A stretch of 64,000 nt of DNA, from assembly GCA_016217735.1 (NCBI GenBank), contig JACRGQ010000052.1, positions 1,838 to 65,837 of the forward strand. The letters are read 5' to 3'. The notes below the pieces were generated by a model. The model was not told the origin of the DNA. It was given only the letters and a program-made list of their open reading frames with translations, and made no database searches. The position numbers were made by a program, and so were the translations under genes. The DNA comes from Nitrospinota bacterium. Lineage in GTDB: Bacteria; Nitrospinota_A; UBA7883; JACRGQ01. This document shows, piece after piece, positions 1 to 64,000 of this stretch (position 1 is its first letter; the number at the start of each line of letters is the position of its first letter).

Positions 1-1
1 A

Positions 2-172
2 CGGCGGCTGAGCGTTGTTTTCAGCGCGGCCCCCAAGGCGATGCTGAAGGAAACGCAGGTGAAAAAACCGGCGGTGGATAACGCCATGCGGCGGCAGATG
101 CTCAACGAGCCGATTATCCAAAAGGCGGTCGACCTGTTCGACGGCACCCCCGGCTTTGAGGACGAACGCTGA
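2..172 (+). CDS. dnaX: DNA polymerase III subunit tau/gamma, C-terminal end (5'-truncated by window edge)
   Basis: In-frame C-terminal 56 aa ending ...AVDLFDGTPGFEDER, TGA at 170-172 overlapping the ybaB ATG. The dnaX-ybaB-recR synteny is a conserved arrangement. Confidence 0.55.
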   Translation, partial: RRLSVVFSAAPKAMLKETQVKKPAVDNAMRRQMLNEPIIQKAVDLFDGTPGFEDER

Positions 173-486
173 TGCGGATGCTGGGGGATATGCTGCAAAA
201 AGCGCAAAAGATGAAAGCCGGGATGGATGAAGCCCGCGCAAAGATGAAAAACCAAACCGTAGAGGCAGAATCGGCCAACGGCGCGGTGCGCGTTGTCGCC
301 AGTTGCGATAAGCAGATAGTCTCCATCACCGTTAATCAAGAACGCGCCGCGGCATCCGGCCGCTCCGTCGAAGAGCTGATCACCGAAGCGGCCAACGCCG
401 CCCTGCAAAAAGCCGAAGCGGCGCTAAAAGAAGAACTCTCCAAAGCGATGGGGGCCGCCGGCCTCTCCCTCCCCGGTTTGTTTTAA
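172..486 (+). CDS. ybaB: Nucleoid-associated protein YbaB/EbfC
   Basis: 104-aa ORF. N-terminus MLGDMLQKAQKMKAGMDEARAKM and overall length match the YbaB family. Sits between dnaX and recR. Confidence 0.85.
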   Translation: MRMLGDMLQKAQKMKAGMDEARAKMKNQTVEAESANGAVRVVASCDKQIVSITVNQERAAASGRSVEELITEAANAALQKAEAALKEELSKAMGAAGLSLPGLF

Positions 487-491
487 AAAGC

Positions 492-1088
492 ATGGAATCG
501 TCCGCATCCGTTAAAAAGCTGATCGAGGAGTTTCAAAAACTTCCCGGCGTCGGCCGCAAGACCGCCGAGCGGCTGGTCTACGCACTCCTCAAAGACAAAG
601 ATCAGCGGGCGGCACAGCTTGCCCGAGCCCTGATGGAACTTGTTGAAAAGGTAAAGCTTTGCTCCTCCTGCGGGGGGATAACCGAGGCGGATCCGTGCGA
701 GATATGCACTTCCGACAAGCGGGACAAAACGGTTATCTGCGTGGTGGAGCAGCCGCTCGACATTGCGCTTTTGGAGCGCACCGGCGGCCACAACGGCCTC
801 TATCATGTGCTGGGAGGAACCCTCTCGCCACTGGATGGCATCGGCCCTGAAATCCTGCGTATTGAACAGTTGCTTAAACGGGTTAAAACAGATACGATCA
901 AAGAGGTTATTGTCGCCACCAATCCAACCGTGGACGGTGAGGCCACAGCCCTTTATCTTGCAAAGGTGTTGCGTCCTTTGGGGGTAAAAGCGACGCGGAT
1001 CGCCCGTGGTGTCCCCGTGGGGAGCGATCTTGAGTATGTGGATGAAATAACGTTGGTTAAGTCCATAGAGGGACGCAGGGAAATTTAA
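492..1088 (+). CDS. recR: Recombination protein RecR
   Basis: 198 aa with an HhH N-terminus, a C4 zinc finger (CSSCGG...CEIC) and a Toprim region (VICVVEQPLD). Classic RecR architecture. Confidence 0.9.
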   Translation: MESSASVKKLIEEFQKLPGVGRKTAERLVYALLKDKDQRAAQLARALMELVEKVKLCSSCGGITEADPCEICTSDKRDKTVICVVEQPLDIALLERTGGHNGLYHVLGGTLSPLDGIGPEILRIEQLLKRVKTDTIKEVIVATNPTVDGEATALYLAKVLRPLGVKATRIARGVPVGSDLEYVDEITLVKSIEGRREI

Positions 1089-1126
1089 AAACTACTGGTT
1101 TTTGATATACGCGTTGGGAGAGCGAA

Positions 1127-2134
1127 ATGCATAAGTTGCCTATCACAAACAAATTGGGGTTCTATGAAATCCGCATGGCGAGCATCGGCGGGTTCGGCGC
1201 GAACGTCGCCGGCAAAATGCTGGCCGAAGCGGGGGTATTAAAGCAGGGGTATAACGGCTCAAACTTCTCGAGCTACGGCTCGGAGAAAAAAGGCTCTCCC
1301 GTTTCCGCGTTCGTCCGCTTCTGCGCGCCGGATGTAAATGTCCGCGTGAACGCGCCGGTGACGGAACCGCACATGCTGGTGATTTTCCTCGAGGCGATTG
1401 CCAAAGCTCCCGGCATGCTTTCCGGCGTGACGGAAGAGACCACCGTGATTTTTAATACCCACAAGGATGTGGATACGGCGCGCGATTACCTGGGCCTTGC
1501 CGCCGGAACGCTTGTGGTGGTGGACGCCATGAAAATTGCGGTGGAGGAAAAAACCCGCGTCAACACGGCGCTGCTCGGCACCATGGCGGCGGTTTCCGGC
1601 TTTTTGAGCCAAGACGCGCTCAAGGAGATGATACGTGAAACCTTCGGCAAGAAATATCCCCAGACCGTTCCGTCCAACATCAAGACGTTCGAGCGCGGCG
1701 CCAGCGAATATGTTTCCAAAAAATTCGCCTACGACGGCAAGTATAGCGCGACGCCGTTTTCCCGCTCCGGCCAGAAATTGGGCTACCTGAACCAGCCAAT
1801 CGGCGGGGTTATTCCGGCGGCGGGCAATTCGATGTTCAAGGATCTTTCCGCCTCGCGTTCCGGTTATGTGCCGGTGCTCAACCGGGGCAAATGCACCAGC
1901 TGCGGCGAATGCGATATCACCTGCCCCGACTACTGCTTTGAGTGGAAAGAAGAGATAGGCAAAAAGGGGAAACCCGAAATGGTTCTCCAGAAGATCCACT
2001 ACCAGTATTGCAAGGGCTGCCTGCGCTGCGTCGAGATCTGCAAGTTCGAGGCGCTTACCACCCATGTGGAATACGAAGTCAACAAGTCCGTGATCGATAA
2101 CGGTTACGTCAATGACATAAAGGAGATCGCATGA
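1127..2134 (+). CDS. 2-oxoacid (pyruvate):ferredoxin oxidoreductase, fused gamma + delta subunits (delta = 2x[4Fe-4S] ferredoxin)
   Basis: 335 aa. N-terminal POR gamma domain and a C-terminal double CxxCxxCxxxCP ferredoxin module (CTSCGECDITCPDY...CKGCLRCVEICKF). Four-nucleotide overlap with the downstream alpha-beta gene. Confidence 0.8.
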   Translation: MHKLPITNKLGFYEIRMASIGGFGANVAGKMLAEAGVLKQGYNGSNFSSYGSEKKGSPVSAFVRFCAPDVNVRVNAPVTEPHMLVIFLEAIAKAPGMLSGVTEETTVIFNTHKDVDTARDYLGLAAGTLVVVDAMKIAVEEKTRVNTALLGTMAAVSGFLSQDALKEMIRETFGKKYPQTVPSNIKTFERGASEYVSKKFAYDGKYSATPFSRSGQKLGYLNQPIGGVIPAAGNSMFKDLSASRSGYVPVLNRGKCTSCGECDITCPDYCFEWKEEIGKKGKPEMVLQKIHYQYCKGCLRCVEICKFEALTTHVEYEVNKSVIDNGYVNDIKEIA

Positions 2135-4428
2135 GCCACGCAACGTCCGAAGCCAAGACGGTCAAGCCGGGTACGGTTGAACAGGCGGTCGACTTCCTTA
2201 GCGGCAACGAAATGGCCGCCACGGTGGTCGCCCAGATCAACTACCATCTGATGGGATACTACCCGATTACTCCGTCCACGGAAGTGGCGGAATATCTCGA
2301 TGAAATGTACGCCAATGGCGAACACGGCGTAAAAATGATTCCCGCCGACGGCGAGCACGGCGCGGCGGGCATTTGTTACGGCGCCTCCACCGCGGGGGGC
2401 CGCGTGTTCAACGCCACCTCCGCCAACGGCCTGCTCTATTCGATAGAGCAGCTGCCAGTGCAGTCCGGCACCCGCATGCCGATGGTGCTGAACCTCGTTT
2501 GCCGCTCGGTCTCCGGCCCGCTGGATATCCGCGGCGACCACAGCGACCTGTACAGCACGCTCAACCTCGGCTGGATCATCTTCTGCGCCAAGGATCCGCA
2601 GGCGACGTATGACCTGATCGCCGTCGCCACCAAGGTGGCGGAGCATATGGACATCCGCCTGCCGGCCATAGTTGCCAACGACGGCTTTTTCACCAGCCAC
2701 CAGAAGCGCCGTGTTTACCGCTTCGCCGCCGACAAGGATTTGCAGGATTTCGTGGGACCGTACAAGTACGTTCACAGCTCGGTCGATCCGAACAATCCGA
2801 CCACCTTCGGGCCGTATATGAACGATCCCGACCAGATCAACAACAAGAAGCAGCTTTCGCTGGCGATGGCCGCTTCCGTCAACGTCATTGATGCGGTGTA
2901 CGACGAATGGGCCAAGCTTTCGGGCCGCCGGTACAGCCGTCTCGAGACGTACAAGATGGAAGACGCCGAAGTGGCTATTCTCATTCTTAACTCCGCCGCC
3001 GACACCGCCATGGAAGCGGTCGACGCGATGCGCGCGCAGGGGAAAAAGGTGGGGGTTCTTTATCCCACCGTGCTGCGCCCGTTCCCGGCGGAAGAGTTGC
3101 GCAAGGCCTGCAAGAACGTGAAGGCCCTGCTGGTGGCCGACCGCGCCGACGTGTATGGCGCGCAGGGGGGCGCGATGACGCTCGACGCCAAGGCCGCGCT
3201 TAAGGACGATCTGGAAAACAAGACCCTCGTGATGAGCCGCATCTACGGCTTGGGGGGCAAGGACTTCTTAGACCTCGATGCCATAGAGATGTTTAACTTG
3301 GCGTTTGCCGCCGCCGCAAAAGGAAAAGTGGACGTGGCGTACGACTATATCGGCGCAGAACCGGGTGATCCGTCATACAGCATACCGGGAAAAAATCCGC
3401 CGATCAGCAAGCAGGCTTCCACCCCCGGCATCGTCAGCGTGACCAAAGACGCGGCGACCGGTCAACTGGTGGTGAAAGGGGTGAAGCAGCGCGAACTGAC
3501 CAAGCTGCCGACCCGCATCGCCCCCGGTCACGGCGCATGCCCCGGCTGCGGTATTTTCCCGAATATCAGCACATTCCTCAAGGGAATCGAAGGCCATGTG
3601 GTAATGCTCTGGCACACCGGCTGCGGCATGGTGGTCACCACCGGCTATCCCTCCACGGCATTCAATATCACCTACATCCACAACCTGTTCCAGAGCGGCG
3701 CGCCCACGCTTTCGGGCGCGCTTGAAATGTTCAAGGAGCGCCAGCGCCGCGGCGAGATACCCGCCGGCGAAGAGATCACCTTCATCATGGTGACCGGCGA
3801 CGGCGGCCTCGACATCGGTCTGGGACCAGCCCTCGGCACCGCCATCCGTAACCACAAGATGATCATTCTGGAATACGATAACCAGGGATATATGAACACC
3901 GGCCACCAGTTGTCGTTCGCCACTCCGCTGGGGCACAAGACTTCCACCTCGAACGTGGGACCGAAGGAGGAGGGGAAAACGTTCCACCACAAGGATAGCG
4001 CGCAGCTATTCGCCGCCACGCATATCCCGTATGTTTTTACCGCCACCGAGAGCAATTACAAGGATCTCATCCGCAAGGCGGCCAAGGCCCAGTGGTACGC
4101 CCGCAACGAGGGGCTGGTCTTCGGCAAGCTGTTCTCCGTCTGCCCGCTCAATTGGGGGCATCCGGACGATATCGGCAACGATCTGTCGCAGCTGGTGGTT
4201 GATACCAACTTCTTCCCGCTCTATGAAGTGGAGCACGGCATCACCACGCTTAACCACGACCCCGAGGAAAAAGGGGTTAAGAAGGATGTGACCGAATGGC
4301 TGGGGAAAATGGCCAAGACCAAGCATTTGCTGAAGCCGGACAACAAACCGCTGGTTGACCAGTTCCGCGCCGAGGTGGAGCGCAGGTTCCAGAGGATTAA
4401 GGCGATGTCGCAACATCCCTTGTTGTAA
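2131..4428 (+). CDS. 2-oxoacid (pyruvate):ferredoxin oxidoreductase, fused alpha + beta (TPP-binding) subunits
   Basis: 765 aa. The N-terminal approx 400 aa is the POR alpha domain. The C-terminal approx 300 aa carries the beta-subunit Cys motif GACPGCG and the TPP-binding GDGG...N motif (MVTGDGGLDIGLGPALGTAIRNHKMIILEYDNQGYMNTG). Confidence 0.85.
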   Translation: MSHATSEAKTVKPGTVEQAVDFLSGNEMAATVVAQINYHLMGYYPITPSTEVAEYLDEMYANGEHGVKMIPADGEHGAAGICYGASTAGGRVFNATSANGLLYSIEQLPVQSGTRMPMVLNLVCRSVSGPLDIRGDHSDLYSTLNLGWIIFCAKDPQATYDLIAVATKVAEHMDIRLPAIVANDGFFTSHQKRRVYRFAADKDLQDFVGPYKYVHSSVDPNNPTTFGPYMNDPDQINNKKQLSLAMAASVNVIDAVYDEWAKLSGRRYSRLETYKMEDAEVAILILNSAADTAMEAVDAMRAQGKKVGVLYPTVLRPFPAEELRKACKNVKALLVADRADVYGAQGGAMTLDAKAALKDDLENKTLVMSRIYGLGGKDFLDLDAIEMFNLAFAAAAKGKVDVAYDYIGAEPGDPSYSIPGKNPPISKQASTPGIVSVTKDAATGQLVVKGVKQRELTKLPTRIAPGHGACPGCGIFPNISTFLKGIEGHVVMLWHTGCGMVVTTGYPSTAFNITYIHNLFQSGAPTLSGALEMFKERQRRGEIPAGEEITFIMVTGDGGLDIGLGPALGTAIRNHKMIILEYDNQGYMNTGHQLSFATPLGHKTSTSNVGPKEEGKTFHHKDSAQLFAATHIPYVFTATESNYKDLIRKAAKAQWYARNEGLVFGKLFSVCPLNWGHPDDIGNDLSQLVVDTNFFPLYEVEHGITTLNHDPEEKGVKKDVTEWLGKMAKTKHLLKPDNKPLVDQFRAEVERRFQRIKAMSQHPLL

Positions 4429-4448
4429 AGCCTTTATCATTAGGGCAT

Positions 4449-5732
4449 ATGCAAGGGTGGTTGGGGGGTTTTAAACGGTTCGAGAAACGCGGGGGGAGGC
4501 TTGCCCTTTTGACGGCGGTGTTTGCCGCCGTTTCCATTCTTCCGGCGTATGCCACCGAGACCGAAACCGAAAGCGTCTGCATCACCTGTCACACGGAACT
4601 CGAGGGGGAATTGCAGGCCCCCGCCGTCGAATGGCCGAATAGCGCCCACGCCAAAGCGGGGGTGATGTGCCAGGACTGCCACGGCGGCGATCCGGGCGAC
4701 ATGGAATTGGCGATGAAGACCAAGGGGTATCAGCCGCGCCCCAAGCGGGACGAGATCGCCAAAATGTGCGCGAAATGCCACGCCGATCCGCTCAGGATGC
4801 GGCAGCACAACCTCCGCACCGACCAGTTCGATCTTTACTCCGGCTCGGTGCATGGCAAAAAAATGGCCGAGCACGATATTGAATCGGCCACCTGCGTCGA
4901 CTGTCACGGCAAACATGAAATACGCAAAATTGACGATCCCCTCGCCTCGGTTAACCGCGCCAACGTGGTGCAGACGTGCGGCAAGTGCCACAGCGACCGG
5001 AAGATCATGGAAAAGCGTAAAATCCCCCTTAATCAGTACGAGCTTTATAAAGGGAGCGTTCACGGCCAGGCGTATTTTGAGCGGCACGATTTGGGGGTGC
5101 CCACCTGCGTGAATTGCCATGGCAACCACGGCATCCAAAAGCCTCAGCAAATGACCACCCGTTTTGTTTGCGCCGAATGCCATGTCGAGCAGGCCGACGC
5201 CTACAAAAAGAGCCGCCACTGGGCGGCCGCGCAGGAAACCGGCAAGCCGCTTTGCATTCACTGCCATGGCAACCACGGCATTGCCCGCCCCTCCAGCGAA
5301 AAATTCAACACTCCCGGGGATACCAACTGCCTTTCCTGCCACGCAAAAAATTCGATCCAGATGGAGGGAGCGGCGGCGCTGTTCACCGCGACAACAACCG
5401 CCAAGGAGGCGCTGAGCCGGGCGCAGGCATCCTTCAAAAGCATGCGGGAGTGGAGCGGCTCCGGATTCGAGACCAGCCAGCTAAAAGCGAATCTCGCCAA
5501 GGCTGAAAAAACGTATGCCGGGATGCGGACCGCCGCCCACTCGCTCAATGTGGCGGCGGTGAAGGCCGATGGCGACGCCGTGAAACAGATCAGCGCATCC
5601 ATTACCACCGAGGTGGACCGGATGATGAGGGAATTGCGGATTCGCAAGATCGGCCTTGCCGTCACATGGCTTGTCGCCATCCTCTTTTCCGCGGCGATCT
5701 GGCAACGCGCGCGCTACTGCAAGAGGGATTAA
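4449..5732 (+). CDS. Multihaem c-type cytochrome (9 CxxCH), secreted with a C-terminal transmembrane anchor
   Basis: 427 aa with a signal peptide (cleavage near AYA-TE). Nine CxxCH motifs: CITCH, CQDCH, CAKCH, CVDCH, CGKCH, CVNCH, CAECH, CIHCH, CLSCH. Internal repeat units of the form xYxGSVHG...CxxCHGxHxI. A C-terminal hydrophobic helix (GLAVTWLVAILFSAAIW) follows. Confidence 0.85.
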   Translation: MQGWLGGFKRFEKRGGRLALLTAVFAAVSILPAYATETETESVCITCHTELEGELQAPAVEWPNSAHAKAGVMCQDCHGGDPGDMELAMKTKGYQPRPKRDEIAKMCAKCHADPLRMRQHNLRTDQFDLYSGSVHGKKMAEHDIESATCVDCHGKHEIRKIDDPLASVNRANVVQTCGKCHSDRKIMEKRKIPLNQYELYKGSVHGQAYFERHDLGVPTCVNCHGNHGIQKPQQMTTRFVCAECHVEQADAYKKSRHWAAAQETGKPLCIHCHGNHGIARPSSEKFNTPGDTNCLSCHAKNSIQMEGAAALFTATTTAKEALSRAQASFKSMREWSGSGFETSQLKANLAKAEKTYAGMRTAAHSLNVAAVKADGDAVKQISASITTEVDRMMRELRIRKIGLAVTWLVAILFSAAIWQRARYCKRD

Positions 5733-5847
5733 CCGCTTCGTGCCGGCCGCGGACGCCCCCCCGTTTTTCACTCCCGGCCTGGAAGACCGGATTGAGTCCC
5801 ATGCCGTTGCCGCGCGCGGCAACGGCCGCCGGGTGAACGCGTTTACG

Positions 5848-5882
5848 GCGGCGTGGCACCTGTTCCTCGCGCCGCTTTTTTT
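5848..5882 (+). terminator. Rho-independent terminator-like hairpin + T-run downstream of the cytochrome gene
   Basis: GCGGCG...CGCCGC stem (extendable with wobble pairs) followed by TTTTTTT at 5876-5882. Confidence 0.45.
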
Positions 5883-6092
5883 GTTCGTTTTTCACCTGTT
5901 GCTGCGCGGCCGGTTTTTTTCCGGCTACGCGGGGTTCCGCGAAAGCGTGCATACGGCGGCGTTTCTCTTCGCGGTGAACGCGCGGGTGTACGAGCTTACC
6001 CATGCCGATCCCGCCGAACTCGGCCGGATCCGGAAGGAATTCGATTAATTTCTTTTAGCCTGCCGGTGTTGCCATATAATGAATGGAAAGCG

Positions 6093-6716
6093 ATGATGGA
6101 TATTCTAACGTTTTTTTATCTTCGCGCCGCACGGCCGGCGATTTGCGCATTTTTCGCCCTTCTGTTGACCGTTGCGGGGGTGTTTCACATACTGAAGTTG
6201 CACTTCACCGTGGCATTGCTGGCCGATAACTGGCGTGAATACCTGCTGCACTGCGCGGCGGGATTGCTTTTCGGCTGGGTGTTCGCGGAAGCGATGTTCG
6301 CCTATGCGCGCGCTTGGCTGGCCGATCTGCGGAGCAATTTTCCCATTGGCCCGTCGCTGGCGCTTATCGCGCCGGTTGTCTTTTTGGTGACGCTTCACCA
6401 GACGCGCTATTTCCTCAATGATGGCCCCGCCACGCTGGCGATGGCGGCGGGTGTGCTGGCGGCGGGATTATTTGGGGGGCGGAGCGCCGTGGCGGGCATC
6501 GACATTCCGGAATCGTTCCTCACCCTTATTGAAGCGGGGAAGATGGACGGCGATTTTTCGGTCGGCATAGTGAATTCGCTCCATGCCATGGATCAATATA
6601 ACCCGCGGCTGTTCAGCGTTCTCGCGGCCATCCACCGGCAGCGGGGAAACGTCCGCAAGGCCGGTTTTGCCGCCCGCGTCGCGGCGCTATTGCACGATGA
6701 GCGCCGGGAAAAATGA
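6093..6716 (+). CDS. Hypothetical integral membrane protein
   Basis: Start chosen at ATGATG 6093 after the terminator and a noncoding gap. The upstream part of the 5853 ORF is Arg-rich GC artefact. Several hydrophobic helices. No family recognised. Confidence 0.45.
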   Translation: MMDILTFFYLRAARPAICAFFALLLTVAGVFHILKLHFTVALLADNWREYLLHCAAGLLFGWVFAEAMFAYARAWLADLRSNFPIGPSLALIAPVVFLVTLHQTRYFLNDGPATLAMAAGVLAAGLFGGRSAVAGIDIPESFLTLIEAGKMDGDFSVGIVNSLHAMDQYNPRLFSVLAAIHRQRGNVRKAGFAARVAALLHDERREK

Positions 6717-6728
6717 TATAATTCCGGC

Positions 6729-7397
6729 ATGCTGAAGAGGGTTGTTCCGGTTATTGCCGCCGTGGCCGTTTTTTCATGCGGCGCGGCCTTTGCCTTTACA
6801 TCCGGCCCCGTGGCGGCCATGCAAACGCTGGTTGTCCACGCTTCCGGCGCGGCGACCAGCGGCGTACATGCCAGTGGAGCGGTAACGCCTACACCCACGC
6901 CCACCCGTCCCCCCACAACGTCCGCTCCGGTAATTTCTCCGCCCACGCTTCCGGCGGCGCCGTTCCCCTCCGTGACGGCCGCGCCGTCCGCTCCTTCCGA
7001 GGGAACCGTCAGTCCAGCCCGCGGCGGCTTTGGGTTGGCACGCGGCCGTGGCGGCTCCGGTGAAACAATGGCCACCGGCGAACTTCCCGCGCGTAACGTG
7101 GCGGTGGCGCTGCTGAACGGCGGCCAAATTTCCGCCACGCGGATGCGGATGGGGTTGCACAATACCCTAACCGTTAAAAGCGGCAAAACAGTGGTTGCCG
7201 TTGCCCTTGCACAGGTCTCCGGCATTGAATTTGGCGAAAAAGATTTGGGGCGTTTGGCGGTTACGGTAAATATGCTCGACGGCTCGGTGCTGGAAGGGAA
7301 TGTGTATCCCGGCGCCGTATTCGAGTTTGATGGAAAAGGGCGCGTCATTACGACGCGCGCCGAAGAGATCGCCACCATTATTTTCCCGGCGGAGTAG
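6729..7397 (+). CDS. Hypothetical secreted protein with Pro/Thr/Ala-rich linker
   Basis: Signal peptide (VIAAVAVFSCGAAFA), low-complexity TPTPTPTRPPTTSAPVISPP linker and a C-terminal globular domain. No recognised family. Confidence 0.5.
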   Translation: MLKRVVPVIAAVAVFSCGAAFAFTSGPVAAMQTLVVHASGAATSGVHASGAVTPTPTPTRPPTTSAPVISPPTLPAAPFPSVTAAPSAPSEGTVSPARGGFGLARGRGGSGETMATGELPARNVAVALLNGGQISATRMRMGLHNTLTVKSGKTVVAVALAQVSGIEFGEKDLGRLAVTVNMLDGSVLEGNVYPGAVFEFDGKGRVITTRAEEIATIIFPAE

Positions 7398-7404
7398 CGC
7401 GGCT

Positions 7405-7965
7405 TTGGGTCCCGTGGTGCTGGCGATTTCCGGGGCTTCCGGCGCCATTTATGGCAGGGAGATATTCGACCGTCTGCTCGCCGCCGGCGTGGAAATTCAG
7501 GTGATCGTCACTTCCACCGCGGAGCATATCCTGCGCGAAGAACTGGGGTTGTCGAAAGAGTATTTCCTGAACAAACCGGGCGCGGCGCTGCTGGACAACG
7601 GACGTTTCAACGTGCCGGCGGCCAGCGGGTCGTTCCTCACCCGCGGAATGGTGATTGTTCCATGCAGCATGGGTTGTCTGGGGCGTATCGCCGGCGGCAT
7701 TTCCAGCGATTTGGTGGAGCGGGTTGCCGATGTGCATCTGAAGGAGCGGCGGAAACTTATCATCGTCCCGCGCGAAACGCCGCTTTCCGACATCCATCTG
7801 GAGAATATGCTGCGCGCAAGCCGCGCGGGAGCAACCATCATGCCGGCCATGCCCGCCTTCACCCACCGCCCGCGGGGAGTGGATGATCTCGCCGCGTTTA
7901 TCGCCGGGAGGGTGTTTGACCATTTGGGGATACCCCAAAATTTCACGCCGCGGTATTCGGGCTGA
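7405..7965 (+). CDS. ubiX: Flavin prenyltransferase UbiX (prenylated-FMN synthase)
   Basis: Flavoprotein family motifs VLAISGASGAIYG...VIVTSTAEHIL...MVIVPCSMGCLGRIAGGIS. Start taken as TTG 7405 immediately after the upstream stop (GTG 7414 is an alternative). Confidence 0.8.
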   Translation: MGPVVLAISGASGAIYGREIFDRLLAAGVEIQVIVTSTAEHILREELGLSKEYFLNKPGAALLDNGRFNVPAASGSFLTRGMVIVPCSMGCLGRIAGGISSDLVERVADVHLKERRKLIIVPRETPLSDIHLENMLRASRAGATIMPAMPAFTHRPRGVDDLAAFIAGRVFDHLGIPQNFTPRYSG

Positions 7966-8759
7966 TGGCGGTCCGTTCGCTGCAACTTCTTTTCCTGGGA
8001 TCCGGCACTTCGACTGGCGTTCCGATGATCGGCTGCGGGTGCGCCACCTGCCGCTCCTCCGACCCGCGCGACAGCCGCACCCGCTCATCGGTGCTTTTCC
8101 GGTGGCATGATGGCGCGGCGGTGCGGCAAGTGCTTATCGACACGTCCACCGACCTCCGGTTCCAGGCGTTACGAGAAAAACTTAACCGCATCGACGCGGT
8201 GCTCTTCACCCACGCGCACGCCGACCATGTTCACGGGCTGGACGAGCTGCGCAGTTTCAACTTTATCCAGAAATCCAACATCCCCTGTTATGGCAGCGCG
8301 GAAACGCTGGGGAAAATAAAGACCCGCTTCGATTACATTTTCGATCCGCATGGCTACGAGGGGGGCGGCCTGCCGAAGCTGAGCCTCCATCCCGTTGATG
8401 GCGATTTCGAGCTGTTCGGGATGAAGATAACGGTGTTGCCGGTGCGGCACGGCCCCGCGCGCGTTTTCGGGTACCGTATCGGTTCCATCGCCTATATTAC
8501 CGATTGCAACGAAATACCGGAAGAAACGATGCGCAAGGTGCGCGGCGCGCGCCTTTTTGTGGTGGGGGCGACGCAGCGCAAGGCGCATCCGACGCATTTC
8601 AGTCTCGGCCAGGCAATTGAAGCCGTCCGGGCATCCGGCGCGCAAAAGGGATTCATCACGCATATGAATCACGATCTCAAACACAGCGAGATAACCGCCA
8701 AACTTCCGCCGGGCGTTGCGTTGGCCCACGACGGGTTGCTGCTGGAAGAGGAATTGTAG
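7965..8759 (+). CDS. MBL-fold metallo-hydrolase (PhnP/YhfI-like)
   Basis: 264 aa with the HxHxDH motif (THAHADHVHG) and a CGCATC zinc-ribbon-like N-terminus. Confidence 0.75.
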   Translation: MAVRSLQLLFLGSGTSTGVPMIGCGCATCRSSDPRDSRTRSSVLFRWHDGAAVRQVLIDTSTDLRFQALREKLNRIDAVLFTHAHADHVHGLDELRSFNFIQKSNIPCYGSAETLGKIKTRFDYIFDPHGYEGGGLPKLSLHPVDGDFELFGMKITVLPVRHGPARVFGYRIGSIAYITDCNEIPEETMRKVRGARLFVVGATQRKAHPTHFSLGQAIEAVRASGAQKGFITHMNHDLKHSEITAKLPPGVALAHDGLLLEEEL

Positions 8760-8768
8760 GCGCGCGCC

Positions 8769-9911
8769 ATGACCCCAATCAACCTGCTGTGCATTGCCGC
8801 CCCGTTCGGCCTTTATTTTCTTCCCTATGGATGGGTATTGGGCGGGGCGGGGGCATTGGCCATTGCCGCCGCGCTGCCGGTGCTTTTGCCGCTGGAAAAT
8901 CAGGATCGCGCGCAGGAACTGTTTATTTCCACCGTCGCTTTTTTTGCCGCGCTCGCCGCGAACCGGCAGCAGCCGATGCTGGCATATTCCGCGCTGGCGC
9001 TTTGGGGCGGCCGGCGGTTGATAGGCGCTGGCGGATTGGCGCGGGGTTTGCCATGGCGGCGGTTTGCGGCCGCCTGGCTCGCCGCTTTCGCTCCGCTGGC
9101 GTTGGGCGCGTTTTTTGGGGAGATGAGTTTTTCCGGGGCGGCGCTCGGCGCGCTGGCGCTGGCGGCCGTTTCCCGCCTGGTGACGGAGCGTTTGGCGCCC
9201 AATTCGCGGGGGATGACCGGGGAAGCCGCGGCGGCGGCGCTCATGGCGGTTATCGCCACATTGCGGCCCGAAAACCTCGCCTTCCTGGGCAGTCCTTTCT
9301 GGGGACTTGTGTACGGCGTTTTCTGCGGCGTCTTCTTTTTCAGGCTTGGCTTGTTGGATCGTTTTGCCGCCTGGCTTTTTGCGCTCTGCGGCGCCGTAAT
9401 TTACATTACGGCGGGGCGTGAACTGTTTCTATTTTATTTACTTTTTTTCGCGGTGTTCGAAGCGGGAGGGCGGTTACCGCACCGGCATTCAAATGACGCC
9501 GCATCGGTTCCCATGGCCCGGAGCGTCTTTGCGGCCGCCTCCATGGGGGCCGCCGCCATTGCCCTTCTTTCGGCTGGTGCATCCGATCCCTTTCCATTTT
9601 TCTTCGCCATCGCCGGAGGTTTTTCCGCCGCGGTCTTTGGCGCATGGGCGGGATGGGAGGAGTATTCCCCGTTGCGGCTTCTGTTTGGTTTTTGGGGATC
9701 GGCGCTTCTGGCCTCATGCGGTTGGCTTTCCTCCTCTTACCCGGCCGGAGCCGCGCCGCTGGTGATGTTCACCGGCTTTGCGGCGGCGGGAGCCTACTAC
9801 ACGCGCGGTCTGCTTGCTTCTCCCGAAAACGACAGGAAGTGGCTGGAGTACGCGTTCGGCGCGCTAACGGCGGTGTTTCTTTTCAAGGCGTTTACGGCCT
9901 ATCTGGTGTAA
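8769..9911 (+). CDS. Hypothetical polytopic membrane protein (Ala/Leu/Gly/Phe-rich)
   Basis: 380-aa ORF with at least 8 hydrophobic segments. No recognisable catalytic motifs. Overlapping alternate-frame ORFs are GC artefacts. Confidence 0.45.
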   Translation: MTPINLLCIAAPFGLYFLPYGWVLGGAGALAIAAALPVLLPLENQDRAQELFISTVAFFAALAANRQQPMLAYSALALWGGRRLIGAGGLARGLPWRRFAAAWLAAFAPLALGAFFGEMSFSGAALGALALAAVSRLVTERLAPNSRGMTGEAAAAALMAVIATLRPENLAFLGSPFWGLVYGVFCGVFFFRLGLLDRFAAWLFALCGAVIYITAGRELFLFYLLFFAVFEAGGRLPHRHSNDAASVPMARSVFAAASMGAAAIALLSAGASDPFPFFFAIAGGFSAAVFGAWAGWEEYSPLRLLFGFWGSALLASCGWLSSSYPAGAAPLVMFTGFAAAGAYYTRGLLASPENDRKWLEYAFGALTAVFLFKAFTAYLV

Positions 9912-10035
9912 TTGCGTTTGTGCCGCTTTGCTAAAAGGTGGTATAAAAGGGAAACGGCGGGAAGGCTTGCAAGGCCGTTTGCCGGCAGGCGGATAACCGT
10001 TGCGTGGCATGCGGGGAAGGGTTTTAGGAGGAAGA

Positions 10036-10536
10036 GTGAAGCAACGCATCATCATTGTTTTCGCCATATTCATGGCGGTTTTCGGTCTTTCTTCGGCCAG
10101 CGCTTTTTCCCGGTTGCAGGAAAATCTGGTTGGCTTGCCGAACCGTTTCGCTGTTACGGTCGCCGATTTCGCCGCCGACGGGGGTTTTACCCCTCAAAGC
10201 GTCCGTGACATGGTGGAACAGCAGTTGCGGGCCGCCGGTTTTACGCTGGCATCGGAAAACAGCGCGCCGCCGCTAGCCACCGTTCAGGTGATGGTTGTGC
10301 GCCATGATGACCCCTCGGAGGGGAAGATTTATATGCTGGACGTGAATGTTTATAATCGCTCGACGCTGAATACCACCTACCGTCTGCGTATGGGAACCAT
10401 CTGGGTGATGGGCTCGGAGAAGGTGGCCGCGGGAAATGAATTTCCAAGGGATGTCGAGGGGAAATTGAGCCAAATGCTGCGCTATCTGGTGCAAGACTAC
10501 TTTGCCGCGAATCCCAACGAAGGCGGCAAGCAGTAA
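10036..10536 (+). CDS. Hypothetical secreted protein
   Basis: GTG start at 10036 preceded by AGGAGG. Signal peptide IIIVFAIFMAVFGLSSASA. No family recognised. Confidence 0.5.
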   Translation: MKQRIIIVFAIFMAVFGLSSASAFSRLQENLVGLPNRFAVTVADFAADGGFTPQSVRDMVEQQLRAAGFTLASENSAPPLATVQVMVVRHDDPSEGKIYMLDVNVYNRSTLNTTYRLRMGTIWVMGSEKVAAGNEFPRDVEGKLSQMLRYLVQDYFAANPNEGGKQ

Positions 10537-10577
10537 GGGGGAGGGCGCTCAGCCGGCGCTGAACCCGGCGAACCCCC

Positions 10578-10916
10578 TCAACCGTTCTTTACGATGTCTT
10601 CGATTATCTTGTTGGCGATCTTGTCGCTGCTCACATAGTAGGTGCCGTTATCGACCTTCTGTTTCAGCTCGGCGACCTTCTCGGCGCGAAGGTTGGGGCT
10701 TTTCTTGATCTGATCGTGAATTTTGGCAACTTCCTTGCCCAAATCCGAAACCAGTATCTTTTCGCTTGCCCCCTGCGCTCCCTGCGGCGTGGAAGCCACC
10801 TCTTTGGCCTGCGCGGCGTTGCTGGCGTAAGCGGCCTTGCCTTTTTCGGCGGATTTGCCGGTGTTACCCAGCCGGTCTTTCTTTAAGTTGCTATTGTCAG
10901 AACCTGTTACTTTCAT
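10578..10916 (-). CDS. flgM: Anti-sigma-28 factor FlgM
   Basis: 112 aa, Ser/Ala/Lys-rich and probably disordered in its N-terminal part. The conserved C-terminal FlgM motif is present (KVAELKQKVDNGTYYVSSDKIANKII). A perfect sigma-28 promoter lies upstream. Confidence 0.75.
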   Translation of the reverse strand: MKVTGSDNSNLKKDRLGNTGKSAEKGKAAYASNAAQAKEVASTPQGAQGASEKILVSDLGKEVAKIHDQIKKSPNLRAEKVAELKQKVDNGTYYVSSDKIANKIIEDIVKNG

Positions 10917-11016
10917 GGTAAGCCACCTCCATCACATTATTGCGTCCGTTCAATCTTTCCTGGCGGGCTGTTCACCCCCGCCGGGAAGAGCACTCTTTTA
11001 TAGTTCTCCGGTTGCT

Positions 11017-11043
11017 TTATCGGCATTGTATCAGAAAACTTTA
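11017..11043 (-). promoter_or_regulatory. Sigma-28 (FliA) class III flagellar promoter, TAAA-N15-GCCGATAA, driving flgM
   Basis: The plus strand reads TTATCGGC-N15-TTTA at 11017-11043, which on the minus strand is TAAA-N15-GCCGATAA. It sits about 100 nt upstream of the flgM start. Confidence 0.65.
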
Positions 11044-11174
11044 GGGGGGTGTTTTTTAGGTTGAAGCGCAACGCTTTGATAATAAAGAGGTATTTGGCTG
11101 CAAAAAAATTATTGCATGTTCCTTATCTCTCACTACTTTTCGGCGTACCCACCTGAAACTTAACGGGGAAAAAT

Positions 11175-12488
11175 TTACCGGCTATTTTCGGTGATGATAA
11201 ATTTGCGTGTGGCTGTGTTGGTGCGGGAAAAAACATAGCTTGAATGCCGGTTCATGTCGATCCGCCGGTTTTTGGCAATATCTATCAGGGTCATTTTCGG
11301 GTTGCCGGCCATTAATTTCCACGAGAGGGTTACCTGCCGGTTCTCGCCCCCCTGCACCACGGTGATCCAGCTTTTGGCGGCGCTATGCCGGATGTCTGAG
11401 CTGCGCCGGATGTCGGTCTCATTGTGGCGCACGAAGTAGACGGAGAGGTGTTGTGGCCAGGAGGGGGGTTCGGCGGTATTGAGGGCATCCAGCGCCATTT
11501 CCGTTTCGGGTATGATGCCGAGGTAGTTGTCGGTGTCGCGGTAGGCGCCATCGGTGGCGGAAAGTTTTACCAGCCAGCCGCCTCCGCCGGTTCCATTGGG
11601 AACTGCAACGGGACTTTGTTCTTCAAAAATCCTCGGTTCCGCCTGGGTGGGGGGGATCACCAAGTCCAGGCCGCTGTCATGGGCGTTAAAGACCATATAG
11701 CCGTGGAATGGGAGCAGTGTGCCGACCTTTTCATAGCCTCCGGCGGAAAAATCCCAGACTGCGGGGCCGAGATAGGGAGCCGCTTCGGGATTTTGGGCCA
11801 AGACCTCTCTCCAGTCAACGGGATAAAGAAAGGGGGAGCCGACCAGGTTCCAGCCGCTGTTGAGGCGGATATGGAACGGGGCGGCGCCATCAATCGTTTT
11901 GCCGGAAAGGAAGAGATCGGTTTTGTCCGCGGCGATGAACCAGTAGGCCTTGCCCGGTTCGATGCTTGCGATGGCGGTGAATTCCTTGTATCCCTCTTTT
12001 TCCAGGGAAAATATCCGCCACCGGGCCGCGTCGTAACGGGGGAGGTAGCGGAAAATGTCTTGCGCCGATTGGCCGCCGGTGGAGTAGGGTATGGTGAACA
12101 GGATGTAATCGGCCGCTTTCGCTCCCCCTTTGACGGTGATGGTTTTGTAGCCGTAACCGCTGGGGGCGAGTATCCGGGTGAGCGCCGCCGGAGACTCGTT
12201 TCCCGCGGCGTCAAGCGCGGTGACGGCGAAACTGTATGGCTGACCATTGATCAGGCCGGTGAGGCGGACGAAAGTGTCCCGCACCGGCGTTTGGTTGATT
12301 TTGGAAAAGCGGCCGTCGGTGGCTTTGAGGTAGAAATTGTATCCCGCGCAGCCGGAAACGGCCCGCCATTCGATCCGGGCGGACGATTCGCCGCTTTCGG
12401 CGCTCATGATGGCGGGCGGAGCGACGCTGGCGGGCGCGTGCCGGGGCACAAGCAGGGCGATGGCCGCCGCCACAAGCAACCGCTTCAT
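11175..12488 (-). CDS. Secreted protein with fibronectin type III domain
   Basis: Signal peptide followed by an FN3-like segment (IEWRAVSGCAGYNFYLKATDG...YSFAVTALDAAGNES). The remainder is unassigned. Confidence 0.55.
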   Translation of the reverse strand: MKRLLVAAAIALLVPRHAPASVAPPAIMSAESGESSARIEWRAVSGCAGYNFYLKATDGRFSKINQTPVRDTFVRLTGLINGQPYSFAVTALDAAGNESPAALTRILAPSGYGYKTITVKGGAKAADYILFTIPYSTGGQSAQDIFRYLPRYDAARWRIFSLEKEGYKEFTAIASIEPGKAYWFIAADKTDLFLSGKTIDGAAPFHIRLNSGWNLVGSPFLYPVDWREVLAQNPEAAPYLGPAVWDFSAGGYEKVGTLLPFHGYMVFNAHDSGLDLVIPPTQAEPRIFEEQSPVAVPNGTGGGGWLVKLSATDGAYRDTDNYLGIIPETEMALDALNTAEPPSWPQHLSVYFVRHNETDIRRSSDIRHSAAKSWITVVQGGENRQVTLSWKLMAGNPKMTLIDIAKNRRIDMNRHSSYVFSRTNTATRKFIITENSR

Positions 12489-13156
12489 TGTTTATCCTCC
12501 AGGGCCAAAAAGAGCGCATCGATCTTTTCCCTCGATTTTACCCCCGGTTTAATTTCCACGCCACTGGCGAGATCGATTCCCCAGGGAGCGAGCGCCGCCG
12601 CCTCGGCGGCATTATGCGGGCCGATGCCTCCGGCCAATAGTATTTTTACGCCGGGATTTTCCCTGATTATCGCTTCCGCGAGGTTCCAGTCGCTTTTTTT
12701 TACGCTGCCGCCGAACATCTTCGGCACTTTCGTGTCGAGCACAAAACCGTCGGCTCCGGCGGACAGGTATCCATTAATGAGCGCGAGGAATACATCGGCT
12801 GTTTTATCCGGCTCCGCCGTCATCGGCAGGTGGATCGATTTGAAGACCGGTATCCCAAACCGCTTGCGCACCTCAGCCACGGTGGCGGCGTTCTCGTTCG
12901 CGGTAAGCTGGAAAAATCCGGGCGTCAGCGTCCGCGCGATTTCACCGTAAAGTTCCATTGGCGCGTCGGCGGTCAGGGCAAAAGTATTTTTAGCGTTCAC
13001 GGCGAAAAGCGGCTTGGCGTTTTCAATTGTCTGTGTGCGGGGCGAAGAGGCGACCTCCACCACCACGCCGCAGAAATCGGCTCCGCGTTTGAAAGAGTAT
13101 TCGATGTCGGCGGCCCGTGTTTGGCCGCAGAGTTTGACGGCGGTTTTTCTGGTCAA
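12485..13156 (-). CDS. trpF: Phosphoribosylanthranilate isomerase
   Basis: 223 aa TIM-barrel with TrpF motifs (VKLCGQTRAADIE, GADFCGVV, ILLAGGIGPHNAAEA). Confidence 0.8.
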   Translation of the reverse strand: MTRKTAVKLCGQTRAADIEYSFKRGADFCGVVVEVASSPRTQTIENAKPLFAVNAKNTFALTADAPMELYGEIARTLTPGFFQLTANENAATVAEVRKRFGIPVFKSIHLPMTAEPDKTADVFLALINGYLSAGADGFVLDTKVPKMFGGSVKKSDWNLAEAIIRENPGVKILLAGGIGPHNAAEAAALAPWGIDLASGVEIKPGVKSREKIDALFLALEDKQ

Positions 13157-13160
13157 TGCC

Positions 13161-13700
13161 TTAAAACGATTCCAGCATGCCGCTCACCTGTTTGCTGCGG
13201 TAGAAGCTGGTGCTGGCGGCGGACATGATGTTGCCGTTGCGGACGTCGATCATTTTCACCACCAAGTCGACATCGCTCCCTTTCTGCAGGTCGGAGAGGA
13301 TGCCGACGATGAGGGCGTCCACCGCCAGGGCCTGCCCCAACTTGATGGCGCTTTCGGTGTTGAGCGTGCCGTTGTACTTGATTCCCTGCGCTTTTATCGC
13401 GGTGGCCACTTCGCCGTCCGATGGGGCGGTGAAAAGCGCCTTCTGCGATGTTATCTCCATGAATTTCCCGGTAACGTATTTGCCCAGTTGGCTGGTCTTG
13501 CCGTTTTGGTTTACGAAGTCGAGCACGGCGGCGCGGCGGGGGCGGCGCAAGGCGTTTTGTGCCAGTTGATCGGCCAGCAGGCCCAGTTTTCCGTTGAAAT
13601 AGAGGGAATCGGTGACCGGCGGCGGCAGGGGTTCCTTCGAGCAGGATACGGCGAACCCAAGCAGGAACACAACGACCGAAACCAAGAACACCCGCTTCAT
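13161..13700 (-). CDS. Lipoprotein with LpoB-like fold (the PBP-activator, TolB-N and CsgG-N fold family)
   Basis: Lipobox at MKRVFLVSVVVFLLGFAVSC. The core segments AVLDFVNQNGKTSQLG and ALAVDALIVGILSD...VDLVVKMIDVRNGNIM resemble LpoB. The start was chosen at the internal Met (13700). Confidence 0.45.
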   Translation of the reverse strand: MKRVFLVSVVVFLLGFAVSCSKEPLPPPVTDSLYFNGKLGLLADQLAQNALRRPRRAAVLDFVNQNGKTSQLGKYVTGKFMEITSQKALFTAPSDGEVATAIKAQGIKYNGTLNTESAIKLGQALAVDALIVGILSDLQKGSDVDLVVKMIDVRNGNIMSAASTSFYRSKQVSGMLESF

Positions 13701-13843
13701 ATTGCGTTTATGTTTACCATAGCAGTCGCCCGAATACAATTATTTATGTCGGGTTGCGCCGTGCCGGGCGGGAAACGGCGTGGGAAATGTTACAATGGCA
13801 TCCGCCAGCATTGACTGATGTGATGTTAATTTGGGGAGGGATT

Positions 13844-14302
13844 ATGGAAGCAGCGGAACTTGAAAAATATATTCTTCTGCTCAAGTCGGTGGACTTTTTC
13901 AAGCCGTTCACCAACGAAGAGCTTGCCGAACTCCTCAAGTACGCGGAAGTGAAGAGGTACGCCATCCAGGAATACATCATGAAGGAAGAGACGGTTGAAT
14001 ACACGTTCTACGTCCTGCTGAAGGGGAAGGTGAACGTGATCAAGGACGACCCGTTGAAGAGGCGCAAGGTGAAGATCGCGCAACTGGGAACGGGCGCCTG
14101 CATGGGTGAGATGGCGATGCTGTTGGACGGCCGCCGGAACGCGAGCATTGTGGCGGCGACGGAGAGCTATGTGTTCAAGGTGCATGCCAAAGAAGTGGAG
14201 TATATGGCGCTTGAAACGCAGCTCAAGTTTATCAAGCGCGTCGCGGTGAACATGGCGCTGAAACTCAAGGATCAGAGTGCCACGCTTATCGAGGCGCTGT
14301 AG
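13844..14302 (+). CDS. Cyclic-nucleotide-binding (cNMP/CAP effector) domain protein
   Basis: ATG 13844 preceded by GGGGAGGG. The cNMP-binding beta-roll signature is present (VLLKGKVNV...GTGACMGEMAMLLDGRRNASIVA). Confidence 0.65.
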   Translation: MEAAELEKYILLLKSVDFFKPFTNEELAELLKYAEVKRYAIQEYIMKEETVEYTFYVLLKGKVNVIKDDPLKRRKVKIAQLGTGACMGEMAMLLDGRRNASIVAATESYVFKVHAKEVEYMALETQLKFIKRVAVNMALKLKDQSATLIEAL

Positions 14303-15680
14303 CGGCCCCCGGCCGCAACTGGAGTTTCAGTATCCGCTTCGTTCCCGGGGTGATCTTCACCCGTTCCGAAAGCCGGACTCCGGCGATCCACAATACTTCA
14401 TTCCCCGCGGCCAGCAGCGGGATACCATCCCGTTCCCAGCGGGGGATTTTCGCGTCGATAAAAAATTTTTTGAGTTTCCGCGTTCCCGGCGCGCCCAGCG
14501 GGGCGAAGACGTCGCCCGCGCGGCGGTTGCGGATTTCCGCGCCCGGGGGGAGCATCGCCGCGTCGATGTAGACGGTGGCGCAGGCGGGGTCGTACGAGTG
14601 CGGCGGCCGATCCGTTGTCTCCACGCCGACCGCCGCGCCGGTTTCGGCGATGGGAATATATCCGGACGGGGGGAGGGGATAGGCGAAGGGGGGGATGGCC
14701 AGCGGCGCGCGGATGCAGTAAAAAACGCCGTGTGCGGCGTATGCGCGTATCCCCTTGAGGGAAATTTCACCGTGCGGCATATTCCCCGCGGCGAGATGGC
14801 GCAGTCCCTCCAGATGGTCGAAGGTGACCCCCATCAGGTGCTTGCGCGCCGAGCCGAGCGCGCGGCGTATCACTTCGCGTTGCAGGGCCACTGGCAGCGG
14901 GGCAAAGCGGGCGCACGGGAACGAAAGCCCCCCCTCCGGCAGCCGTGTGCCGATGGCGGCCGCCGTTTCCTTGGCGGTGGCGGCCAGAAATTCCTGTGCA
15001 TCGTGGAAGATGGTTGCCGTCTTGAGGAGCGCGGCGCGCACGGCGGGGTTATAGTCCCGTTCCAGATAGGGGATGAGCTGGTTGCGCACCCGGTTGCGGG
15101 CGTATTTGTTGGCGAAGTTCGAGCTGTCAGTCCGGTAGGGTTGGCCGATTCCGTCGAGCCACGCCAGAAGATCGGCTTTGTGTACGCCGGTGAGCGGGCG
15201 TACCACATGGGCGCCGCGCGTTTTCGGCAGGCCGGAAAGCCCGCGCGGTCCCGCGCCCCGGAGCAGGTTTAGCAGAAACGTCTCCGCCACGTCGTCGGCG
15301 GTGTGGGCGGTGGCGATCACGTTGGCGCGCCCCCGCTCCACGGTGCGGCGGAAGATGAGATAGCGCAGGTCGCGCGCGGCGGATTGCACCGATCCCCCCG
15401 CCGCATCCATATAACGTTCGAGATGAATCCGCTGTTCGTAATAGGGGACGCCAAGCCGCGCGCAGAGTTCGCGGCAGAAGCGGGCATCCTCATCCGATTC
15501 GGCGCCGCGGAGGCCGTGGTTGATATGCAGCGCGGCGATTGATATGCCGAGCCGGGTTCGCAGTTCGTGCAGCAGCAGGAGCAGGGCGGTCGAGTCCGGC
15601 CCGCCGGAAACGGCGGCGCAGACGGTTTCACCGGGTTTTATCAACTGTTTGGCGGCGGTCAGCACCGCTGATTGAATCAC
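14286..15680 (-). CDS. tilS: tRNA(Ile)-lysidine synthetase
   Basis: PP-loop SGGPDS at the N-terminus, TilS length and C-terminal domain. 464 aa. Confidence 0.85.
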   Translation of the reverse strand: MIQSAVLTAAKQLIKPGETVCAAVSGGPDSTALLLLLHELRTRLGISIAALHINHGLRGAESDEDARFCRELCARLGVPYYEQRIHLERYMDAAGGSVQSAARDLRYLIFRRTVERGRANVIATAHTADDVAETFLLNLLRGAGPRGLSGLPKTRGAHVVRPLTGVHKADLLAWLDGIGQPYRTDSSNFANKYARNRVRNQLIPYLERDYNPAVRAALLKTATIFHDAQEFLAATAKETAAAIGTRLPEGGLSFPCARFAPLPVALQREVIRRALGSARKHLMGVTFDHLEGLRHLAAGNMPHGEISLKGIRAYAAHGVFYCIRAPLAIPPFAYPLPPSGYIPIAETGAAVGVETTDRPPHSYDPACATVYIDAAMLPPGAEIRNRRAGDVFAPLGAPGTRKLKKFFIDAKIPRWERDGIPLLAAGNEVLWIAGVRLSERVKITPGTKRILKLQLRPGAATAPR

Positions 15681-15681
15681 A

Positions 15682-16779
15682 TCAGTCCTTAAAACGGCTC
15701 AGTATGTTGATAAAATCCTGTTCGATGGCCTGGTAGGCTTCCACCACGGCGGGGTCGAAGTGCGTACCGATCCCTTGCATGATGATCCGGTGTGTCTCCG
15801 CGTGCGGTATGGGGGGTTTGTAGATGCGTTTGGAGATGAGGGCGTCGTACACGTCGGCCAACGCCATGATACGCGCCGCGAGAGGTATCTCTTCCCCTTT
15901 GAGATTGGCGGGGTAGCCGTTCCCATCCCATTTTTCGTGGTGGCAATAGGCGATTTCCTTCGCCATATGGAGAAACGAGCTGTTGACCGTAAGGCGTTTC
16001 TCCGATTCTTCAAGCGTCCAGCCGCCGATGACGGAGTGCTGTTTCATAACCTCAAACTCCTCGGCGGTGAGCCGTCCCGGCTTGAGCAAAATGGCATCGG
16101 GGATTCCCACCTTGCCGATATCGTGCAGCGGCGAGGCCCGCTGAATTGTCATGATGAACGCGTTATCCACCATGTCCCGGTATGAGCCGTTCTTCCGCAA
16201 TTGCACCGCGAGGGCCCGCGTGTATTCACGTATCCGCTCCAAGTGTCCGCCGGTCTCGGGGTCACGGTGTTCGGCCAGCTTGGCGAATCCGAACATCGCC
16301 AGGTCGCGGGTTTGTTCGATTTCGACGGTTCGTTCCACCACCTTGATCTCCAGAGATTTCTGAAGGGCGATATTTTCGTCGAAGGCATGTTTGAGCCGGA
16401 GCATCGAGCTTGAGCGGGCCTTCAGTTCCAGCTCGTTCACCGGTTTGTTCAGGTAATCGTTGGCTCCGGCGGCAAGCCCGGCGATGAGCTGTTCGTCGGT
16501 TTTCCGGTCGGCGGTGAGCAAAATGACCGGCACCCGCTGATTCACTATTTCGCGCACTTTGCGGGTGAGGGTGATGCCGTCCATTTCCGGCATCCGTATG
16601 TCGGTGACGATGAGATCGATGTCCTCTTTGTGTTTCTCGACGAGCCGGAGCGCTTCCAGGCCGCTGGCGGCCCGCAGGGTTTTCGCCCCTTCCATGCCGT
16701 AAATCATCTCCAGCAGTTCAAGATTGGACTCGGTGTCATCCACCAGCAAAACCAGGGCATTATTAAGTTGGCTGCTCAT
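15682..16779 (-). CDS. Response regulator with receiver + HD-GYP c-di-GMP phosphodiesterase domain
   Basis: REC N-terminus (LVLLVDD...VTDIRMPEMDG). HD-GYP signature HHEKWDGNGYP and HD motif (LHDIGKVGIP). Start at the internal Met 16779. Confidence 0.8.
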   Translation of the reverse strand: MSSQLNNALVLLVDDTESNLELLEMIYGMEGAKTLRAASGLEALRLVEKHKEDIDLIVTDIRMPEMDGITLTRKVREIVNQRVPVILLTADRKTDEQLIAGLAAGANDYLNKPVNELELKARSSSMLRLKHAFDENIALQKSLEIKVVERTVEIEQTRDLAMFGFAKLAEHRDPETGGHLERIREYTRALAVQLRKNGSYRDMVDNAFIMTIQRASPLHDIGKVGIPDAILLKPGRLTAEEFEVMKQHSVIGGWTLEESEKRLTVNSSFLHMAKEIAYCHHEKWDGNGYPANLKGEEIPLAARIMALADVYDALISKRIYKPPIPHAETHRIIMQGIGTHFDPAVVEAYQAIEQDFINILSRFKD

Positions 16780-16845
16780 GATAAATAATCCTGCGGGATT
16801 CCTCTTATGTCTTATCCGCAAAGTATATTATCATTTGGGGATAGC

Positions 16846-18240
16846 ATGGAAAACATATTAGTAGTGGACGATAACCAGGACAATCTGGACCTCATCAGCC
16901 TGATGCTGGAGCGCAACGGCTTCGGCCATGTCACCGCGCTCTCGGGCATGGAGGCGTTGGTGAAGATGGAAAAAGAGCCCTTCCGGCTGGTTATCAGCGA
17001 TCTGATGATGCCGCAGATGAACGGCATCCAACTCCTGGAAAAGGTGAAAGAATCCTGGCCTGAAACCGAGGTGATCATCGTCACCAGCGTCGGCATCGTG
17101 AAGCCCGCGGTGGAGGCGATGAAGAAGGGGGCCTATAGCTATATCCAGAGGCCGTTTGACGATGATGACCTGGTGTTAGAGGTGAAAAAAGTCCTCGACT
17201 ACGTGAATATGCGTAAAGAGAACACCAGTCTGCGCGAAGAGCTGGATCAGGTGCGCCATGGCAACCTGATGATCGGCAATACGCCGCTGATCCGGGCCAT
17301 TCAGGAGCTTATCGGCAGCGTGGCCAACACCAACGCCACGGTGCTGATCATGGGGGAAAGCGGCACCGGCAAGGAACTGGTGGCCAACGCCCTCCACAAC
17401 GCCAGCGGCCGGAAAAGAGGCCCGTTCGTCAAGGTTAACTGCGCCGCGCTGGCCGAATCGTTGCTGGAAAGCGAGTTGTTCGGCCACGAAAAGGGGGCCT
17501 TCACGGGGGCGATTGCCCAAAAGAAGGGGCGTTTTGAGATGGCGGACGGCGGCACCCTGTTTCTTGACGAAATAGGGGATATTTCTCCCGCCATCCAGGT
17601 GAAACTGCTGCGGGTCTTGCAGGAGCGCGAGTTTGACCGCGTGGGAGGTGCCAAGCCGGTGAAGACCGACGTGCGCATCGTCAGCGCCACGAATAAAAAT
17701 CTGGCCGAAGAGGTTAAGCGGGGAAGATTCCGGGAAGACCTTTTCTACCGCCTCAACGTGATTTCCGTCAATATGCCCGCGTTGCGCGAGCGCAAGGACG
17801 ACATCGCTGAGTTGGCCCGGTATTTCTTGGAAAAGTACAAGGCTGATGTGAACAAGAACATCGCGGGCATCACGGATAAGGCGATGCGGGCGCTTGTCAA
17901 CTACGACTGGCCCGGCAACATCCGCGAACTGCAAAATGTGATCGAGCGGGCGGTGGTGCTGGCGAACAGGCCGATGCTGGACCTGGCCGACCTGCCCGAC
18001 AACATCAGCAAAGGCCCGCAGCGCATTTCCATCGCCGCGGGCGAGGCGTTGCCGACGCTGAAAGAAGCCAAGCACCTCTTCGAGAAGCAGTATCTGGAGA
18101 AGGCGTTGCTGATGCACAAAGGGAACATATCGCGCACCGCCGAGAAGATAGAACTCGCCCGTAAAAACCTGCAAGACAAGATCAAGACCTACGAAATCGA
18201 CATTGACCGGCTGCTTGAGGGAAAGGCGGAGGAGGGGTAG
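16846..18240 (+). CDS. Sigma-54-dependent transcriptional response regulator (NtrC family: REC-AAA+-HTH)
   Basis: REC (ILVVDDN...ISDLMMPQMNG), then Walker A GESGTGKE, the GAFTGA motif and a C-terminal Fis-type HTH. ATG 16846 is preferred over 16807. Confidence 0.85.
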   Translation: MENILVVDDNQDNLDLISLMLERNGFGHVTALSGMEALVKMEKEPFRLVISDLMMPQMNGIQLLEKVKESWPETEVIIVTSVGIVKPAVEAMKKGAYSYIQRPFDDDDLVLEVKKVLDYVNMRKENTSLREELDQVRHGNLMIGNTPLIRAIQELIGSVANTNATVLIMGESGTGKELVANALHNASGRKRGPFVKVNCAALAESLLESELFGHEKGAFTGAIAQKKGRFEMADGGTLFLDEIGDISPAIQVKLLRVLQEREFDRVGGAKPVKTDVRIVSATNKNLAEEVKRGRFREDLFYRLNVISVNMPALRERKDDIAELARYFLEKYKADVNKNIAGITDKAMRALVNYDWPGNIRELQNVIERAVVLANRPMLDLADLPDNISKGPQRISIAAGEALPTLKEAKHLFEKQYLEKALLMHKGNISRTAEKIELARKNLQDKIKTYEIDIDRLLEGKAEEG

Positions 18241-18242
18241 CG

Positions 18243-19370
18243 CTACGGGCGGACGGGGGTTTCGGCGTAGAGCGCCAGCACCTTTTTCATGACCGCGTCT
18301 TTGGCGTACCGTTCCAGCGCGCCGGGGAGGTTTTCCCGCGCTTTGTTTTTCGCCCCTTCCATGTCGTTCAGCACACGGATGATTCCTTCCGCCAGCGAGG
18401 CGTGGTCTTTCGGTTCAACCAGCGTGCCGTATTTGCCATAGCCGAGCTGTGCGGGGGTGCCGCCGGCGTTGGTGCCGATGATCGGAATGGCGCAGAGTTC
18501 GGCCATCATCATGCTGGTGGAACAGGTCTCAAAGTGGGAAGGGGAGAGGAACACATCGAAGCAGTTGAGCACGCGTGCCTGCTCCGCTCCGCGCTGGTCG
18601 CCCAAAAACTTCACCTTGCCGGCAATGTCAAGCCGCGTGATCTCATCTTCCAGCCGCTTTTTTTCGCCGCTATCGCCGGCGTGGACGGTTTCATCCCCCA
18701 CCAGCAGCAAGCGCGCCTCCGGATGCTTTGCCAAAACGGCGGGCATCGCCCGCACCGCCTCCATCTGTCCTTTGAGCGCGTCAAGCCGCCCTAAAATGCC
18801 GAGCACGCGGTCGTTCGCGCTGAAGCCGAGGTTGTTTTGGCGGAACGCCTCGTCACGGGCCGGGCGGTAGATGCCGGTATCGAGGCCGTAGGCCACTATG
18901 CTTAATTGATCCTCCGTTATCGGCAGGTTTTTGAGGGCCGCCTCGCCCAGCACCGGCGAGCAGACGAATATTTTGCTGATGTGGCGGTATTCAAACCGAT
19001 GATAGAGGTCTTTCTTCGGGCCGGGGACGAACATCTGGAGCCAGAGGAATACTTTTATGTCCCGCAACAATGTGGCGACGGGGATGACCAGCCCCAGGTC
19101 CTCGGTGTGTGTTACCTGAACAACCTTGAAGCCGTGAGACCGGATGATCCGCCGGAGTTCAATCATCACCCGGAGGTCGGCGTACGCGATGATCTTTTGG
19201 AACGCAATATGCGGAATGCCGTTAGCCGCGAGTTCGCGCTCAATCGGGAATCCCTTGCGGCAGACGAACAGCATCTCGTGCCCGGCGCGGTGCAGGTTGA
19301 CGGCGAGGTCGTAAGAGTTCTTTTCCAGCCCCCCCCACGAGCGGGAGAAATTAATGTGGAGCGATTTCAT
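18243..19370 (-). CDS. Glycosyltransferase family 4 (GT-B, group 1)
   Basis: C-terminal GT1 domain with the E-x7-E region. Start at the internal Met (MKSLHINFSRSWGGLEKN), which removes the Arg-rich N-terminal extension. Confidence 0.75.
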   Translation of the reverse strand: MKSLHINFSRSWGGLEKNSYDLAVNLHRAGHEMLFVCRKGFPIERELAANGIPHIAFQKIIAYADLRVMIELRRIIRSHGFKVVQVTHTEDLGLVIPVATLLRDIKVFLWLQMFVPGPKKDLYHRFEYRHISKIFVCSPVLGEAALKNLPITEDQLSIVAYGLDTGIYRPARDEAFRQNNLGFSANDRVLGILGRLDALKGQMEAVRAMPAVLAKHPEARLLLVGDETVHAGDSGEKKRLEDEITRLDIAGKVKFLGDQRGAEQARVLNCFDVFLSPSHFETCSTSMMMAELCAIPIIGTNAGGTPAQLGYGKYGTLVEPKDHASLAEGIIRVLNDMEGAKNKARENLPGALERYAKDAVMKKVLALYAETPVRP

Positions 19371-19375
19371 CGGTG

Positions 19376-20734
19376 TCAGGCGTCCGCCGGGCGGTAGCCA
19401 ATGCCGGCGTATTCGATGGAGGCAAAGTTTTCTTTTTTCAGCATTCGGCGGGTGTCGACCAAAAATGCGCGTTTCATGAGTGATGTCAGTTCGGGGGCGC
19501 TTATTTCCTTGAACTGCTCCCAGCGGGTTATGATGACGGCGGCTTCCGCGCCATGGACGGCATCGCGCCACGAGGGGGCATGGGCCAGCGTTTCGCAACC
19601 GGGATATTTATTGAATTCGCTTTTCACTATCGGGTCGAAGGCCGTTACCGCCGCGCCTTGCCGCAGCAGTTCGCGCACCAGCGGGATGGCGGGGCTTTCG
19701 CGCGTGTCGTCGGTTTCCGGCTTGAAGGCGAGCCCCAGCACCGCGATTTTTCTTCCGCTGAGGTTCCCAAGCCGGTTTGTTACCAGCGATACAATTTTGA
19801 AGGGCTGCGCTTCGTTGACACTTGTGATCTGATCCAAAATGCCCTGCCCCATCCCCTTGTGGTGGGCGAAGGCGGCCAGCGCTTTGACATCCTTGGGGAA
19901 GCAGCTCCCCCCGAAACCGCAACCGGCTTCGAGATAACTCAATATACCGGGGTTCACCCTCTTGCCGGCCACCACCGGGTTGAGGCGGTAATCAAGGTGT
20001 ACCCCTTTCATCACATCGCGTATATCGATGCCGCCGATGGCGCTGGCGAGGTTGGCGATTTCATTCGAGAAGGAGATCATCAACGGCAGCAGGGCGTTGG
20101 CGGTGTACTTTATCATTTCAGCGGTGCGGGGATTGGTTTCCACTACCGTGGCGGAAGTCCACGCGTGTACCTGCCTCATCTTCTCCAGCGTTTTTGGGTC
20201 GGTGGCGCCGATAATGATGCGGTCGGGGTTCATGAAATCTTCGATGGCGCTCCCTTCGCGCAAGAACTCGGGACTGGAGCAGAGGCCGAATCCGGTTCCC
20301 GCTTTAAGGCCCGATTCTTTTTCAAGGATGGGCAGCACCACCGTTTCGGTGGTGGTGGGCACCACCGTGCTTTTTACCGTGATCACCGGGTAAGGCCCGG
20401 CGGTATGCAGCAGGCGGCCCAATTCCGCGGCGGCGGCCTTTACATAGGTAAGGTCTATCTCTTTGCCGTCAAAGGGGGTGCCAACCGCGAGGAAAATGAC
20501 CTCGGCGCCGGTGATGGCCGCCGCCAAATCGGTGGTGGCGGAGAGTCGTCCGGCGGCGCGGGTTCGTTTGAGAAGTTCTTCAAGGCCTTTTTCGTGGATC
20601 GTGGGTGTTCCCGCGTTTATTTTGTCGACGATCTGTTGGGCCTTGTCCATGCAGATGACGGTGAAGCCCTTGTCAGCCAGACATGCGCCGGTGACCAGTC
20701 CCACATAGCCGCTGCCGACAACTGTTATTTTCAT
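19376..20734 (-). CDS. ugd: UDP-glucose 6-dehydrogenase (nucleotide-sugar dehydrogenase family)
   Basis: MKITVVGSGYVGLVTGACLA Rossmann N-terminus, a catalytic Cys region (GFGGSCFPKD) and a 452-aa length typical of Ugd. Confidence 0.8.
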   Translation of the reverse strand: MKITVVGSGYVGLVTGACLADKGFTVICMDKAQQIVDKINAGTPTIHEKGLEELLKRTRAAGRLSATTDLAAAITGAEVIFLAVGTPFDGKEIDLTYVKAAAAELGRLLHTAGPYPVITVKSTVVPTTTETVVLPILEKESGLKAGTGFGLCSSPEFLREGSAIEDFMNPDRIIIGATDPKTLEKMRQVHAWTSATVVETNPRTAEMIKYTANALLPLMISFSNEIANLASAIGGIDIRDVMKGVHLDYRLNPVVAGKRVNPGILSYLEAGCGFGGSCFPKDVKALAAFAHHKGMGQGILDQITSVNEAQPFKIVSLVTNRLGNLSGRKIAVLGLAFKPETDDTRESPAIPLVRELLRQGAAVTAFDPIVKSEFNKYPGCETLAHAPSWRDAVHGAEAAVIITRWEQFKEISAPELTSLMKRAFLVDTRRMLKKENFASIEYAGIGYRPADA

Positions 20735-20737
20735 TGA

Positions 20738-21850
20738 TTATTTTCCCATTTTAATCTGCGCACTATACCACAGCAGCGCGCGGCGCAGCCCTTCGCCAAG
20801 GCTCACTTTGGGATTGTACCCCAACAGGCGGCGGGCCTTTTCGATGGAAGGGCGGCGCCGGTCGGGATTATCCACCAGATAGTTTTTGTCCTCGCTCGTC
20901 CCGGTGATGAGTTTAAGCCCGCCGATGCCGAGTTCGCGTTCGGCTACATTCAGAAGCGTGAGCGCCATGTTACGTATGGAGATTTCCGGCGTTTCGATGC
21001 CAATGTTAAATGACTCGCCGTTATGGTTGGACAGCAACATCAGAAGGTAGCCGCTGATGGCATCGGCTATGTAGCAAAAGGTGCGGGTGGGGGAGCCGTC
21101 GGAAAGCATCACGATGTTTTGGCCGTTTAAGATGTTCTTGCAAAAGTCGGGGATGACCCGGCGGTCATCGATTGAAAGGCCCGGCCCGTAGTTGTTGAAC
21201 GGGCGGGCGATTTTCACCGGCACGCCGCGGGACTGGTGGAAATTCACGCAGAGCGTTTCGCCGTAGCGTTTCGATTCGTCGTAGCAGGCGCGCGGGCCGG
21301 TGCAGGAGACAAGGCCGCGGAAATCCTCTTTGGTCGGGATGAATTCAGGGGGCGGGTCGCCGTAGATTTCGCTGCTGGAGAAAAAGAGGAAACTCTTGAG
21401 CGGCCGGGCCGATTTCATTTTTACCGCCGCGTGGTCAAGCAGGATGCGCAGGCCGATAACGTTGGCATCCATCGTTTCGATGGGGTATTGGCGGTAATAC
21501 ATGGGGGAGGCGATGGATGCGGCGTGGATGATGTAGTCGATTTCCCCCAGCGCGGCGGGATCGAATTGCGTGATGTCCGCTTTCACCGTGCGGATGGCGC
21601 CGCTTCGCTCAAACGGCGCAAGCCACGGAGGGACGCCCCGGATGAAGTTGTCCAGGCAGATAACGCGGCATTTATTTTTCAGCAGCGTGGCGTTTGCGTG
21701 GGCGAAGAAATTGATGAGGTAATAACCCAAAACACCGGCGCCGCCGGTGAGGAGGATGGTGGCGTCTTCCAGTTGTTGAATGCGTTCCCCCAGCGCGTCC
21801 GCGATTTCTTGCATATCGTTCGAGACAATGGTTGTATCCGATGTAGGCAT
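20738..21850 (-). CDS. Extended SDR epimerase/dehydratase, UDP-glucuronate decarboxylase (UXS/ArnA C-domain)-like
   Basis: TGGAGVLG nucleotide-binding motif. The catalytic YDESKRYGETL matches the UXS YDEGKR motif. Adjacent to ugd. Confidence 0.6.
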   Translation of the reverse strand: MPTSDTTIVSNDMQEIADALGERIQQLEDATILLTGGAGVLGYYLINFFAHANATLLKNKCRVICLDNFIRGVPPWLAPFERSGAIRTVKADITQFDPAALGEIDYIIHAASIASPMYYRQYPIETMDANVIGLRILLDHAAVKMKSARPLKSFLFFSSSEIYGDPPPEFIPTKEDFRGLVSCTGPRACYDESKRYGETLCVNFHQSRGVPVKIARPFNNYGPGLSIDDRRVIPDFCKNILNGQNIVMLSDGSPTRTFCYIADAISGYLLMLLSNHNGESFNIGIETPEISIRNMALTLLNVAERELGIGGLKLITGTSEDKNYLVDNPDRRRPSIEKARRLLGYNPKVSLGEGLRRALLWYSAQIKMGK

Positions 21851-22391
21851 ATTCCCGTTTTCCGTGGAAGGTTTAGCGCGACGTTAAAACTGGTTGATTA
21901 TAGCCCGAATAAAAGGATCTCTTCAATCGGCGAACACCGCGCTTCAGACGGGAAAGGCCGCAATGGCGGCACAGACCCGGTTCACGTCGTCGTCGTTTAG
22001 GCCGGTGTGCAATGGAAGCGACAGCCACTTCCCCACCCGGCGGAACCATCGCCTGCACCGCAAGGTGTACCGGCGCCGTGCCGCTGTTCATGGTGGCGAC
22101 ATTGGCGGGAGGCACGCCCAAAAAGGCGGCGGCCTCTTCGGCGCCGACGATTGAGCGGGAAAGACGGATTTTGCTCTTCATTCGCGACAGTCTATACCGG
22201 CGCATGCCCACGCCGAAACATTCAGGATGATGGGTGAGTACTGAAGTGCATCAGGCCGGTGCAATGTTTTATCTCACCAATGACACGGTATTGCACGGAT
22301 TGCGTTACATGAAATAGCTAAGTCTTTGTTAAGAAGCGGCGTCAGCTTGGCTCATAAATTGCATAAATTTTATGGATGGGGTATGTTCGGG

Positions 22392-22419
22392 TTGATATTT
22401 TTAAGGGCCGGTATATAAT
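22392..22419 (+). promoter_or_regulatory. Sigma70-like promoter (TTGATA-N16-TATAAT) upstream of the first sensor kinase
   Basis: Read directly from the sequence within an AT-rich intergenic region about 70 nt upstream of ATG 22487. Confidence 0.4.
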
Positions 22420-22486
22420 TATTATAAATGAGACTTTAAAGGTAGAATAAGTAATTTTTGGTCGTTGTGTGGGCGGAGGTGAATTC

Positions 22487-24646
22487 ATGAAATTTGCCAC
22501 AAAGCTGACATTGCTGTTTTCAGGACTTTTCCTGATTCTCTGTCTTTTTATAACGGCCATCGTCACCTCTTCAAGCACCGGTATTCTCGAACGCACCATC
22601 CAAACCCAGATGGAACGCCGGACGGCGGAAAAAATGGACAGGATCGACAAATATCTTTTTGAGCGGAACCTGGATACCAAGATGATGTCGACCGATTCCG
22701 TCTTAAAATCGAAAAATCCTTCTCCGGATCTCATTGCGGCCCGGTTAAAGGAACTTTCAAAAAACAGCGGCAGTTACATTTCGCTCTCTCTTTACGATAT
22801 GTCCAGAAAAAGGATTGTCGACACGTTGGGTCTGAATGTGGGAAAAATCCATTCGCTGTCTGAATACTGGCCCGACATCGAATCAGGCAAAGATGCCGCT
22901 TTCGACATGTATTATTCCGATTCTCTCCAACTTCCCTTATTCCACTTTGCGAAGGTCGTAAAAAATGAAGCTGGCGCGCGCGAGGGAGTTCTGGTGGCAA
23001 CGGTATCCACCGAATGGCTGGATGAAATCGTGAAGATCACGGCGATGCCGGAGATAAAAGTGGAGATAGTGAACAGAAACGGGCTGGTGATCTATTCCAG
23101 CTACGATCCGAACAGCATCCTGAAGGAACGCTCAATTTACTGGGAATATATAAAGGCCCGGATTGAGCGGGGAACCATGAGTAAAGGTTCCCGCATACGG
23201 ATTTCCGGCATGGAAGAGGAAATCGTGATCTACGGCCAGGGAAAAGGGTACAAAGATGACACGGGGCACGGATGGACCCTTATAGCCCATGTGCCCAAAG
23301 AAGTGGTTTTCGCGCCAGCCATCGAATTGCGGAACCGCCTGATAATCATCATGTCCATAATCGGCGGCTTCAGCCTGCTGGCGGTGCTGCTCTTTGCCCG
23401 CACCGTAGCAAGTCCCCTTATCAAGCTGAGCGCCGCCGCCGAGGAAATTGGCAGGGGTAACTTGGACGTGAAAGTGGCGGTTGATTCCAACGATGAGGTG
23501 GCAGTGCTGGCAAAGAATCTTAACGCGATGGCGAAAAATCTTTCCGCCTCCCGCACGGCGCTGGAAAAAGCCAAGGAAGAGGCGGAAGAGGCGACAAGGC
23601 TGAAGGATAAATTTGTCACGCTCGTGTCGCATGACCTGCAAACGCCGCTTGTCGGCATGCTGGGAATGATGCATCTTCTTCAGGAACAGCCGGAAATACG
23701 GCCTGAAAGCCGGCATTTTATTGTTCAGGCTGTTCAAGGCAATAAGCGGATGTTGCACATGATAGACCAACTGCTTGACATCAATCGCATCCGGTCGGGA
23801 AAGTTGCAGTTGAAATTGCGCTATTGCAGCGGTACCAATATTGTCCGGGATGCTGTGGCAACCGTTGAAGGCATGGCGGCGGAGAAGGGGATCGCCATAC
23901 AGAATATGGTGCCGGACAAGACGATGGTGATCGCCGATCCCGTTTTTTTGCAGCAGGTTTTTTGCAACCTGCTGACCAATGCGGTCAAATTCAGCGGGCC
24001 GGGGAAAGCCGTGACCATCAAATATTCCCCCGGTAAAAGCATGGTTTTTAAAGTTGAAGACAGCGGCGTTGGCATCCCTCCCGATTCCATAAAGAAGATA
24101 TTCAGCTATCACGAAAAGACATCGACACATGGAACGCGGGGAGAGGCCGGCAATGGCTTTGGCCTTCCCCTTTCCGCCGACATCATGGAGGCGCTCAATG
24201 GCAAGTTGAAAGCGGAATCCCGGCCGGAAGGCGGCGCCTCTTTTTCCGTCATTTTGCCAAATCCCGTGCCAAAGATACTTATTATGGAAAGCAGCGCCGG
24301 TTCATGCGATGCGTTGAAGGGTTTGCTGGAGGAACGGGGATTCACGGTGACGGCCAGCCCCCACGCCCTTAAAATCCTGGAAATGCTGAAAGGGGAACGG
24401 TTTGACTTTCTGCTGGTGCAACTCTCCGGCACAAAGGAGACCGGGGCCGAGCTTTTTCGGTTGGTCGCCCGTGATAAGACGTTGGAAGGGATGCCGGTGT
24501 TGGCGATAGATGATGGCAAATGCAATGATGATTCAAAATTAATCAAGGGCTGTGAAACTATGGCTCGTGGCGCCACGGAGACCGCGGCGGTTATCGAGAG
24601 AATATGCTCCGTGCTTATGGGCGAGGGTTCGACACGGAAGGGGTAA
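22487..24646 (+). CDS. Hybrid sensor histidine kinase HK1: TM-periplasmic Cache-like domain-TM-HAMP-HisKA-HATPase-degenerate receiver
   Basis: Two TM helices flank an approx 270-aa periplasmic domain. HAMP, H-box VSHDLQTPL, N/G boxes and a C-terminal REC-like domain lacking the acidic pocket and phospho-Asp (IMESSAG, FLLVQLSG). The GC content is well below the flanking DNA. Confidence 0.8.
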   Translation: MKFATKLTLLFSGLFLILCLFITAIVTSSSTGILERTIQTQMERRTAEKMDRIDKYLFERNLDTKMMSTDSVLKSKNPSPDLIAARLKELSKNSGSYISLSLYDMSRKRIVDTLGLNVGKIHSLSEYWPDIESGKDAAFDMYYSDSLQLPLFHFAKVVKNEAGAREGVLVATVSTEWLDEIVKITAMPEIKVEIVNRNGLVIYSSYDPNSILKERSIYWEYIKARIERGTMSKGSRIRISGMEEEIVIYGQGKGYKDDTGHGWTLIAHVPKEVVFAPAIELRNRLIIIMSIIGGFSLLAVLLFARTVASPLIKLSAAAEEIGRGNLDVKVAVDSNDEVAVLAKNLNAMAKNLSASRTALEKAKEEAEEATRLKDKFVTLVSHDLQTPLVGMLGMMHLLQEQPEIRPESRHFIVQAVQGNKRMLHMIDQLLDINRIRSGKLQLKLRYCSGTNIVRDAVATVEGMAAEKGIAIQNMVPDKTMVIADPVFLQQVFCNLLTNAVKFSGPGKAVTIKYSPGKSMVFKVEDSGVGIPPDSIKKIFSYHEKTSTHGTRGEAGNGFGLPLSADIMEALNGKLKAESRPEGGASFSVILPNPVPKILIMESSAGSCDALKGLLEERGFTVTASPHALKILEMLKGERFDFLLVQLSGTKETGAELFRLVARDKTLEGMPVLAIDDGKCNDDSKLIKGCETMARGATETAAVIERICSVLMGEGSTRKG

Positions 24647-24720
24647 ACACCATGGAATATGCATCCCTTGCGGTTCTTGCCGCGGACGATTTTGCCGCAC
24701 ACTCGGAGTGAAGGGCGAAT
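23560..24720 (+). repeat. Duplicated transmitter module + junction, copy A (pairs with 25750-26890)
   Basis: Direct repeat of about 1.1 kb at roughly 80-90% nt identity, spanning HisKA-HATPase-pseudoREC and the short downstream junction. Confidence 0.7.
24652..24711 (+). pseudogene. Vestigial 5' fragment (19 codons) homologous to the start of the REC-GHKL gene at 29050
   Basis: AACACCATGGAATATGCATCCCTTGCGGTTCTTGCCGCGGACGAT aligns at about 38 of 45 nt with AAGCACCATGGAACATGCAGCCCTTACGGTTCTTGTCGTGGACGAC at 29041-29090. It encodes MEYASLAVLAADD versus MEHAALTVLVVDD. Confidence 0.6.
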
Positions 24721-26830
24721 GAAGATACAACCGGCATCGGCAAAAATCAAAACAAGGATAACATTCCTCGTTATAACCCTGCTGGTGCTTTCTTTGGCGG
24801 CCATCGGCGTCAGCAACTATGTTCTCTACCGCATCGCGCTGAACCAGGCGGGCGAGATGCTTGGGTATACGACAAAAAGCAACGCGCTTTTTTTTGAGTA
24901 TTCCTTCCGTCATCTGGAAGAAGAAGCCAAGCATTCCGGCGTCCCTTATAGTGTTGATCACGCCCTCGCGCTTTACCGCGAACGCTTGAAAGCCGGCGTC
25001 GTGTTCGGCGAGACGGGGGAGAGCGTCATTGCGCGGCGGGAGGGAGATTCAATCCGCTTCTTTGTGCATAACCGGCTCAAGAATTCCGGCGCTCCCGTTG
25101 TTATTCCGTTCGATTCGAGCGGCACGGCAAAGCCGATGAAACTGGCGTTGGCCGGAAAATCGGGGACGGCAATAACCACCGATTACCGCAACATCACGGT
25201 GCTGGCGGCATACGAGCCGCTTCCCGCGATGAACCTCGCGATCGTAACCAAGATGGACCTTGCCGAGATACGGGAACCCTTTTTAAAAGGGGCCGCGCAA
25301 TTATTCTTTGTAATTTTTGTCATTATCATTGGCGGCGCATTCGTCTACCTCAAAGTCATCACGCCGTTGATACCGCTCCTTATGGAGAGTGAAGAACGGC
25401 TGATGACGCTTGTTAACGGCATCGATGAATCGCTGCTTTTTATCGACCCCGCCGGAAAGGCTCTCATAGTCAATGAAACCGCCGCCAATCGAATGGGCCA
25501 ATCCCCCTCCGAACTGATCGGGCATGATGTTTTCAGTTTTTTTCCACCGGAGATCGCGGCCTCAAGGCGGAGGAAATTAGGGGAGGCGCTGGAAACCGGC
25601 AAGGCGGTGCATTTCGATGATGAGCGGAATGGGCGTCATTATCATAACTCGTTTTTTCCGGTGATGGACGATACGGGACGAAACATCGTTTCGATCGTTA
25701 TCCATGCCCGCGACGTCACCGAGCAGATTAATGCGAAAAATGAAATCCTGGCGGCGAAGGAACAGGCGGAAAAGGCGACCCGGCTGAAGGATAAATTTGT
25801 CATGCTCGTGTCGCATGACCTGAAAACACCGCTTGTCGGCATGCTGGGAATGATGCAGCTTCTTCAAAAACGAACGGGAAACCCGGAGGACAACAGGCAT
25901 TGCATCGATCTGGCGGTTCAATCCAACCAGCGGATGATACGGATGATAGACCAACTGCTTGACATCAACCGCATCCGGTCGGGGAAGCTGCATCTGAAAT
26001 GCCGCTATTGCGATGGCTCCGGCATTGTCCGTGAGGCCGTGGCGATTGTTGGGGACATGGCGGCCCAGAAAGGAATTACCATGCAAAACATGGTGCCGGA
26101 CAGGACTATGGTGATTGCCGATCCCATTTTTCTACAGCAGGTTTTTTGCAATCTGCTGACCAACGCGGTCAAATTCAGCGGGCCGGGGAAAGCCGTGACC
26201 ATTAAGTTTTCCCCGGGTGAAAAGATGGTTTTTGCCGTTGAAGACGACGGCGTTGGCATCGCTCCCGATCTCATGAAGAGCATATTCAGCTATCACGATA
26301 AGACATCGACCCGCGGAACGCATGGAGAAGCCGGAACGGGTTTTGGCCTTCCCCTTTCCGCCGACATCATGGAGGCGCTCAACGGCAAGTTGAAAGCCGA
26401 ATCCCGGCCGGAAGGCGGCACCTCTTTTTTGGTTATTTTGCCAAACCCCGCGCCAAAGCTCCTTATCATGGAAAGCAGCGCCGGTTCATGCGATGCGTTG
26501 AAGGGTTTGCTGGAGGAGCGGGGATTTACGGTGACGGCCAGCCCCCACGCCCTTAAAATTCTGGAAATGTTGGAAGAGGAGAGGTTCGATTTCCTGTTGG
26601 TGCAGCTCTCCGGCATAAAGGAGACCGGTACCGAGCTTCTTCGTTTGGTCGCCCGCGATCAATCGCTGAGGGGGATGTCGCTGCTGGCGATAGGGGATAG
26701 CGTATGTTACGGAAAAAATGGGGCTGATAGCGATATTAACGATATAATGAATTGCGGCCCGGAAACCGCGGCGGTTATCGAGCGAATATACTCCGTGCTA
26801 ATGGGCGAGGATTCGACATGGAAGGGATGA
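24719..26830 (+). CDS. Hybrid sensor histidine kinase HK2: TM-periplasmic domain-TM-PAS-HisKA-HATPase-degenerate receiver (tandem paralogue of HK1)
   Basis: Distinct N-terminal sensor (shorter periplasmic domain plus a cytoplasmic PAS). The transmitter and pseudo-receiver are about 80% identical in amino acids to HK1 and highly similar at the nucleotide level. ATG 24719 follows GGAGTGAAGGG. Confidence 0.8.
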   Translation: MKIQPASAKIKTRITFLVITLLVLSLAAIGVSNYVLYRIALNQAGEMLGYTTKSNALFFEYSFRHLEEEAKHSGVPYSVDHALALYRERLKAGVVFGETGESVIARREGDSIRFFVHNRLKNSGAPVVIPFDSSGTAKPMKLALAGKSGTAITTDYRNITVLAAYEPLPAMNLAIVTKMDLAEIREPFLKGAAQLFFVIFVIIIGGAFVYLKVITPLIPLLMESEERLMTLVNGIDESLLFIDPAGKALIVNETAANRMGQSPSELIGHDVFSFFPPEIAASRRRKLGEALETGKAVHFDDERNGRHYHNSFFPVMDDTGRNIVSIVIHARDVTEQINAKNEILAAKEQAEKATRLKDKFVMLVSHDLKTPLVGMLGMMQLLQKRTGNPEDNRHCIDLAVQSNQRMIRMIDQLLDINRIRSGKLHLKCRYCDGSGIVREAVAIVGDMAAQKGITMQNMVPDRTMVIADPIFLQQVFCNLLTNAVKFSGPGKAVTIKFSPGEKMVFAVEDDGVGIAPDLMKSIFSYHDKTSTRGTHGEAGTGFGLPLSADIMEALNGKLKAESRPEGGTSFLVILPNPAPKLLIMESSAGSCDALKGLLEERGFTVTASPHALKILEMLEEERFDFLLVQLSGIKETGTELLRLVARDQSLRGMSLLAIGDSVCYGKNGADSDINDIMNCGPETAAVIERIYSVLMGEDSTWKG

Positions 26831-26890
26831 ACAACATGGAACACGTCCCGTGGCCAAATTTCCGCATACTCAAAGGAGTTCGATAATTTA
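25750..26890 (+). repeat. Duplicated transmitter module + junction, copy B
   Basis: See copy A. For example GACCTG(C/A)AAAC(G/A)CCGCTTGTCGGCATGCTGGGAATGATGCA is shared by both copies. Confidence 0.7.
26836..26886 (+). pseudogene. Second, shorter vestigial fragment of the REC-GHKL gene 5' end (MEHVPW...)
   Basis: AACAACATGGAACAC after the HK2 stop matches AGCACCATGGAACAT at the HK3/REC-GHKL junction, then diverges. Confidence 0.45.
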
Positions 26891-29044
26891 ATGGCATCCA
26901 CTGGCAAGCGAAAAGCCGCCGGTAAAAACAGCGTGCGCGCCGCTCCCCGTGTATCCCAAAAAGCCGCTCCATCCAAACCGGCCAAAAAACCGGCGGCGTC
27001 CCAAAAACGGTTGAAAGACAAAGACGGGAATATTCCTCCCGCATTGGACACAACTGGCGCGATATACGCCATCGGCGGCGTGGGCGCCGAAATTACCGGC
27101 ATTAAAAAGACGGAAGAACTCCTGCGGACGCACCAGGCCGAACTGGAAATGCAGAGCGAGGATCTGCGCCAAACGCGGGAGGATCTGGAAGTTTCCCGCG
27201 CCAAGTATTACGATCTCTATAACCTTGCGCCGGTCGGCTATTTCACCATCAGCGGGCGGGGTTTGATCGCTGAAGCGAACTTCACGGCCGCCTCTTTGCT
27301 TGGCATGGAAAAAAACCTCCTGATCAGGCAACCGTTCACGCGATTTATCGCCGCCGAGCATCAGGATAGATACTACTTGTCCCACAAAGAACTCCATGAA
27401 ACAGGCAAATCCCAGTCGTGCGAGTTGAGGATTGCGCGCCAGAACGGCGTTCCATTCTGGGCGCGTTTGGAAGCGGCGGCCGCCGTGGATGCTGAAAGCG
27501 GAGCGCCCGTGTGCCATGTCGCGATGATCGACATAACCGAACGGGTGTACGCCGAAGTGCGGATGCGGCTGCTGCAAAGCGCCATGGATCAGGCGGATGA
27601 AACGGTTATTATCACCGACCCCGATGGCGCCATCGAATACGCCAATGCCGCAGCCGAAAAAAAGTCCGGTTACCCCCTAAACGCCCTGCTGGGAAAACCC
27701 CCCCGGATATTCAAAAGCGGTATTCACGATGCGGCCTTCTATGAACGTCTGTGGCGCACCATCAAATCCGGCCACATCTGGAGGGGGAACATCATCAACC
27801 GGCGGGCCGACGGCTCCCATTACGAGGAAGAAGTCACCATCAGCCCGGTGCTGGGGGACGGTGGCGTGATTACCCATTTCATCGCCATCCGCCATGACAT
27901 CACCGAGCAAAAGATGCTGCGTCAGCAGCTCATCCACGCCGAAAAACTCTCCTCCATCGGCACCTTCGTGGCCGGTGTGGCGCACGAGTTGAACAACCCG
28001 CTTACCGCCGTTATCGGTTTTTCCAACGACCTCCGGCAGCGCACCGACCTGCCCGAAGATTTGCGGCACACCCTTGGCGTTATCGCCGATCAGTCGAAGC
28101 GGGCGGTGGGGGTGGTGAAAAACCTGCTCTCCTATTCGCGCCCCCACAAGGTGGAGCGGCGCACGCTGGATATCAACAAACTGCTGGAAAACACCGTCGG
28201 CATCCACCGCTACCGGCTGTCGGCCGACAACATCCCCGTGGAAACGGCGTTCGCTTCCGATCCTTTGCCGGTTTACGCGGACGCCGGACAGGTTCAGCAA
28301 GTGGTGGTGAACATCTTGCTCAACGCCCAGGCCGCCATCAAATCGGCCGGCGCTGACGGCGTTATCCGCATCGCCACCCGGCGGGAGAGCAAGTGGATGG
28401 AAGATATGGCGGTCATCACCATCAGCAACAGCGGCCCTCCGATCCCCATTAAAGATATTGACCGGATATTCGTCCCCTATTTCACCACCAAGGGGGCGGG
28501 GGAGGGAACCGGATTGGGGCTTTACGTCGCTTATAATATCGTGAAAGATCATCAAGGGGAACTGCGGGCCGAAAACCTGCCGGGGGGCGGAGTGGCGTTC
28601 CACATCACCTTTCCCGCCAGCGCGGAAAAACGTGCCGCCACCGCGCCCGTTTCCCAAAACGGCAAAATCACCCCCGGCATTAAAGTGCTGGTGGTGGACG
28701 ACGAAGCGCCGGTGCGGGATTGGCTCACCGGCATGTTGCTGCGGCATAGAGTATTCGCCGTGGGGGCTGGGAGCGTCAGGGAAGCCATTGAGTATTTGCA
28801 AAATGGCAGTTTCGACGCCATTGTTTCGGACTACAAAATGCCGGAGAAAGATGGTATTGATTTATACGGCTGGTTGGCGGAACAGCGGCCGGAGACGGCA
28901 AAGCATTTTATGTTCCTGACCGGGGCGGTGGAACCCCGGCTGATAGAATTTTGTGAAGGCCAAAACCTGGCCGCATTGATAAAACCGGTGGGCGAAGAGG
29001 CGATCATCGCCGCCATCGCGCAAATGCTCGCGAAAGAAGGATAA
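26891..29044 (+). CDS. Cytoplasmic hybrid sensor histidine kinase HK3: basic Lys/Ala/Pro-rich N-tail-2xPAS-HisKA-HATPase-receiver (intact)
   Basis: No TM segment. The N-terminal tail is histone-H1-like (KAAPSKPAKKPAASQKRLK). H-box AHELNNPL. The REC domain carries the acidic pocket VVDDE and D in IVSDYKMPEKDG. Confidence 0.8.
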   Translation: MASTGKRKAAGKNSVRAAPRVSQKAAPSKPAKKPAASQKRLKDKDGNIPPALDTTGAIYAIGGVGAEITGIKKTEELLRTHQAELEMQSEDLRQTREDLEVSRAKYYDLYNLAPVGYFTISGRGLIAEANFTAASLLGMEKNLLIRQPFTRFIAAEHQDRYYLSHKELHETGKSQSCELRIARQNGVPFWARLEAAAAVDAESGAPVCHVAMIDITERVYAEVRMRLLQSAMDQADETVIITDPDGAIEYANAAAEKKSGYPLNALLGKPPRIFKSGIHDAAFYERLWRTIKSGHIWRGNIINRRADGSHYEEEVTISPVLGDGGVITHFIAIRHDITEQKMLRQQLIHAEKLSSIGTFVAGVAHELNNPLTAVIGFSNDLRQRTDLPEDLRHTLGVIADQSKRAVGVVKNLLSYSRPHKVERRTLDINKLLENTVGIHRYRLSADNIPVETAFASDPLPVYADAGQVQQVVVNILLNAQAAIKSAGADGVIRIATRRESKWMEDMAVITISNSGPPIPIKDIDRIFVPYFTTKGAGEGTGLGLYVAYNIVKDHQGELRAENLPGGGVAFHITFPASAEKRAATAPVSQNGKITPGIKVLVVDDEAPVRDWLTGMLLRHRVFAVGAGSVREAIEYLQNGSFDAIVSDYKMPEKDGIDLYGWLAEQRPETAKHFMFLTGAVEPRLIEFCEGQNLAALIKPVGEEAIIAAIAQMLAKEG

Positions 29045-29049
29045 GCACC

Positions 29050-29952
29050 ATGGAACATGCAGCCCTTACGGTTCTTGTCGTGGACGACGATGAAGCGGCA
29101 CGCCTTTACCTCGCCATCGTCCTTCGCAAAAACGGCTTCGCCGTGCTGGAAGCGCCGGACGGGGCCGCGGCTATAAAGATCATGCGGGAGCGGGACAAGG
29201 AGATAGCCGCGGTGATCAGCGATATCCGCATGCCCAACATCGACGGGTTGAAGCTGGCCGAGCTGAACTACCAGAACGGCTTCCTGCCGTTTATTGCCTG
29301 TACGATGATCTCGGACGCGGCTGCGGCGCTTACGTTGCTCAAATTCGGCGTGCGCGACTATGTGGTGAAGCCGGTGGAGGAAACCGTGCTGGTGAACACG
29401 GTGCGCGACGCCATCGGGCGGCGCAATCTCCCCCGCCTGTTCGCCGACGACGAGACCCCCCTCCCCGGCAATATGGGGGTCATCACCATCTCGGCCCGCT
29501 TTGCCGCGGTACACCGTGCGCGCGGATGGCTGGAGTTGAAGGCAAGCGGCATCATGTCGCCGGTCGAGCAGCGTCAATTTCTCGCCTTTGCTTCGGAATT
29601 CCTGATGAATGCCTACGAGCACGGCAGCCTGATGCTCACGGAAGAGGAAAAATCGGCGTTGCTGGAAAGCGGGGGATACCACGATGAATTGCGCCGCCGG
29701 GAACTGGAGTGCAAAGCGAAGATAGAAGTGGCGGTCTCCATCGTGGGGAACGAGATCGCCATCAGCGTGACCGATCCCGGGTATGGATTCGATTATAAAC
29801 GGTATCAGGAGATGTCCGAGGCCGAAATGCTCGACCGCCTTATCATGCCGAACGGGCGCGGCATCCAGATGGCGATGCAGTACTTCGACAGCATCACCTT
29901 CAGCAAAGGCGGGGCGGGGGTGCTGCTCACAAAAAAGATGCCGAAAGGTTGA
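29050..29952 (+). CDS. Receiver domain fused to anti-sigma-factor-type GHKL Ser/Thr kinase-like domain (HATPase_c_2, RsbW/SpoIIAB-like)
   Basis: REC (VLVVDDDE...ISDIRMPNIDG). C-terminal N-box NAYEHG, G1 VTDPGYGF and G2 NGRGIQM. Confidence 0.7.
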   Translation: MEHAALTVLVVDDDEAARLYLAIVLRKNGFAVLEAPDGAAAIKIMRERDKEIAAVISDIRMPNIDGLKLAELNYQNGFLPFIACTMISDAAAALTLLKFGVRDYVVKPVEETVLVNTVRDAIGRRNLPRLFADDETPLPGNMGVITISARFAAVHRARGWLELKASGIMSPVEQRQFLAFASEFLMNAYEHGSLMLTEEEKSALLESGGYHDELRRRELECKAKIEVAVSIVGNEIAISVTDPGYGFDYKRYQEMSEAEMLDRLIMPNGRGIQMAMQYFDSITFSKGGAGVLLTKKMPKG

Positions 29953-29982
29953 TGGCGGCCGGAAACCACGTTTGTCATATCA

Positions 29983-30010
29983 TTGAACGCGGGAAGGGAA
30001 GATGTATAAT
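29983..30010 (+). promoter_or_regulatory. Near-consensus sigma70 promoter TTGAAC-N16-TATAAT
   Basis: Read directly from the sequence, about 60 nt upstream of the 30070 operon. Confidence 0.5.
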
Positions 30011-30069
30011 TTCGAAAGCGGCGGCACGGGCGTTTCCTCACTTCTTGAGCGTAAAGGATTCTGGCGGAC

Positions 30070-30486
30070 ATGGTTAAAAACAAACTCGTCGTTCATACTC
30101 ACCACATCGGCAGCCATTTCACCAATGGGCTAATGCCGGTTGCCGTGTTGTTGCTTACGCTCTATTTCATTACAGGCATCCAGAGTTTTGAAACCGCTTC
30201 ATTCTACTGCATCGTATTTGCCATGATCGCCAGTCCCCCGGTTTTCTTTAGCGGCCTTATCGACTGGCTCACGCGGTTTCAGGGGCGTTCGGCCAGCATT
30301 TTCAATCATAAGCGGCTGTTTGGCGTCCTTTTTATGCTAGTATCAATTCTGTTGGTGGTCTGGCGCCTCATGAGGCCGGAAGTGGCCGCGCCGGCAAGCG
30401 AATTGCGTTATGTTTACTTTGCGATGGTATGCGCCGATACGGGGTTTGTGGTGTATCTGGGCTATCTGGGAGGCAAGTTCATCTGA
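30070..30486 (+). CDS. Small 4-TM membrane protein (DUF2231-like)
   Basis: 138 aa with four hydrophobic helices. Translationally coupled (ATGA) to the ferritin-like gene. Confidence 0.5.
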   Translation: MVKNKLVVHTHHIGSHFTNGLMPVAVLLLTLYFITGIQSFETASFYCIVFAMIASPPVFFSGLIDWLTRFQGRSASIFNHKRLFGVLFMLVSILLVVWRLMRPEVAAPASELRYVYFAMVCADTGFVVYLGYLGGKFI

Positions 30487-30716
30487 TGTCGAGCGGGGAG
30501 CGCAAAGACCTGGAGCGAAAAATCGAGGCGCTGATTATCGCCATTCCGCGCGAGGCGGAATCGTATGACTTTTATCAGCAACTGGCCGGGGAATATCCCG
30601 ACCAGGCTTCGAAGGAAATGTTCACCTTCCTGGCCGGGCAGGAAAAAAAACATCAGGAGATGCTGGAGCGTATCTTGGCTGATCTTGAAAAAAAACTGGC
30701 AAAGTTGCCACGTTGA
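30486..30716 (+). CDS. Ferritin-like/rubrerythrin half-domain protein (single ExxH)
   Basis: 76 aa, helical, with ESYDFYQQLAGEY and EKKHQEMLE motifs. Too short to be a full diiron protein. Start at the internal ATG 30486. Confidence 0.45.
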   Translation: MSSGERKDLERKIEALIIAIPREAESYDFYQQLAGEYPDQASKEMFTFLAGQEKKHQEMLERILADLEKKLAKLPR

Positions 30717-30742
30717 CCGCGATGTGAAGAGGAGAGCACGGT

Positions 30743-30904
30743 ATGGCTAAATGGGTATGCACTATTTGCGGTTATGTTTATGATCCCGCCGCCGGCGATC
30801 CAGACAGCGGTATCGCTCCCGGCACCTCTTTTGAAGACATTCCCGGAGATTGGGTCTGTCCCGCCTGTGGCGTCGGCAAAAAAGACTTCAGCAAGGTCGG
30901 CTGA
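30743..30904 (+). CDS. Rubredoxin
   Basis: 53 aa, [15 protein letters not shown]...[13 protein letters not shown], with canonical CxxCG...CPxCG iron ligands. RBS GAGGAG upstream. Missed by the ORF track (under 60 aa), whose 30774 ORF is in the wrong frame. Confidence 0.85.
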
Positions 30905-30954
30905 TTCCCGATACGTTCAAGACGATCATACAAACAGGCGAAAGAGGGAAAATC

Positions 30955-31998
30955 ATGGCCGGCCCGGAGCAGGTGGATAAAAAGAAATTATCGATTCTCG
31001 TAGTTGACGATTTTCCCAACATGCGCAGGACGATAAAGAATATGCTCCACTCGCTGGGGTACATGAAGCTCACCGAAGCGGGGGATGGCGACGAGGCAAC
31101 CGAAACCATTGATCGGCTGCATACCACCCCCAGCCGGATACAGTTAGTCATCCTGGACTGGAACATGCCCCGCGTACACGGCATCGACGTGCTCCGTTTC
31201 ATACGAAACAGCCCGCGCCATATGCTCCATGTGTCGGTGTTGATGGTCACGGCCGAAAACTGGGCCGAGGAAATCATCGAGGCGGCGGAGGACAACGTGG
31301 ACGGCTACATCATCAAGCCGTTCGTGGCAAAAACGCTGGAATTGAAGATCAACCAGATTCTGGAGAAGCAATTCAAGCCGACCAAGCTGGAGCGGATATT
31401 CCGCGACGGGATCGTGCTGATGAACAAAAAGGAATTTGGCCAGGCCAAGGCGAAGTTCGAAGAACTTCTGGCCCAGAACGCCAACAGCCCCCGCTCGCTG
31501 CGGGAACTGGCCAAAATCGCCGCGCAGGATGGAGATAACAAAGCGGCCGAGGAGTACCTGAAAAAGGCGCTGGAGATCAACAAGGATTATACCAAGGCGA
31601 TGCAGGACCTCGGCGCGATCTACGCCAAAGAGGGGCGTGACGACGAGGGGATCAAGATGCTGGAAGGGGCGCTGAAACTGAGCCCGCGCAACGCCGACCG
31701 GCTGGCCCTTTTGGGGAACGTTTATTTCAAGAAGCAGCGCTATCAGGAGATTATCGATATGCTGGAAAAGGCCCGCCGCTACGGCCTTTCCATGATCCGC
31801 TACGACATCGATGTGCTGCTGGCCGCGGCCAACCTCGAAATGAAGAACGTGGCGCGCGCCAAGGAGATACTGTTGGGGGCCGTCGGCAACGCCGCGGATA
31901 AGGACAAAGTAAAAGAAGAGATAAAAAAGGCCATCGCCGCCGCCTCCATATCGGAGCCGGACAAGGAAGAACTCACCAAAGATATCGAATCGGCCTGA
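30955..31998 (+). CDS. CheY-like response regulator fused to TPR repeats
   Basis: REC (ILVVDDFP...ILDWNMPRVHG) followed by TPR-like repeats (AKFEELLAQNANSPRSLRELAKIAAQDGD...). Start at MAGPEQ with RBS AGAGGGA. Confidence 0.75.
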   Translation: MAGPEQVDKKKLSILVVDDFPNMRRTIKNMLHSLGYMKLTEAGDGDEATETIDRLHTTPSRIQLVILDWNMPRVHGIDVLRFIRNSPRHMLHVSVLMVTAENWAEEIIEAAEDNVDGYIIKPFVAKTLELKINQILEKQFKPTKLERIFRDGIVLMNKKEFGQAKAKFEELLAQNANSPRSLRELAKIAAQDGDNKAAEEYLKKALEINKDYTKAMQDLGAIYAKEGRDDEGIKMLEGALKLSPRNADRLALLGNVYFKKQRYQEIIDMLEKARRYGLSMIRYDIDVLLAAANLEMKNVARAKEILLGAVGNAADKDKVKEEIKKAIAAASISEPDKEELTKDIESA

Positions 31999-32019
31999 CC
32001 GCCGGGCTCGGCGGGCCTA

Positions 32020-33000
32020 TTAGGCCGGTTGCTCCATGAACGTTCCCATCCTGCGGAATTTCTCCCGCCGCTGTTTCACCACTTCGCCGGCCGAAAGGGT
32101 ATCCAACTCCGCCAGGTTGCGCCGCAGCGCGCGCCGCAGAATGTGCGCCGCCAGAATGGGGTCGCGGTGCGCGCCGCCGACCGGCTCGCGCACCACTTCG
32201 TCGACAAGGCCGTTGCCGTGCATATCCCACGAGGTGAGCGCCAGCGCTTCGGCCGCTTCTTCCACTTTGGTCTGGTCCTTCCAGAGGATCGCGGCGCACC
32301 CTTCGGGGGAGATCACCGAGTAGACCGAATTCTCCAGCATCAGCACGCGGTTGCCCACGCCCAGCGCCAATGCGCCGCCGGAGCCCCCTTCGCCGGTCAC
32401 CACACTGATGATCGGCACGGTGATCGAGGCCATTTCTTTCAGGTTGCGGGCTATCGCTTCCGCCTGTCCCCGCTCCTCCGCGCCGATGCCGGGGTAGGCT
32501 CCCGGCGTATCGAGCAGCGTCACGACCGGATGCTTGTATTTCTCCGCCAGATGCATGCAGCGCAGCGCCTTGCGGTACCCTTCGGGGTGCGGCATGCCGA
32601 AGTTGCGGTACATTTTTTCCTTCACATCCCGCCCCTTTTGGATGCCGATGAACATCACCGACCGTTCCTCCATCGTGCCGAAACCGGCCACGATCGAAGG
32701 TCCATCGCCGAATGCGCGGTCGCCGTGCAGTTCCAAAAAGTCCGGCGCGATCTCCTTTATGTAGTCAAGGGCATATGGCCGGGCGGGGTGGCGGGCCAGT
32801 TGGGTTCGCTGCCAGCGATTGAGTTTTGAAAAGGTATCGCGTTTGAGGGTGTTGAGCTTTTTGTGCATTTTCCTGATTTCGCTTGAGAAATCGGCGTCTT
32901 GCAGCTTGCTCAATGAACGCAGCTCGTCCAGTTTTGTTTCCAGTTCAAGGATTTTCCGTTCAAAGTCGAGAATCCCGACGTTCATGGATGGCTTCTTCAT
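32020..33000 (-). CDS. accA: Acetyl-CoA carboxylase carboxyltransferase subunit alpha
   Basis: 326 aa with the AccA core (MFIGIQKGR...LLDTPGAYPGIGAEERGQ...VVTGEGGSGGALA). Confidence 0.9.
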   Translation of the reverse strand: MKKPSMNVGILDFERKILELETKLDELRSLSKLQDADFSSEIRKMHKKLNTLKRDTFSKLNRWQRTQLARHPARPYALDYIKEIAPDFLELHGDRAFGDGPSIVAGFGTMEERSVMFIGIQKGRDVKEKMYRNFGMPHPEGYRKALRCMHLAEKYKHPVVTLLDTPGAYPGIGAEERGQAEAIARNLKEMASITVPIISVVTGEGGSGGALALGVGNRVLMLENSVYSVISPEGCAAILWKDQTKVEEAAEALALTSWDMHGNGLVDEVVREPVGGAHRDPILAAHILRRALRRNLAELDTLSAGEVVKQRREKFRRMGTFMEQPA

Positions 33001-33095
33001 CCGCGAATCATACCATAACCCGTATCGGTTTTTGAGGCAATTGAACCGCTGAAAATGCCCTTTACCCCGTATTTTTAATCTGCTCTAATTGGTCC

Positions 33096-33344
33096 ATGGA
33101 AAAGATCACGATGTATACCGCCGCATGGTGTGGGGATTGCCGGGCGGCAAAACGTTATCTCGGCGACAAGGGAATTCCCTTTGACGAAGTTGATATCGAA
33201 CGGCACCCGGAAGCGGTGCGGACGGTTGTCGCGGCGCGCGGTAAGCGGGTGCTGCCGACACTTGAATACAAGGGGAAATTCATCGACGGGAACCATTTTA
33301 ATGTGGATAAGTTTGCCAAAGACCTTGCGGAACTTCTTGGCTGA
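33096..33344 (+). CDS. Glutaredoxin-like protein (NrdH/Grx family, CGDC active site)
   Basis: 82 aa, ITMYTAAWCGDCRAAKRYL, thioredoxin fold. Confidence 0.7.
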   Translation: MEKITMYTAAWCGDCRAAKRYLGDKGIPFDEVDIERHPEAVRTVVAARGKRVLPTLEYKGKFIDGNHFNVDKFAKDLAELLG

Positions 33345-33701
33345 CGCCGATTCACCGATAAACACCCGTCAATAAAATAATACGGCCGTATCATTTTTTA
33401 ACTAACGGCGCCTATCTATGGCCACAGCCAATTGTCATAAACAGTTTTTGTAGTTTTTGTTATAGTGTTGTAAAATAAAGACGGTAAGTATTGATATGTG
33501 CCGCAACTACCCTTGTGATTTGGCATTTGGAGTCGATGGTATGTTGCTTGCTCATTAACCTCTTGCATGTGGCTTGGTACAGCGGGAAGCCGCTGATATA
33601 TCAGTTGATTTTCGATTAGGATATATGCTAGATTTCCGTGATACCTGTACAATAGGGACATGGTGCCGGGAACTCGACGCTAATGCTGTAGGGAGAGGGT
33701 T

Positions 33702-34640
33702 GTGAAGGATTTTTCCGCGTTTTGGAAAAGGTTCTTAGCCGAGAAGTACACGGTCATTCTGATGGCCGATCTTGCCGGCAAAATGAAGCGGTTTTCGATC
33801 CCGAAAAATATGGTGAAAATCGGCGCTGGCATCTTGGGCGTGGCGTTTCTCGGCTTTCTTTATGTGTCGTACAGCATGCTTTCCATGAATCTCCATTTGG
33901 ACGAAATCAACCAGCTTCGGGAAACGGCTGTGAGCCAAAAACAGGAGATCCAGCGGTTCGCCATGAGAGTGGAAGAATTTGAGAGCCAGATGTCCCGTCT
34001 GGAAAAATTCGATAAAAAACTTCGCATAATCACCGCGCTTGAAAACAACGAAAACCGCAACGGGAACTTCGGCGTGGGCGGCCCCGGCAATGCGGAAGAC
34101 TTCGGCAAGGCGGGTGAAAAGTATTCGCAGGGCCTGCTGAACCAGCTTGATGAAGACCTGCATCACCTCACGGGGCGCGCCAAGGGCCAGGAGGTGAGTT
34201 TCCACGAGCTTGACGCCTTTTTCAAAGACCAGTCTTCACTGCTGACCTCGACTCCCTCCATTTGGCCGACCAAGGGCTGGGTGACCAGCGGTTTTGGTTA
34301 CCGCGTTTCGCCCTTTACCGGTATGCGCGAAATGCACGAAGGGCTTGATATTGCCACCAACATGGATGCCCCGGTGGTTGCTCCCGCCAACGGCGTTGTG
34401 ATCAACGTCACACAGGACAACGGCTATGGCAACCTGCTTGAGGTCGATCACGGATACGGCATCGTTACCCGCTATGGGCACAACGCCAAAGTGCTGGTGC
34501 GCCGCGGTGATCGCGTAAAGCGCGGCCAGGTGATTGCCCGCGTCGGCAGCACCGGCCGCAGCACGGGCCCCCACAGCCACTACGAGGTGCAACTCCATGG
34601 CGTGCCGGTGAACCCGTACCGCTATATCCTGGTCGACTGA
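33702..34640 (+). CDS. M23 family metallopeptidase (murein DD-endopeptidase, EnvC/NlpD-like) with N-terminal TM and coiled coil
   Basis: GTG start after GGGAGAGGG. LytM signature HEGLDIA...HYEV(QLH) with GSTGRSTGPHSHYEV. Confidence 0.8.
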   Translation: MKDFSAFWKRFLAEKYTVILMADLAGKMKRFSIPKNMVKIGAGILGVAFLGFLYVSYSMLSMNLHLDEINQLRETAVSQKQEIQRFAMRVEEFESQMSRLEKFDKKLRIITALENNENRNGNFGVGGPGNAEDFGKAGEKYSQGLLNQLDEDLHHLTGRAKGQEVSFHELDAFFKDQSSLLTSTPSIWPTKGWVTSGFGYRVSPFTGMREMHEGLDIATNMDAPVVAPANGVVINVTQDNGYGNLLEVDHGYGIVTRYGHNAKVLVRRGDRVKRGQVIARVGSTGRSTGPHSHYEVQLHGVPVNPYRYILVD

Positions 34641-34821
34641 CCGCCGCTAACCACGCGTTATACGTCACTGTCGCCTGTCAGCGGTTCCGCTTGGATCGAT
34701 GAGGTTATGTGTGTCCCAAAAGCCGCCCAAGAGGTTGTTTTTCCCCCACTATGTCGTTCGGAGGGGAATTTCCATATTTACTTTAATCGGCTAATGTAAT
34801 ATAAAATACTGTCCTTAACGC

Positions 34822-34838
34822 TGGGAAAGTTGTGTGCA
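34822..34838 (+). promoter_or_regulatory. Possible sigma-54-type -24/-12 element (TGGGAA-N5-TGTGCA)
   Basis: GG-N10-GC spacing about 30 nt upstream of ATG 34867. Deviates from the TGGCAC-N5-TTGCW consensus. Confidence 0.2.
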
Positions 34839-34866
34839 TTGCGAAGAAAGAGGATATAAGCCTGTA

Positions 34867-37800
34867 ATGAAGAATGTCTCCAATGTATTCAGAAAATATC
34901 CCCTATTTATTTTTTTGTTGCTGATTGCCGGATTGTTATTGCTTCCGCTTTCGGTTATTGCCCGCGCCGCCGCCTTGGATAGGGACAATGTATCAACGTT
35001 AATGGAAAGCCTCAAGGGCGGCACTGCCGGCGGGAGTTCCACGCACCCGGAGTCCTCCCGGCGCACTTCGACTTTGGAGGAAACACGCGGCAGGGAATTG
35101 GTTCAAGCGTTAAAGAAGCGGCGCGCCATGCCGAGCAATATCGAGCTTGAATACCAAAAGCGCCTCCGCCGTGAAAAGAAGAGTTCATTCGCCGCGTTGC
35201 CGCAGAATGAGCTGGTTCTCGTTTTACCCTCGCAGGACGGCCAGGTTTTTGATACCCCATCTCCTTACGATCCCTCTGTTGCCCAATCTGAATCCGCCGA
35301 GCAGCAGCAAAGCCCCGTAGACAAGAAACAGGCCGAGAAGATGATTATGAACTTGCAACAGGGAGAGGGGGCGGCGCCGGGGCAAAAGCCCGCGGTGTCC
35401 GCTCCCCGCGAAGAAAGCGTGACGGTAAAGGGAAAATACGTCCCTTTGGCTGAAATGAAACGCGGCATTCAGAAACAATTGTCCGACCTCCGTGGTGTCG
35501 ATACGCCAGAGGCAAAAGCCTTGAAAGCGAAATTGCAAAAGCAACTGGTCGAGATTGCCGAACTGGAATCGCGGTATAACGATCAAGATTATAAGACCCT
35601 CCAGGAGAATGTGGAAAAAAACGTCAAGGATATCCAAACCCAGAATGCACTTTCCGATAAAGTGCGGCAAGAATCAAAGCCGATAACGGTTTCCGAAAAA
35701 ATAATGCAGTTCGGGTACTCCTTTTTTTATGGAGATTTTTTGCCGCCTGACTTGCTCGACAAGGCCACCGCCAGCGACTATATTGTCGGCCCCGGAGATG
35801 AAGTGGATGTCGGCTTGTACGGCAGTATCAGTCACGCTGGAAAATTTATTGTCGACCGTGATGGAACTATTCCCTTGGTCAATGGCGCTCCACTCAAGGT
35901 CGCCGGTCTCACTTTTGCCCAGATGGACGCAAAAATTCAAAATACCATCAAGGAAAAAATGGTCGGTGTTTCCGCAAAGGTGACGATTTCCCGGTATCGC
36001 GCCATGCAGGTATACATATTAGGAGACGTATCCTTGCCGGGGCCGTGCATGGTAAACGGCATGACCACCGTGTCGGGCGCGTTGCTTGTCTGCGGCGGCG
36101 TGGAACGAAACGGTTCTTTGCGCAAAATAGCCGTCATCCGCAATGGAAAGCAGATGGGCACATTCGACTTGTACAACTTTCTCCTGAAGGGGGACACTTC
36201 CAAGGATCCGCTGCTGAAGCCGGGGGATGCCGTATTCGTCCCGCCCATCCAGAATACCGCCGCTGTCGCGGGCGAAGTAAACCGGCCCGCCATCTATGAG
36301 TTTAGCGATGCCGTGCCGTTGGACGAGCTGATCAGAAACGCGGGGGGGGTGCGTCCCACATCATTCGCCCAAATGGCGCAAATCGAGCGCATAGACGGAC
36401 AGGGCAATTTTGTCACGATTGACGTTGATCTGGCGGGTGCGTCGCGCGCCATGACCATCCGGAACGGCGATATCGTCAAGGTGTTTTCCGTTGTGGAGGA
36501 CAACCTGGACGCCAACGCGGTTTACCTGATTGGCAATATACGCAACGCCGGCAAGCGGGCCTATCAAGGCGGGATGAAGCTGGCGGATGTGCTGAACCGG
36601 CAATCACTCCTGCCGGATACGTATCTTGAGTATGGCATTATCGAGCGCGAAAGCGGACTGGGCAGGGAAACGGAAATGCTTCGCTTTAACCTGGGCAAAA
36701 TGCTTGAAGGGCAAGCGGGCGATAACCTGAACCTTATGGCCAGAGACAGGATTTACATTTTCAACTCCAACGCCTTTATGGAAGCCGAGGCCGTGGGTGT
36801 GGAAGGGCTGGTGCTAAAGCCGGGGAAATACGAAGTAAAGAAGAATATGACCGTGCTGGATCTGTTGCTCACCGCCGGCGGCCTCGACAAGGACGCCGAT
36901 CTTTCGTTCGCCGAGCTTTATCGGGAAGACCCTGTCAGCAAGGTGACCACGCTGCTCCGGCTGAATCTGGAGGATACTGTTTCCTTGCGGGGGGACGCGA
37001 ATCCCGTTTTGCATGCCAATGACCGCTTGGTGGTGCATTCGGTGTGGGAGCGGAACCAAAAGAGCGAAGTAACCATCATAGGGGAAATCATGAAGCCCGC
37101 CTCCTATCCCTTGCCAACGGGAGCGCGCCTGCTTGATCTTATCTATGCCGCGGGCGGCCTTACGGAGAAAGCGTACAAGAAAAGGGTGGAAATAACCCGC
37201 TATGAAGTGCGTGACGGCAAGGAGATGGAATCGAACCACTTTGAAGTGGATCTCGAGGCCGCGCTGCGGGGGGCTTCCAGGGACAACATACTTCTGGAAA
37301 AACGCGATCAGGTCATAATCCGCCCCATCAGCAACTGGGGGGAGGCGGCATATGTGACGCTTCAAGGGGAGGTAATGTTCCCCGGAAAATACATAATCCA
37401 AAAAGGGGAAACCCTTTCGAACGTCATCAAGCGGGCCGGGGGGTTCACCAATGCGGCTTTCGCTTACGGTCTCCGCTTCACCCGCACCTCCATCGCCGCA
37501 ATGCAGAAAAAACAATACGAGGATATGGCGGGCAGGCTGGATATGGAAACCACCCACTTGGCGCTCGCCCCCGCGCAGCTCGGTTCGGAAAAATCGGCGG
37601 ATCAAAAGCAGTTGATGATCGGCGGACTTAGGGCCATGGCCGATAAATTGCGCAAAACCGAGGGGAGCGGGCGGCTCGTTGTAAATGTTCCGTCCGACGT
37701 GACGAAAATGTCGAAGGAAGAAGATTTGGCGCTTGAAGGCGGCGATGCGCTCTATGTCCCGAAAAAACCGGCTGCGGTTCTGGTCATGGGTGCCGTGTAT

Positions 37801-38103
37801 AACCAGAATGCTTTCCAATACCGCAAGGATTTTAGCGTGGAGGCGTATATCAACAGGGCGGGAGGTTATACCGAACAAGCCAACCAGTCGGGGACAAATA
37901 TCATCAAAGCCAATGGTGAAGTGATGCCCTTGCGTGGCGGGTATTTCCAAAAGAGGGCCACGCTCGGTCCTGGCGACGTTATCCTGGTTCCTGAGACCGT
38001 TGTGCAATATTCGGGTCTGCAAATGACCCAGGACATCACGCAGATACTGTATCAGCTCTCGCTTACCGCCGCGGGCCTCAAGTCGATCGGCGTCTTCCAG
38101 TAG
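34867..38103 (+). CDS. Giant polysaccharide export protein (Wza/KpsD family: Poly_export + multiple SLBB domains)
   Basis: 1078 aa. Signal/TM N-terminus, coiled-coil/Gln-rich region, then repeated GDxV...P SLBB-like units (GPGDEVDVGLYG, KPGDAVFVPP, IRNGDIVKVF, LHANDRLVV, LEKRDQVIIRP, LGPGDVILVPE). ATG 34867 has RBS AAGAAAGAGGA. Confidence 0.75.
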   Translation: MKNVSNVFRKYPLFIFLLLIAGLLLLPLSVIARAAALDRDNVSTLMESLKGGTAGGSSTHPESSRRTSTLEETRGRELVQALKKRRAMPSNIELEYQKRLRREKKSSFAALPQNELVLVLPSQDGQVFDTPSPYDPSVAQSESAEQQQSPVDKKQAEKMIMNLQQGEGAAPGQKPAVSAPREESVTVKGKYVPLAEMKRGIQKQLSDLRGVDTPEAKALKAKLQKQLVEIAELESRYNDQDYKTLQENVEKNVKDIQTQNALSDKVRQESKPITVSEKIMQFGYSFFYGDFLPPDLLDKATASDYIVGPGDEVDVGLYGSISHAGKFIVDRDGTIPLVNGAPLKVAGLTFAQMDAKIQNTIKEKMVGVSAKVTISRYRAMQVYILGDVSLPGPCMVNGMTTVSGALLVCGGVERNGSLRKIAVIRNGKQMGTFDLYNFLLKGDTSKDPLLKPGDAVFVPPIQNTAAVAGEVNRPAIYEFSDAVPLDELIRNAGGVRPTSFAQMAQIERIDGQGNFVTIDVDLAGASRAMTIRNGDIVKVFSVVEDNLDANAVYLIGNIRNAGKRAYQGGMKLADVLNRQSLLPDTYLEYGIIERESGLGRETEMLRFNLGKMLEGQAGDNLNLMARDRIYIFNSNAFMEAEAVGVEGLVLKPGKYEVKKNMTVLDLLLTAGGLDKDADLSFAELYREDPVSKVTTLLRLNLEDTVSLRGDANPVLHANDRLVVHSVWERNQKSEVTIIGEIMKPASYPLPTGARLLDLIYAAGGLTEKAYKKRVEITRYEVRDGKEMESNHFEVDLEAALRGASRDNILLEKRDQVIIRPISNWGEAAYVTLQGEVMFPGKYIIQKGETLSNVIKRAGGFTNAAFAYGLRFTRTSIAAMQKKQYEDMAGRLDMETTHLALAPAQLGSEKSADQKQLMIGGLRAMADKLRKTEGSGRLVVNVPSDVTKMSKEEDLALEGGDALYVPKKPAAVLVMGAVYNQNAFQYRKDFSVEAYINRAGGYTEQANQSGTNIIKANGEVMPLRGGYFQKRATLGPGDVILVPETVVQYSGLQMTQDITQILYQLSLTAAGLKSIGVFQ

Positions 38104-38104
38104 C

Positions 38105-38130
38105 CGCCGTTCCGTTTAGCGCGGCGGCGG
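38105..38130. terminator. Hairpin GCCGCCG-N12-CGGCGGC between convergent genes
   Basis: 7-bp GC stem between the exporter stop and the TetR stop. No clean T-run. Confidence 0.3.
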
Positions 38131-38139
38131 AGCGAAGAA

Positions 38140-38748
38140 CTATAAAGTTTCTTTTTTCACGCCGGCGATTGAGCCAAGCGCTTCAAGCGCCATATACTGG
38201 TAGAGGTCGATGTTGAAGGCGGCGGGATCGGAGATCAATTGCAGCGAGGCTCCCTCCAGCAGGCTCAGCATGAGCGGCGGCACCATGTGCGATTTCTCGG
38301 CGGTGAAGTCGCCGTTTGACACGCCGTCACGAACCAGTTGCGCGATGTAGCCGCGGAAGCCGTCGAACCGCTGTACGATTTTACCGCGTATTGCCGGGTG
38401 TTTTACCCCCCGCACCCAGAAATCGAAAAATACTATCAACAATTCCGGTTCTTCGGCGATGGTTTTGCGGTACCGGTTGAAAATTCCCTTGATCTCGTCG
38501 AAGGGGGCGGACTTTTTGTTGAAGTTCTCGAGCGGGATTTCAAGCAGGCGGTCAAGCACCCGGTCCAGTACGCGGTCAAGCACCACTTCTTTGGTTTTGA
38601 AATGGTAGTGCAGCAGCGGTTTTGAAATTCCCGCGCGTTCCGCGATGAGCGCCGTGGTGACGCCGGAAATCGAGTGTTCGGCGATGACGTTGAAGGCGGC
38701 CCCCAGCACCGCCTCAACTGTTTTTTCCGTCCGTTCTTTTTGTTTCAT
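38140..38748 (-). CDS. TetR/AcrR family transcriptional regulator
   Basis: N-terminal HTH (AVLGAAFNVIAEHSISGVTTALIAERAGISKPLLHYHFKTKE). Confidence 0.85.
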   Translation of the reverse strand: MKQKERTEKTVEAVLGAAFNVIAEHSISGVTTALIAERAGISKPLLHYHFKTKEVVLDRVLDRVLDRLLEIPLENFNKKSAPFDEIKGIFNRYRKTIAEEPELLIVFFDFWVRGVKHPAIRGKIVQRFDGFRGYIAQLVRDGVSNGDFTAEKSHMVPPLMLSLLEGASLQLISDPAAFNIDLYQYMALEALGSIAGVKKETL

Positions 38749-38756
38749 CCGCCCCG

Positions 38757-39179
38757 TTAGTCGGCTTTTTTATCCGCCGGCGCGCCGGGCTTCATGGGAC
38801 AGGGATTATCCTTGCCGCCGCAGCAACCATCCTTCTTATGCATCATCCCGCCTTGCGGTTCCATTCCCCCCATGCCGCCGGCGCCGCCCATCATCATGGT
38901 ATGCATTTTGTTGTGTTTTTCGATATTGGCCTGAATCCGCTGTTCCAGCGCTTCGGCTTTGGTCTTTGCTCCCTTGTCCTTGGCGACATCTTTCAGCAGT
39001 TGCACCGTTTCCAGCAGCAAGGCGTCGCGCTCTTGCATCAGCGCCATCCGTTGCGCATAAACGTCTTGTTGGCCGGCGGCCTCCGCGGGTGTGGCGGCGG
39101 CTTTCATTTGGCACGCGTTGGCCTGGGCGCCGAAACCGATGAAGAATCCGATGATGAGCGTTATGGTGATTTTGTGCAT
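38757..39179 (-). CDS. Periplasmic CpxP/ZraP/Spy-like protein with Met/Gly/Cys-rich C-terminal metal-binding tail
   Basis: RBS AAGGAGG 5 nt upstream. Signal peptide, helical core, then HTMMMGGAGGMGGMEPQGGMMHKKDGCCGGKDNPCPM. Confidence 0.55.
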   Translation of the reverse strand: MHKITITLIIGFFIGFGAQANACQMKAAATPAEAAGQQDVYAQRMALMQERDALLLETVQLLKDVAKDKGAKTKAEALEQRIQANIEKHNKMHTMMMGGAGGMGGMEPQGGMMHKKDGCCGGKDNPCPMKPGAPADKKAD

Positions 39180-39198
39180 TGTTCCTCCTTGCATTTGG

Positions 39199-40344
39199 TT
39201 AACTGACTATTTTAAGCAGGAGCGGCGTGGCCGGTTTCATGGCCCCTTCGGGGCAGACCTCCACGCAGCAGAAACAGCGTATGCATTTATCGTAGTTGAA
39301 AGCGAGCTTGCCGTTTTTCACCGTTATGATTTCCGTCGGGCATATCTCAATGCACTTGTTGCAAAGTGTGCATTTGGAGCGGTCTTCCATAGGTTTCGCG
39401 GTGAGGTGATTGAGGACGAAACGCTGGAATGCTTTAGGGCCAAAAATGACCGTGCCGGTTTTGGGGAAACGGAAGTCCCGTTGCGCGAAGCGCGCCGCGT
39501 CATCGCCCAGCACGCGGATGCGGCGGGGATCGGTTTCGCCGATGCCCATTTCAGCGGCGGCGCGCATGACGAAAAAGTTGTCCAATTCCCCCCCGGCAAT
39601 GTCGAGCATGGTGCGGTCGAGCGCTACCGCGTCCGTGGCGGCGGCCAGCAGGCCGATATGGCGCGGGGTGCCGCCGGTGCCCGGCCCATCCCCTTCCATC
39701 GCCTCGATGGTGTCGAGAATCGTCAGGTCCGGGTCGACGGCGTGGTGAACCTCCACCAGCATCCGCGCGAAGAAGATGCGGTCTATCCCCGCCTTGAAGT
39801 GCCATTGCGCCTTGCGGCTTCCCACCACGCAGCCGAAGGTGTTTTTCACCCCGCCGGTCAGGTACATCTGGGCGTGGGTCTTGAATTTCGGCAGGTTGAT
39901 GATGCGGTTTGCTTCCAGCGCATGGCGTGAAAGTTCCAGCATGCGGAAAATGCGATTGTCCCCCGCCTTGAATTCGGTCGACTCTTTCAGGTCGAAAATC
40001 GGTATGCCAAGTCCTTTCGCCACTTCCCCCAATCCCGTCCGTTTGGCGGTGACGGCGAAGCCGGGTACGGCGGGGGAGTCGGCGATAAACGGCTTGCCGC
40101 CGGCGTCGAGCACCAGTTCCGCCACGGCGCGGACAACGGCGGGATGTGTGGTGACCGCCTTTTCGGGCGTGGCGGGGGCGAGCATATTCGGTTTTAAAAG
40201 AACCGAATCCCCCGGGGTCACGAATTTGCCAAGCCCCCCCATGAGGTCGATGAGGGAGGCGATGGATTCCTTTACCCGCGCCGGATCGTAATCGGTACAG
40301 GCTTTTAAGGCAACATCGGTTTGCATATTGCCATTATACCCCAT
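39199..40344 (-). CDS. DUF362 domain protein with C-terminal 2x[4Fe-4S] ferredoxin domain
   Basis: C-terminal CTLCNKCIEICP...CIRCFCCVEVCP. The N-terminal approx 300 aa is DUF362-like. An alternative start at 40326 is possible. Confidence 0.6.
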   Translation of the reverse strand: MGYNGNMQTDVALKACTDYDPARVKESIASLIDLMGGLGKFVTPGDSVLLKPNMLAPATPEKAVTTHPAVVRAVAELVLDAGGKPFIADSPAVPGFAVTAKRTGLGEVAKGLGIPIFDLKESTEFKAGDNRIFRMLELSRHALEANRIINLPKFKTHAQMYLTGGVKNTFGCVVGSRKAQWHFKAGIDRIFFARMLVEVHHAVDPDLTILDTIEAMEGDGPGTGGTPRHIGLLAAATDAVALDRTMLDIAGGELDNFFVMRAAAEMGIGETDPRRIRVLGDDAARFAQRDFRFPKTGTVIFGPKAFQRFVLNHLTAKPMEDRSKCTLCNKCIEICPTEIITVKNGKLAFNYDKCIRCFCCVEVCPEGAMKPATPLLLKIVS

Positions 40345-40376
40345 ACGTCCGCTGGAAAAGGGCGCGCGGCCGCCCC

Positions 40377-41297
40377 TTACTTGCTACGGATGGAGAGCGA
40401 GAGCTTTTGCGTGGTGTTGCCCGGCCAGTCAATCAACAGGGCGCTTGCCACAAAAACCGACGAGTAGGTGCCGAAGCCGATGCCCACCAGCAGGGTGAAG
40501 GAAAAGTCGTGCAGCACCGGGCCGCCGAACAGGAAGAGGGCGATCACGGTGAGCAACGTCAGGCCGGAGGTGATGATGGTGCGGCTCAGCGTCTCGTTCA
40601 CGGCGTCGTTCACCAGCGCCGGAAGTTCAAGGGAACGCTTGAGGCGGAGGTTCTCGCGGATGCGGTCGAAAACGACGATGGTGTCGTTCAGCGAATACCC
40701 GATGACGGTGAGGATGGCGGCCAGCACCGGCAGCGAGAATTCCTTGCCGAAGAGGCAGAGCGCGCCGATGGTGATCACGGTGTCATGCATTAGCGCCAGC
40801 ACGGCGGTGGTGGCGAAGCGCGACTCGAAGCGGAAGGCGAGGTAGATCAGGATGCCGACGAGCGCCCAGAGGACGGAGAGGAGCGCTTTCCAGGTGAGGT
40901 CTTTCCCCACCTTCGGGCCAACCGTTTCCGTCCGCTGCACGGTAAGGGAGCCGGCGCCGTATTTGGCCTCCAGCGCGGTGACCACTTTTTTAGAAGCCTC
41001 TTCGGTCTGCTCGTTCTTGGGGTGGATGTTTATCAGCACATCTTCGGGGGTGCCAAACTGCTGCATGTCGCCGGAGTAGCCGGCCGCCTCCACCACGGAA
41101 CGGACTTCATTGATGGAGTGGGCTTCCTTGAACTTCACCTGTATGAGCGTGCCGCCGGCGAAATCGATGCCGTATCTGAGGCCGCCCATCGCCGCCAGCA
41201 ACGCCACGGTGAGCAGGAGCAGGGCGCTGGAGAAGGCGTAGGCCAGTTTTTTATGTTTGAGCCAATTGACGTTGGGCTTTTTGCCGAAGAACTGCAT
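40377..41297 (-). CDS. secF: Protein translocase subunit SecF
   Basis: 306 aa, 6 TM, SecF N-terminal motif GIDFAGGT. Confidence 0.9.
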   Translation of the reverse strand: MQFFGKKPNVNWLKHKKLAYAFSSALLLLTVALLAAMGGLRYGIDFAGGTLIQVKFKEAHSINEVRSVVEAAGYSGDMQQFGTPEDVLINIHPKNEQTEEASKKVVTALEAKYGAGSLTVQRTETVGPKVGKDLTWKALLSVLWALVGILIYLAFRFESRFATTAVLALMHDTVITIGALCLFGKEFSLPVLAAILTVIGYSLNDTIVVFDRIRENLRLKRSLELPALVNDAVNETLSRTIITSGLTLLTVIALFLFGGPVLHDFSFTLLVGIGFGTYSSVFVASALLIDWPGNTTQKLSLSIRSK

Positions 41298-42844
41298 TAT
41301 ACTTTTATCTCCGTTACTTTCCGGTTGGAGAGAATCAAGTCAAACATCCAGCGCGATACAAAGACCGCGGTGAACATCGAGGCCATCAGCCCGATGGAGA
41401 GCGTGACCGCGAATCCTTTCAGCGGGCCGGTGCCGAACTGGAAGAGAACCACCGCCGCGATGAGGGTGGTCACGTTGGAATCGACGATGGTGACGAAGGC
41501 GCGGCTGAAGCCGGCCTCCACCGCGGCGCGGACGGTCTTGCCGTTGAAAAGCTCCTCGCGGATGCGCTCATAGATCAGAACGTTGGCGTCCACCGCCATG
41601 CCGATGGTGAGCGCGATGCCCGCGATGCCGGGCAGGGTGAGCGTTGCTTCCATGTAACCCATCATGCCGGCGAGGATTACGACGTTGAGCGTCAGCGCGA
41701 TATTGGCGATAATGCCGCCGACGCGGTAGTAGACCAGCATGAAAAGCACCACGGCCAGCGCGCCATAGAGGCAGGCGGTGAGGCCGTCGCGTATCGAGTC
41801 CGCCCCCAGCGAGGGACCGACGGAGCGCTCTTCCTGCAACGCCAGCGGTGCGGGCAGGGCGCCGGCGCGCAGGATGATGGCCAAGTCATGCGCCTGCTCG
41901 GCGGTGAAGCCCCCCGTGATCTGCGCTTTGCCGCCGGTTATTTTTTCGCGGATGACCGGGGCCGAGTGCACCTTGCCGTCAAGGATGATCGCCATCCGGC
42001 GCTTGACGAATTTTTCCGTGAGATCGCCGAAACGGCGCGCCCCTTCGCTGTCGAAGTTTATCGAAACGTACGGCTCATTGAACTGCTGGTCGATCCGCAC
42101 GTCGGCGTCCACTATCGATTCGCCGCCGAGCATCGCGTGTTTTTCCACCAGCAACGGGGTGTGCGGTTCCGTTTTGTTGGTCACCGGGTCTTTGGAGTAT
42201 TCGTACAGAAGTTCCGCGTTGGGCGGGATGTTTCCTTTGAGGGCGTCCTGCAACGAGGCGTTTTCATCGACCATGCGGAATTCAAGCCGCGCGGTGGTTT
42301 TGATCAGTTCCTTGGCCCGTTCGGGGTCTTTCACGCCGGGGAGCTGGATGAGTATGTGGTTTTCCCCCTGCTTTTGCAGCATCGGTTCGGCCACGCCGAA
42401 CTGGTCGATGCGGTTGCGCAGGGTTTCCAGGGCCTGGTCCACGGCATGCTGGCGGATCGCCTGCGCACGCTCCGCGGTGACGCCGTAATAAATGTGGTTG
42501 GCGTCGGCGGCGGATTCGGAAAGTTCGCCGAATTCCTTGGCCTCGGTGCGTACCTTCTCGATGTCGGCGGTGCGGGCCATTTCAACGCTGATCCGCTTCT
42601 GGTCGTCCACGGCGAAGGCGGCCGGGACGATGCCGGCCGCTTCAAGCCGCGCGCGGAAATCTTCGGCGGTGCGGGCCAAAGCCATGTCGACCGCTTTTTC
42701 GGTCTGCACCTCATACAGGAGGTGCATCCCCCCTTGCAGGTCGAGTCCCAGCTTTATCTTCTTATTGAGGGGAAGCGCGGCATATAAGGATGCGGCAATC
42801 ACAACGGCTATGACGATAAAGCGCCAAAGAAGGGGGCGGTTCAT
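41297..42844 (-). CDS. secD: Protein translocase subunit SecD
   Basis: 515 aa with LGLDLQGG, a large periplasmic domain and a C-terminal 6-TM bundle. Confidence 0.9.
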   Translation of the reverse strand: MNRPLLWRFIVIAVVIAASLYAALPLNKKIKLGLDLQGGMHLLYEVQTEKAVDMALARTAEDFRARLEAAGIVPAAFAVDDQKRISVEMARTADIEKVRTEAKEFGELSESAADANHIYYGVTAERAQAIRQHAVDQALETLRNRIDQFGVAEPMLQKQGENHILIQLPGVKDPERAKELIKTTARLEFRMVDENASLQDALKGNIPPNAELLYEYSKDPVTNKTEPHTPLLVEKHAMLGGESIVDADVRIDQQFNEPYVSINFDSEGARRFGDLTEKFVKRRMAIILDGKVHSAPVIREKITGGKAQITGGFTAEQAHDLAIILRAGALPAPLALQEERSVGPSLGADSIRDGLTACLYGALAVVLFMLVYYRVGGIIANIALTLNVVILAGMMGYMEATLTLPGIAGIALTIGMAVDANVLIYERIREELFNGKTVRAAVEAGFSRAFVTIVDSNVTTLIAAVVLFQFGTGPLKGFAVTLSIGLMASMFTAVFVSRWMFDLILSNRKVTEIKV

Positions 42845-43176
42845 GCTTTTTCCACTTCCACTTTGTCTTTATGGCCGGCTACATAGTGGCGGTTGACTTT
42901 TATTTTCACGTTGTCCGCCACCTCTATGGTGATCACATCGTCCTTTATTTTGACGATGGTGCCGTAGATGCCGCCGGTGGTCATCACGCTGTCCCCTTCC
43001 TTGAGGCCCGCGATCATTTCACGGGTTTCCCGCTGCTTTTTCTGCTGCGGGCGGAAGATGAGAAAGTAGAAAATGATAACGACGAGAATGAGCGGGGCGT
43101 ATCCCATCATAACGTCAAATCCCGACGCGTTGGCGTTCGGCGGGGGGGACATGGCCCATGCGTTGTCGACAAACAT
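42841..43176 (-). CDS. yajC: Preprotein translocase subunit YajC
   Basis: Start at ATG 43176 with GGGAGG 9 nt upstream. Single TM plus the conserved LILVVIIFYFLIFRPQQKK...GDSVMTTGGIYGTIVKI. Confidence 0.8.
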   Translation of the reverse strand: MFVDNAWAMSPPPNANASGFDVMMGYAPLILVVIIFYFLIFRPQQKKQRETREMIAGLKEGDSVMTTGGIYGTIVKIKDDVITIEVADNVKIKVNRHYVAGHKDKVEVEKA

Positions 43177-43330
43177 TGCTAAAAACCTCCCAATACCTAA
43201 AAATTGAACGGCCATTAAAACCCAAAGCGCCGGAAAGTGCAAGGGGGAGATGCGCTTTTTGTAATATGCGCGGCAGCGGCCGCTCCCGCTATAATCGACG
43301 GTAACCATGTGGTTGAAGGGGAAGGAAGAA

Positions 43331-44701
43331 ATGCGTTACGGTCTTGCCGCCGCCGTGTTGCTGGCGTTTTCGTTCGGATTGCAGGCGGCGTTCATTTTCG
43401 AACAGCGTGGTTCGCCGCCGGAAACATTTTTCCGCGATAACGCGGCGTTCGACAGTTCCCGTTTTTTGGCCGACGCGCGGGTGATCGAGGCCGATGGGGT
43501 GTACGTCGGCGCGCCGCGGCGGCAGCTCCATGCGATCTATCCCCTTGTCATCGCCGGTTTTGAAACGGTGTTCGGACGCGCGCCGGTGGCGCTGCTTCTT
43601 TTTCAGGCATTGCTCAATTGCGCGATGTTTTTCATGGTCTGGCGGCTCACGCGCCGCTGGTTTGGCGAAGGGGCCGCGCTGGCCGCGCTTTTCCTCTGCG
43701 CCTTTTACCTTTCTTTTGTTTTCTATGCGGGCGTCTGGTTGCGTGAGGTGATAGCGGTTTTTTTGGCCGTGGTGGTACTTGCGCTCTTGGACGAAATGGA
43801 GAAGGGGGGGCGGTGGACGTTCGCCGCGGCGGCGGGCGCCGCCGCCGGCTTGTTGATGGAGACGCGCCCCTACCCGCTGCTTTTGGGCGCGGTGCTGGCG
43901 GTATTGCTGTTTTCGGCGGTGCGGCGGCGTACGCGTGAATCGGCCGTTTGCGCCGCCGCGTTCGCGCTCGGTTCTTTTACCGTAATGGCGGCGTTGCCGG
44001 GGCCGGGGGAGGGCGGCGATGCGGGGCCGCTGGCGCACTTTTTAAGCGGCAACGTGCTTGATGGGGCGTACGGTTACCTTTGGCTCACGACTCCCGCCAA
44101 AGAGCGGCTATTGGCCGAAAGCGGCGGCGGCACGTTCAAAGGGCTTTGGCTGTTTCTCGGCGAAGTGGCGCATCAACCCGTGGCGTACGCCGCGTTTTAT
44201 TTCAAAAAGCTCCGGATGCTTTTCGGGGATTTCGCCATTCCCTCCAATTACAACATTTATCTTTTCAAGGAAGAGCTTTCAAACGTGCTGCACCTGCCGT
44301 TTGTCACCTTCGGGCTGGTTTTTCCGTTCGCGGTCATCGGCCTGTGGGAGGGGTGGCGCGATCCACGCGCGCCGCGTTGGCTTTATCTTATTACTTTCGC
44401 GCTGGCGCTGGGAGTGTTCATCTTCCCCATTCAGGAGCGTTACCGCCTAATCATTGTTCCGTTCTTCATCATTTTCGCGGCGCTGGGTGTGGCGGCTCTT
44501 TTCGGCGCGATGCGCGCGGGGAACGCCCGCAAAGGAGCGTATCTCGCGGCGCTGTTTCTGACCGCCCTGTTTATCTGCCGGTTCGATTACTGGCCACTGA
44601 CGGGGATCACCGGCCCCGGCGATTACCGCAACCTCGCCGCCGCATACCGGGAGGCGGGGGATGGCGTAAAGGCCCGTTACTATGATGGGAGGGCGCAATA
44701 G
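43331..44701 (+). CDS. GT-C fold membrane glycosyltransferase (ArnT/PMT, GT39/83-like)
   Basis: Polytopic, with a first-loop DE-like motif region and about 11 TM helices. Start at MRYGLAAAVLL. Confidence 0.5.
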   Translation: MRYGLAAAVLLAFSFGLQAAFIFEQRGSPPETFFRDNAAFDSSRFLADARVIEADGVYVGAPRRQLHAIYPLVIAGFETVFGRAPVALLLFQALLNCAMFFMVWRLTRRWFGEGAALAALFLCAFYLSFVFYAGVWLREVIAVFLAVVVLALLDEMEKGGRWTFAAAAGAAAGLLMETRPYPLLLGAVLAVLLFSAVRRRTRESAVCAAAFALGSFTVMAALPGPGEGGDAGPLAHFLSGNVLDGAYGYLWLTTPAKERLLAESGGGTFKGLWLFLGEVAHQPVAYAAFYFKKLRMLFGDFAIPSNYNIYLFKEELSNVLHLPFVTFGLVFPFAVIGLWEGWRDPRAPRWLYLITFALALGVFIFPIQERYRLIIVPFFIIFAALGVAALFGAMRAGNARKGAYLAALFLTALFICRFDYWPLTGITGPGDYRNLAAAYREAGDGVKARYYDGRAQ

Positions 44702-44788
44702 TCCCTTCGTGGCGGGGGCGGGGGCGGTAAAGAATGGGGGGCAAAACCCGATATAATCGTGGCAATAAAAAAATAGCTCTGGGGGTAC

Positions 44789-45661
44789 ATGAAAAAGTCC
44801 GGAACCGTGTCGGTGGTCATCCTCACCTGGAACAGGAGGGATGACCTCCGTTTCACGCTGGAGCGCCTCAAGCTGGAAAACCACGCCCCGCTGGAGGTGA
44901 TCGTCGTGGATAACAATTCCACCGATGGTACCGCCGCGATGATGGCCGCCGGCTTTCCCCAATTCCGCTATCTGCCGCAAAGCGAAAACCTCGGTATCGC
45001 CGGTTATAACATCGGCTTCAAGGCGGCCGCGGGGGAGTACATCGTGGTTCTCGACTCCGACAGCTATCCCGCGCGCGATGCCATCACCCGCATGGCGGCC
45101 ATTTTCGAGCGGCATCCTGAAGCGGGGATCGTGGCGTTTGACGTGCATGCCGCCACCGGCGTTGAGGAAGAGCCGGTTTCCGGCGCGGCTGTTGCCGAAG
45201 TGTATGGCTATCACGGCGCGGGCGCCGGCATCCGCCGCGCGGTGTTTGAAAAAGCGGGTTACTGGTGGGAACCGTTCTTTCTCTACTTCAACGAAATGGA
45301 TCATGCCCTGCGGGCGCTGCGGGAAGGATTCGCCATATTGCACTCCCCGGCGGTGCGGGCCTACCACAAGTCGAGCCCCGTGGGGCGGCCCAGCGGGCGG
45401 GGAGCCTTCTATTACACCCGCAACGCGTTCTGGATCGTCTGGCGGCACTATCCGCTGTGGGCGATGTGCATGGCGACCGCCTACCTTATATACAACGCCA
45501 TCGGCGAAACATTTTGGCAGGGGACAACCGTTTATCTTCGCGCGATGGCCGCCGCGTTCGGCGGGGCGGGCGCGGCGTTGCGGGAACGGCGGCCCTTGCA
45601 TCCGGCGCTTTTCGCCCGGACGCGCATTCCCCTAAAGCTGGTTTTTACGAGGTTCGGCTGA
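44789..45661 (+). CDS. Glycosyltransferase family 2
   Basis: VSVVILTWNRRDDLRFTL...VDNNSTDGT...VLDSDSY (DxD). Confidence 0.8.
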   Translation: MKKSGTVSVVILTWNRRDDLRFTLERLKLENHAPLEVIVVDNNSTDGTAAMMAAGFPQFRYLPQSENLGIAGYNIGFKAAAGEYIVVLDSDSYPARDAITRMAAIFERHPEAGIVAFDVHAATGVEEEPVSGAAVAEVYGYHGAGAGIRRAVFEKAGYWWEPFFLYFNEMDHALRALREGFAILHSPAVRAYHKSSPVGRPSGRGAFYYTRNAFWIVWRHYPLWAMCMATAYLIYNAIGETFWQGTTVYLRAMAAAFGGAGAALRERRPLHPALFARTRIPLKLVFTRFG

Positions 45662-45663
45662 AC

Positions 45664-46170
45664 ATGAAGACGCTTATCATCCGCTCCGCCTCGATGGAGC
45701 GGCTGGACGCCTGCGCCGCCGCGCTGGGCGGTTTTGGCGGCGATACCGATATTCTCACCCACGCGCACTTCGCGCAAAGCATCAGGGGCAGCTATCCGGC
45801 GGCGGCGGTGGTGGAGTATCCGCACGCCGGAAATTTTTCCCCCGCCGCGATGGCGCGTTTGGCGGAAGAAGAGGGGAAGCTGGCGCGGCATTACGACAGG
45901 GTGATCGTGCTGGCGGGGAATCTCTCCGGCGCGGGACACCTGAACGTATTGCGGGGGGCGCTCCGTTTCGGCCCGGTGGAAATATACAACGTGAATAACG
46001 AATTCCGCCCCAAAAGCCCGGTTGCCGTGGCGGGTGAATTGTGGGGAAGAATCCTCTTAAGCCCGGCCCTCTTTTTTGCTACAATTCTCGCATTCGCAAT
46101 CGGCGGGATGGTCTTGTTGGGGTGCGCCGTCCGTAACGCGCAAAGGGGAACATGGGCAGGAAGAAAATAA
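45664..46170 (+). CDS. Hypothetical protein (168 aa, C-terminal TM helix)
   Basis: ATG 45664 directly after the GT2 stop. No family recognised. Confidence 0.4.
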   Translation: MKTLIIRSASMERLDACAAALGGFGGDTDILTHAHFAQSIRGSYPAAAVVEYPHAGNFSPAAMARLAEEEGKLARHYDRVIVLAGNLSGAGHLNVLRGALRFGPVEIYNVNNEFRPKSPVAVAGELWGRILLSPALFFATILAFAIGGMVLLGCAVRNAQRGTWAGRK

Positions 46171-47132
46171 ATGTTTTGATAACCGCGGCCTCGCGGCGTG
46201 TGGCGCTTATCCGCGGATTCCAGAACGCGCTCAAGGCCAGCGGCACCCCGGGCGAAGTGATCGCCACCGATACCGATCCGCTTTCCCCCGCCCTGTTTTT
46301 CTGTCCCCGGTATCACAACACGCCGCTTTCCAACGCGCCGGGCTATATACCGGCCATAATGGATATCTGTAAAAAAGAGGAAATTGGACTCCTCATCCCC
46401 ACCATCGACGAGGAACTGCCGTTGTTTGGCCGCCACAAGAAGGAATTCGCCGCCGCCGGTGTCACCATCCCGGTGGTGGATGAAGAAATCGGCGAAATAT
46501 GCAATGATAAGTACAAGACCTACCATTTTTTCAAATCCCACGGCCTGCCGATGGCCGAGACCTATCTTCCCGATGAGGTGCGCCAAAAAAAGCCGGTATT
46601 GCCGCTGTTTATCAAGCCCCGCGCCGGGCGGGGGGCGGTGAGCGCCTATCCTATCAATAGCGCGCGCGAGCTGGATTTCTTCCTTGAATATGTGCATGAT
46701 CCGGTGGTGCAGCGTTTTCTTCCCGGCAAGGAGTACACCATCGACGTGTTGTGCGATTTCGCCGGACGGGTCATCTCCATCGTGCCGCGCCAGCGGATGG
46801 TTATCCGCTCCGGCGTGTGTGACAAGGGGCGCACCGAAAAGCACCCCGCGCTGATGCGGCTGGCCGAAGAGGCCGCGTGCGCCCTCAAGCTGATCGGGCC
46901 GGCGAACCTTCAGTGCAAGATGGATGGCGATACCGTCACGTTTTTCGAGGTAAATCCCCGTTTCTCCGGGGCGATACAGCTCACCATCAATGCCGGCGCC
47001 GATTTCCCGCGCCTTATCCTGGAAATGATGCACGGCGATATTCCGGCGCGCATCGGCGATTTTGAGGACAACCTCACCATGGTCAGCTACGAAGAAAGCG
47101 TTTACCGTGCCGGCGGCGGCTGGAGGCGCTGA
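46152..47132 (+). CDS. ATP-grasp domain protein (carboxylate-amine ligase, PylC/CarB-like)
   Basis: NVLITAASRRVALIR pre-ATP-grasp, LFIKPRAGRGAV, and E-V-N-P-R (FEVNPRFSG) Mg/ATP site. Confidence 0.7.
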   Translation: MGRKKINVLITAASRRVALIRGFQNALKASGTPGEVIATDTDPLSPALFFCPRYHNTPLSNAPGYIPAIMDICKKEEIGLLIPTIDEELPLFGRHKKEFAAAGVTIPVVDEEIGEICNDKYKTYHFFKSHGLPMAETYLPDEVRQKKPVLPLFIKPRAGRGAVSAYPINSARELDFFLEYVHDPVVQRFLPGKEYTIDVLCDFAGRVISIVPRQRMVIRSGVCDKGRTEKHPALMRLAEEAACALKLIGPANLQCKMDGDTVTFFEVNPRFSGAIQLTINAGADFPRLILEMMHGDIPARIGDFEDNLTMVSYEESVYRAGGGWRR

Positions 47133-47159
47133 ACCGGTGTCCGCCGCCGTCCGATACGT

Positions 47160-48227
47160 TTGAATATGCCCAAAAAGTACAAGGTCGGCGTGGTGGGATG
47201 CGGCCGTATCGCGTCGCTGCTGGAGGAAGACCCGCTACGGGAGAAGCCGGCCACGCACGCCGGCGCCTACGCCATTTTTCCGCGCACGGAAATAACCGCC
47301 GCGTGCGACATCGACCGCTGGCGGCTGGCGAAATTCCGCGACAAGTGGCGCGTTCCCGCCGGCCGCTGCTACCGTGATTACCGCGAGATGCTGGCGCGGG
47401 AGGATATCGACATCGTCAGCATCGCCACATGGACGGAATCGCATTGCGCCGTGGCGCTTGCGGCGGCGAAAAATCCGCATGTGAAAGGGATTTACCTTGA
47501 AAAGCCGATTACCGCCGACCTCAAGGAGGCCGGCCGGATTATAACCGCGTGCAAAAAACGCGGCATTAAGCTGCTGGTGGGGCACGAGCGGCGGTTCGAC
47601 AGCGATTTCTCGCGCGTGAAGGAGATCGTGGAGAAAAAGGAGATGGGCGCGCTCAAAACCATTTTCGCGCAGGCGCTTTCATTGCCGCCGCCGAAGCTTC
47701 CGCGGAATAAATACATCGGCGGCACGCTGCTGCACGACGGCACCCACCTGATGGACCTGGTACTCCACTTTGGCGGCCCCGCCGCGTGGGTGATGGGGTT
47801 CGACAAGCGTCCCCACGGCAAGCGGAACGTCGAGACCGCCGCCGGCGGCATTATCATGCTCCACAGCGGCGTCACGGTGTTTGTGGAAGGGGGAGGGGAA
47901 CGGAATTATTTCAAGTTCGATCTCGACATGCAATTTGAAAACGGCCGCATCGTTATCGGTAACGGCGGCATTCACGCCTTTCAAAATTTCACCAGCCGCC
48001 ACTACACCGGTTTTCACGAGCTGGCCTCCGCCCCGTTCAAAAATCCGCGCAAACGGGAAAACAGTTTCATCGGCTGCGTGCGGGAGCTGGTGCGCGCCAT
48101 TGACGGCGGGCGCGAGCCGGTATCGAGCGGCACGGAGGCGCGCGATGCGCTGGAACTGATTCTTGCCATCTACCATTCCGCTGATAACGGCGGGAAAAAA
48201 GTGCATTTTCGCCGGCGGAAGAGATGA
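47160..48227 (+). CDS. Gfo/Idh/MocA family NAD(P)-dependent oxidoreductase
   Basis: KVGVVGCGRIA Rossmann region and the EKP motif (IYLEKPIT). Confidence 0.8.
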   Translation: MNMPKKYKVGVVGCGRIASLLEEDPLREKPATHAGAYAIFPRTEITAACDIDRWRLAKFRDKWRVPAGRCYRDYREMLAREDIDIVSIATWTESHCAVALAAAKNPHVKGIYLEKPITADLKEAGRIITACKKRGIKLLVGHERRFDSDFSRVKEIVEKKEMGALKTIFAQALSLPPPKLPRNKYIGGTLLHDGTHLMDLVLHFGGPAAWVMGFDKRPHGKRNVETAAGGIIMLHSGVTVFVEGGGERNYFKFDLDMQFENGRIVIGNGGIHAFQNFTSRHYTGFHELASAPFKNPRKRENSFIGCVRELVRAIDGGREPVSSGTEARDALELILAIYHSADNGGKKVHFRRRKR

Positions 48228-48985
48228 GCGTTCCCAACAATCCGGTTGTTATCATCCAGGCTCGTATGGGGAGCACCCGTTTTCCCGGCAAAACCATGCA
48301 TCTTATCGATGGTACGCCGCTGATCGGTTGGCTTATCGAGGGGGCGCGTTCTTTCGCGAACGCCGCCGCCATCGCCGTCGCCGTGCCGGATTTGCCGGAA
48401 GAGGATATACTCTGCGCCTACATGGAAAGCCTGGGGGTTCCCTGTGTCCGCGGCCCGGTGGATGACGTGCTCGCCCGTTACCACCTTGCGGCAACCGCGC
48501 TTAAAGCCGACCCGGTGATACGCCTCTGCGCCGACAGCCCGCTGGTGGCTGCGGAGTTCATGGATCGCATGATCGAATCGCACATCGAAACGGGGGCCGA
48601 CCTTACCAACGGCGTCCAGTATCCCCTCGGCTCCGTGGGCGAGGTCATCAGCCGCCGTTCATTGGATCTGATGCACCGGGAAGCCACGGCGCCCTATTGC
48701 CGCGAGCATGTTACGCCGTATATCCACGAACACCCCGATAGTTTCAGGATAAATTCCCTCATGCCGCCGGTATGGATGCAGCGGGATTTCCGTCTGACCG
48801 TTGATACCGCCGCCGACATGGAAATGATGGCGCGGCTTTTTGATGAGATGTCCAACGCGGGGCTTGCCATGAATTTCACAAACGCGATGGCGATACTGGA
48901 TGTGAAGCCGGAGATCGCCCGGATTAATGCCGCCGTGAAGCAACGCGACTGGCGCGCCGAAAGCCCGGCCTTCGGCAAGCGATAA
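48224..48985 (+). CDS. Cytidylyltransferase of the acylneuraminate cytidylyltransferase family (SpsF/PseF/NeuA-like)
   Basis: VVIIQARMGSTRFPGKTM N-terminal signature. Confidence 0.7.
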   Translation: MSVPNNPVVIIQARMGSTRFPGKTMHLIDGTPLIGWLIEGARSFANAAAIAVAVPDLPEEDILCAYMESLGVPCVRGPVDDVLARYHLAATALKADPVIRLCADSPLVAAEFMDRMIESHIETGADLTNGVQYPLGSVGEVISRRSLDLMHREATAPYCREHVTPYIHEHPDSFRINSLMPPVWMQRDFRLTVDTAADMEMMARLFDEMSNAGLAMNFTNAMAILDVKPEIARINAAVKQRDWRAESPAFGKR

Positions 48986-49071
48986 CATATCCCGCCGCCT
49001 GATAATACCCGCCGAAAAGCGGTTCCGTTTTGTAGTAGTATTAAGCCAAGCCTACAGAAAGGGAACACTGA

Positions 49072-51513
49072 ATGTACTGCATTCTATGGACGTTGGTTGC
49101 CTTATTCGCTCTTCTTATCATCCTTTATTTCCAAATGGGCATTGCCGCCGCGACGCTGCTCGGCTATGCGCTGCTGACCGCCGAAAGCATTGGTGGCGGG
49201 CCGGCATCTCCGGGTCTCATCGCCGTATGGGCGTTTTATACCGTCGTGGCGCTGGTGCTGAATCTGCCGCCGCTGCGCCGCGCGCTGCTAACCCCCGCCA
49301 TTCTCGGCATTTTCAAAAAAATCATGCCCCCCATTTCAAAGACCGAGCGCGAGGCGCTGGATGCCGGCACGGTCTACTGGGAAAAACATCTTTTCGCCGG
49401 CAAGCCGGACTGGAAGGCGCTGCATGCCATCCCGAAGCCAACACTGACGGCGGAGGAGCAGGCGTTTCTCGACGGTCCGGTGGAACAGTTGTGCGATATG
49501 CTCGACGATTGGGAGATAACCGACCGCCTGCACGACCTGCCGCCGAAGGTGTGGGACTTCCTCAAGAAGGAAAAATTCTTCGGGATGATCATCACGAAGG
49601 AATACGGCGGCCTTGATTTCTCGGCGCTGGGGCACAGCGAAGTGGTGATGAAGGTCGCCAGCAAAAGCGGCACCGCCGGAATAACGGTCATGGTGCCCAA
49701 TTCACTCGGACCAGCCGAGCTGCTGCTCCACTACGGCACACCGGAACAGAAAAACCGCTATCTGCCGGGCCTCGCCATCGGCACCGAGATTCCCTGTTTC
49801 GCGCTCACCGAGCCGGAAGCGGGGAGTGATGCCACCAGCATCAAGGCGAACGGCATCGTGGAAAAAGGAATTTTTGAAGGCAAAGAGATAATCGGCATCC
49901 GGATGAACTGGGAGAAACGCTACATCACGCTCTCGTCGAACGCCACCGTGATGGGGTTGGCTTTCCATCTTTATGATCCCAACAAGCTGATGGGGGACAA
50001 TGAATATCCCGGCATCACCGTCGCGCTGATACCGACCAATACCAAGGGAATCACCATCGGGCCGCGGCACGACCCGCTGAGCATCCCGTTCCTCAACGGC
50101 CCCATCTGGGGCAAAGACGTTTTCGTTCCGCTGGACTACATCGTCGGCGGCAAGGATTACGCCGGACAGGGATGGCGGATGTTGATGGAGCGGCTCGGCA
50201 TCGGACGCGGCATATCGCTCCCCGCGGTCAGCGCCGCTTCGTCGAAGGTCGCCTGCCGGGGCGTGGGGGCGTATGCCCGGATACGGCGGCAGTTCCGCAT
50301 GCCGGTGGCAAAGTTCGAAGGGGTGGAAGAGGCGTTGGCGCAAATGGCCGGCCTTACCTACGGGCTGGATTCGGCGCGGCTTTTCACCGTTAACGCGATC
50401 AACCAGGGGGAGGCCCCATCGCTCGCCTCCGCCATATCGAAATACAGCCTCACCGAGCGGTGCCGTGAGGTGGTCAACCACGCCATGGACGTGCAGGGCG
50501 GGGCCGCCATCGTGCTCGGCCCGCGTAACTTCATGGGGCGCTTGTACCAGGGCCTGCCGGTCAGCATCACGGTGGAAGGGGCGAACATCCTTACCCGCAC
50601 GCTGATCGTCTTCGGGCAGGGGATTATCCGCGCCCATCCCTGGGTGCTGAAAGAAATGGAAGCCACCGCTGATAAAGACACGGCGCGGGGAATCGCGGCG
50701 TTCGACAAGGCGTTTTTCGGCCACGTTGGGTTCACCTTCTCCGTCGGCGTACGGGCGTTTGTTTCCGCGATAACCGGCGGCGTGTTTCTGCCGTCGCCGG
50801 TGGAGGGGCCGCTGGCGGTCTACTACCGCCGCATTGGACGGTTAAGCGCGGCGTTCGCCATCGCCGGTGACATGGCGATGCTGACGCTCGGCGGGAATCT
50901 CAAGAGGAAGGAAAAACTGGCCGGGCGGCTGGCCGATATTGTGAGCAATCTTTATATCGCCAGCGCCACGCTGAAACGTTATGCCGACGACCACATGCCG
51001 AAAGAGGACCTGCCGCTTGTCGGCTGGGCGATCGAAGACGCACTCTACCGTGCGCAGGAGGCGCTTGCCGGATTTCTGCAAAACCTGCCCAGCCGCGCGG
51101 CGGCGTGTCTGCTCAAGCTGCTTATATTCCCGTTCGGCAAGCCGTTTAATCCGCCGTCGGACAGGCTGGGGGCCAAAGCCGCCGAGACACTGCAAAGCCT
51201 CTCCGACACGCGCGACCGCCTCACCAACGGCATCCACAGATGCGAAAACATGAACGAGCAACTGGGAAGAATCGAGGATGCGCTGCTGAAATCGGTCAAG
51301 GCCGAAGATGTGGAGCGGAAGGTAAGCCACGCCGTGAAAGACAAGCGGATCACCGCGCGCGGCGAGGCCGAGCGCATCGAAGAGGCCCTGAAAGCCGGCA
51401 TTATCACCGCGGATGAAAAAGCCGCCATTGAGGCCGCCAACGTGGCGCGCCGCGAGGTGATCATGGTTGACGATTTCCCCGTGGATTATTGGAGCAAACG
51501 CAATGGGAAGTAG
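49072..51513 (+). CDS. fadE: Large acyl-CoA dehydrogenase, FadE type (N-terminal TM segments)
   Basis: 813 aa, the same size class as E. coli FadE, with an ACAD middle domain and an N-terminal hydrophobic segment. Confidence 0.8.
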   Translation: MYCILWTLVALFALLIILYFQMGIAAATLLGYALLTAESIGGGPASPGLIAVWAFYTVVALVLNLPPLRRALLTPAILGIFKKIMPPISKTEREALDAGTVYWEKHLFAGKPDWKALHAIPKPTLTAEEQAFLDGPVEQLCDMLDDWEITDRLHDLPPKVWDFLKKEKFFGMIITKEYGGLDFSALGHSEVVMKVASKSGTAGITVMVPNSLGPAELLLHYGTPEQKNRYLPGLAIGTEIPCFALTEPEAGSDATSIKANGIVEKGIFEGKEIIGIRMNWEKRYITLSSNATVMGLAFHLYDPNKLMGDNEYPGITVALIPTNTKGITIGPRHDPLSIPFLNGPIWGKDVFVPLDYIVGGKDYAGQGWRMLMERLGIGRGISLPAVSAASSKVACRGVGAYARIRRQFRMPVAKFEGVEEALAQMAGLTYGLDSARLFTVNAINQGEAPSLASAISKYSLTERCREVVNHAMDVQGGAAIVLGPRNFMGRLYQGLPVSITVEGANILTRTLIVFGQGIIRAHPWVLKEMEATADKDTARGIAAFDKAFFGHVGFTFSVGVRAFVSAITGGVFLPSPVEGPLAVYYRRIGRLSAAFAIAGDMAMLTLGGNLKRKEKLAGRLADIVSNLYIASATLKRYADDHMPKEDLPLVGWAIEDALYRAQEALAGFLQNLPSRAAACLLKLLIFPFGKPFNPPSDRLGAKAAETLQSLSDTRDRLTNGIHRCENMNEQLGRIEDALLKSVKAEDVERKVSHAVKDKRITARGEAERIEEALKAGIITADEKAAIEAANVARREVIMVDDFPVDYWSKRNGK

Positions 51514-52822
51514 TTTCGCCAACCTCCGCCCCGTCTACGTGGTGGCCGGACGCCGCACGCCGTTTTTAAAAGCGAAGGGGAACCGCGGCGTGTTCTCCGC
51601 GTCCGACCTCGCGGTTGAGGCGGGGCGGCAACTTCTGTTGACGATGCCGTTTTCGCCCGAGGCCCTGGACGAAGTGGTGATCGGCTCCGTGTTTCCCGAT
51701 GCGACCGAGGCGAACATCGCGCGGGTCATCTCGCTTCGTTTGGGGTGTGGAAAAAAAGTTCCCGCTTTCACCGTGAACCGCAACTGCGCTTCCGGCATGC
51801 AGGCGCTTGATTGCGCCTCGAAAGATATCGCCATGGGGCGCGCCGAACTGGTGTTGGCCGGCGGGACGGAGGCGATGAGCCGCTACCCGCTGCTCCACAC
51901 GCCGGAAATGGTTGAATGGCTGGTGGCGTGGGGCAAGGCGCGCGGCTTTGGCGCGCGCCTCTCTGTATTGATGAAAATGCGGCCCGCCTATCTGAAACCG
52001 GTGCTCGGCGTATTGCAAGGGCTGACGGATCATGTCGTCGGCCTCAACATGGGACAGACCGCCGAAATTCTTGCCCACCGCTTTGGCATCAGCCGCGAAG
52101 AGATGGACGCGTTCTCGGTGGAAAGCCACCGCCGGCTGGCGGCCGCCACCGACGAAAAACGTTTTGACGGTGAACTGTCGCCGCTGATCGATGCGGCGGG
52201 GAACGTGTACGATTTCGACGACGGGGTGCGGCGCGACAGCGATATGGAGAAGCTTGCAAAACTCAAGCCGGTGTTCGATCCGAAGCTGGGCAAAGTGACC
52301 GCCGGCAACAGCGCGCAACTCACTGATGGCGCGGCGGCGCTTCTGCTTGCCAGCGGCGCGGCTGTGAAAAAGCACAGTCTGCCAGTGTTGGGCAAGCTGC
52401 TCGATTTCGAGTGGGCGGGGGTGGATCCGGCGCAGATGGGGCTGGGGCCGGTGCATGCGATGGCCGGGATTTTGGGGCGCAACGGCCTTACCACCGCCGA
52501 CCTTGGCAACATCGAAATTAACGAGGCGTTCGCCACGCAGGTGCTGGCCTGTCTGCGGGCGTGGAACGATGGGAGCTATATGAAGAACGAAATAGGCGGT
52601 TTCGCCGCAGGCCTCGGCCCTCTCGATATGAAGAACATCAACGTCGACGGCGGCGGCGTGAGCATCGGCCATCCGGTCGGCGCCAGCGGCGCGCGCCTTA
52701 CGTTGCACCTGCTCAACACGCTGCGCCGCAACGGCGCGCGGAAAGGCATTGCGTCGCTTTGCATCGGCGGCGGGCAGGGGGGCGCGGTGTTGGTGGAAAA
52801 CGTGGAGCGGGCCGATGGATAA
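51503..52822 (+). CDS. fadA: Acetyl-CoA C-acyltransferase (thiolase)
   Basis: Thiolase signatures (NRNCASGMQA, GGGVSIGHPVGASGAR, CIGGGQG). Start overlaps the fadE stop. Confidence 0.8.
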   Translation: MGSSFANLRPVYVVAGRRTPFLKAKGNRGVFSASDLAVEAGRQLLLTMPFSPEALDEVVIGSVFPDATEANIARVISLRLGCGKKVPAFTVNRNCASGMQALDCASKDIAMGRAELVLAGGTEAMSRYPLLHTPEMVEWLVAWGKARGFGARLSVLMKMRPAYLKPVLGVLQGLTDHVVGLNMGQTAEILAHRFGISREEMDAFSVESHRRLAAATDEKRFDGELSPLIDAAGNVYDFDDGVRRDSDMEKLAKLKPVFDPKLGKVTAGNSAQLTDGAAALLLASGAAVKKHSLPVLGKLLDFEWAGVDPAQMGLGPVHAMAGILGRNGLTTADLGNIEINEAFATQVLACLRAWNDGSYMKNEIGGFAAGLGPLDMKNINVDGGGVSIGHPVGASGARLTLHLLNTLRRNGARKGIASLCIGGGQGGAVLVENVERADG

Positions 52823-54839
52823 AACGTTTAAGCACTTCAAGCTGGAAATGGACGCACAGAGCGTTGCGTGGCTGGCGCTGGACAAGGCCGATGCCAGCGC
52901 CAATGTCCTCTCATCCGATGTGTTGCTGGAACTGGACGGGGCGCTCACGCATATCGAATCGCAAAAGTCTTCCGCGCTCGTCATATATTCCGCCAAAAAA
53001 AGCGGCTTCATCGCCGGGGCCGATGTAAACGAGTTCACCAAGGTGACCGATGAAGCCTCCGCGCTGGCGCTCATCCGCCGGAGGCAGGAGGTTTTTACCC
53101 GTATTGAAAAGATGCCGTTCCCCACAGTGGCGCTTATCCACGGCTTCTGCCTCGGCGGCGGCATGGAACTGGCGCTTGCCTGCCGCTACCGCGTTGCCTC
53201 CACCGACGAAAAAACGCAACTTGGCCTGCCGGAGGTAAAGCTTGGCATCCATCCCGGTTTTGGCGGCACGGTGCGCGCCACGCGGGTGATGGGGGGAATC
53301 TCCGGCTTGGAAATGATGCTTACCGGCCGCAGCTTCAGCGCGAAGGCCGCGAAGAAGGCCGGGCTGGTCGATATGACCGCGCCGGATCGGCACCTGAAGG
53401 CCGCCGCGCTTTCCTTGATAAAAAAGAATGCCCCGCCGCACAAAGCGGGCGGGATGCAGGCGATTGCCGGATTGCCGATTCTGCGCGGGATTACCGCCGG
53501 GATGATGCGCAAGAAAACGGCGGAGAAGGCGGATCCGGGCCAGTATCCCGCGCCGTTCGCCATGATTGACCTTTGGGCGCGGTATGGCGGCGACGAGCGG
53601 CGGATGATGGAGGAAGAGGCCCGTTCAGTCTCGCGCCTCATCGTGGGCGATACGGCCCAGAACCTCGTGCGGCTTTTTCAATTGCAGGATCGTCTCAAGG
53701 GCTTCGCGAAAAAGAGCGCGCAGCCGGTGAAGCGGCTCCACGTCGTCGGGGCTGGCGCAATGGGAGGAGACATCGCGGCGTGGAGCGCGTTGCGCGGCCT
53801 CACCGTCACGTTGCAGGACCGCGAAACGAAGTTCATCGCCCCCGCCATCAAGCGGGCGGCGGCCCTGTTCAAAAAGAAGCTGAAAGAACCCCGGCTGGTG
53901 CAGTTGGCGCTCGACCGGCTGATACCCGATCCGTCCGGCGCGGGCGCGGCTTCCGCCGACATCGTCATCGAAGCGGTGTTTGAAGACCTGAAGGTGAAGC
54001 GCGAGATGTTCGCGCGGCTGGAGCCGGTGATGAAGTCCGGAGCGGTGCTTGCCACCAACACCTCCAGCATCCCGCTGGAAGAGATGGCTGCCACGCTGGC
54101 CCGCCCGGAGCGGCTGGTCGGCATTCATTTTTTCAATCCGGTGCCGCAGATGCCGTTGGTGGAAGTGGTGCAAGGTGCGGGAACCGGCGCGGCGGCGCTG
54201 GAAGCGGCCTTCGCCTATGTGGGGGCCATCGGCAAGCTGCCGGTGCCGGTGAAAAGCAGTCCCGGTTTCCTTGTGAATCGTGTGTTGATGCCGTACCTTA
54301 TGGAAGCGATGATGATGGAATCAGAAGGAATACCAGCGGCCGTCATCGACGCGGCGGCGGTGCGGTTTGGCATGCCGATGGGACCGCTGTTGCTGGGTGA
54401 CACGGTGGGACTTGATATCTGTTATCACGTTGGGCATATCTTCAAGGAGAAGTTTGGCGCGGAGATGCCCCCGAAGCTTGAAAGCATGGTGAAGGACGGC
54501 AAGCTTGGCGTCAAGAGCGGTCAGGGGTATTACGACCACCGCTCCGGGAAAGTGCGGACGGCGGCGGGGCCGGCTACACCGGAAATGAAGGAAATTACCG
54601 ATCGGCTGATGCTGCGTTATGTCAACGAGTGTGTCGCCTGCCTGCGCGAAGGGATCGTGGCCGACGCCGACCTTATTGATGCCGGGATGGTCTTTGGCAG
54701 CGGCTTCGCGCCGTTTCGCGGCGGGCCGTTGCGCCACGCGCGCGCGGCGGGGAAGGCGGCGCTGACCGCGCGCCTTGAGGAGTTGCGGACTAAATACGGC
54801 CCCCGTTTCGCGCCGGATGCGGGCTGGAACGCCCTGTAA
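52815..54839 (+). CDS. Fatty-acid oxidation complex alpha subunit (enoyl-CoA hydratase + 3-hydroxyacyl-CoA dehydrogenase, FadB/FadJ type)
   Basis: Crotonase fold N-terminus, then NAD-binding VVGAGAMGGDIA. The ATGGATAA overlap with the thiolase stop is read directly. Confidence 0.85.
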   Translation: MDKTFKHFKLEMDAQSVAWLALDKADASANVLSSDVLLELDGALTHIESQKSSALVIYSAKKSGFIAGADVNEFTKVTDEASALALIRRRQEVFTRIEKMPFPTVALIHGFCLGGGMELALACRYRVASTDEKTQLGLPEVKLGIHPGFGGTVRATRVMGGISGLEMMLTGRSFSAKAAKKAGLVDMTAPDRHLKAAALSLIKKNAPPHKAGGMQAIAGLPILRGITAGMMRKKTAEKADPGQYPAPFAMIDLWARYGGDERRMMEEEARSVSRLIVGDTAQNLVRLFQLQDRLKGFAKKSAQPVKRLHVVGAGAMGGDIAAWSALRGLTVTLQDRETKFIAPAIKRAAALFKKKLKEPRLVQLALDRLIPDPSGAGAASADIVIEAVFEDLKVKREMFARLEPVMKSGAVLATNTSSIPLEEMAATLARPERLVGIHFFNPVPQMPLVEVVQGAGTGAAALEAAFAYVGAIGKLPVPVKSSPGFLVNRVLMPYLMEAMMMESEGIPAAVIDAAAVRFGMPMGPLLLGDTVGLDICYHVGHIFKEKFGAEMPPKLESMVKDGKLGVKSGQGYYDHRSGKVRTAAGPATPEMKEITDRLMLRYVNECVACLREGIVADADLIDAGMVFGSGFAPFRGGPLRHARAAGKAALTARLEELRTKYGPRFAPDAGWNAL

Positions 54840-54848
54840 GGAGATGCC

Positions 54849-56648
54849 ATGAAACAGACGACGGATTATATCGACTATAAAGAAGCGGGTACGATAGCCG
54901 GCCTTTTCGAACTGCGTATTAAAAAAAACCCCGGCAAGATGGCTTACCGCCAGTATGACGAACCGCGCGGCGTGTGGGTGGAAAAGACCTGGGGCGGCAT
55001 GAACCGCGACGCAAGTTGCTGGCAGGGCGCCCTGGAAAACGAAGGGTTGATGCCGGGCGACCGCATTGGGCTTATGGTGCGCAACTCGATGGAGTGGGTA
55101 CTCTGCGACATGGCGGCGCTTGCCTCGGGCCTTGTGGTGGTGCCCATTTTCATCAAGGACTCGCACGATAACATCGTCCACATAATAAACGACTCGCGGA
55201 TGAGGCTGCTGGTGGTGGAGGATTCCGATACCTGGGATTCGCTGCGCCCAATTCATGACCGCATCCCCACTGTTGGACGGGTGCTCATCATCCGCCGGTT
55301 CAAGGATACGTCGCGCGACCCGCGGGTGAAGTATTACGAAGACTGGCTTTGCACCGACGATTCTGGAATATATGTCCACGACGTTACGCCGGAATCCCCC
55401 GCCACTATCGTCTACACTTCCGGCACCACCGGCCTGCCAAAAGGTGTGGTGTTGACGCACCGCAACATTCTTTGGAATGCGCATGCCGGTCTTCGCGCCG
55501 CCACCGTTACGCCCGATGACCTTTTCCTTTCGTTCCTCCCGCTTACCCACATGTTTGAACGCACGGTTGGTTATTACCTGCCGGTCATGGCGGGATCCTC
55601 GGTGGTTTATGCCCGCAACGTCCGCAGTGTCGCTGAAGATCTTCTTACGCAGCGGCCAACGGTGATAGTCACGGTGCCGCTGGTATTCCAGCGTATTTAC
55701 GAGCGGGTGACGGACGAAGTGGCGAAGGCTTCTCCCGTGAAAAAGTGGATATTCAAAACGGCGGTCAACATCGGTTACGGCGCGTTCTTGCACGGGCAGG
55801 GGCGGGGGCCGTGGTCGCCGCTTTTCCTGCTCAATCCGTTGTTCAATGGTATCGTCGGCAAAAAAATTCTGGGGAAAATGGGAGGGCGGCTACGGTTGGC
55901 GGTCTCTGGCGGCGCGGCGCTGCCGGAATACATCTGGCGGCTTTTCGTGGCGATCGGCCTTCCGGTGATACAGGGGTACGGCTTGACGGAGACCAGCCCG
56001 GTGCTGAGCTGCAACCGCGAAGGAAACAACCGGGGGGATACGGTTGGCCCGCCGCTGGACGATGTGGAGATTCGGATCGTGGAAAACGGCGAAATCATCG
56101 CCAAAACCCCCGGCATGATGAAGGGGTACTGGAACAATGAAGGGGCGACCCGCCAAATTATCGATGCCGAAGGGTGGGTACACACCGGTGACGTGGGTGA
56201 GATCACCAACGGCCATCTGAAGATCACCGGCAGGCTCAAGCAGATCATCGTCATGTCGAACGGCGAAAAAGTGCCGCCCGACCGGGTGGAAGCCGAGATC
56301 AAGGCGATGGGCATTTTCGAGAACCTTATGATTTACGGCGAGCAGAAGCCGTTTTTGCTGCTGCTGGCCAAGCCGCTCCCGGACAAGCTGCGGCAGTTCG
56401 CCGCTGAAAATGGCTTTGCGTACGAAGGCGAGCACCCTCCGCATGGCGGGAAATTTGAAGAGGCGCTGATGGCGGCGGTAAACGCGCGCCTGACCGGTTT
56501 TCCCGGCTATGTACGGGTAAAACGGCTTATATTGGTGGACGAAAGCTGGTTGCCCGATAACGGCCTGCTCACCACCTCGCTGAAACTGAAGCGGCATGTG
56601 ATTGAGGAAAAATACCGCAAAGAGATGGAAGCGGCCTACACCAACTAA
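54849..56648 (+). CDS. Long-chain-fatty-acid-CoA ligase (AMP-dependent synthetase)
   Basis: AMP-binding motif YTSGTTGLPKGV and the GYGLTE region. Confidence 0.85.
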   Translation: MKQTTDYIDYKEAGTIAGLFELRIKKNPGKMAYRQYDEPRGVWVEKTWGGMNRDASCWQGALENEGLMPGDRIGLMVRNSMEWVLCDMAALASGLVVVPIFIKDSHDNIVHIINDSRMRLLVVEDSDTWDSLRPIHDRIPTVGRVLIIRRFKDTSRDPRVKYYEDWLCTDDSGIYVHDVTPESPATIVYTSGTTGLPKGVVLTHRNILWNAHAGLRAATVTPDDLFLSFLPLTHMFERTVGYYLPVMAGSSVVYARNVRSVAEDLLTQRPTVIVTVPLVFQRIYERVTDEVAKASPVKKWIFKTAVNIGYGAFLHGQGRGPWSPLFLLNPLFNGIVGKKILGKMGGRLRLAVSGGAALPEYIWRLFVAIGLPVIQGYGLTETSPVLSCNREGNNRGDTVGPPLDDVEIRIVENGEIIAKTPGMMKGYWNNEGATRQIIDAEGWVHTGDVGEITNGHLKITGRLKQIIVMSNGEKVPPDRVEAEIKAMGIFENLMIYGEQKPFLLLLAKPLPDKLRQFAAENGFAYEGEHPPHGGKFEEALMAAVNARLTGFPGYVRVKRLILVDESWLPDNGLLTTSLKLKRHVIEEKYRKEMEAAYTN

Positions 56649-56659
56649 GGGAATTACCC

Positions 56660-57577
56660 GTGATATTCGAAAATCCTTTCAAGGTTGGGCTCTGCCTGAG
56701 CGGCGGGGCGGCCCGCGGCATGACGCACCTGGGGGTGTTGCGCGAAATGGAAGGGGCCGGACTGCGGCCCGACATGGTTGCGGGAGCCAGCGTGGGAGCG
56801 CTCATTGGCGCGCTGTACGCGCTTTCCCTCGATATTGAAGAGGTGGAACGGATCGTGCTTGCCTTTTTAAAAGGCGAGGATTTTTCCGACCTGCGGGGGG
56901 ATATTCTGGTTCGCGAGCGCGCAGAGGACGAGCGCCGCGGCATTTTCCGCCGCATGCTCAGAACGTTCCGCAAGTCGCTCTTTTACAGCGTTTCGATGAC
57001 GCAACTGTCGTATCTTTCGGTGAACCGCCTTGAATCGCTGCTGGCGAAGATGGTGCCGGATGTTAATATCGAAGACAGCAAGATTCCCTTCGCCTGCGTG
57101 GCGACCGATATCGTGAACAGCCGCCCCTATTTTCTTACCAAGGGGCCGTTGCGCCGGGCTATCGCCGCCACCTGTTCCATACCCGGATTTTTTCCGCCGA
57201 TAGCTTGGGACGGTGTGCGCCTGGTTGACGGGAGTTGGAGCATGCAAAATCCGGTGCGCCTGCTGCGCGAGATGGGGGCCGATTTTGTGGTTGCCATAGA
57301 CATATCGCAGGATATGCTGGACGCGCCGGATCCGGGCAACGGGCTGGAAGTGGTGCTTCGTTCGAACATGGCGACGCGCATCACGCTTTCGGAAATGGAG
57401 CTGAAAGACGCCGATTATGTGATCCGCCCCGATATGCGCAAAATGGATTGGTGGGATTTCAAGAAATCGGCGGCCTTCATTCAGAAGGGACGCGAGAGCG
57501 CTGCGGCGGGCATCGCGGAACTTAAAAAAGGGATAGAACGCGCCCGCCTGAAAAAGTTCCTCACCCTGAAAGTTTGA
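56660..57577 (+). CDS. Patatin-like phospholipase
   Basis: GTG start. GLCLSGGAARG oxyanion motif, GASVG nucleophile and DGS/DGG dyad. Confidence 0.8.
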   Translation: MIFENPFKVGLCLSGGAARGMTHLGVLREMEGAGLRPDMVAGASVGALIGALYALSLDIEEVERIVLAFLKGEDFSDLRGDILVRERAEDERRGIFRRMLRTFRKSLFYSVSMTQLSYLSVNRLESLLAKMVPDVNIEDSKIPFACVATDIVNSRPYFLTKGPLRRAIAATCSIPGFFPPIAWDGVRLVDGSWSMQNPVRLLREMGADFVVAIDISQDMLDAPDPGNGLEVVLRSNMATRITLSEMELKDADYVIRPDMRKMDWWDFKKSAAFIQKGRESAAAGIAELKKGIERARLKKFLTLKV

Positions 57578-57615
57578 CAAAGACCGCGTCGAAACACGGT
57601 GCGCCGGTTTCCCGT

Positions 57616-57656
57616 AAAAAAAATCCCCGGGAGCATGCGCTGCCGGGGATTTTTTA
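57616..57656. terminator. Bidirectional rho-independent terminator (AAAAAAAA-ATCCCCGG-loop-CCGGGGAT-TTTTTTAT)
   Basis: 8-bp GC-rich stem and a 12-nt loop, flanked by A-run and T-run between the convergent patatin and P460-like genes. Confidence 0.75.
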
Positions 57657-57682
57657 TAAACCGTTTCGTTCGGTGAAACGCG

Positions 57683-58252
57683 TTATCCGTTTCTGTTTCC
57701 GCAGACAAAGCCTTTGCAGGTGCCTTTAAAACCGATGTGGCATTTGGCGCAGACTTCGGGATTCAGCGGATGGCCGGGTTCCTTCGAGGCGGCGGAGCTG
57801 CCGTCTTTCAGCGAAATCACGTCATAAACCGGCTTGCCCCCTTTGTGATCGGTCGAGAAAGCAACGCCGATTTCCCTGAACACCAGAACGCCGGTCTTGC
57901 CGTCCGGGTAGTTCGTGCCGCGCGCTTTGTACACCTTTATCGCGGCGGGATTGATAAAGGAGATGTATTTGCCGGGTTTCACGGCACAGTAGGTATCAAC
58001 GGTCGCCTGGAGGATATCATCCCCGCCAAGCGGCAGAACGTTGACGCCGCAGGGAGGAACAATGCCGTCCGCCGTTCCCCGTTCCCATTTGTCCCAGTAC
58101 ATCGGCGCAACCGGAGCCGCCGCCGGGGCCGCCGCCGGCTTTGCTGCGGGCGCGGCCGCCGCCTTCTTGCTCTCTGCAAAAGTGGTGCTGCTTGCGGCAA
58201 GCACCATTACCATCGCCGCGATTACTAAAAGAATTTTCTTCATGTTCTTCAT
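57683..58252 (-). CDS. Secreted monohaem c-type cytochrome, cytochrome P460/c'-beta-like (single C-terminal CAKCH)
   Basis: Signal peptide, Ala/Pro-rich linker and a single CxxCH close to the C-terminus. Family assignment is tentative. Confidence 0.5.
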   Translation of the reverse strand: MKNMKKILLVIAAMVMVLAASSTTFAESKKAAAAPAAKPAAAPAAAPVAPMYWDKWERGTADGIVPPCGVNVLPLGGDDILQATVDTYCAVKPGKYISFINPAAIKVYKARGTNYPDGKTGVLVFREIGVAFSTDHKGGKPVYDVISLKDGSSAASKEPGHPLNPEVCAKCHIGFKGTCKGFVCGNRNG

Positions 58253-58608
58253 CTTCCCCATAGTCAAATATTAAAAAGCGGATACTTCACCCTCTAACGC
58301 TGGAAAATTTATTCTCCTCTCTTCTTTTCTCCTCCTTTTGTGCATGGTTCCACATAACGTTCTAATCATTTTATGCTATGTCAATAGCCCGGAAAAAGCA
58401 ATAGTCGGTAATTGGAACAGGAAAAAGCGGTGGGTATGGACTTAAGCATAAGGCAGACGACATTATCGCTGCGGAGCAGGACAGAATATATTAAACATTT
58501 GAAGCCAATTTTAAGATAATAGCTGAACTGGCCACACTCAAGCATTTTCGGCTTCTTGCCTGAAGGGCCATCCCGTGCCTTTTTGGGGGTTAAGCCGTTG
58601 AAAAAAAA

Positions 58609-58685
58609 TGGTCGGGACGGCGGGATTTGAACCCACGACCCCACGCACCCCAAGCGTGTACTCTACCAGGCTGAGCCACGTCCCG
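58609..58685 (-). tRNA. tRNA-Pro (anticodon GGG)
   Basis: Manual cloverleaf on the minus strand: acceptor CGGGACG/CGTCCCG, D-stem GCTC/GAGT, anticodon stem CACGC/GCGTG with loop TTGGGGT, T-arm GTGGG-TTCAAAT-CCCGC, discriminator A, encoded CCA. Confidence 0.8.
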
Positions 58686-58807
58686 ACATTACCCGCATCC
58701 CTCGGTATTTACCCAAGAAAGCGATGATAGATTGATAATTGTAACAGGAATTGTTCCGCTGTCATTACTTTTTTAAATGAAAATCAGCGCGGCATCCGGC
58801 CAGCGGC

Positions 58808-61962
<3,155 letters not shown>

Positions 61963-61966
<4 letters not shown>

Positions 61967-63612
61967 GGCTGCATGGCGTACTTTTGCAGCGGTTTGGGAA
62001 CGTACCATTTCACCGGCCATTCGTAGCCGATGCCCATGGTTGATTCGTGGAGTTCGATCCCTTTGATGCGGGCCGAAACGGCCGGCAGCGCCTCCTCGTA
62101 GTAGAGGAACAGGTAGGGCTGTTCTTCCGCCAATATATCCTGGAAGTGGTCGTAGATATTCTTGCGCTCGCTTTGGTCGAATGTGCGGCGGCCCTGTTCA
62201 AGCAGGATGTCCACCTCTTCGTTCTTAAAGGAGATGAAGTTCAGTTCCTGCTCTTTCGTCTTGGATGAGTGCCATATCTCGTACTGGTCCGGCTCCGGCC
62301 CCGTGGTCCAGCCAAGCAGGCAGACGTCGAAGTTCCGCTTGTTGATGAACTCCTTGAGGAAGCTCGACCACTCGATCACCCGGAATTTCACGCCGATGCC
62401 GACGGCTTTCAGCCGTTGCTGGATGATCTCCGCCGCCTTTTTGCGCTTGTCGTTTCCCTGATTGGTGATGATCTCGAACTCAAACCGCTTGCCATCCTTC
62501 ATCAGGATGCCATCCGTGTCCTTTTGCGTCCAGCCCGCTTCGGCTAGAAGCTGTTGCGCCTTGGCGGAATCGAAGGGATAGGTCTGCACTTTCGGGTTAT
62601 ACATCCAGGTGCCCGGTTTGTAAGGGACGGCGGCCGGCTTGCCAAGCCCCATCAGCGCCCCCTGTATGATCTCGTTTTTGTCCACGGCGTAGGCGATGGC
62701 CTTGCGCACCCGCTTGTCCTTGAAGAGCGGGCGCTGGAAATTGTAGCCCATGTAGGTGTAGGCGTTAGCCACGTACTTGAACTTCTGGAAATTTTTCTCG
62801 AACTCCGCGTTATTGGTCTGGCGGGCGTACTGGACGGGGTTCAACGCCATCATGTCGATGGAACCGGCCTTGAGTTCGAGGAACTGCGTGGCGCTGTCCG
62901 GCACGATCCGGTAGGCGTAGCGGGTGAGGTATGGCTCCCCTTTAAAGTACTCCTTATTCGCCTCGAGGATGATCCGCTCTTGGGCGGCCCACTCCACGAA
63001 CTTGTACGGGCCGGTGCCGACCGGCTTGCGTGAGAGCGGCGAATTGTTGATGTCTTTCCCTTCGAGAAGGTGTTTGGGAAGCACCGGGAGCGAACCCCAC
63101 GATTCGAGGGCGGGGGCATACGGCTTTTCGTAATGGACGATGAAGGTGTGGTCGTCCGGCGCTTCGGCGCTTTTCACCTGCATATACGGTTCGGCATACG
63201 CGGTGCGGGTGCCCGGCTGGATGATGGTCTTGTAACCGAACATCACGTCGGCGCTGGTGAAGGGGGCGCCGTCGTGCCACTTAACCCCTTTGCGCAGGTG
63301 GAAGACGATGGTTTTGCCGCTGTCCTTTATTTCCCAGCTCTCCGCCAAGTCCCCCTCGATTTCCCATTTGGGATTGTACTGCACCAGTCCGTTATAGATG
63401 AGGCCGGAGATGGACATGGAAGCGGCGTCCGCCGAAAGCATAGGGATGAGGTTGCTGGCATCGCCGATGGAGGCTTCCACCAGCATATCGCCCCGGACGG
63501 GGGTTTCTTTCGGTGCTTTGGAAGCGGCCGTCGGAACCGGCCCGCTATTAACCTTTGGAGAGTCGCATGCCGTCATGAACAGCAAAACGGCGGTGCAGAG
63601 CGCTCTCCTCAT
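61963..63612 (-). CDS. ABC transporter substrate-binding lipoprotein, family 5 (Opp/Dpp peptide/nickel type)
   Basis: 549 aa with lipobox LLFMTAC and family 5 SBP length and motifs. Confidence 0.8.
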
Positions 63613-63621
63613 GGTATTGGG

Positions 63622-64000
63622 CTATTTTCCCTTGGTTTCTCCGGCGGTGGACGGCTGGGGTGCGGCGGCTTCTTTGGTCTGCATCTCTTTCACGGCCTGA
63701 AAAGGATCGATATTGCCGCTGGTGGCGGGAGCGGGTGCGGCGGGGGCCGCCGGATTTGCCTTGTCCACCTTGGGATCTGCCGGTATCCCGTCCACGACGG
63801 TGCGGTGACCGGCGCCGGCTGAAAGCACCGAAAGGGTGAGCGAGGTAACCATGAAGAGGATCGCCGAGACGGTGGTGAACTTCCCCAGGAAGCTTTGCGG
63901 GCCGCGCGCGCCGAAGACGCTTTGCGAACTGCCGCCGAAACCGGCGCCAAGGCCGGCCCCTTTGCCGGACTGGAGCAACACCACGAGGATAAGAACCAGC
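63622..64000 (-). CDS. secG: Preprotein translocase subunit SecG (N-terminus runs off the window edge)
   Basis: Conserved [24 protein letters not shown] motif. The true start is beyond 64000. Confidence 0.75.

Follow-up and report, generated by a model that had tools for sequence, protein, structure and literature searches.

The + strand of a Nitrospinota MAG carries eight adjacent signalling and redox genes within the 64,000-nucleotide stretch analysed here, referred to as the window. All eight were found by Pfam, as the original prediction for this DNA had listed them. This raises the question of whether they form one self-contained system of sensing, relay and output, as that prediction proposed, or separate units that share a neighbourhood. 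The arrangement is probably explained by two modules, separate both in transcription and in evolution, that came together recently and are neighbours in this lineage alone: module A, comprising three kinases and an LvrC-type regulator, and module B, the DUF2231 operon.

The Sensor Kinases

HK1 (22487, or a GTG at 22469, to 24646, + strand) consists of dCache_1, HAMP, HisKA and HATPase_c domains (Pfam) followed by a C-terminal pseudo-receiver, with predicted TM segments at approximately residues 6–24 and 289–307. A GGAGG Shine–Dalgarno sequence is located 5′ of the ATG at 22487. HK2 (24659/24719–26830, + strand), for which the ATG at 24719 may be the true start, has two predicted TM segments (residues 30–48 and 206–224), PAS, HisKA and HATPase_c domains (Pfam) and a pseudo-receiver; its periplasmic domain of approximately 155 amino acids is without a family match. 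HK3 (26891–29044, + strand) carries two PAS domains, HisKA, HATPase_c and REC (Pfam), with no TM segment predicted. TM predictions and Pfam therefore agree with the expected division into two membrane kinases and one cytoplasmic double-PAS kinase. No Hpt domain was found here. The best promoter match between 21.8 and 33.8 kb is a sigma-70-like site (TTGATA-16-TATAAT, 22392–22419, + strand) ahead of the kinase operon, which fits 11 of 12 positions and is a consensus match only.

The kinase and pseudo-receiver halves of HK1 and HK2 share 82.5% nucleotide identity, and the two are recognised as tandem paralogs. Their C-terminal domains score 21 and 18 bits against a Pfam receiver cut-off of 30.2, and the residues at the equivalents of CheY D12, D13, D57, T87 and K109 are E/S, Q, D or G, and G or C. 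The L004 orthologs show the same losses. These domains are classed as pseudo-receivers in which every phospho-acceptor residue is lost. The HK3 receiver scores 48 bits (Response_reg, Pfam) and retains the DD, D, T and K residues, which identifies HK3 as the only true hybrid kinase among the three. The prediction of three hybrid sensor kinases thus stands for HK3 and falls for HK1 and HK2. Cyanobacterial CikA is a kinase with a pseudo-receiver domain, to which HK1 and HK2 are likened by description only, since both end in a receiver-like fold without the phospho-acceptor Asp and other conserved residues.

The LvrC-Type Regulator

The HK3 stop codon lies 5 nt from the start codon of a response regulator (29050–29952, + strand), in which a receiver (Response_reg, 74 bits) is joined to a Bergerat domain of the RsbW type (HATPase_c_2, 28.0 bits, cut-off 27.4; Pfam). 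The anticipated union of a receiver with an anti-sigma-type kinase domain is thereby confirmed. It had been allowed that this GHKL domain might be degenerate; because the N, G1 and G2 boxes, like the receiver residues, do not vary across 33 homologs, it is classed as non-degenerate. The AF2 model (pLDDT 89) has LvrC (PDB 9qih) as its top Foldseek match (2.6e-17), and the family profile aligns with 9qih from end to end (E 1e-31). When the C-terminal domain is taken by itself, it matches both 9qih (5e-14) and RsbW (3e-4).

LvrC (LIC11110), described in 2026, belongs to the LvrA/LvrB/LvrC phosphorelay of Leptospira interrogans; it is phosphorylated by LvrB, was crystallised with ADP:Mg, and has been proposed as a receiver-regulated anti-sigma factor (PMC13269768). 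Both proteins combine a canonical receiver with an RsbW-like Bergerat domain in approximately 300 amino acids, are colinear in their full-length homology, and share the NAxEHG...(S/T)xxxK..LL, DxGxGF and GRGI motifs. On this comparison the regulator is a full-length homolog of LvrC, and its architecture, part of a combination that the original prediction took to be undescribed, was already on record. The two systems also resemble each other in having a PAS-containing kinase upstream, one of them hybrid, and no DNA-binding output. However, the two proteins share only approximately 20% identity and come from different phyla. The LvrB-type receiver-first kinase is absent here, and two pseudo-receiver membrane kinases and one PAS hybrid are found instead.

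The regulator resembles RsbW and SpoIIAB in its Bergerat fold, its N, G1 and G2 boxes and its profile match to RsbW (PDB 6m36, E 3e-4), whereas its domain is receiver-fused and neither a STAS protein nor a sigma factor is encoded nearby. The helical segment between its N and G1 boxes spans 55 residues (N187 to D242); in RsbW and SpoIIAB it is shorter. HsbR of Pseudomonas, CrsR of Shewanella and SypE of Vibrio fischeri are three-domain regulators (receiver, PP2C and HATPase_c_2) in systems with a STAS partner nearby. They share with the regulator the control of an RsbW-like domain by a receiver, but the regulator has neither the PP2C domain nor the nearby STAS partner. A check of all ORFs of at least 70 amino acids found no STAS, sigma-70-family or PP2C gene in the window, which bears out the expectation that STAS and sigma-factor partners are missing from it.

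More than 500 genomes carry the receiver-GHKL family. The gene found most often right next to a family member encodes a histidine kinase, usually one with PAS domains; it lies immediately upstream in 22–24 and immediately downstream in 10 of 82 family loci. At seven Nitrospinota loci (L001, L002, L007, L010, L012, L013 and L090), an HK3-like kinase is directly upstream of the regulator. At L004, L008 and a contig from ERZ27297709, this position is taken by an HK1/HK2-type kinase, with HK3 absent between. These neighbourhoods suggest that the kinases and the receiver-GHKL protein genuinely signal together as a unit. Partner-switching genes are near few family loci, with SpoIIE/PP2C as the next gene at 2 of 82 and STAS in 2 of 145 small neighbouring genes. 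A further protein, P0071 (HATPase_c_2, REC and SpoIIE), weakly matches the regulator's receiver.

The DUF2231 Operon

Module B starts with a DUF2231 membrane protein (30070–30486, + strand; Pfam 31.7 bits). Its AF2 model (pLDDT 85) contains four long helices, which predicts a four-helix bundle, and no significant structural match to the model was found. Its invariant residues are H9, H11, H12, H16, C47, D65, W66 and a C-terminal YLGYLGGKFI. The stop codon is overlapped by the ATG of a 76-amino acid half-ferritin/rubrerythrin-like protein (30486–30716, + strand), which covers positions 1–61 of the 137 in the Pfam Rubrerythrin model. Relatives of the half-ferritin are mostly 140–180 amino acids and match the query twice. 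This is followed by a 53-amino acid rubredoxin (30743–30904, + strand; Pfam 87.7 bits; CxxC...CxxC) and a 347-amino acid CheY-TPR protein (30955–31998, + strand), a CheY-like receiver fused to TPR repeats (Pfam). The latter is likened, by description only, to the receiver-TPR response regulator VieB of Vibrio cholerae, as it too has no DNA-binding domain; it differs in that its gene is tied to the DUF2231/half-ferritin/rubredoxin operon.

The invariant residues of the half-ferritin (E23, Y30, E53 and H56) include a single E + ExxH ligand set. As there is one such set per two-helix protein, a di-iron site would form only between two subunits. In the encapsulated ferritin EncFtn, the ferroxidase site forms where two subunits of two helices each meet (PMC5012862); EncFtn and the half-ferritin are both two-helix, ferritin-like proteins with the same single ligand set. 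The match to the NCBIfam EncB-family is weak (E 9e-5, 22.5 bits), far under the cut-off of 90. Unlike EncFtn, the half-ferritin has a DUF2231 membrane protein as its conserved partner, often with rubredoxin, and no encapsulin gene was found within the window.

The half-ferritin is located directly 3′ of DUF2231 in 27 of 33 loci, with rubredoxin 3′ of it in 15 of the 33. CheY-TPR follows rubredoxin in L089–L093 and L097, the copy in L097 being 46% identical. Two relatives carry superoxide dismutase and rubrerythrin genes beside the DUF2231/half-ferritin pair. A promoter scan placed the operon promoter at 29983–30010 (+ strand; TTGAAC-16-TATAAT), with an extended -10 element, TGTATAAT, at 30003–30010. 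This element is kept upstream of DUF2231 in L090, L089, L091, L097 and L095, regardless of the upstream gene. Comparison of these loci identifies the four genes as a unit that has been conserved together with a promoter of its own, in keeping with the sigma70-promoted operon that had been predicted. Within it, DUF2231 and the half-ferritin stand out as a deeply conserved pair. No functional literature on this pair was found, and it is the most interesting lead of the region.

Synteny of the Two Modules

A synteny junction between the modules is located at 29953–29980, with homology breaking on either side. Homology with the close relatives L004, L007 and L008 ends at 29952–29958, at the regulator stop codon, while homology with the DUF2231-operon locus L089 begins at 29981, at the operon promoter. 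To the left lies a block of approximately 11.7 kb (18241–29980) with GT1, UDP-glucose dehydrogenase, epimerase, a DegT remnant, the three kinases and the LvrC-like regulator. In three metagenome contigs (L093, L096 and L097), an ortholog of the NtrC-type regulator (65–72% identity) is followed directly by DUF2231, with no kinases between; L093 also shares the FlgM, fn3, trpF, cNMP and tilS genes on its left side. The preferred reading of the block is thus an 11.7 kb insertion between the NtrC-type gene (16807–18240) and the operon, of which that gene would be the ancestral left neighbour; the direction, insertion here as opposed to deletion elsewhere, is given by parsimony over the three contigs without phylogenetic placement. 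No repeats flank the junctions of the block.

The gene order of the window could instead be ancestral, with the kinase block deleted or moved in other lineages and the adjacency old and possibly functional. The NtrC–GT1 left junction is common to the window, L004 and L007, and a further rearrangement in L004, L007 and L008 has clearly brought in a tRNA-Pro/kdsA/pyrG block. This reading is nevertheless unlikely: NtrC is joined directly to DUF2231 in the three contigs, the left neighbour of the operon is different again in L089 (cobalamin genes) and L091 (an opposite-strand gene), and several precise deletions would be required as opposed to one insertion. A single system of all eight genes, in which the receiver-GHKL protein and CheY-TPR would both take their input from the three kinases and jointly control the rubredoxin and ferritin-like proteins, is improbable. 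It draws on the adjacency of eight same-strand genes, on an orphan CheY-TPR receiver that needs a kinase, and on three kinases facing one adjacent regulator. No terminator was detected between the modules (29953–30069), so read-through is possible, and the same arrangement occurs in L090, an independent assembly 91% identical to the window. However, no DUF2231, half-ferritin or rubredoxin match lies within 10 kb on either side of 86 receiver-GHKL loci, and a full receiver-GHKL gene is near DUF2231 in L090 only among 33 loci. L007 (91% amino-acid identity), L004 and L008 have no operon downstream of the regulator, and the operon, including CheY-TPR, is without a nearby kinase in L089, L091, L093 and L097, besides carrying its own promoter. 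The original proposal of one self-contained system is thus contradicted by the separate genomic contexts of regulator and operon. With two separate modules as the preferred explanation, functional coupling may still exist in this lineage, because the adjacency is real and common to L090.

Proposed Mechanism

Module A would function as an operon of 22.4–29.95 kb. HK1 and HK2 are predicted to sense periplasmic signals through their different sensor domains, with pseudo-receivers that would not be phosphorylated, and HK3 a cytoplasmic signal through its two PAS domains. At least one of the three would phosphorylate Asp58 of the regulator, and this may alter how the ATP-binding RsbW-like domain engages a partner encoded elsewhere, presumably either a sigma factor or the antagonist of an anti-sigma factor. 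Transcription would thereby change with no DNA-binding domain involved, as proposed for LvrB acting on LvrC in Leptospira. Module B (29.98–32.0 kb) would be expressed from its own sigma-70-type promoter. Its half-ferritin would dimerise to form a di-iron site, the rubredoxin would serve as electron carrier beside the four-helix membrane protein and the orphan receiver, and a role in oxygen, peroxide or iron redox protection is suggested. Module A appears to have been inserted, along with three polysaccharide genes, between the NtrC-type gene and module B.

Within module A, the Bergerat domain could act as a serine kinase on a STAS antagonist encoded elsewhere, as in classic partner switching, in place of receiver-gated sigma sequestration. 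This is a serious if lesser possibility: the ATP-binding motifs are all invariant, LvrC binds ADP:Mg (PMC13269768), the domain exceeds its Pfam cut-off and matches RsbW, and at a small number of family loci partner-switching genes lie close by, as with REC-SpoIIE in L070. STAS and PP2C neighbours are, however, rare in the family and absent from the window. The two mechanisms are not exclusive, because RsbW and SpoIIAB perform both. The wiring might also be split, with HK3 alone cognate to the regulator and HK1/HK2 acting mainly on the orphan NtrC-type and/or REC-HD regulators to control the neighbouring polysaccharide genes, or the kinase operon through a sigma-54 promoter. The proximity of HK3 to the regulator and the recurrence of HK3-like kinases upstream of it are consistent with this, as are the surroundings of the phospho-acceptor histidine, which read from the translations are near-identical in HK1 and HK2 and different in HK3. 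The NtrC, GT1/UDPGDH/epimerase and kinase genes are also syntenic in L004 and L007. Such wiring is rather doubtful: where HK1/HK2-type kinases adjoin the regulator without HK3, they probably serve it too. A sigma-54-like -24/-12 element, TGGCTCATAAATTGCA (22348–22363, + strand), upstream of HK1 is a weak lead; it has one mismatch to consensus and is one of two such sites in the window, a count not above chance. A similar element, TGGTTCATAAATTGCA, precedes the HK1 ortholog in L008, but none was seen upstream of HK1 in L004 and L007.

The absence of a local DNA-binding output holds for 22.3–32 kb but not further upstream, where the NtrC-type REC-sigma54-HTH regulator (+ strand; Pfam), beyond the span covered by the original prediction, and the REC-HD regulator (15682–16821) are encoded. 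The gene for the anti-sigma-28 factor FlgM (10578–10916) is unrelated to the signalling region.

Gene content of the kinase and redox region

In this part of a Nitrospinota (Nitrospinae) metagenome-assembled genome, eight genes on the + strand occupy 22.4-32.0 kb, and the original prediction described them correctly gene by gene. The first histidine kinase, HK1 (22487-24646), contains dCache_1, HAMP, HisKA and HATPase_c domains according to Pfam. HK2 (24659 or 24719-26830) begins with two TM segments, separated by a domain of about 155 amino acids that matches no family, and continues with PAS, HisKA and HATPase_c domains. HK3 (26891-29044) is without a TM segment and is composed of two PAS domains, HisKA, HATPase_c and a receiver. 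Five nucleotides downstream of HK3 lies the gene for a 300-amino acid regulator (29050-29952), in which a receiver is joined to a HATPase_c_2 domain of the GHKL (Bergerat) type. These four genes are referred to here as module A. Module B encodes a DUF2231 protein (30070-30486), a half-rubrerythrin or “half-ferritin” of 76 amino acids (30486-30716), the start codon of which overlaps the DUF2231 stop codon, a rubredoxin of 53 amino acids (30743-30904) and a CheY-TPR protein of 347 amino acids (30955-31998). The rubredoxin possesses the Pfam Rubredoxin domain (87.7 bits) and both CxxC pairs, C6xxC9 and C39xxC42. An Rfam scan of the whole window gave tRNA-Pro as the sole match.

All three kinases had been described as hybrids. 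This holds for HK3, which has a canonical receiver, and fails for HK1 and HK2, whose C-terminal receiver-like domains reach Pfam scores of 21 and 18 bits against a cut-off of 30.2. In these two, the positions of CheY D12, D13, D57, T87 and K109 are occupied by E/S, Q, D or G, and G or C (the numbering is that of E. coli CheY; the contrast with the window's own four canonical receivers is independent of it). The acidic pocket, the phospho-acceptor Asp, the conserved Thr/Ser and the Lys have all been lost, whereas HK3 retains them all. The same loss is seen in the orthologs of HK1 and HK2 at comparison locus L004. The two domains are pseudo-receivers, which leaves HK3 as the only one of the three able to work as a hybrid. 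HK1 and HK2 arose as a tandem pair of paralogs, with 82.5% nucleotide identity between their kinase halves, and the duplication runs beyond the stop codons; it was the only repeat found in a search of 21.8-32.1 kb. A sigma-54-like element, TGGCTCATAAATTGCA, is located upstream of HK1 (22348-22363, + strand). A near-identical element precedes the HK1 ortholog of locus L008 (1774-1789) and is absent in L004 and L007. Through this element the kinase operon could be connected with the NtrC-type regulator encoded at 16807-18240.

A regulator of the LvrC type

The receiver of the regulator scores 74 bits with the Pfam Response_reg model. Among 33 homologs of 26-92% identity, K107 and P108 never vary, and D58 and T85 occur in 90% or more. 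The N box (E183, N187 and E190-H191-G192), the G1 box D242xGxGF (D242, G244, G246 and F247) and the G2 box (G269-R270-G271) are invariant across the same set. A degenerate GHKL fold, which would have weakened the original prediction, is thus ruled out, and the nucleotide-binding motifs have been kept. The match to HATPase_c_2, the domain expected of RsbW/SpoIIAB partner-switching kinases, is a marginal pass at 28.0 bits (curated cut-off, 27.4).

The closest described protein is LvrC, a Leptospira response regulator published in April 2026, in which a receiver is joined to an RsbW/SpoIIAB-like Bergerat domain (PMC13269768). LvrC receives its phosphoryl group specifically from the kinase LvrB, and its crystal structure has been determined with ADP:Mg (PMC13269768). 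The authors of that study proposed that it acts as a receiver-regulated anti-sigma factor (PMC13269768). The AlphaFold2 model of the window's regulator (mean pLDDT 89.3) has the LvrC structure, 9qih, as its top Foldseek match in the PDB, with an E-value of 2.6e-17 and coverage of both domains. The overall TM-score is just 0.43 and the rmsd about 15 Å, a low global fit that may stem from the two domains being oriented differently towards each other. A sequence profile of the regulator family aligns with LvrC over residues 3-295 (E 1e-31), and characteristic motifs are held in common along the whole length. The profile of the C-terminal domain alone retrieves LvrC at 5e-14 and RsbW (6m36) at 3e-4. 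The canonical receiver and the colinear, homologous Bergerat domain place the regulator in the LvrC family. The suggestion that the system was undescribed therefore does not hold for the receiver-GHKL part, as this architecture was published in 2026 for one protein, LvrC (PMC13269768). Phosphorylation of the window's regulator by a cognate histidine kinase is predicted, with indirect backing from HK3, whose gene ends 5 nt upstream, and from the frequency of histidine kinases next to family members.

Distribution and neighbors of the family

A motif scan with one genome per species recovered at least 523 relatives of the regulator, hosted by Nitrospinota, Nitrospirota, many Proteobacteria, Spirochaetes, Ignavibacteria and other groups. 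In the Nitrospinota, each MAG has two or three paralogs. Diverged paralogs from a single assembly are represented among the comparison loci by L001, L004 and L005 (one accession), by L007 and L018, by L008 and L011, and by L013, L014 and L017. Type IV pilus or pseudopilin genes adjoin some of the paralogs (L004, L005 and L006).

The histidine kinase is the commonest neighbor across the family. A gene with HisKA/HATPase_c lies directly upstream of the regulator homolog at 22-24 of 82 loci, with PAS domains at about 17 of the 82, and a kinase lies directly downstream at 10 of 82. Within the Nitrospinota, an HK3-like kinase immediately precedes the regulator at seven loci (L001, L002, L007, L010, L012, L013 and L090), and this position is taken by a kinase of the HK1/HK2 type at L004, L008 and a contig of ERZ27297709. 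Partner-switching genes are rare around the family: SpoIIE is the next gene at 2 of 82 loci, and STAS and Sigma70_r4_2 each account for 2 of 145 small genes nearby. As kinases are common neighbors and partner-switching genes rare ones, the conserved unit is a PAS kinase together with the regulator. A 506-amino acid metagenome protein, P0071, has the domain order HATPase_c_2, receiver, SpoIIE/PP2C, which is also that of Vibrio fischeri SypE; receiver-controlled RsbW-like domains thus exist in several domain orders. Its PP2C part, used as a tblastn query against the regulator loci, gave no match.

The LvrC-type class, previously represented by one Leptospira protein, is now found in more than 500 species-level genomes. 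It constitutes a common and largely unstudied path by which two-component sensing reaches an output other than DNA binding, and its breadth and neighbors frame the hunt for its missing partner.

The junction between the two modules

The original prediction joined the kinases, the regulator and the redox operon into one self-contained system. The modules are not co-conserved. Within ±10 kb of 86 regulator loci there was no match to DUF2231, half-ferritin or rubredoxin, and among 33 DUF2231 loci a full receiver-GHKL gene occurs nearby in L090 only. Relatives place the two modules in differing contexts. L090 stems from an independent assembly and sequencing run; it shares 91.3% identity with window 27529-31326 and keeps the same order through the junction, which rules out a misassembly at this point. 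The adjacency is therefore real, yet limited to the lineage of the window and L090, the sole other case.

In the nearest regulator loci, L007, L004 and L008 (regulator identity 91%, 86% and 85%), homology to the window ends at 29952-29958. It returns about 1.5 kb further on as the inverted equivalent of window 58604-64000. The inverted block contains kdsA, pyrG, kdsB and SBP_bac_5, and its match ends at 58603-58604, where the tRNA-Pro gene (58609-58685) lies. A large rearrangement in these loci, with one breakpoint next to tRNA-Pro, is the likely cause. A simple inversion from 29953 to beyond 64000 was rejected, as past kdsA these loci have no match to the window below 58604.

From the other side, homology to L089, a locus of the DUF2231 operon with cobalamin synthesis genes upstream, begins at 29981. 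The gene order of L093 is FlgM, fn3, trpF, cNMP, tilS, an ortholog of the NtrC-type gene (72%), DUF2231, half-ferritin, rubredoxin and CheY-TPR, which corresponds to window 10.6-18.2 kb joined straight to 30.07 kb. The same NtrC-DUF2231 junction is present in L096 and L097. On the strength of these three junctions, the preferred reading of window 18241-29980 is that of an 11.7 kb segment inserted into a conserved backbone. A deletion of this kinase block from the other lineages, in place of a gain here, could strictly speaking also produce the observed arrangement. The block presumed to be inserted comprises three polysaccharide genes, a DegT pseudogene, HK1-HK3 and the regulator. No integrase or transposase family was found within it, and no direct or inverted repeat of at least 9 nt is common to its two junctions. 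The pseudogene, of a DegT/DnrJ-type aminotransferase (21953-22181, - strand), is internally deleted, with residues 1-83 and 348-373 recognizable of the intact 378-amino acid gene product of L004.

The initial observation is largely right. Its interpretation as a single undescribed self-contained system finds no support. The redox operon stands as a module of its own, and its place beside an LvrC-type signaling part is incidental. As it is not a unit, the “multi-kinase redox system” should not be kept as a new system.

The DUF2231, half-ferritin and rubredoxin operon

The proposal that module B is an operon with its own sigma70-type promoter is borne out by a promoter scan, which located a promoter-like site, TTGAAC-16-TATAAT with an extended -10 (TGTATAAT), upstream of DUF2231 at 29983-30010 on the + strand. 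The extended -10 sequence TGTATAAT is also present upstream of DUF2231 in L090, L089, L091, L097 and L095, despite their differing upstream genes. A search for a sigma-54 promoter before DUF2231, as a tie between the operon and its NtrC-type neighbor, was negative in the window, L093, L096 and L097.

The 33 DUF2231 loci were compared using a DUF2231 alignment as the metagenome query. The half-ferritin directly follows DUF2231 at 27 of them, at DUF2231 identities down to 31%; rubredoxin comes next at 15, and CheY-TPR after rubredoxin at six, including L097 (46% identity). In DUF2231, an HxHHxxxH motif before the first helix and a C-terminal YLGYLGGKFI are both invariant. Its AF2 model is a four-helix bundle (pLDDT 85). 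Foldseek matches in the PDB are generic four-helix bundles only, all with E >0.06, so no haem or metal site can be deduced from them. A literature search on DUF2231 function yielded a single incidental mention.

Four residues of the half-ferritin, E23, Y30, E53 and H56, are common to all of its 17 short homologs. A representative library holds 992 relatives, most of which are 140-180 amino acids long and align to the half-ferritin twice; assembly of a complete di-iron site would therefore take two subunits. A di-iron site built by a dimer is known from the encapsulated ferritins (PMC5012862). Among the best 150 of the 992 (P0102-P0251), about a dozen are stand-alone proteins of 75-89 amino acids. 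Naturally split half-ferritins outside encapsulin systems accordingly make up a small family. Membership of the EncFtn family was rejected at 22.5 bits for NCBIfam EncB_fam against a cut-off of 90, and every scan of the window was negative for an encapsulin family. The 76-amino acid protein is also not a rubrerythrin proper. Rubrerythrin has a full four-helix di-iron domain, containing two E plus ExxH sets, with a rubredoxin-like domain, whereas this protein covers positions 1-61 of the 137 of the Pfam model with a single E23...E53xxH56 set, and the rubredoxin is encoded on its own.

Superoxide dismutase and rubrerythrin genes adjoin the DUF2231 and half-ferritin pair in two relatives. A third small redox protein near the operon, a glutaredoxin-like protein of 82 amino acids with a CGDC motif, is encoded between accA and an M23 peptidase gene (33096-33344, + strand), a position kept in L091. 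DUF2231 and half-ferritin form a conserved, uncharacterized and overlapping gene pair, often followed by rubredoxin. The pair lends itself to study as a candidate new module for oxidative stress or iron handling.

Regulators and partner genes in the window

The statement that no DNA-binding output is encoded locally does not extend to the window as a whole, where Pfam identifies an NtrC-type REC-sigma54-HTH regulator (16807-18240) and a TetR-family regulator (38140-38748). A REC-HD (HD_5) response regulator is encoded between tilS and the NtrC-type gene (15682-16821, - strand), a place where L093 and L097 lack it. It is a second lineage-specific insertion of a signaling gene in the same neighborhood. 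The companion statement, that partner-switching targets are absent, stands: all ORFs of at least 70 amino acids were scanned, and STAS, sigma-70-family and PP2C genes are absent from the window. In this the regulator differs from what would be expected of the RsbW/SpoIIAB kinases, a STAS antagonist and/or target sigma factor in the same locus. The sole anti-sigma gene of the window, that of the anti-sigma-28 factor FlgM (10578-10916, - strand), is unrelated. The small-ORF pool also gave a FlgO-like match, and no further flagellar genes were seen in the window.

Proposed mechanism

The three kinases may integrate two periplasmic signals and one cytoplasmic signal sensed by PAS domains, and would phosphorylate D58 of the LvrC-like regulator. 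This could free or re-orient the ATP-binding Bergerat domain, which would then act on a sigma factor or STAS-type antagonist encoded elsewhere and thereby re-program transcription. Binding and release of a sigma factor is a putative function, modelled on the proposal for LvrC. As no Hpt domain is encoded in the window, the HK3 receiver more probably serves as a sink for phosphate, or for regulation, than in a relay.

Module B would be expressed from its own promoter. Its products probably form a membrane-associated redox unit of the di-iron/rubredoxin type that protects against oxygen, peroxide or iron, with CheY-TPR as a potential phosphorylation-controlled adaptor. More speculatively, DUF2231, half-ferritin and rubredoxin, with CheY-TPR in some lineages, may constitute a membrane-anchored di-iron machine that could reduce peroxide or oxygen, or oxidize iron. 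With the kinase block inserted upstream and no terminator between, it may in the lineage of the window and L090 have come under the control of those kinases, by read-through or phosphorylation. That module B is both an undescribed receiver-controlled redox module and functionally linked to the kinases is considered unlikely; the functional link, taken alone, is judged very improbable.

Other genes in the window

Subunits of a pyruvate:ferredoxin oxidoreductase, followed by a multihaem cytochrome c of 427 amino acids with MtrC/MtrF-like and paired-CXXCH matches, are encoded at 1127-5732. This suggests anaerobic or microaerophilic life for this Nitrospinota lineage. A complete fatty-acid beta-oxidation cluster at 49072-57577 encodes a large acyl-CoA dehydrogenase, a thiolase, a FadB-like protein and an acyl-CoA synthetase, and a patatin-like phospholipase lies within the same interval.

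Follow-up and report, generated by a model that had tools for sequence, protein, structure and literature searches.

The window analysed here is a stretch of 64,000 nucleotides from a Nitrospinota bacterium. Within it, two histidine kinase genes, HK1 and HK2, lie next to each other on the same strand and are followed by a third kinase gene (HK3) and a response regulator gene (RR; Table 1). As proposed in the preliminary description, HK1 and HK2 are tandem paralogs with a common transmitter. HK1 is identical to database protein P0001 (MAG: Nitrospinae bacterium), and a GGAGG Shine-Dalgarno sequence lies 5' of its ATG. HK2 matches database protein P0016. An alternative in-frame ATG upstream at 24659 would give a 723-aa product, but the likely start is at 24719 (MKIQ...), in agreement with P0016 and its orthologs. 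A promoter-like site 68 nt 5' of the HK1 start, recognised solely as a match in a consensus scan, is a candidate promoter for the HK1-HK2-HK3-RR string; the DNA upstream of HK1 is conserved in the related locus L004. No terminator-like sites were found on the + strand between HK1 and the RR gene, and HK1 and HK2 appear to share one operon. A gene pair encoding DUF2231 and mini-rubrerythrin is located after the operon.

Table 1. Features of the HK1-HK2 locus (positions counted in the window).
Feature	Position	Strand	Description
Promoter-like site	22392..22419	+	TTGATA-16-TATAAT, 11/12 matches
HK1	22487..24646	+	719 aa: TM, periplasmic dCache-like domain, TM, HAMP, HisKA, HATPase_c, pseudo-receiver
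HK1 sensor module	22487..23569	+	TM, dCache_1-like, TM, HAMP
Shared module copy 1	23570..24657	+	DHp/HisKA, HATPase_c, pseudo-receiver, stop codon and 11 nt further
HK1 pseudo-receiver	24272..24643	+	aa 596-719
RR gene 5' end fossil	24652..24711	+	SD, ATG and 19 codons, MEYASLAVLAADDFAAHSE*; RR start is MEHAALTVLVVDDDEAARLY
HK2	24719..26830	+	703 aa: TM, periplasmic domain of ~160 aa, TM, PAS, HisKA, HATPase_c, pseudo-receiver
Shared module copy 2	25754..26841	+	direct repeat of and protein identity with copy 1
HK2 pseudo-receiver	26456..26827	+	aa 600-723 (723-aa numbering)
Short RR-start fossil	26836..26848	+	ATGGAACACGTCC, 3' of HK2 stop
HK3	26891..29044	+	717 aa, cytoplasmic PAS-PAS-HisKA-HATPase_c kinase with true receiver
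Response regulator (RR)	29050..29952	+	300 aa; receiver fused to RsbW/SpoIIAB-type HATPase_c_2 (Pfam)

BLASTP aligned the C-terminal 358 aa of HK1 and HK2 without gaps, with 272 of the 358 residues identical (76%). The shared C-terminal module described earlier is thus present, but the identity of about 80% given for its protein sequence corresponds to the DNA, in which the module forms a direct, gap-free repeat of 1,088 nt at a constant spacing of 2184 nt (80-88% identity). The N-terminal halves, which had been described as unrelated sensors, gave nothing significant when compared by BLASTP. The Cache-like nature of the HK1 sensor was supported by a Pfam dCache_1 match of 37 bits, under the cutoff of 45, alongside HAMP, HisKA and HATPase_c; in HK2, the smaller periplasmic domain is joined to a PAS domain, which Pfam recognised together with HisKA and HATPase_c. 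Kinases P0010-P0015, which end in true receivers, have sensors with 60% identity to that of HK1, whereas their transmitters are just ~35% identical to the HK1 transmitter. The kinase motifs (H-box His, N-box N/N, DxGxG, F and GxGxG) are invariant in the family and its relatives. These alignments show that the family of HK1 and HK2 is defined by one transmitter, made up of HisKA/DHp, an intact HATPase_c and a C-terminal aspartate-less pseudo-receiver. They also show that recombination in the coiled-coil linker just 5' of the H-box helix has coupled this module with three or more distinct sensor modules.

Trees built from segments of the transmitter were incongruent, and they indicate a mosaic module in which paralogs have recombined, rather than the recent import and local duplication that had been suggested. 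The window HK1 pairs with P0002 in the DHp tree (89% bootstrap) and with P0006 in the tail tree (89% bootstrap), and P0002 groups with P0003 among HK2-type tails (93% bootstrap). A max-chi-square breakpoint was detected in the L005 ortholog (p < 0.002). Synonymous divergence between the HK1 and HK2 modules is patchy, 0.13-0.27 versus 0.5-0.67, and the paralog dS of 0.44 falls below the 0.47-0.62 that separates this species from genomes already carrying both genes. The paralog similarity is more readily accounted for by an old duplication and subsequent recombination in patches; the modules have swapped stretches of sequence, and so are still 76% identical.

The lower GC content of the kinase genes was real, although smaller in extent than the 47-52% against a background in the low 60s that had been estimated by eye. 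The region has 52.6% GC, whereas the window averages 58.1%. This dip is ~2 SD, no other stretch of its size in the window is lower, and GC3 is 62-65% versus 70-78% in neighbouring genes. Together with the position of the locus at a rearrangement breakpoint and an adjoining DegT gene fragment, these values would fit the origin put forward in the preliminary description, in which an AT-richer foreign kinase gene arrived recently and gave rise to a local duplicate with a swapped sensor. However, HK1 and/or HK2 orthologs occupy the same epimerase/DegT-flanked locus in three related Nitrospinales assemblies (both genes in two of them), and in all three, at species dS of 0.3-0.6, the kinase genes show the same dip in GC and GC3 relative to their flanks. 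Overall, L001-L005 and L012 have orthologous genes at this locus. An RR-start fossil follows HK1 both in the window and in L001, so the HK1-HK2 junction is older than the split between them, and the dS of 0.44 separating the paralog modules is not that of a recent duplication. The pseudo-receiver occurred in only three 50%-identity clusters among 1.84 billion protein clusters and in only one GTDB species representative genome; in neither collection was the module found outside the Nitrospinales lineage, so no donor is visible. These observations largely refute recent import, which we regard as extremely improbable. As part of the overall explanation given below, HK1 and HK2 are probably native paralogs of long standing within a small kinase family specific to Nitrospinales.

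We read the catalytic positions of the receiver-like domain from an alignment with ten homologous kinases bearing true receivers. The motifs IMESSAG and FLLVQLSG are found in HK1 and HK2 alike, and the proposed loss of the acidic pocket and phospho-acceptor was borne out, as the conserved Asp is not retained in either copy. All five catalytic residues are replaced: DD by Glu and Ser (E601/S602 in HK1, E605/S606 in HK2), the phospho-acceptor Asp by Gln (Q645, Q649), Thr by Asp or Gly (D675, G679) and Lys by Gly or Cys (G695, C699), with HK2 in 723-aa numbering. Cysteines typical of the family occur in the HK2 domain at 611, 683 and 699. Pfam Response_reg scores were sub-threshold (21.5 bits for HK1 and 18.2 bits for HK2; cutoff 30.2). 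The AF2 model of the HK2 domain had a mean pLDDT of 79.7 and a pTM of 0.77, with low confidence in alpha4-beta5, and Foldseek matched it to receiver domains at TM 0.68-0.72. Judged from the alignment and the predicted structure, the domain is an aspartate-less pseudo-receiver that keeps the receiver fold.

In the N-terminal half of this domain (beta1-alpha3), dN/dS between HK1 and HK2 was 0.05/0.45, about 0.1, and in the C-terminal half of typical family members it was 0.14-0.25 / 0.4-1.1; by these ratios, the pseudo-receiver is under purifying selection. The C-terminal half of HK1 is divergent and near-neutral (dN 0.45 vs dS 0.58 against HK2), so at least the HK1 copy may be partly decaying. 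Rapid divergence of this half is common to the HK1-type proteins (window, P0006 and P0008; dN 0.32-0.59), and some relatives of the HK1 sensor family (P0011, P0014, P0023 and P0024) stop right behind the ATPase domain. Along with the five lost catalytic residues, the sub-threshold Response_reg score and the poorly modelled alpha4-beta5, this would suit a functionless, decaying relic, making HK1 and HK2 ordinary non-hybrid kinases with dead weight. Such a relic is nevertheless improbable, given that the domain keeps its length with no stops or frameshifts in 16 sequences of three architectures, that dN/dS is so low in beta1-alpha3, and that several family-specific motifs and Cys positions are invariant.

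The cysteines suggest a different role, in which the Cys-rich transmitter and pseudo-receiver would form a cytoplasmic redox or metal sensor. The phosphorylation pocket would have been rebuilt around cysteines (Lys to Cys), and the pocket Cys and a CxxC at the ATPase start would gate the kinase via disulfide or metal/Fe-S binding, with the N-terminal sensors supplying a second input. Six positions (C448/C451 of the CxxC, C497, C611, C683, and C699 in the Lys column) are Cys in 10-15 of the 15 family members and in none of the ten true-receiver relatives. The gene neighbourhoods are also consistent with this role: besides the DUF2231 and mini-rubrerythrin pair after the window operon, the same pair, with Fe-SOD and rubrerythrin, precedes the third paralog type in two assemblies, and a rubredoxin gene lies behind the HK1 ortholog on the P0005 contig. 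Precedents for redox regulation of pseudo-receivers and for cysteines in aspartate-less receivers are RitR, Hp1021 and the quinone binding of CikA (PMC12632262, PMC4395418). However, the window HK1 lacks two of the six cysteines (position 448, and the Lys-column Cys, which is displaced), and the Glu-variant orthologs P0006 and P0008 retain just some of them. The oxidative-stress neighbourhoods are limited to one lineage and may be plain synteny. The six cysteines peculiar to the family are a hint of redox or metal sensing, but we consider this account of the module as a whole unlikely.

The RR receiver is canonical, with DD, D58, T and K all present. RR is 85-86% identical to orthologs directly after an HK2 or HK1 ortholog in L001, L004 and the P0018 contig, and the HK-RR spacer is 5 nt (6 nt start-to-stop offset) at these three loci and in the window. 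When the DNA between HK1 and HK2 was translated and aligned with the start of RR from the window, L001 and L004, it revealed a fossil of the RR gene start that stops 7 nt short of the HK2 ATG. A more degraded RR-start fossil lies behind the HK1 ortholog in L001, and the 13-mer behind HK2 also occurs behind the HK1 ortholog in L005. These alignments show that the module was ancestrally followed by a REC-HATPase_c_2 RR gene, 5 nt past the module stop, and that fossils of the RR gene start persist behind both HK1 and HK2. HK3 falls outside the shared-module family and lies between HK2 and RR only in this genome; its final codons and the HK3-RR junction resemble the ancestral HK-RR junction.

We propose RR as the common phosphorylation target of HK1 and HK2. 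Against this pairing, the gene directly coupled to RR in the window is HK3, not HK2, and the HK1 ortholog on the P0005 contig has no adjoining RR. A third family member, T3, precedes a sigma-54 regulator instead, so pairing with RR is not universal. A common target is also disfavoured by the DHp loop and helix 2 start, which both contribute to partner specificity and differ between HK1 and HK2. The two kinases have an almost unchanged DHp helix 1, which would allow heterodimers; HK1 and HK2 might then heterodimerise, or one might modulate the other in the manner of RetS-GacS, with the pseudo-receiver as an interaction surface. Kinase-kinase regulation is established for RetS and GacS, whose structures were among the fold matches, and the apparent operon would also fit. 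However, only one of the two genes is present at the locus in some relatives, and paralogous kinases usually evolve away from heterodimerising, so that mutual control of HK1 and HK2 seems very unlikely.

Pseudo-receivers within kinases have been described in other systems. CikA of Synechococcus elongatus (GAF-HisKA-HATPase) resembles HK1 and HK2 in carrying a single C-terminal receiver-like domain, free of a phospho-acceptor, directly behind the kinase core, and in having neither a true receiver nor an HPt. Its pseudo-receiver inhibits autophosphorylation and binds quinone and KaiB (PMC12632262). HK1 and HK2 differ from CikA in their membrane-bound dCache/PAS sensors, the lack of clock context around them and the Cys-rich pocket specific to their family. 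In ShkA of Caulobacter crescentus, a central pseudo-receiver (REC1) is likewise fused behind DHp-CA, and full-length ShkA (6qrj) was a fold match over 298 aligned columns. The ShkA pseudo-receiver docks on the HisKA domain and is freed by c-di-GMP (PMC12632262; bioRxiv 10.1101/675454). ShkA is cytosolic and has a true receiver behind its pseudo-receiver, whereas HK1 and HK2 end with theirs, so that an internal phosphorelay would be impossible. We found no specific sequence kinship of the HK1/HK2 pseudo-receiver to those of CikA or ShkA, and that of CikA was absent among the PDB sequence hits.

A receiver fold with the phospho-Asp replaced is also seen in FrzS, RitR and the second domain of PleD, and ~2.0% of PF00072 domains lack the Asp (PMC12632262). 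FrzS was the best single-sequence PDB match (E = 0.0012) and the second-ranked fold match. The characterised aspartate-less receivers, however, are mostly found in response regulators, not at kinase C-termini, and HK1 and HK2 are further set apart by replacement of the full catalytic set and an apparently remodelled helix alpha4. In many-to-one kinase arrays, different input domains converge on one acceptor (KinA-E on Spo0F; LuxN, LuxQ and CqsS on LuxU), as HK1 and HK2 may do, and lineage-specific kinase expansions share with them duplication and sensor replacement at the pre-DHp linker. HK1 and HK2 differ from such arrays in their unusually similar transmitter (76%), maintained by patchy recombination, and in the partner-gene fossils that physically mark their duplication junctions.

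In the most likely arrangement, a single REC-HATPase_c_2 regulator receives signals from two sensors, with the pseudo-receiver controlling the kinase in the way known from CikA or ShkA; we infer each functional step from sequence and gene order. HK1 and HK2 would each autophosphorylate at the conserved His, with a periplasmic dCache ligand as the input to HK1 and the second periplasmic domain and cytoplasmic PAS providing that to HK2. As neither has a phosphorylatable receiver or an HPt, the phosphoryl group would pass straight to the common downstream RR, and both inputs would be integrated into a single output, an RsbW-like serine kinase or anti-sigma domain. Rather than serving as a phosphorelay step, the conserved pseudo-receiver would regulate the kinase core intramolecularly; it might dock on DHp/CA, bind a ligand or partner, or do both, for which CikA and ShkA provide precedents (PMC12632262). 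This combination of native paralogs, a shared RR and a regulatory pseudo-receiver is, in our judgement, reasonably probable, and the HK1/HK2 pair represents a tidy yet fairly ordinary example of domain shuffling.

HK1 and HK2, two neighbouring sensor kinases, are the first of four closely spaced + strand genes (22.4-30.0 kb) that lie behind a single near-consensus promoter-like site and continue with a third kinase gene, HK3, and a response regulator gene, RR. No + strand terminator-like site was found among these genes. HK1 was identical to the database protein 'MAG: HAMP domain-containing protein [Nitrospinae bacterium]', and HK2 matched the database entry adjoining that of HK1 on the same 74-kb contig.

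Features of the HK1-HK2 locus and its surroundings (window positions)
Feature	Position	Strand	Remark
Signalling-gene-dense neighbourhood	15682-18240, 30850-31998		REC-HD-GYP-type regulator, sigma-54 activator with receiver, REC-TPR protein
112-codon ORF	21873-22211	-	between epimerase gene and HK1
Promoter-like site	22392-22419	+	TTGATA-16-TATAAT, near-consensus match
HK1	22487-24646	+	kinase gene, first of the string
DNA repeat, first copy	23570-24657
RR-start remnant after HK1	24652-24711
HK2	24719-26830	+	kinase gene; in-frame ATG upstream at 24659
DNA repeat, second copy	25754-26841
RR-start remnant after HK2	26836-26848
HK3	26891-29044	+	third kinase gene of the string
RR	29050-29952	+	response regulator, 300 aa; last gene of the string
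DUF2231 gene	30070-30486		membrane protein, 138 aa
Mini-rubrerythrin gene	30429-30716		mini-rubrerythrin/ferritin-like protein, 95 aa
SLBB exporter gene	34834-38103		Wza-like, 1089 aa
SecG-SBP-KdsB-PyrG-KdsA block	64000 down to 58733		inverted

When HK1 was compared with HK2 by BLASTP, a single strong and gap-free alignment was obtained in the C-terminal halves (272/358 identical, 76%), and no significant match was found between the N-terminal halves. The underlying DNA repeat has a constant 2184-nt offset, is ~80% identical, and extends 11 nt beyond each stop codon. In Pfam, the domain order was TM, dCache_1, TM, HAMP, HisKA and HATPase_c in HK1, and TM, a ~160-aa periplasmic domain, TM, PAS, HisKA and HATPase_c in HK2. 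The periplasmic region of HK1 scored 37-39 bits against dCache_1 (E = 1e-9 to 3e-9, profile positions 3-194 of 240), beneath the Pfam gathering threshold of 45 bits; a precomputed PF02743 match is present in HK1 orthologs. HisKA (47.9 and 54.9 bits in the two kinases) and HATPase_c (83.7 and 81.9 bits) were all over the Pfam cutoff, no HPt domain was found in HK1 or HK2 by Pfam, and NCBIfam gave no family over cutoff for any of the proteins. The H-box His, N/N, D-G-G (G1, DxGxG), F and G-G-G (G2) columns were invariant in a 25-sequence alignment. Judged by their motifs, HK1 and HK2 can be classed as HisKA-type sensor histidine kinases.

We then read the receiver-like C-terminal domain in an alignment of the module with 13 members of the family and 10 homologous kinases whose C-terminal receivers are canonical, using the columns that the canonical set conserves (HK2 residues are numbered in the 723-aa protein starting at 24659). 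The canonical acidic pair (DD) was replaced in the family by Glu plus Ser or Asn (HK1 E601/S602, HK2 E605/S606). At the end of beta3, the phospho-acceptor Asp of 10/10 true-receiver homologs was Gln in 13/15 family sequences (HK1 Q645, HK2 Q649) and Glu in two orthologs; the Asp-to-Gln equivalence was also obtained by BLASTP against P0010, a kinase sharing the HK1-type sensor. The canonical Ser or Thr after beta4 corresponded to G679 in HK2 and D675 in HK1, with A instead in an alternative BLAST alignment. The Lys after beta5, present in 9/10 canonical receivers, was Cys in 12/15 family sequences (HK2 C699) and G695 in HK1. In a second MAFFT run, the last segment was positioned otherwise and the beta5-Lys segment was deleted; the first alignment was gap-free with more identities, and the Lys was absent in either. 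The preliminary description, which had proposed tandem paralogs with a shared transmitter, swapped sensors and a C-terminal domain that had lost its acidic pocket and phospho-acceptor, was therefore accurate on the proteins: BLASTP, the DNA repeat and Pfam agree with the former points, and the changes of Asp to Gln and of DD to E plus S with the latter.

Response_reg (PF00072) scored 21.5 bits in HK1 and 18.2 bits in HK2, below the Pfam gathering threshold of 30.2, and the match spanned only profile positions 1-76 and 2-68 of 111, respectively. AlphaFold (AF2) gave a mean pLDDT of 78.9 for the whole module and 79.7 for the domain alone (pTM 0.77). In both models, b1-a1-b2-a2-b3-a3-b4 was confident and the final helix (a5) was present, with a low-confidence hairpin or loop at the position of helix alpha4. 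The best Foldseek matches of the domain model in the PDB were all receiver domains (TM 0.68-0.72; PmrA, the FrzS pseudo-receiver, CheY3 and RR468). When the entire 378-aa module was used for the fold search, all matches were to kinase cores such as HK853, which was hardly informative about the receiver-like part. The domain is thus predicted to keep the (beta-alpha)5 flavodoxin-like receiver fold. According to published definitions, in which the aspartate-less (ALR) subset of pseudo-receivers comprises those without the Asp, it is a pseudo-receiver of this subset (PMC12632262). As the kinase motifs are invariant and the sole receiver-like domain is aspartate-less, HK1 and HK2 look like active kinases incapable of internal phosphorelay. 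They are not hybrid histidine kinases, which have a phosphorylatable receiver in the same polypeptide.

The pseudo-receiver is maintained rather than decaying. Between HK1 and HK2, dN was 0.05 and dS 0.45 over its first 70 codons, and typical members showed dN of 0.14-0.25 and dS of 0.4-1.1 over its last 55 codons. The exception was the HK1-type C-terminal half in three lineages including the window, which diverges fast (dN 0.45 vs dS 0.58 relative to HK2). A frameshift behind the divergent tail of HK1 (24500-24570) was rejected because both copies keep the same register without an indel.

The family is narrow. An exhaustive HMMER search with the HK2 pseudo-receiver against 1.84 billion cluster representatives returned three proteins under E = 1e-10 (1e-46 to 1e-57), and the next matches were generic receivers at E = 1e-6. 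These three proteins represent three architectures on one module, namely the HK1 type (dCache-HAMP), the HK2 type (periplasmic domain plus PAS), and a third type (P0020-P0022), in which a large N-terminal sensor is combined with several PAS domains. When a single genome of each GTDB species was scanned, the module was found only in one Nitrospinales groundwater MAG, and the other four loci were generic kinases. The 129-aa pseudo-receiver gave no match when it was the sole query of a word-indexed protein search; because full-length matches and exhaustive HMMER find the family, this reflects a limitation of the index, not absence.

The HK1 sensor (aa 1-362) was 60% identical to the sensors of P0010-P0015, whose transmitters come with true receivers and are just 35% identical to that of HK1. 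The HK1 transmitter was 76% identical to that of HK2 despite the unrelated HK2 sensor. The breakpoint lies in a coiled-coil linker, between EKAKEEAEEAT and RLKDKF, and is the start of the DNA repeat. Among the proteins with an HK1-type dCache-HAMP sensor, P0011, P0014, P0023 and P0024 end directly after the ATPase domain with no receiver, and the sensor relatives P0010, P0012, P0013 and P0015 keep a canonical receiver; the HK1 sensor family therefore includes members with retained, lost and degenerate receivers.

Segment trees of the module were incongruent. The DHp segment paired HK1 with the database protein P0002 (89% bootstrap), and the tail segment paired HK1 with the Glu-variant ortholog P0006 (89%) and P0002 with P0003 within the HK2-type tails (93%). 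In the ortholog at L005, a locus in another assembly, 33/38 informative sites before nt 215 sided with HK1 and 93/146 after it with HK2; the maximum chi-square at this breakpoint, 30.9, was reached in 0/500 permutations. The last 60 nt of HK2 sided with HK1 over HK2 orthologs (15/17 and 17/18 sites, p = 0.016 and 0.004). Across 30-codon windows, the synonymous divergence of the two genes was patchy (0.13-0.27 in some of them, 0.5-0.67 in others), and the overall paralog dS of 0.44 was lower than the species dS of 0.47-0.62 to genomes already holding both genes. Taken together, these results indicate that the duplication is old and that the paralogs later underwent partial gene conversion or recombination with one another. 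Separate duplications in each genome were rejected as the sole cause of the low paralog dS, because the fossil at the HK1-HK2 junction is common to the window and L001, another relative's locus.

This fossil derives from the start of the RR gene. At every locus with RR after a family kinase, the RR ATG lies 5 nt past the kinase stop codon, and the final codons of the kinase contain a Shine-Dalgarno sequence (...AAAGGATAAACACCATGGAACATGC...). The same junction type follows the HK1 stop codon in the window, where ACACC and an ATG precede 19 codons, MEYASLAVLAADDFAAHSE, closed by a stop; this remnant has ~80% DNA identity to the RR start, MEHAALTVLVVDDDEAARLY. After HK2, only ATGGAACACGTCC is left, and the same 13-mer follows the HK1 ortholog in L005. 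In L001, the long remnant is also present behind HK1, but is more eroded. Because RR-start fossils sit at kinase junctions and the long one is common to the window and L001, the ancestral unit was kinase-RR, and the placement of HK2 between HK1 and RR predates the divergence of the window and L001 lineages. HK3 is absent between HK2 and RR in all relatives; it was inserted there later and seems to retain a few terminal codons of the former kinase end together with its ribosome-binding junction. HK3 has a ~45-aa Lys/Ala/Pro-rich N-terminal stretch, two PAS domains and a true receiver, and its GC content of 58.1% is typical of the window, unlike that of HK1 and HK2. The longest HK2 ORF begins at 24659, within the long fossil and in another frame. 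Orthologs and the database entry begin at the Met equivalent to 24719 (MKIQ...), with GGAG..AAGGG in front of it. Translation of HK2 could still be coupled to HK1 through the fossil ORF, whose end is 7 nt before this ATG.

We next considered the origin of the locus, for which a markedly low GC content had been taken as a sign of foreign DNA or recent import followed by local duplication. The dip is real, at about half the size first estimated: GC was 52.6% in 22487-26830 vs 58.1% in the window, GC3 was 62-65% in the kinase genes vs 70-78% in neighbouring genes, and only 2.3% of same-sized windows were as low in GC. Related assemblies hold family genes at the same place, beside the epimerase, UDP-glucose dehydrogenase and glycosyltransferase genes that also flank them in the window, in varying arrangements. 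The order was HK1-HK2-RR in L001-L003 and HK2-HK1-RR in L004, with HK1 and then the contig end in L005, HK2 alone in L012, HK1 alone followed by rubredoxin and a TPR regulator on the P0005 contig, and HK2-RR behind a large PAS protein on the P0018 contig. The kinase genes of L001, L004 and L005 showed the same deficit against their flanks as those of the window (GC 50-54% vs 55-64%, GC3 59-69% vs 60-81%). Species divergence from the window, taken from flanking genes and RR, was dS 0.3-0.6. HK1 and HK2 are old and native; a compositional signature common across this depth, in a family seen nowhere else, does not point to recent import into the genome of the window. A recently acquired genomic island would combine atypical composition with absence from this locus in close relatives; HK1 and HK2 are atypical in composition, but relatives have them there with an equal dip. 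The preliminary description had thus picked out a real feature and read its protein architecture correctly, but its evolutionary interpretation was wrong.

Compared with their L001 and L004 orthologs, HK1 and HK2 (22482-26843) showed 75-81% DNA identity, vs 85-88% for flanking genes; with dN/dS of 0.22-0.38 vs 0.09-0.20 in neighbours, they are the fastest-evolving genes at the locus. The 112-codon ORF upstream of HK1 gave a weak Pfam match to DegT/DnrJ/EryC1 (E = 0.21, profile positions 31-72) and looks like a remnant of such an aminotransferase gene. Relatives have at this position either a full DegT gene of 378-407 aa (L004, L012, P0005 contig) or a 170-aa piece (L002). The SecG-SBP-KdsB-PyrG-KdsA block, which is just downstream of RR in L001 and L004, is inverted in the window with 87-88% identity; ~29 kb (29958-58733) therefore lie between RR and the block, with the breakpoint directly after the RR gene. 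The P0005 contig has the alternative neighbours of the window (TPR regulator, accA). The surroundings are dense in signalling genes, interleaved with genes for polysaccharide synthesis and export (glycosyltransferase, UDP-glucose dehydrogenase, epimerase and the SLBB exporter).

The coupling of the kinase genes to the RR gene is conserved, and RR itself is 85-86% conserved among relatives. It combines a canonical receiver (DD, D58, T, K) with an RsbW/SpoIIAB-type HATPase_c_2 domain carrying N-box and G-box motifs. Along its full length (residues 8-297), RR matched the solved structure 9qih 'SenB' (304 aa) at E = 1.3e-9, and its ATPase-like half alone gave E = 0.004. A literature search on 9qih 'SenB' found no paper, and matches to the name were an unrelated selenium enzyme. 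HK1 and HK2 would both phosphorylate this downstream regulator, and two distinct inputs would converge on one output, probably a serine kinase or anti-sigma switch. Most plausibly, the pseudo-receiver would regulate the kinase core in cis.

Six Cys residues are conserved in the family and are never Cys in true-receiver relatives: a CxxC (C448, C451) where the ATPase domain begins, C497 in the N box, and C611, C683 and C699 in the pseudo-receiver, the last at the Lys position. HK1 of the window and the two Glu-variant orthologs are without some of the six. The genes for the DUF2231 protein and mini-rubrerythrin follow the operon. In two other assemblies, this gene pair (6954-7597 in L006) is found together with Fe-SOD and rubrerythrin genes directly ahead of the third paralog type; a rubredoxin gene follows one HK1 ortholog (P0005 contig). 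Given the conserved Cys and the recurrent oxidative-stress gene neighbours, a redox or metal-sensing role for the family is possible, though of low probability. We think it rather improbable that the module is a new Cys-based sensor, in which the rebuilt pocket (Lys to Cys, two flanking Cys and Gln at the Asp site) and the CxxC at the DHp-CA junction would bind metal or Fe-S or form regulatory disulfides, giving every paralog a common cytoplasmic redox input. If true, each paralog would join its own extracytoplasmic input to this redox input, and the combination would control an RsbW-like kinase output with links to the rubrerythrin, SOD and DUF2231 genes nearby.

Pseudo-receivers make up ~2% of annotated receivers, and how those of bacteria are switched on and off is an open question, said to 'remain a mystery' (PMC12632262). 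In ShkA, the pseudo-receiver stays bound to the HisKA domain until it is freed by c-di-GMP, and the C-terminal pseudo-receiver of CikA inhibits autophosphorylation and binds quinone and KaiB (PMC12632262). A phmmer search of the full set of PDB sequences, with E values up to 10, matched neither CikA nor ShkA, and ShkA matched the module only as a whole-protein fold. As there is no specific sequence kinship, membership of the HK1/HK2 family in the CikA/ShkA type is not established; the two precedents illustrate the capacities of such a domain.

Two-component system expansion is well known to yield tandem kinases with swapped sensors. The HK1/HK2 family is a new, very narrow case of a known type, to which the junction fossils, paralog recombination and Cys pattern add some interest; it is otherwise an ordinary expansion in an uncultured groundwater lineage. 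The partner-gene fossils at duplication junctions provide an unusually explicit record of how tandem kinases originated and were then kept similar by recombination. The family is small and well delimited, with one pseudo-receiver on three sensors, Gln and Glu phospho-site variants, lineage-specific Cys and an identifiable partner regulator, and is therefore a convenient natural experiment on the function of a kinase-attached pseudo-receiver.

Follow-up and report, generated by a model that had tools for sequence, protein, structure and literature searches.

Relics of a response regulator gene start at the joints of a histidine kinase array in an uncultured Nitrospinota bacterium

The kinase array and its regulator

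The window, by which we mean the whole 64,000-nt stretch of DNA that was analysed, holds four co-oriented genes in the order HK1-HK2-HK3-REC-GHKL downstream of a promoter-like site (Table 1). Sugar-nucleotide genes flank the array upstream, while DUF2231, a rubrerythrin-like gene, a REC-TPR gene and accA follow it downstream. The regulator (P0001), HK1 and HK2 are each 100% identical to NCBI proteins of one Nitrospinota MAG contig; the source organism is an uncultured Nitrospinota MAG. The REC-GHKL protein aligns along its full length with PDB entry 9qih 'SenB' (a sequence match), and the literature library searched has no paper on 'SenB'.

From its sequence, the array is likely to be a single operon starting at the promoter-like site. 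A scan for terminators found no terminator-like site on the + strand in any of the three intergenic spacers (24647-24718, 26831-26890 and 29045-29049), its only + strand sites lying at 22247, 22520 and 25508.

Table 1. Features of the array in the window (positions are those of the window) and gene order at related loci (f1 and f2, stubs after HK1 and HK2; HK1N/HK2C, hybrid kinases).
Feature or locus	Position	Strand	REC-GHKL identity to window	Description
Promoter-like site TTGATA-16-TATAAT	22392..22419	+		Upstream of HK1; 11/12 match
HK1	22487..24646	+		719 aa; dCache-HAMP-HisKA-HATPase, C-terminal pseudo-receiver; NCBI model P0047 (719 aa)
Transmitter-half repeat, copy 1	23570..24657	+		HisKA through stop codon to stub ATGGAA
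Stub f1	24641..24690	+		Last HK1 codon, stop, 5-nt spacer, REC-GHKL nt 1-39; ATG at 24652
f1 mini-ORF	24652..24711	+		19 codons (MEYASLAVLAADDFAAHSE, then stop); stop 7 nt before HK2 start
HK2 leader	24689..24718	+		Not REC-derived; homologous to sequence before HK2 orthologues in L001 and L003
HK2	24719..26830	+		703 aa; periplasmic sensor-PAS-HisKA-HATPase, pseudo-receiver; NCBI model P0062
Transmitter-half repeat, copy 2	25754..26841	+		Paired with copy 1
Stub f2	26825..26848	+		Last HK2 codon, stop, 5-nt spacer, REC-GHKL nt 1 to about 9-16; ATG at 26836
f2 mini-ORF	26836..26886	+		16 codons (MEHVPWPNFRILKGVR, then stop); stop 4 nt before HK3 start
HK3 leader	26849..26890	+		Homologous to leader of L005 HK3-type gene
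HK3	26891..29044	+		717 aa; PAS-PAS-HisKA-HATPase, true receiver; kinase lineage other than HK1/HK2
Live junction	29039..29087	+		HK3 stop, 5-nt spacer and REC-GHKL start; template matched by the stubs
REC-GHKL regulator gene	29050..29952	+		300 aa; receiver and HATPase_c_2 (RsbW/SpoIIAB-like) domain
L001/L002			86% aa	HK2-type, 355 nt, HK1-type, REC
L003/L004			85% aa	HK1-type, 125 nt, HK2-type, REC
L007			91% aa	Damaged HK1N/HK2C hybrid, HK3-type (946 aa), REC
L115			92% aa	HK3-type (701 aa), REC, DUF2231
L120 (sample shared with L115)			not applicable	HK1N/HK2C hybrid, stub, contig end
L121			not applicable	HK1N/HK2C hybrid, stub, HK3-type
P0004 locus (gene order only)			89% aa	Long PAS kinase, HK2-type, REC
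P0051 locus, ERZ27297709 (gene order only)				HK1-type, 258 nt, rubredoxin; no REC-GHKL

Stubs of the regulator gene start behind HK1 and HK2

Immediately behind HK1 lies a truncated copy of the regulator gene start (f1), which repeats the live HK3/REC-GHKL junction in 42 of 49 nt without a gap (24641-24689 versus 29039-29087). The local alignment scores 35, whereas 1000 shuffles average 7.4 and never exceed 13; blastn returns the match to the live junction with an E value of 5e-11. When the 49-mer is slid along both strands of the window (127,904 positions), the junction itself scores 49 and f1 42, the next position reaches 30 and all others score 27 or less. Thirteen REC-GHKL codons are retained together with the 5-nt spacer and the ATG at 24652, reading M-E-Y-A-S-L-A-V-L-A-A-D-D where the real gene has M-E-H-A-A-L-T-V-L-V-V-D-D, and the similarity is at the nucleotide level, synonymous positions included. 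The original prediction that f1 exceeds random-level similarity is borne out by this alignment. It had put about 38 matches in the 45 nt past the HK1 stop codon, where we count 37 (24647-24691 versus 29045-29089), and the ATG and first codons that it had described are present. Stub f1 is thus confirmed as a true relic of the REC-GHKL gene start.

A shorter stub (f2) follows HK2, where 16 of 19 nt agree with the live junction (26825-26843 versus 29039-29057), a match that is not significant by itself. Only two non-self positions in the window reach at least 15 of 19, however, and these are f1 and f2, both in the same register on the kinase stop codon; the hybrid kinases in L120 and L121 are also followed by f2 (L120: 16/18, with 0.1% of shuffles as high). 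Because of this shared register and conservation we accept f2 as a real stub, retaining about three to five REC-GHKL codons. The relic had originally been placed at 26831-26886, an interval of which only about 13-17 nt are REC-derived; its remainder, 26849-26887, is the leader of HK3, homologous to that of the HK3-type gene in L005. Out of a gene of 300 codons, the stubs hold only nt 1-39 (f1) and nt 1 to about 9-16 (f2).

The relic has a practical consequence for annotation, in that the region around its ATG makes ORF finders over-extend HK2 by 20 codons. The start at 24659 given by the ORF finder is the ATG within 'TATGCA' of f1, in a frame different from that of the stub ATG at 24652, which in turn is out of frame with HK2. 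As had been predicted, the start at 24659 is artefactual; the NCBI model P0062 (703 aa) and orthologues of 704-705 aa agree in supporting 24719 as the real start.

Related loci and the live counterparts of the stubs

Relatives of the locus were recovered from several Nitrospinales assemblies with the regulator as probe, and share the upstream sugar-nucleotide genes; all comparison loci are metagenome assemblies. Among them are three contigs of sample ERZ27297709, those of P0051, P0053 and P0004, on which spacers of 258 and 59 nt lie behind HK1-type genes. Across the window, L001, L003, L007, L115/L120, L121 and the P0004 locus, REC-GHKL is conserved at 85-92% amino acid identity while the set of kinases upstream of it differs in every relative. 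Orthologues of HK1 occur in L001, L003, L120 and L121 and those of HK3 in L007, L115 and L121, with a relative of HK3 in L005, where an HK3-type kinase (1035 aa) sits directly upstream of a REC-GHKL paralogue (81%) in another context (rpsB, tsf). The distant REC-GHKL paralogues in L010 and L012 are likewise preceded by HK3-type kinases, and the orphan paralogues in L116, L118 and L036 carry a 16-80-nt relic of an HK3-type 3′ end before their start. A junction motif, GG(A/G)TAA-ACACC-ATGGAACAT, is conserved across many REC-GHKL paralogues.

Live versions of both stub junctions exist among these relatives. The window from 22426 to 24690 is collinear (81%) with L001 7774-10039, which comprises an HK1-type gene and the first 39 nt of an intact REC-GHKL gene, the HK1 orthologue of L001 directly abutting the regulator. 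Similarly, the window from 24668 to 26843 is collinear with L003 3104-5285, an HK2-type gene with the alignment ending at REC nt 8, and an intact REC-GHKL gene again follows immediately on the HK2 orthologue of L003. Both stubs derive from real kinase/REC-GHKL junctions, as the original prediction of regulator-start fossils had it, and the alignments support the view that HK1 and HK2 each once lay directly upstream of REC-GHKL.

The sequence that follows each stub belongs to the next kinase. From 24689 to 26806 the window aligns with the HK2-type gene of L001 from L001 position 5338, 29 nt upstream of the start codon (leader similarity score 11.5, with 0.05% of shuffles as high); in L001 this leader is preceded by an AT-rich spacer and no stub. 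The HK3 leader (26849-26887) matches that of the HK3-type gene of L005 with a score of 18, which none of 2000 shuffles reached. The L001 collinearity and the HK2 leader homology together place the f1 breakpoint at 24689/24690, where REC nt 39 meets the HK2 leader and the two overlap by 2 nt (AT). Since the sequence after f2 is an L005-like HK3 leader, f2 can hold only REC nt 1 to about 9-16, and its breakpoint falls within 26844-26849, where the REC fragment is fused to the HK3 leader, possibly through TCCC microhomology at 26844-26847. Past the 5′ stub neither spacer contains REC-derived sequence, and no longer remnant was present in the relatives examined.

The spacer between the HK1-type and HK2-type genes of L003 carries an orthologous f1 in a more decayed state, its similarity to the f1 of the window being equalled by 0.7% of shuffles, with GGAATAT, CGGTTCT and GCC blocks in common; the spacer is significantly similar only to the window f1, not to the REC start compared directly. 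The sequence after the HK2-type gene of L001 has no significant similarity to a stub.

Beyond these live junctions, comparison with orthologous loci had been expected to disclose the unduplicated state, but the loci with DNA include no unduplicated single-kinase arrangement. A metagenome scan for that state returned distant relatives only, and an exact-protein look-up of the window REC-GHKL for the same purpose gave no match. The locus is demonstrably recombination-prone, as seen in the hybrid kinases of L007, L120 and L121, the reversed order HK2-HK1-REC of L001 and the gene conversion in the window described below.

Kinship among the three kinases

Nucleotide similarity between HK1 and HK2 is confined to a 1.1-kb transmitter half (23570-24657 versus 25754-26841, 82% over 1090 nt), which begins abruptly at the helix before HisKA and runs past the stop codon to ATGGAA. 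In the sensor halves, i.e. the N-terminal 345-361 residues, the two are unrelated (E 0.34). At the nucleotide level HK3 resembles HK1 and HK2 in the 49-nt junction alone, and the amino acid identity between its transmitter and the HK1 transmitter is 25%. The three genes are therefore not homologous along their length in the manner of duplicated units, HK1 and HK2 being alike only from HisKA onward and HK3 unrelated at the nucleotide level: HK1, HK2 and HK3 do not represent a single unit in triplicate.

The transmitter halves of HK1 and HK2 are closer to each other in the window than in its relatives, with a Jukes-Cantor distance (JC) at 4-fold sites of 0.19 within the window as against about 0.52-0.64 in L001 and L003. 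Their central part reaches 87-93% nucleotide identity. In the last 80 nt plus stop and ATGGAA, HK1 and HK2 agree with each other at 71/80 positions, compared with 63/80 and 57/80 to their respective orthologues. This pattern indicates mosaic, recent gene conversion between the two transmitter halves in the lineage of the window, with one tract apparently extending across the stop codon.

Assembly of the array

Set beside the observed homology and register of the stubs, their breakpoints, the orthologous live junctions and an HK3 that is no duplicate, the probable reading, in our judgement, is that the stubs are junction scars, left by two separate recombination events through which kinase cassettes piled up ahead of a regulator that was itself retained. 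The mechanism and the direction of events we infer from their end products. In each event a cassette made up of a leader and a kinase gene would have been inserted between the existing kinase and the regulator, with a breakpoint just inside the regulator 5′ end and an intact regulator copy retained downstream, so that no complete extra regulator gene need ever have existed. Two separate illegitimate joints would then yield the array HK1 | HK2 | HK3 | REC-GHKL, one between REC nt 39 and the HK2 leader at position -30, the other between REC nt 9-16 (approximately) and the HK3 leader at around -45. Two such joints are the simplest account, given that the stubs give way directly to the leader of the following kinase, that HK3 is no duplicate and that no further REC sequence is present in the spacers. 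The likeliest process would be one-ended homologous recombination in a conserved flank with an illegitimate join at the other end, in the form either of homology-facilitated illegitimate recombination or of unequal recombination between alleles HK1-REC, HK2-REC and HK3-REC. Microhomology at the joints is minimal (AT at one, possibly TCCC at the other) and does not discriminate between mechanisms.

The place of HK3 in this history can be read in two ways. HK3 and REC may be an old, co-diverging pair at the locus, HK3 then having disappeared from L001 and L003 when a stub recombined with the live REC start; alternatively, HK3 may have entered by insertion in the lineage that comprises the window, L115 and L007. 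The 4-fold distances between the window (W) and L005, 0.62 for HK3 and 0.81 for REC, are compatible with an old pair and not decisive between insertion and loss. Loss of HK3 through a stub and the live start would, we note, regenerate a perfect junction. The window REC-GHKL was also considered as a chimera with an L005-like 5′ part, as might be found if HK3 had arrived with a foreign REC start, and sliding identity shows no such segment; a homologous crossover, if there was one, is consequently invisible or lies on the other flank. The reversed order of L001 needs a separate event or alternative alleles.

The original prediction had offered as its first account an ancestral unit of kinase plus whole REC-GHKL gene, from which the extra regulators were later lost. 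Two tandem duplications of such a unit, with deletion of the extra regulators down to 39 and about 13 nt, would explain why the stubs begin exactly at the regulator start with their upstream context kept; the transmitter halves of HK1 and HK2 are indeed paralogous and, at the distances seen in L001 and L003, little older than the species split, and the age of f1 (see below) is compatible with the HK1/HK2 split. We nevertheless consider this course of events unlikely. HK1 and HK2 share their transmitter halves only, with unrelated sensor halves, and HK3 is a copy of neither, its relatives being paired with REC-GHKL paralogues elsewhere. Of the regulator, the 5′ extreme alone survives, adjoining the next kinase's own leader with no further REC-derived sequence between; two additional deletions would be needed, each ending exactly at a leader, and no intermediate with a longer REC remnant occurs among the relatives. 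Whole-unit duplication with exact deletions is thus less parsimonious than junction scars. The other possibility raised in the original prediction, that recombination used this junction, fits best.

A simpler duplication could account for f1, namely a tandem copy with the kinase leader at one end and REC nt 39 at the other, the sensor half and leader being replaced afterwards by shuffling. An endpoint inside REC yields exactly the order kinase, stub, leader, kinase, REC; homology between the transmitter halves continues through the stop codon; and duplication followed by sensor-domain shuffling is usual in kinase family expansion (PMC1630713). That route, however, requires a later swap of the N-terminal 345-361 codons together with the leader, has to accommodate similarity that stops abruptly at the helix before HisKA, and leaves f2 and HK3 unexplained, so that we regard it as improbable. 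Nor are the HK1 and HK2 leaders convincingly related: the 'AATTTTTGG' resemblance is found in the HK1 leader of the window and in no other HK1 leader, and leader homology was accordingly dropped as evidence of whole-unit duplication.

Age and present function of the stubs

Under the favoured reading, in which the stubs are junction scars, their decay gives a rough indication of their age. Stub f1 differs from the live REC start at 5 of 38 positions (JC about 0.15, with the wide error bars of a 38-nt comparison). For REC-GHKL itself, JC distances at 4-fold sites are 0.20 between the window and L115 and 0.38-0.40 from the window to L007, L001 and L003, the W-L003 distance of 0.38 amounting to about 0.19 per branch, and the epimerase gene gives 4-fold distances of 0.21-0.29. 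The divergence of f1 is about that expected from neutral accumulation along a single branch going back approximately to the ancestor that these genomes share, so neither selection nor refreshing need be invoked, and we infer that the stubs have decayed more or less neutrally since they formed.

Both stubs nonetheless open short reading frames, and might have been kept as functional elements if the ribosome-binding site and ATG of the regulator now start mini-ORFs that relay ribosomes to HK2 and HK3 by translational coupling. An SD-like GGAAGGG(G/A) element (GGAAGGGG or GGAAGGGA) stands 8 nt before an intact ATG in each stub, the frames end 7 and 4 nt before the next start beside GGAG or AAAGGAG, so that the layout of translational coupling (ribosome-binding site and start, then a stop by the downstream start) is found in both, and the scan shows no promoter- or terminator-like + strand site in either spacer. 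Against this stand the decay of f1, which matches the neutral expectation, the roughly 40-45% chance that a random frame of 16-19 codons is open, (61/64)^n, and the lack of conservation among relatives: the L003 ORF stops 60 nt short of the HK2-type start, the f2 ATG of L121 is shifted by a 1-nt difference into the frame of the HK3-type gene, and the L120 sequence diverges after 13 nt. A conserved coupling mini-ORF was rejected on the strength of these differing arrangements, and we think present-day coupling of this kind quite improbable. A structured RNA element was rejected as well, folding z-scores being near zero (-0.11, -0.55 and +0.63, i.e. no stable structure) and Rfam giving no match overlapping the spacers at E <= 1. 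The stubs are most likely inert, non-functional scars.

Chance or convergent similarity (shared ribosome-binding context, receiver starts) or an assembly artefact is effectively refuted as a source of the stubs: constraint on live copies of the junction motif across REC-GHKL paralogues may explain part of the similarity, but the 42/49 match is unique among the window positions compared, extends to synonymous sites and is collinear with live junctions in relatives, while the copies show divergence instead of identity, and L003/L004, L001/L002, L120 and L121, which are independent assemblies, have the same structures.

Comparison with known systems and significance

SypE of Vibrio fischeri is a receiver-coupled GHKL protein of the RsbW/SpoIIAB type, a type that acts in partner-switching pathways. 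The downstream REC-GHKL gene resembles such proteins in combining a receiver with HATPase_c_2 and in its full-length alignment with 9qih, a likeness that concerns the live gene and not the stubs.

Large-scale work has shown that histidine kinase families undergo lineage-specific expansion accompanied by shuffling of sensor domains. Expanded kinases are usually orphans located away from a regulator, and the mechanism of their expansion was stated to be unclear (Alm, Huang & Arkin 2006, PMC1630713). Like the kinases described there, HK1 and HK2 share a recently diverged transmitter and have unrelated sensors, HK3-type sensor regions are polymorphic in length, and hybrids have arisen by recombination. 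Unlike them, the paralogues here stand in tandem before one regulator, with the breakpoints preserved. The stubs and live junctions locate the breakpoints of two kinase-accretion events with a precision of a few nucleotides, placing them at the 5′ edge of the regulator gene that the kinases share, and so give a testable picture of how an operon with several kinases to one regulator may be assembled and trimmed, the mechanism left open in that earlier work.

The stubs also have much in common with generic truncated pseudogene fragments, each being the short, decaying 5′ end of a neighbouring gene, cut at a sharp breakpoint and encoding a mini-ORF at most. They differ from such fragments in that two independent stubs of one gene start occur in one operon, in the same register behind different kinases, and in that live versions of both junctions exist in sister genomes.

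The closest parallel is with sequential displacement arrays. Kirchberger et al. 2017 (PMC5361080) propose that a mechanism 'akin to' homology-facilitated illegitimate recombination formed arrays of this kind, examples being the orphan immunity genes of the Vibrio cholerae T6SS and, from Jackson et al. 2009, Zhang et al. 2012 and Poole et al. 2011 as cited there, Rhs loci with orphaned 3′ regions. As in those arrays, a conserved anchor gene lies beside variable cassettes, new ones being added at the anchor and older ones pushed outward; the older cassettes stay, pieces of the displaced gene remain at the joints (the effector 3′ end in the T6SS; f1 and f2, as stubs of the anchor gene between cassettes, here), and no integrase or transposase is evident. 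The differences are that the cassettes here are sensor kinases and the anchor, a response regulator, lies downstream of them; that the displaced genes are complete, co-oriented and in one operon; and that two events are seen, whose incoming cassettes might or might not be horizontal in origin. We tentatively raise the further possibility that the REC-GHKL start is a recurrent recombination anchor, at which, in these Nitrospinales, kinase cassettes are stacked or exchanged between alternative alleles (HK1-REC, HK2-REC, HK3-REC) through one-ended homologous and illegitimate recombination, and from which recombination of stub with gene removes them again, the stub starts perhaps aiding expression of the next kinase. 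If this were true, displacement arrays, so far known for toxins and immunity genes, would also build networks in which many kinases address one regulator. The stubs themselves are a known kind of scar, an ordinary trace of genome rearrangement, to which this locus adds preserved breakpoints and live counterparts of the junctions.

Gene conversion in the transmitter halves of HK1 and HK2

The transmitter halves of HK1 and HK2 in the window (from HisKA through the stop) show mosaic gene conversion that is recent and confined to this genome. The Jukes-Cantor distance between the two halves at 4-fold sites is 0.19, and the same paralogue pair at the related Nitrospinales loci L001 and L003 gives 0.52 and 0.64 respectively. 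One conversion tract takes in the final 69 nt, crosses the stop codon and includes the ATGGAA within the stub, the truncated REC-GHKL gene start that follows each of these two kinases. Three relatives (L007, L120 and L121) carry a single hybrid kinase, in which the sensor half is that of HK1 and the transmitter tail is HK2-like, the outcome expected if the 1.1-kb transmitter repeats had recombined and deleted the stretch separating them. The hybrid in L007, which includes a 10-N scaffold gap, is damaged further, its receiver-like tail having an internal deletion.

The receiver-like domains that end HK1 and HK2 are pseudo-receivers. They give only partial, sub-threshold matches to Pfam Response_reg, and aligned to the true receiver of HK3 they have ES in place of the DD acidic pair and Gln in place of the phospho-acceptor Asp (LVQLSG versus VSDYKMP).

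Repeats and gene remnants around the kinases

At L001 the kinases lie in the opposite order to that of the window, and the 355-nt spacer between them holds a short GC-rich palindromic element (…GTCATTGCGAGGCCATCGAAGATGGCTGCGGCAATC…) resembling a small repeat or an inserted mobile element. The L120 and L115 contigs come from one common sample, and the end of the former is the reverse complement of the start of the latter (…GGAAGTGCACCAC / GTGGTGCACTTCC…); the two therefore probably abut, meeting shortly before the HK3-type gene at what is probably an inverted repeat able to form a hairpin.

In L001, in L007 and at the P0051 locus, the kinases are preceded by a DegT-type aminotransferase gene. 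In the window this gene is left only as scattered fragments, and a 112-aa ORF there had no hit in a Pfam search. These fragments match separated segments of L001, implying a putative internal deletion of ~800 nt. The distance from the epimerase to the HK1-type gene in L120 is likewise only ~330 nt.

HK3-type kinases and the REC-GHKL family

The sensor part of HK3-type kinases varies strongly among relatives. The L115 kinase begins with a different N-terminus, which is hydrophobic, and HK3 of the window is without the PAS-containing segments found in L007 and in L005, where an HK3-type kinase precedes a REC-GHKL paralogue in a different context. In L121 the ATG of the stub relic and the start codon of the HK3-type gene lie in one reading frame that no stop interrupts, so that a start 18 codons early is possible: gene callers could choose this fossil start, and ribosomes too might possibly initiate there.

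Three orphan REC-GHKL paralogues (L116, L118 and L036) have no upstream kinase, and directly 5′ of each start codon is a 16-80-nt relic of the 3′ end of an HK3-type kinase. These relics are mirror-image fossils, and they suggest that HK3-type kinase plus REC-GHKL is the ancient pairing for the family.

Positions of features in the window and at related loci
Feature	Sequence	Positions	Kinase length (aa)
HK1 transmitter half	Window	23570-24657	
HK2 transmitter half	Window	25754-26841	
HK1 receiver-like domain	Window	24230-24646	
HK2 receiver-like domain	Window	26414-26830	
Hybrid kinase	L007	5234-7004	
Hybrid kinase	L120	4696-6855	
Hybrid kinase	L121	602-2761	
Inter-kinase spacer	L001	7482-7835	
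Contig end	L120	6920-6952	
Contig start	L115	1-30	
DegT-type fragments and 112-aa ORF	Window	21949-22222	
Corresponding DegT-type segments	L001	4069-4149, 4958-5071, 5135-5232	
HK3-type sensor part	Window	26891-27600	717
HK3-type sensor part	L115	73-330	701
HK3-type sensor part	L007	7155-8120	946
HK3-type sensor part	L005	6887-8050	1035
Stub relic ATG to HK3-type start	L121	2767-2823	
Orphan upstream relic	L116	2065-2154	
Orphan upstream relic	L118	9911-10000	
Orphan upstream relic	L036	1554-1643	
REC-GHKL regulator	Window	29050-29952	

Among known structures, PDB entry 9qih carries the name 'SenB', for which a search of the available literature library found no paper; residues 8-297 of the window regulator align with it over the full length (E 1.3e-9).
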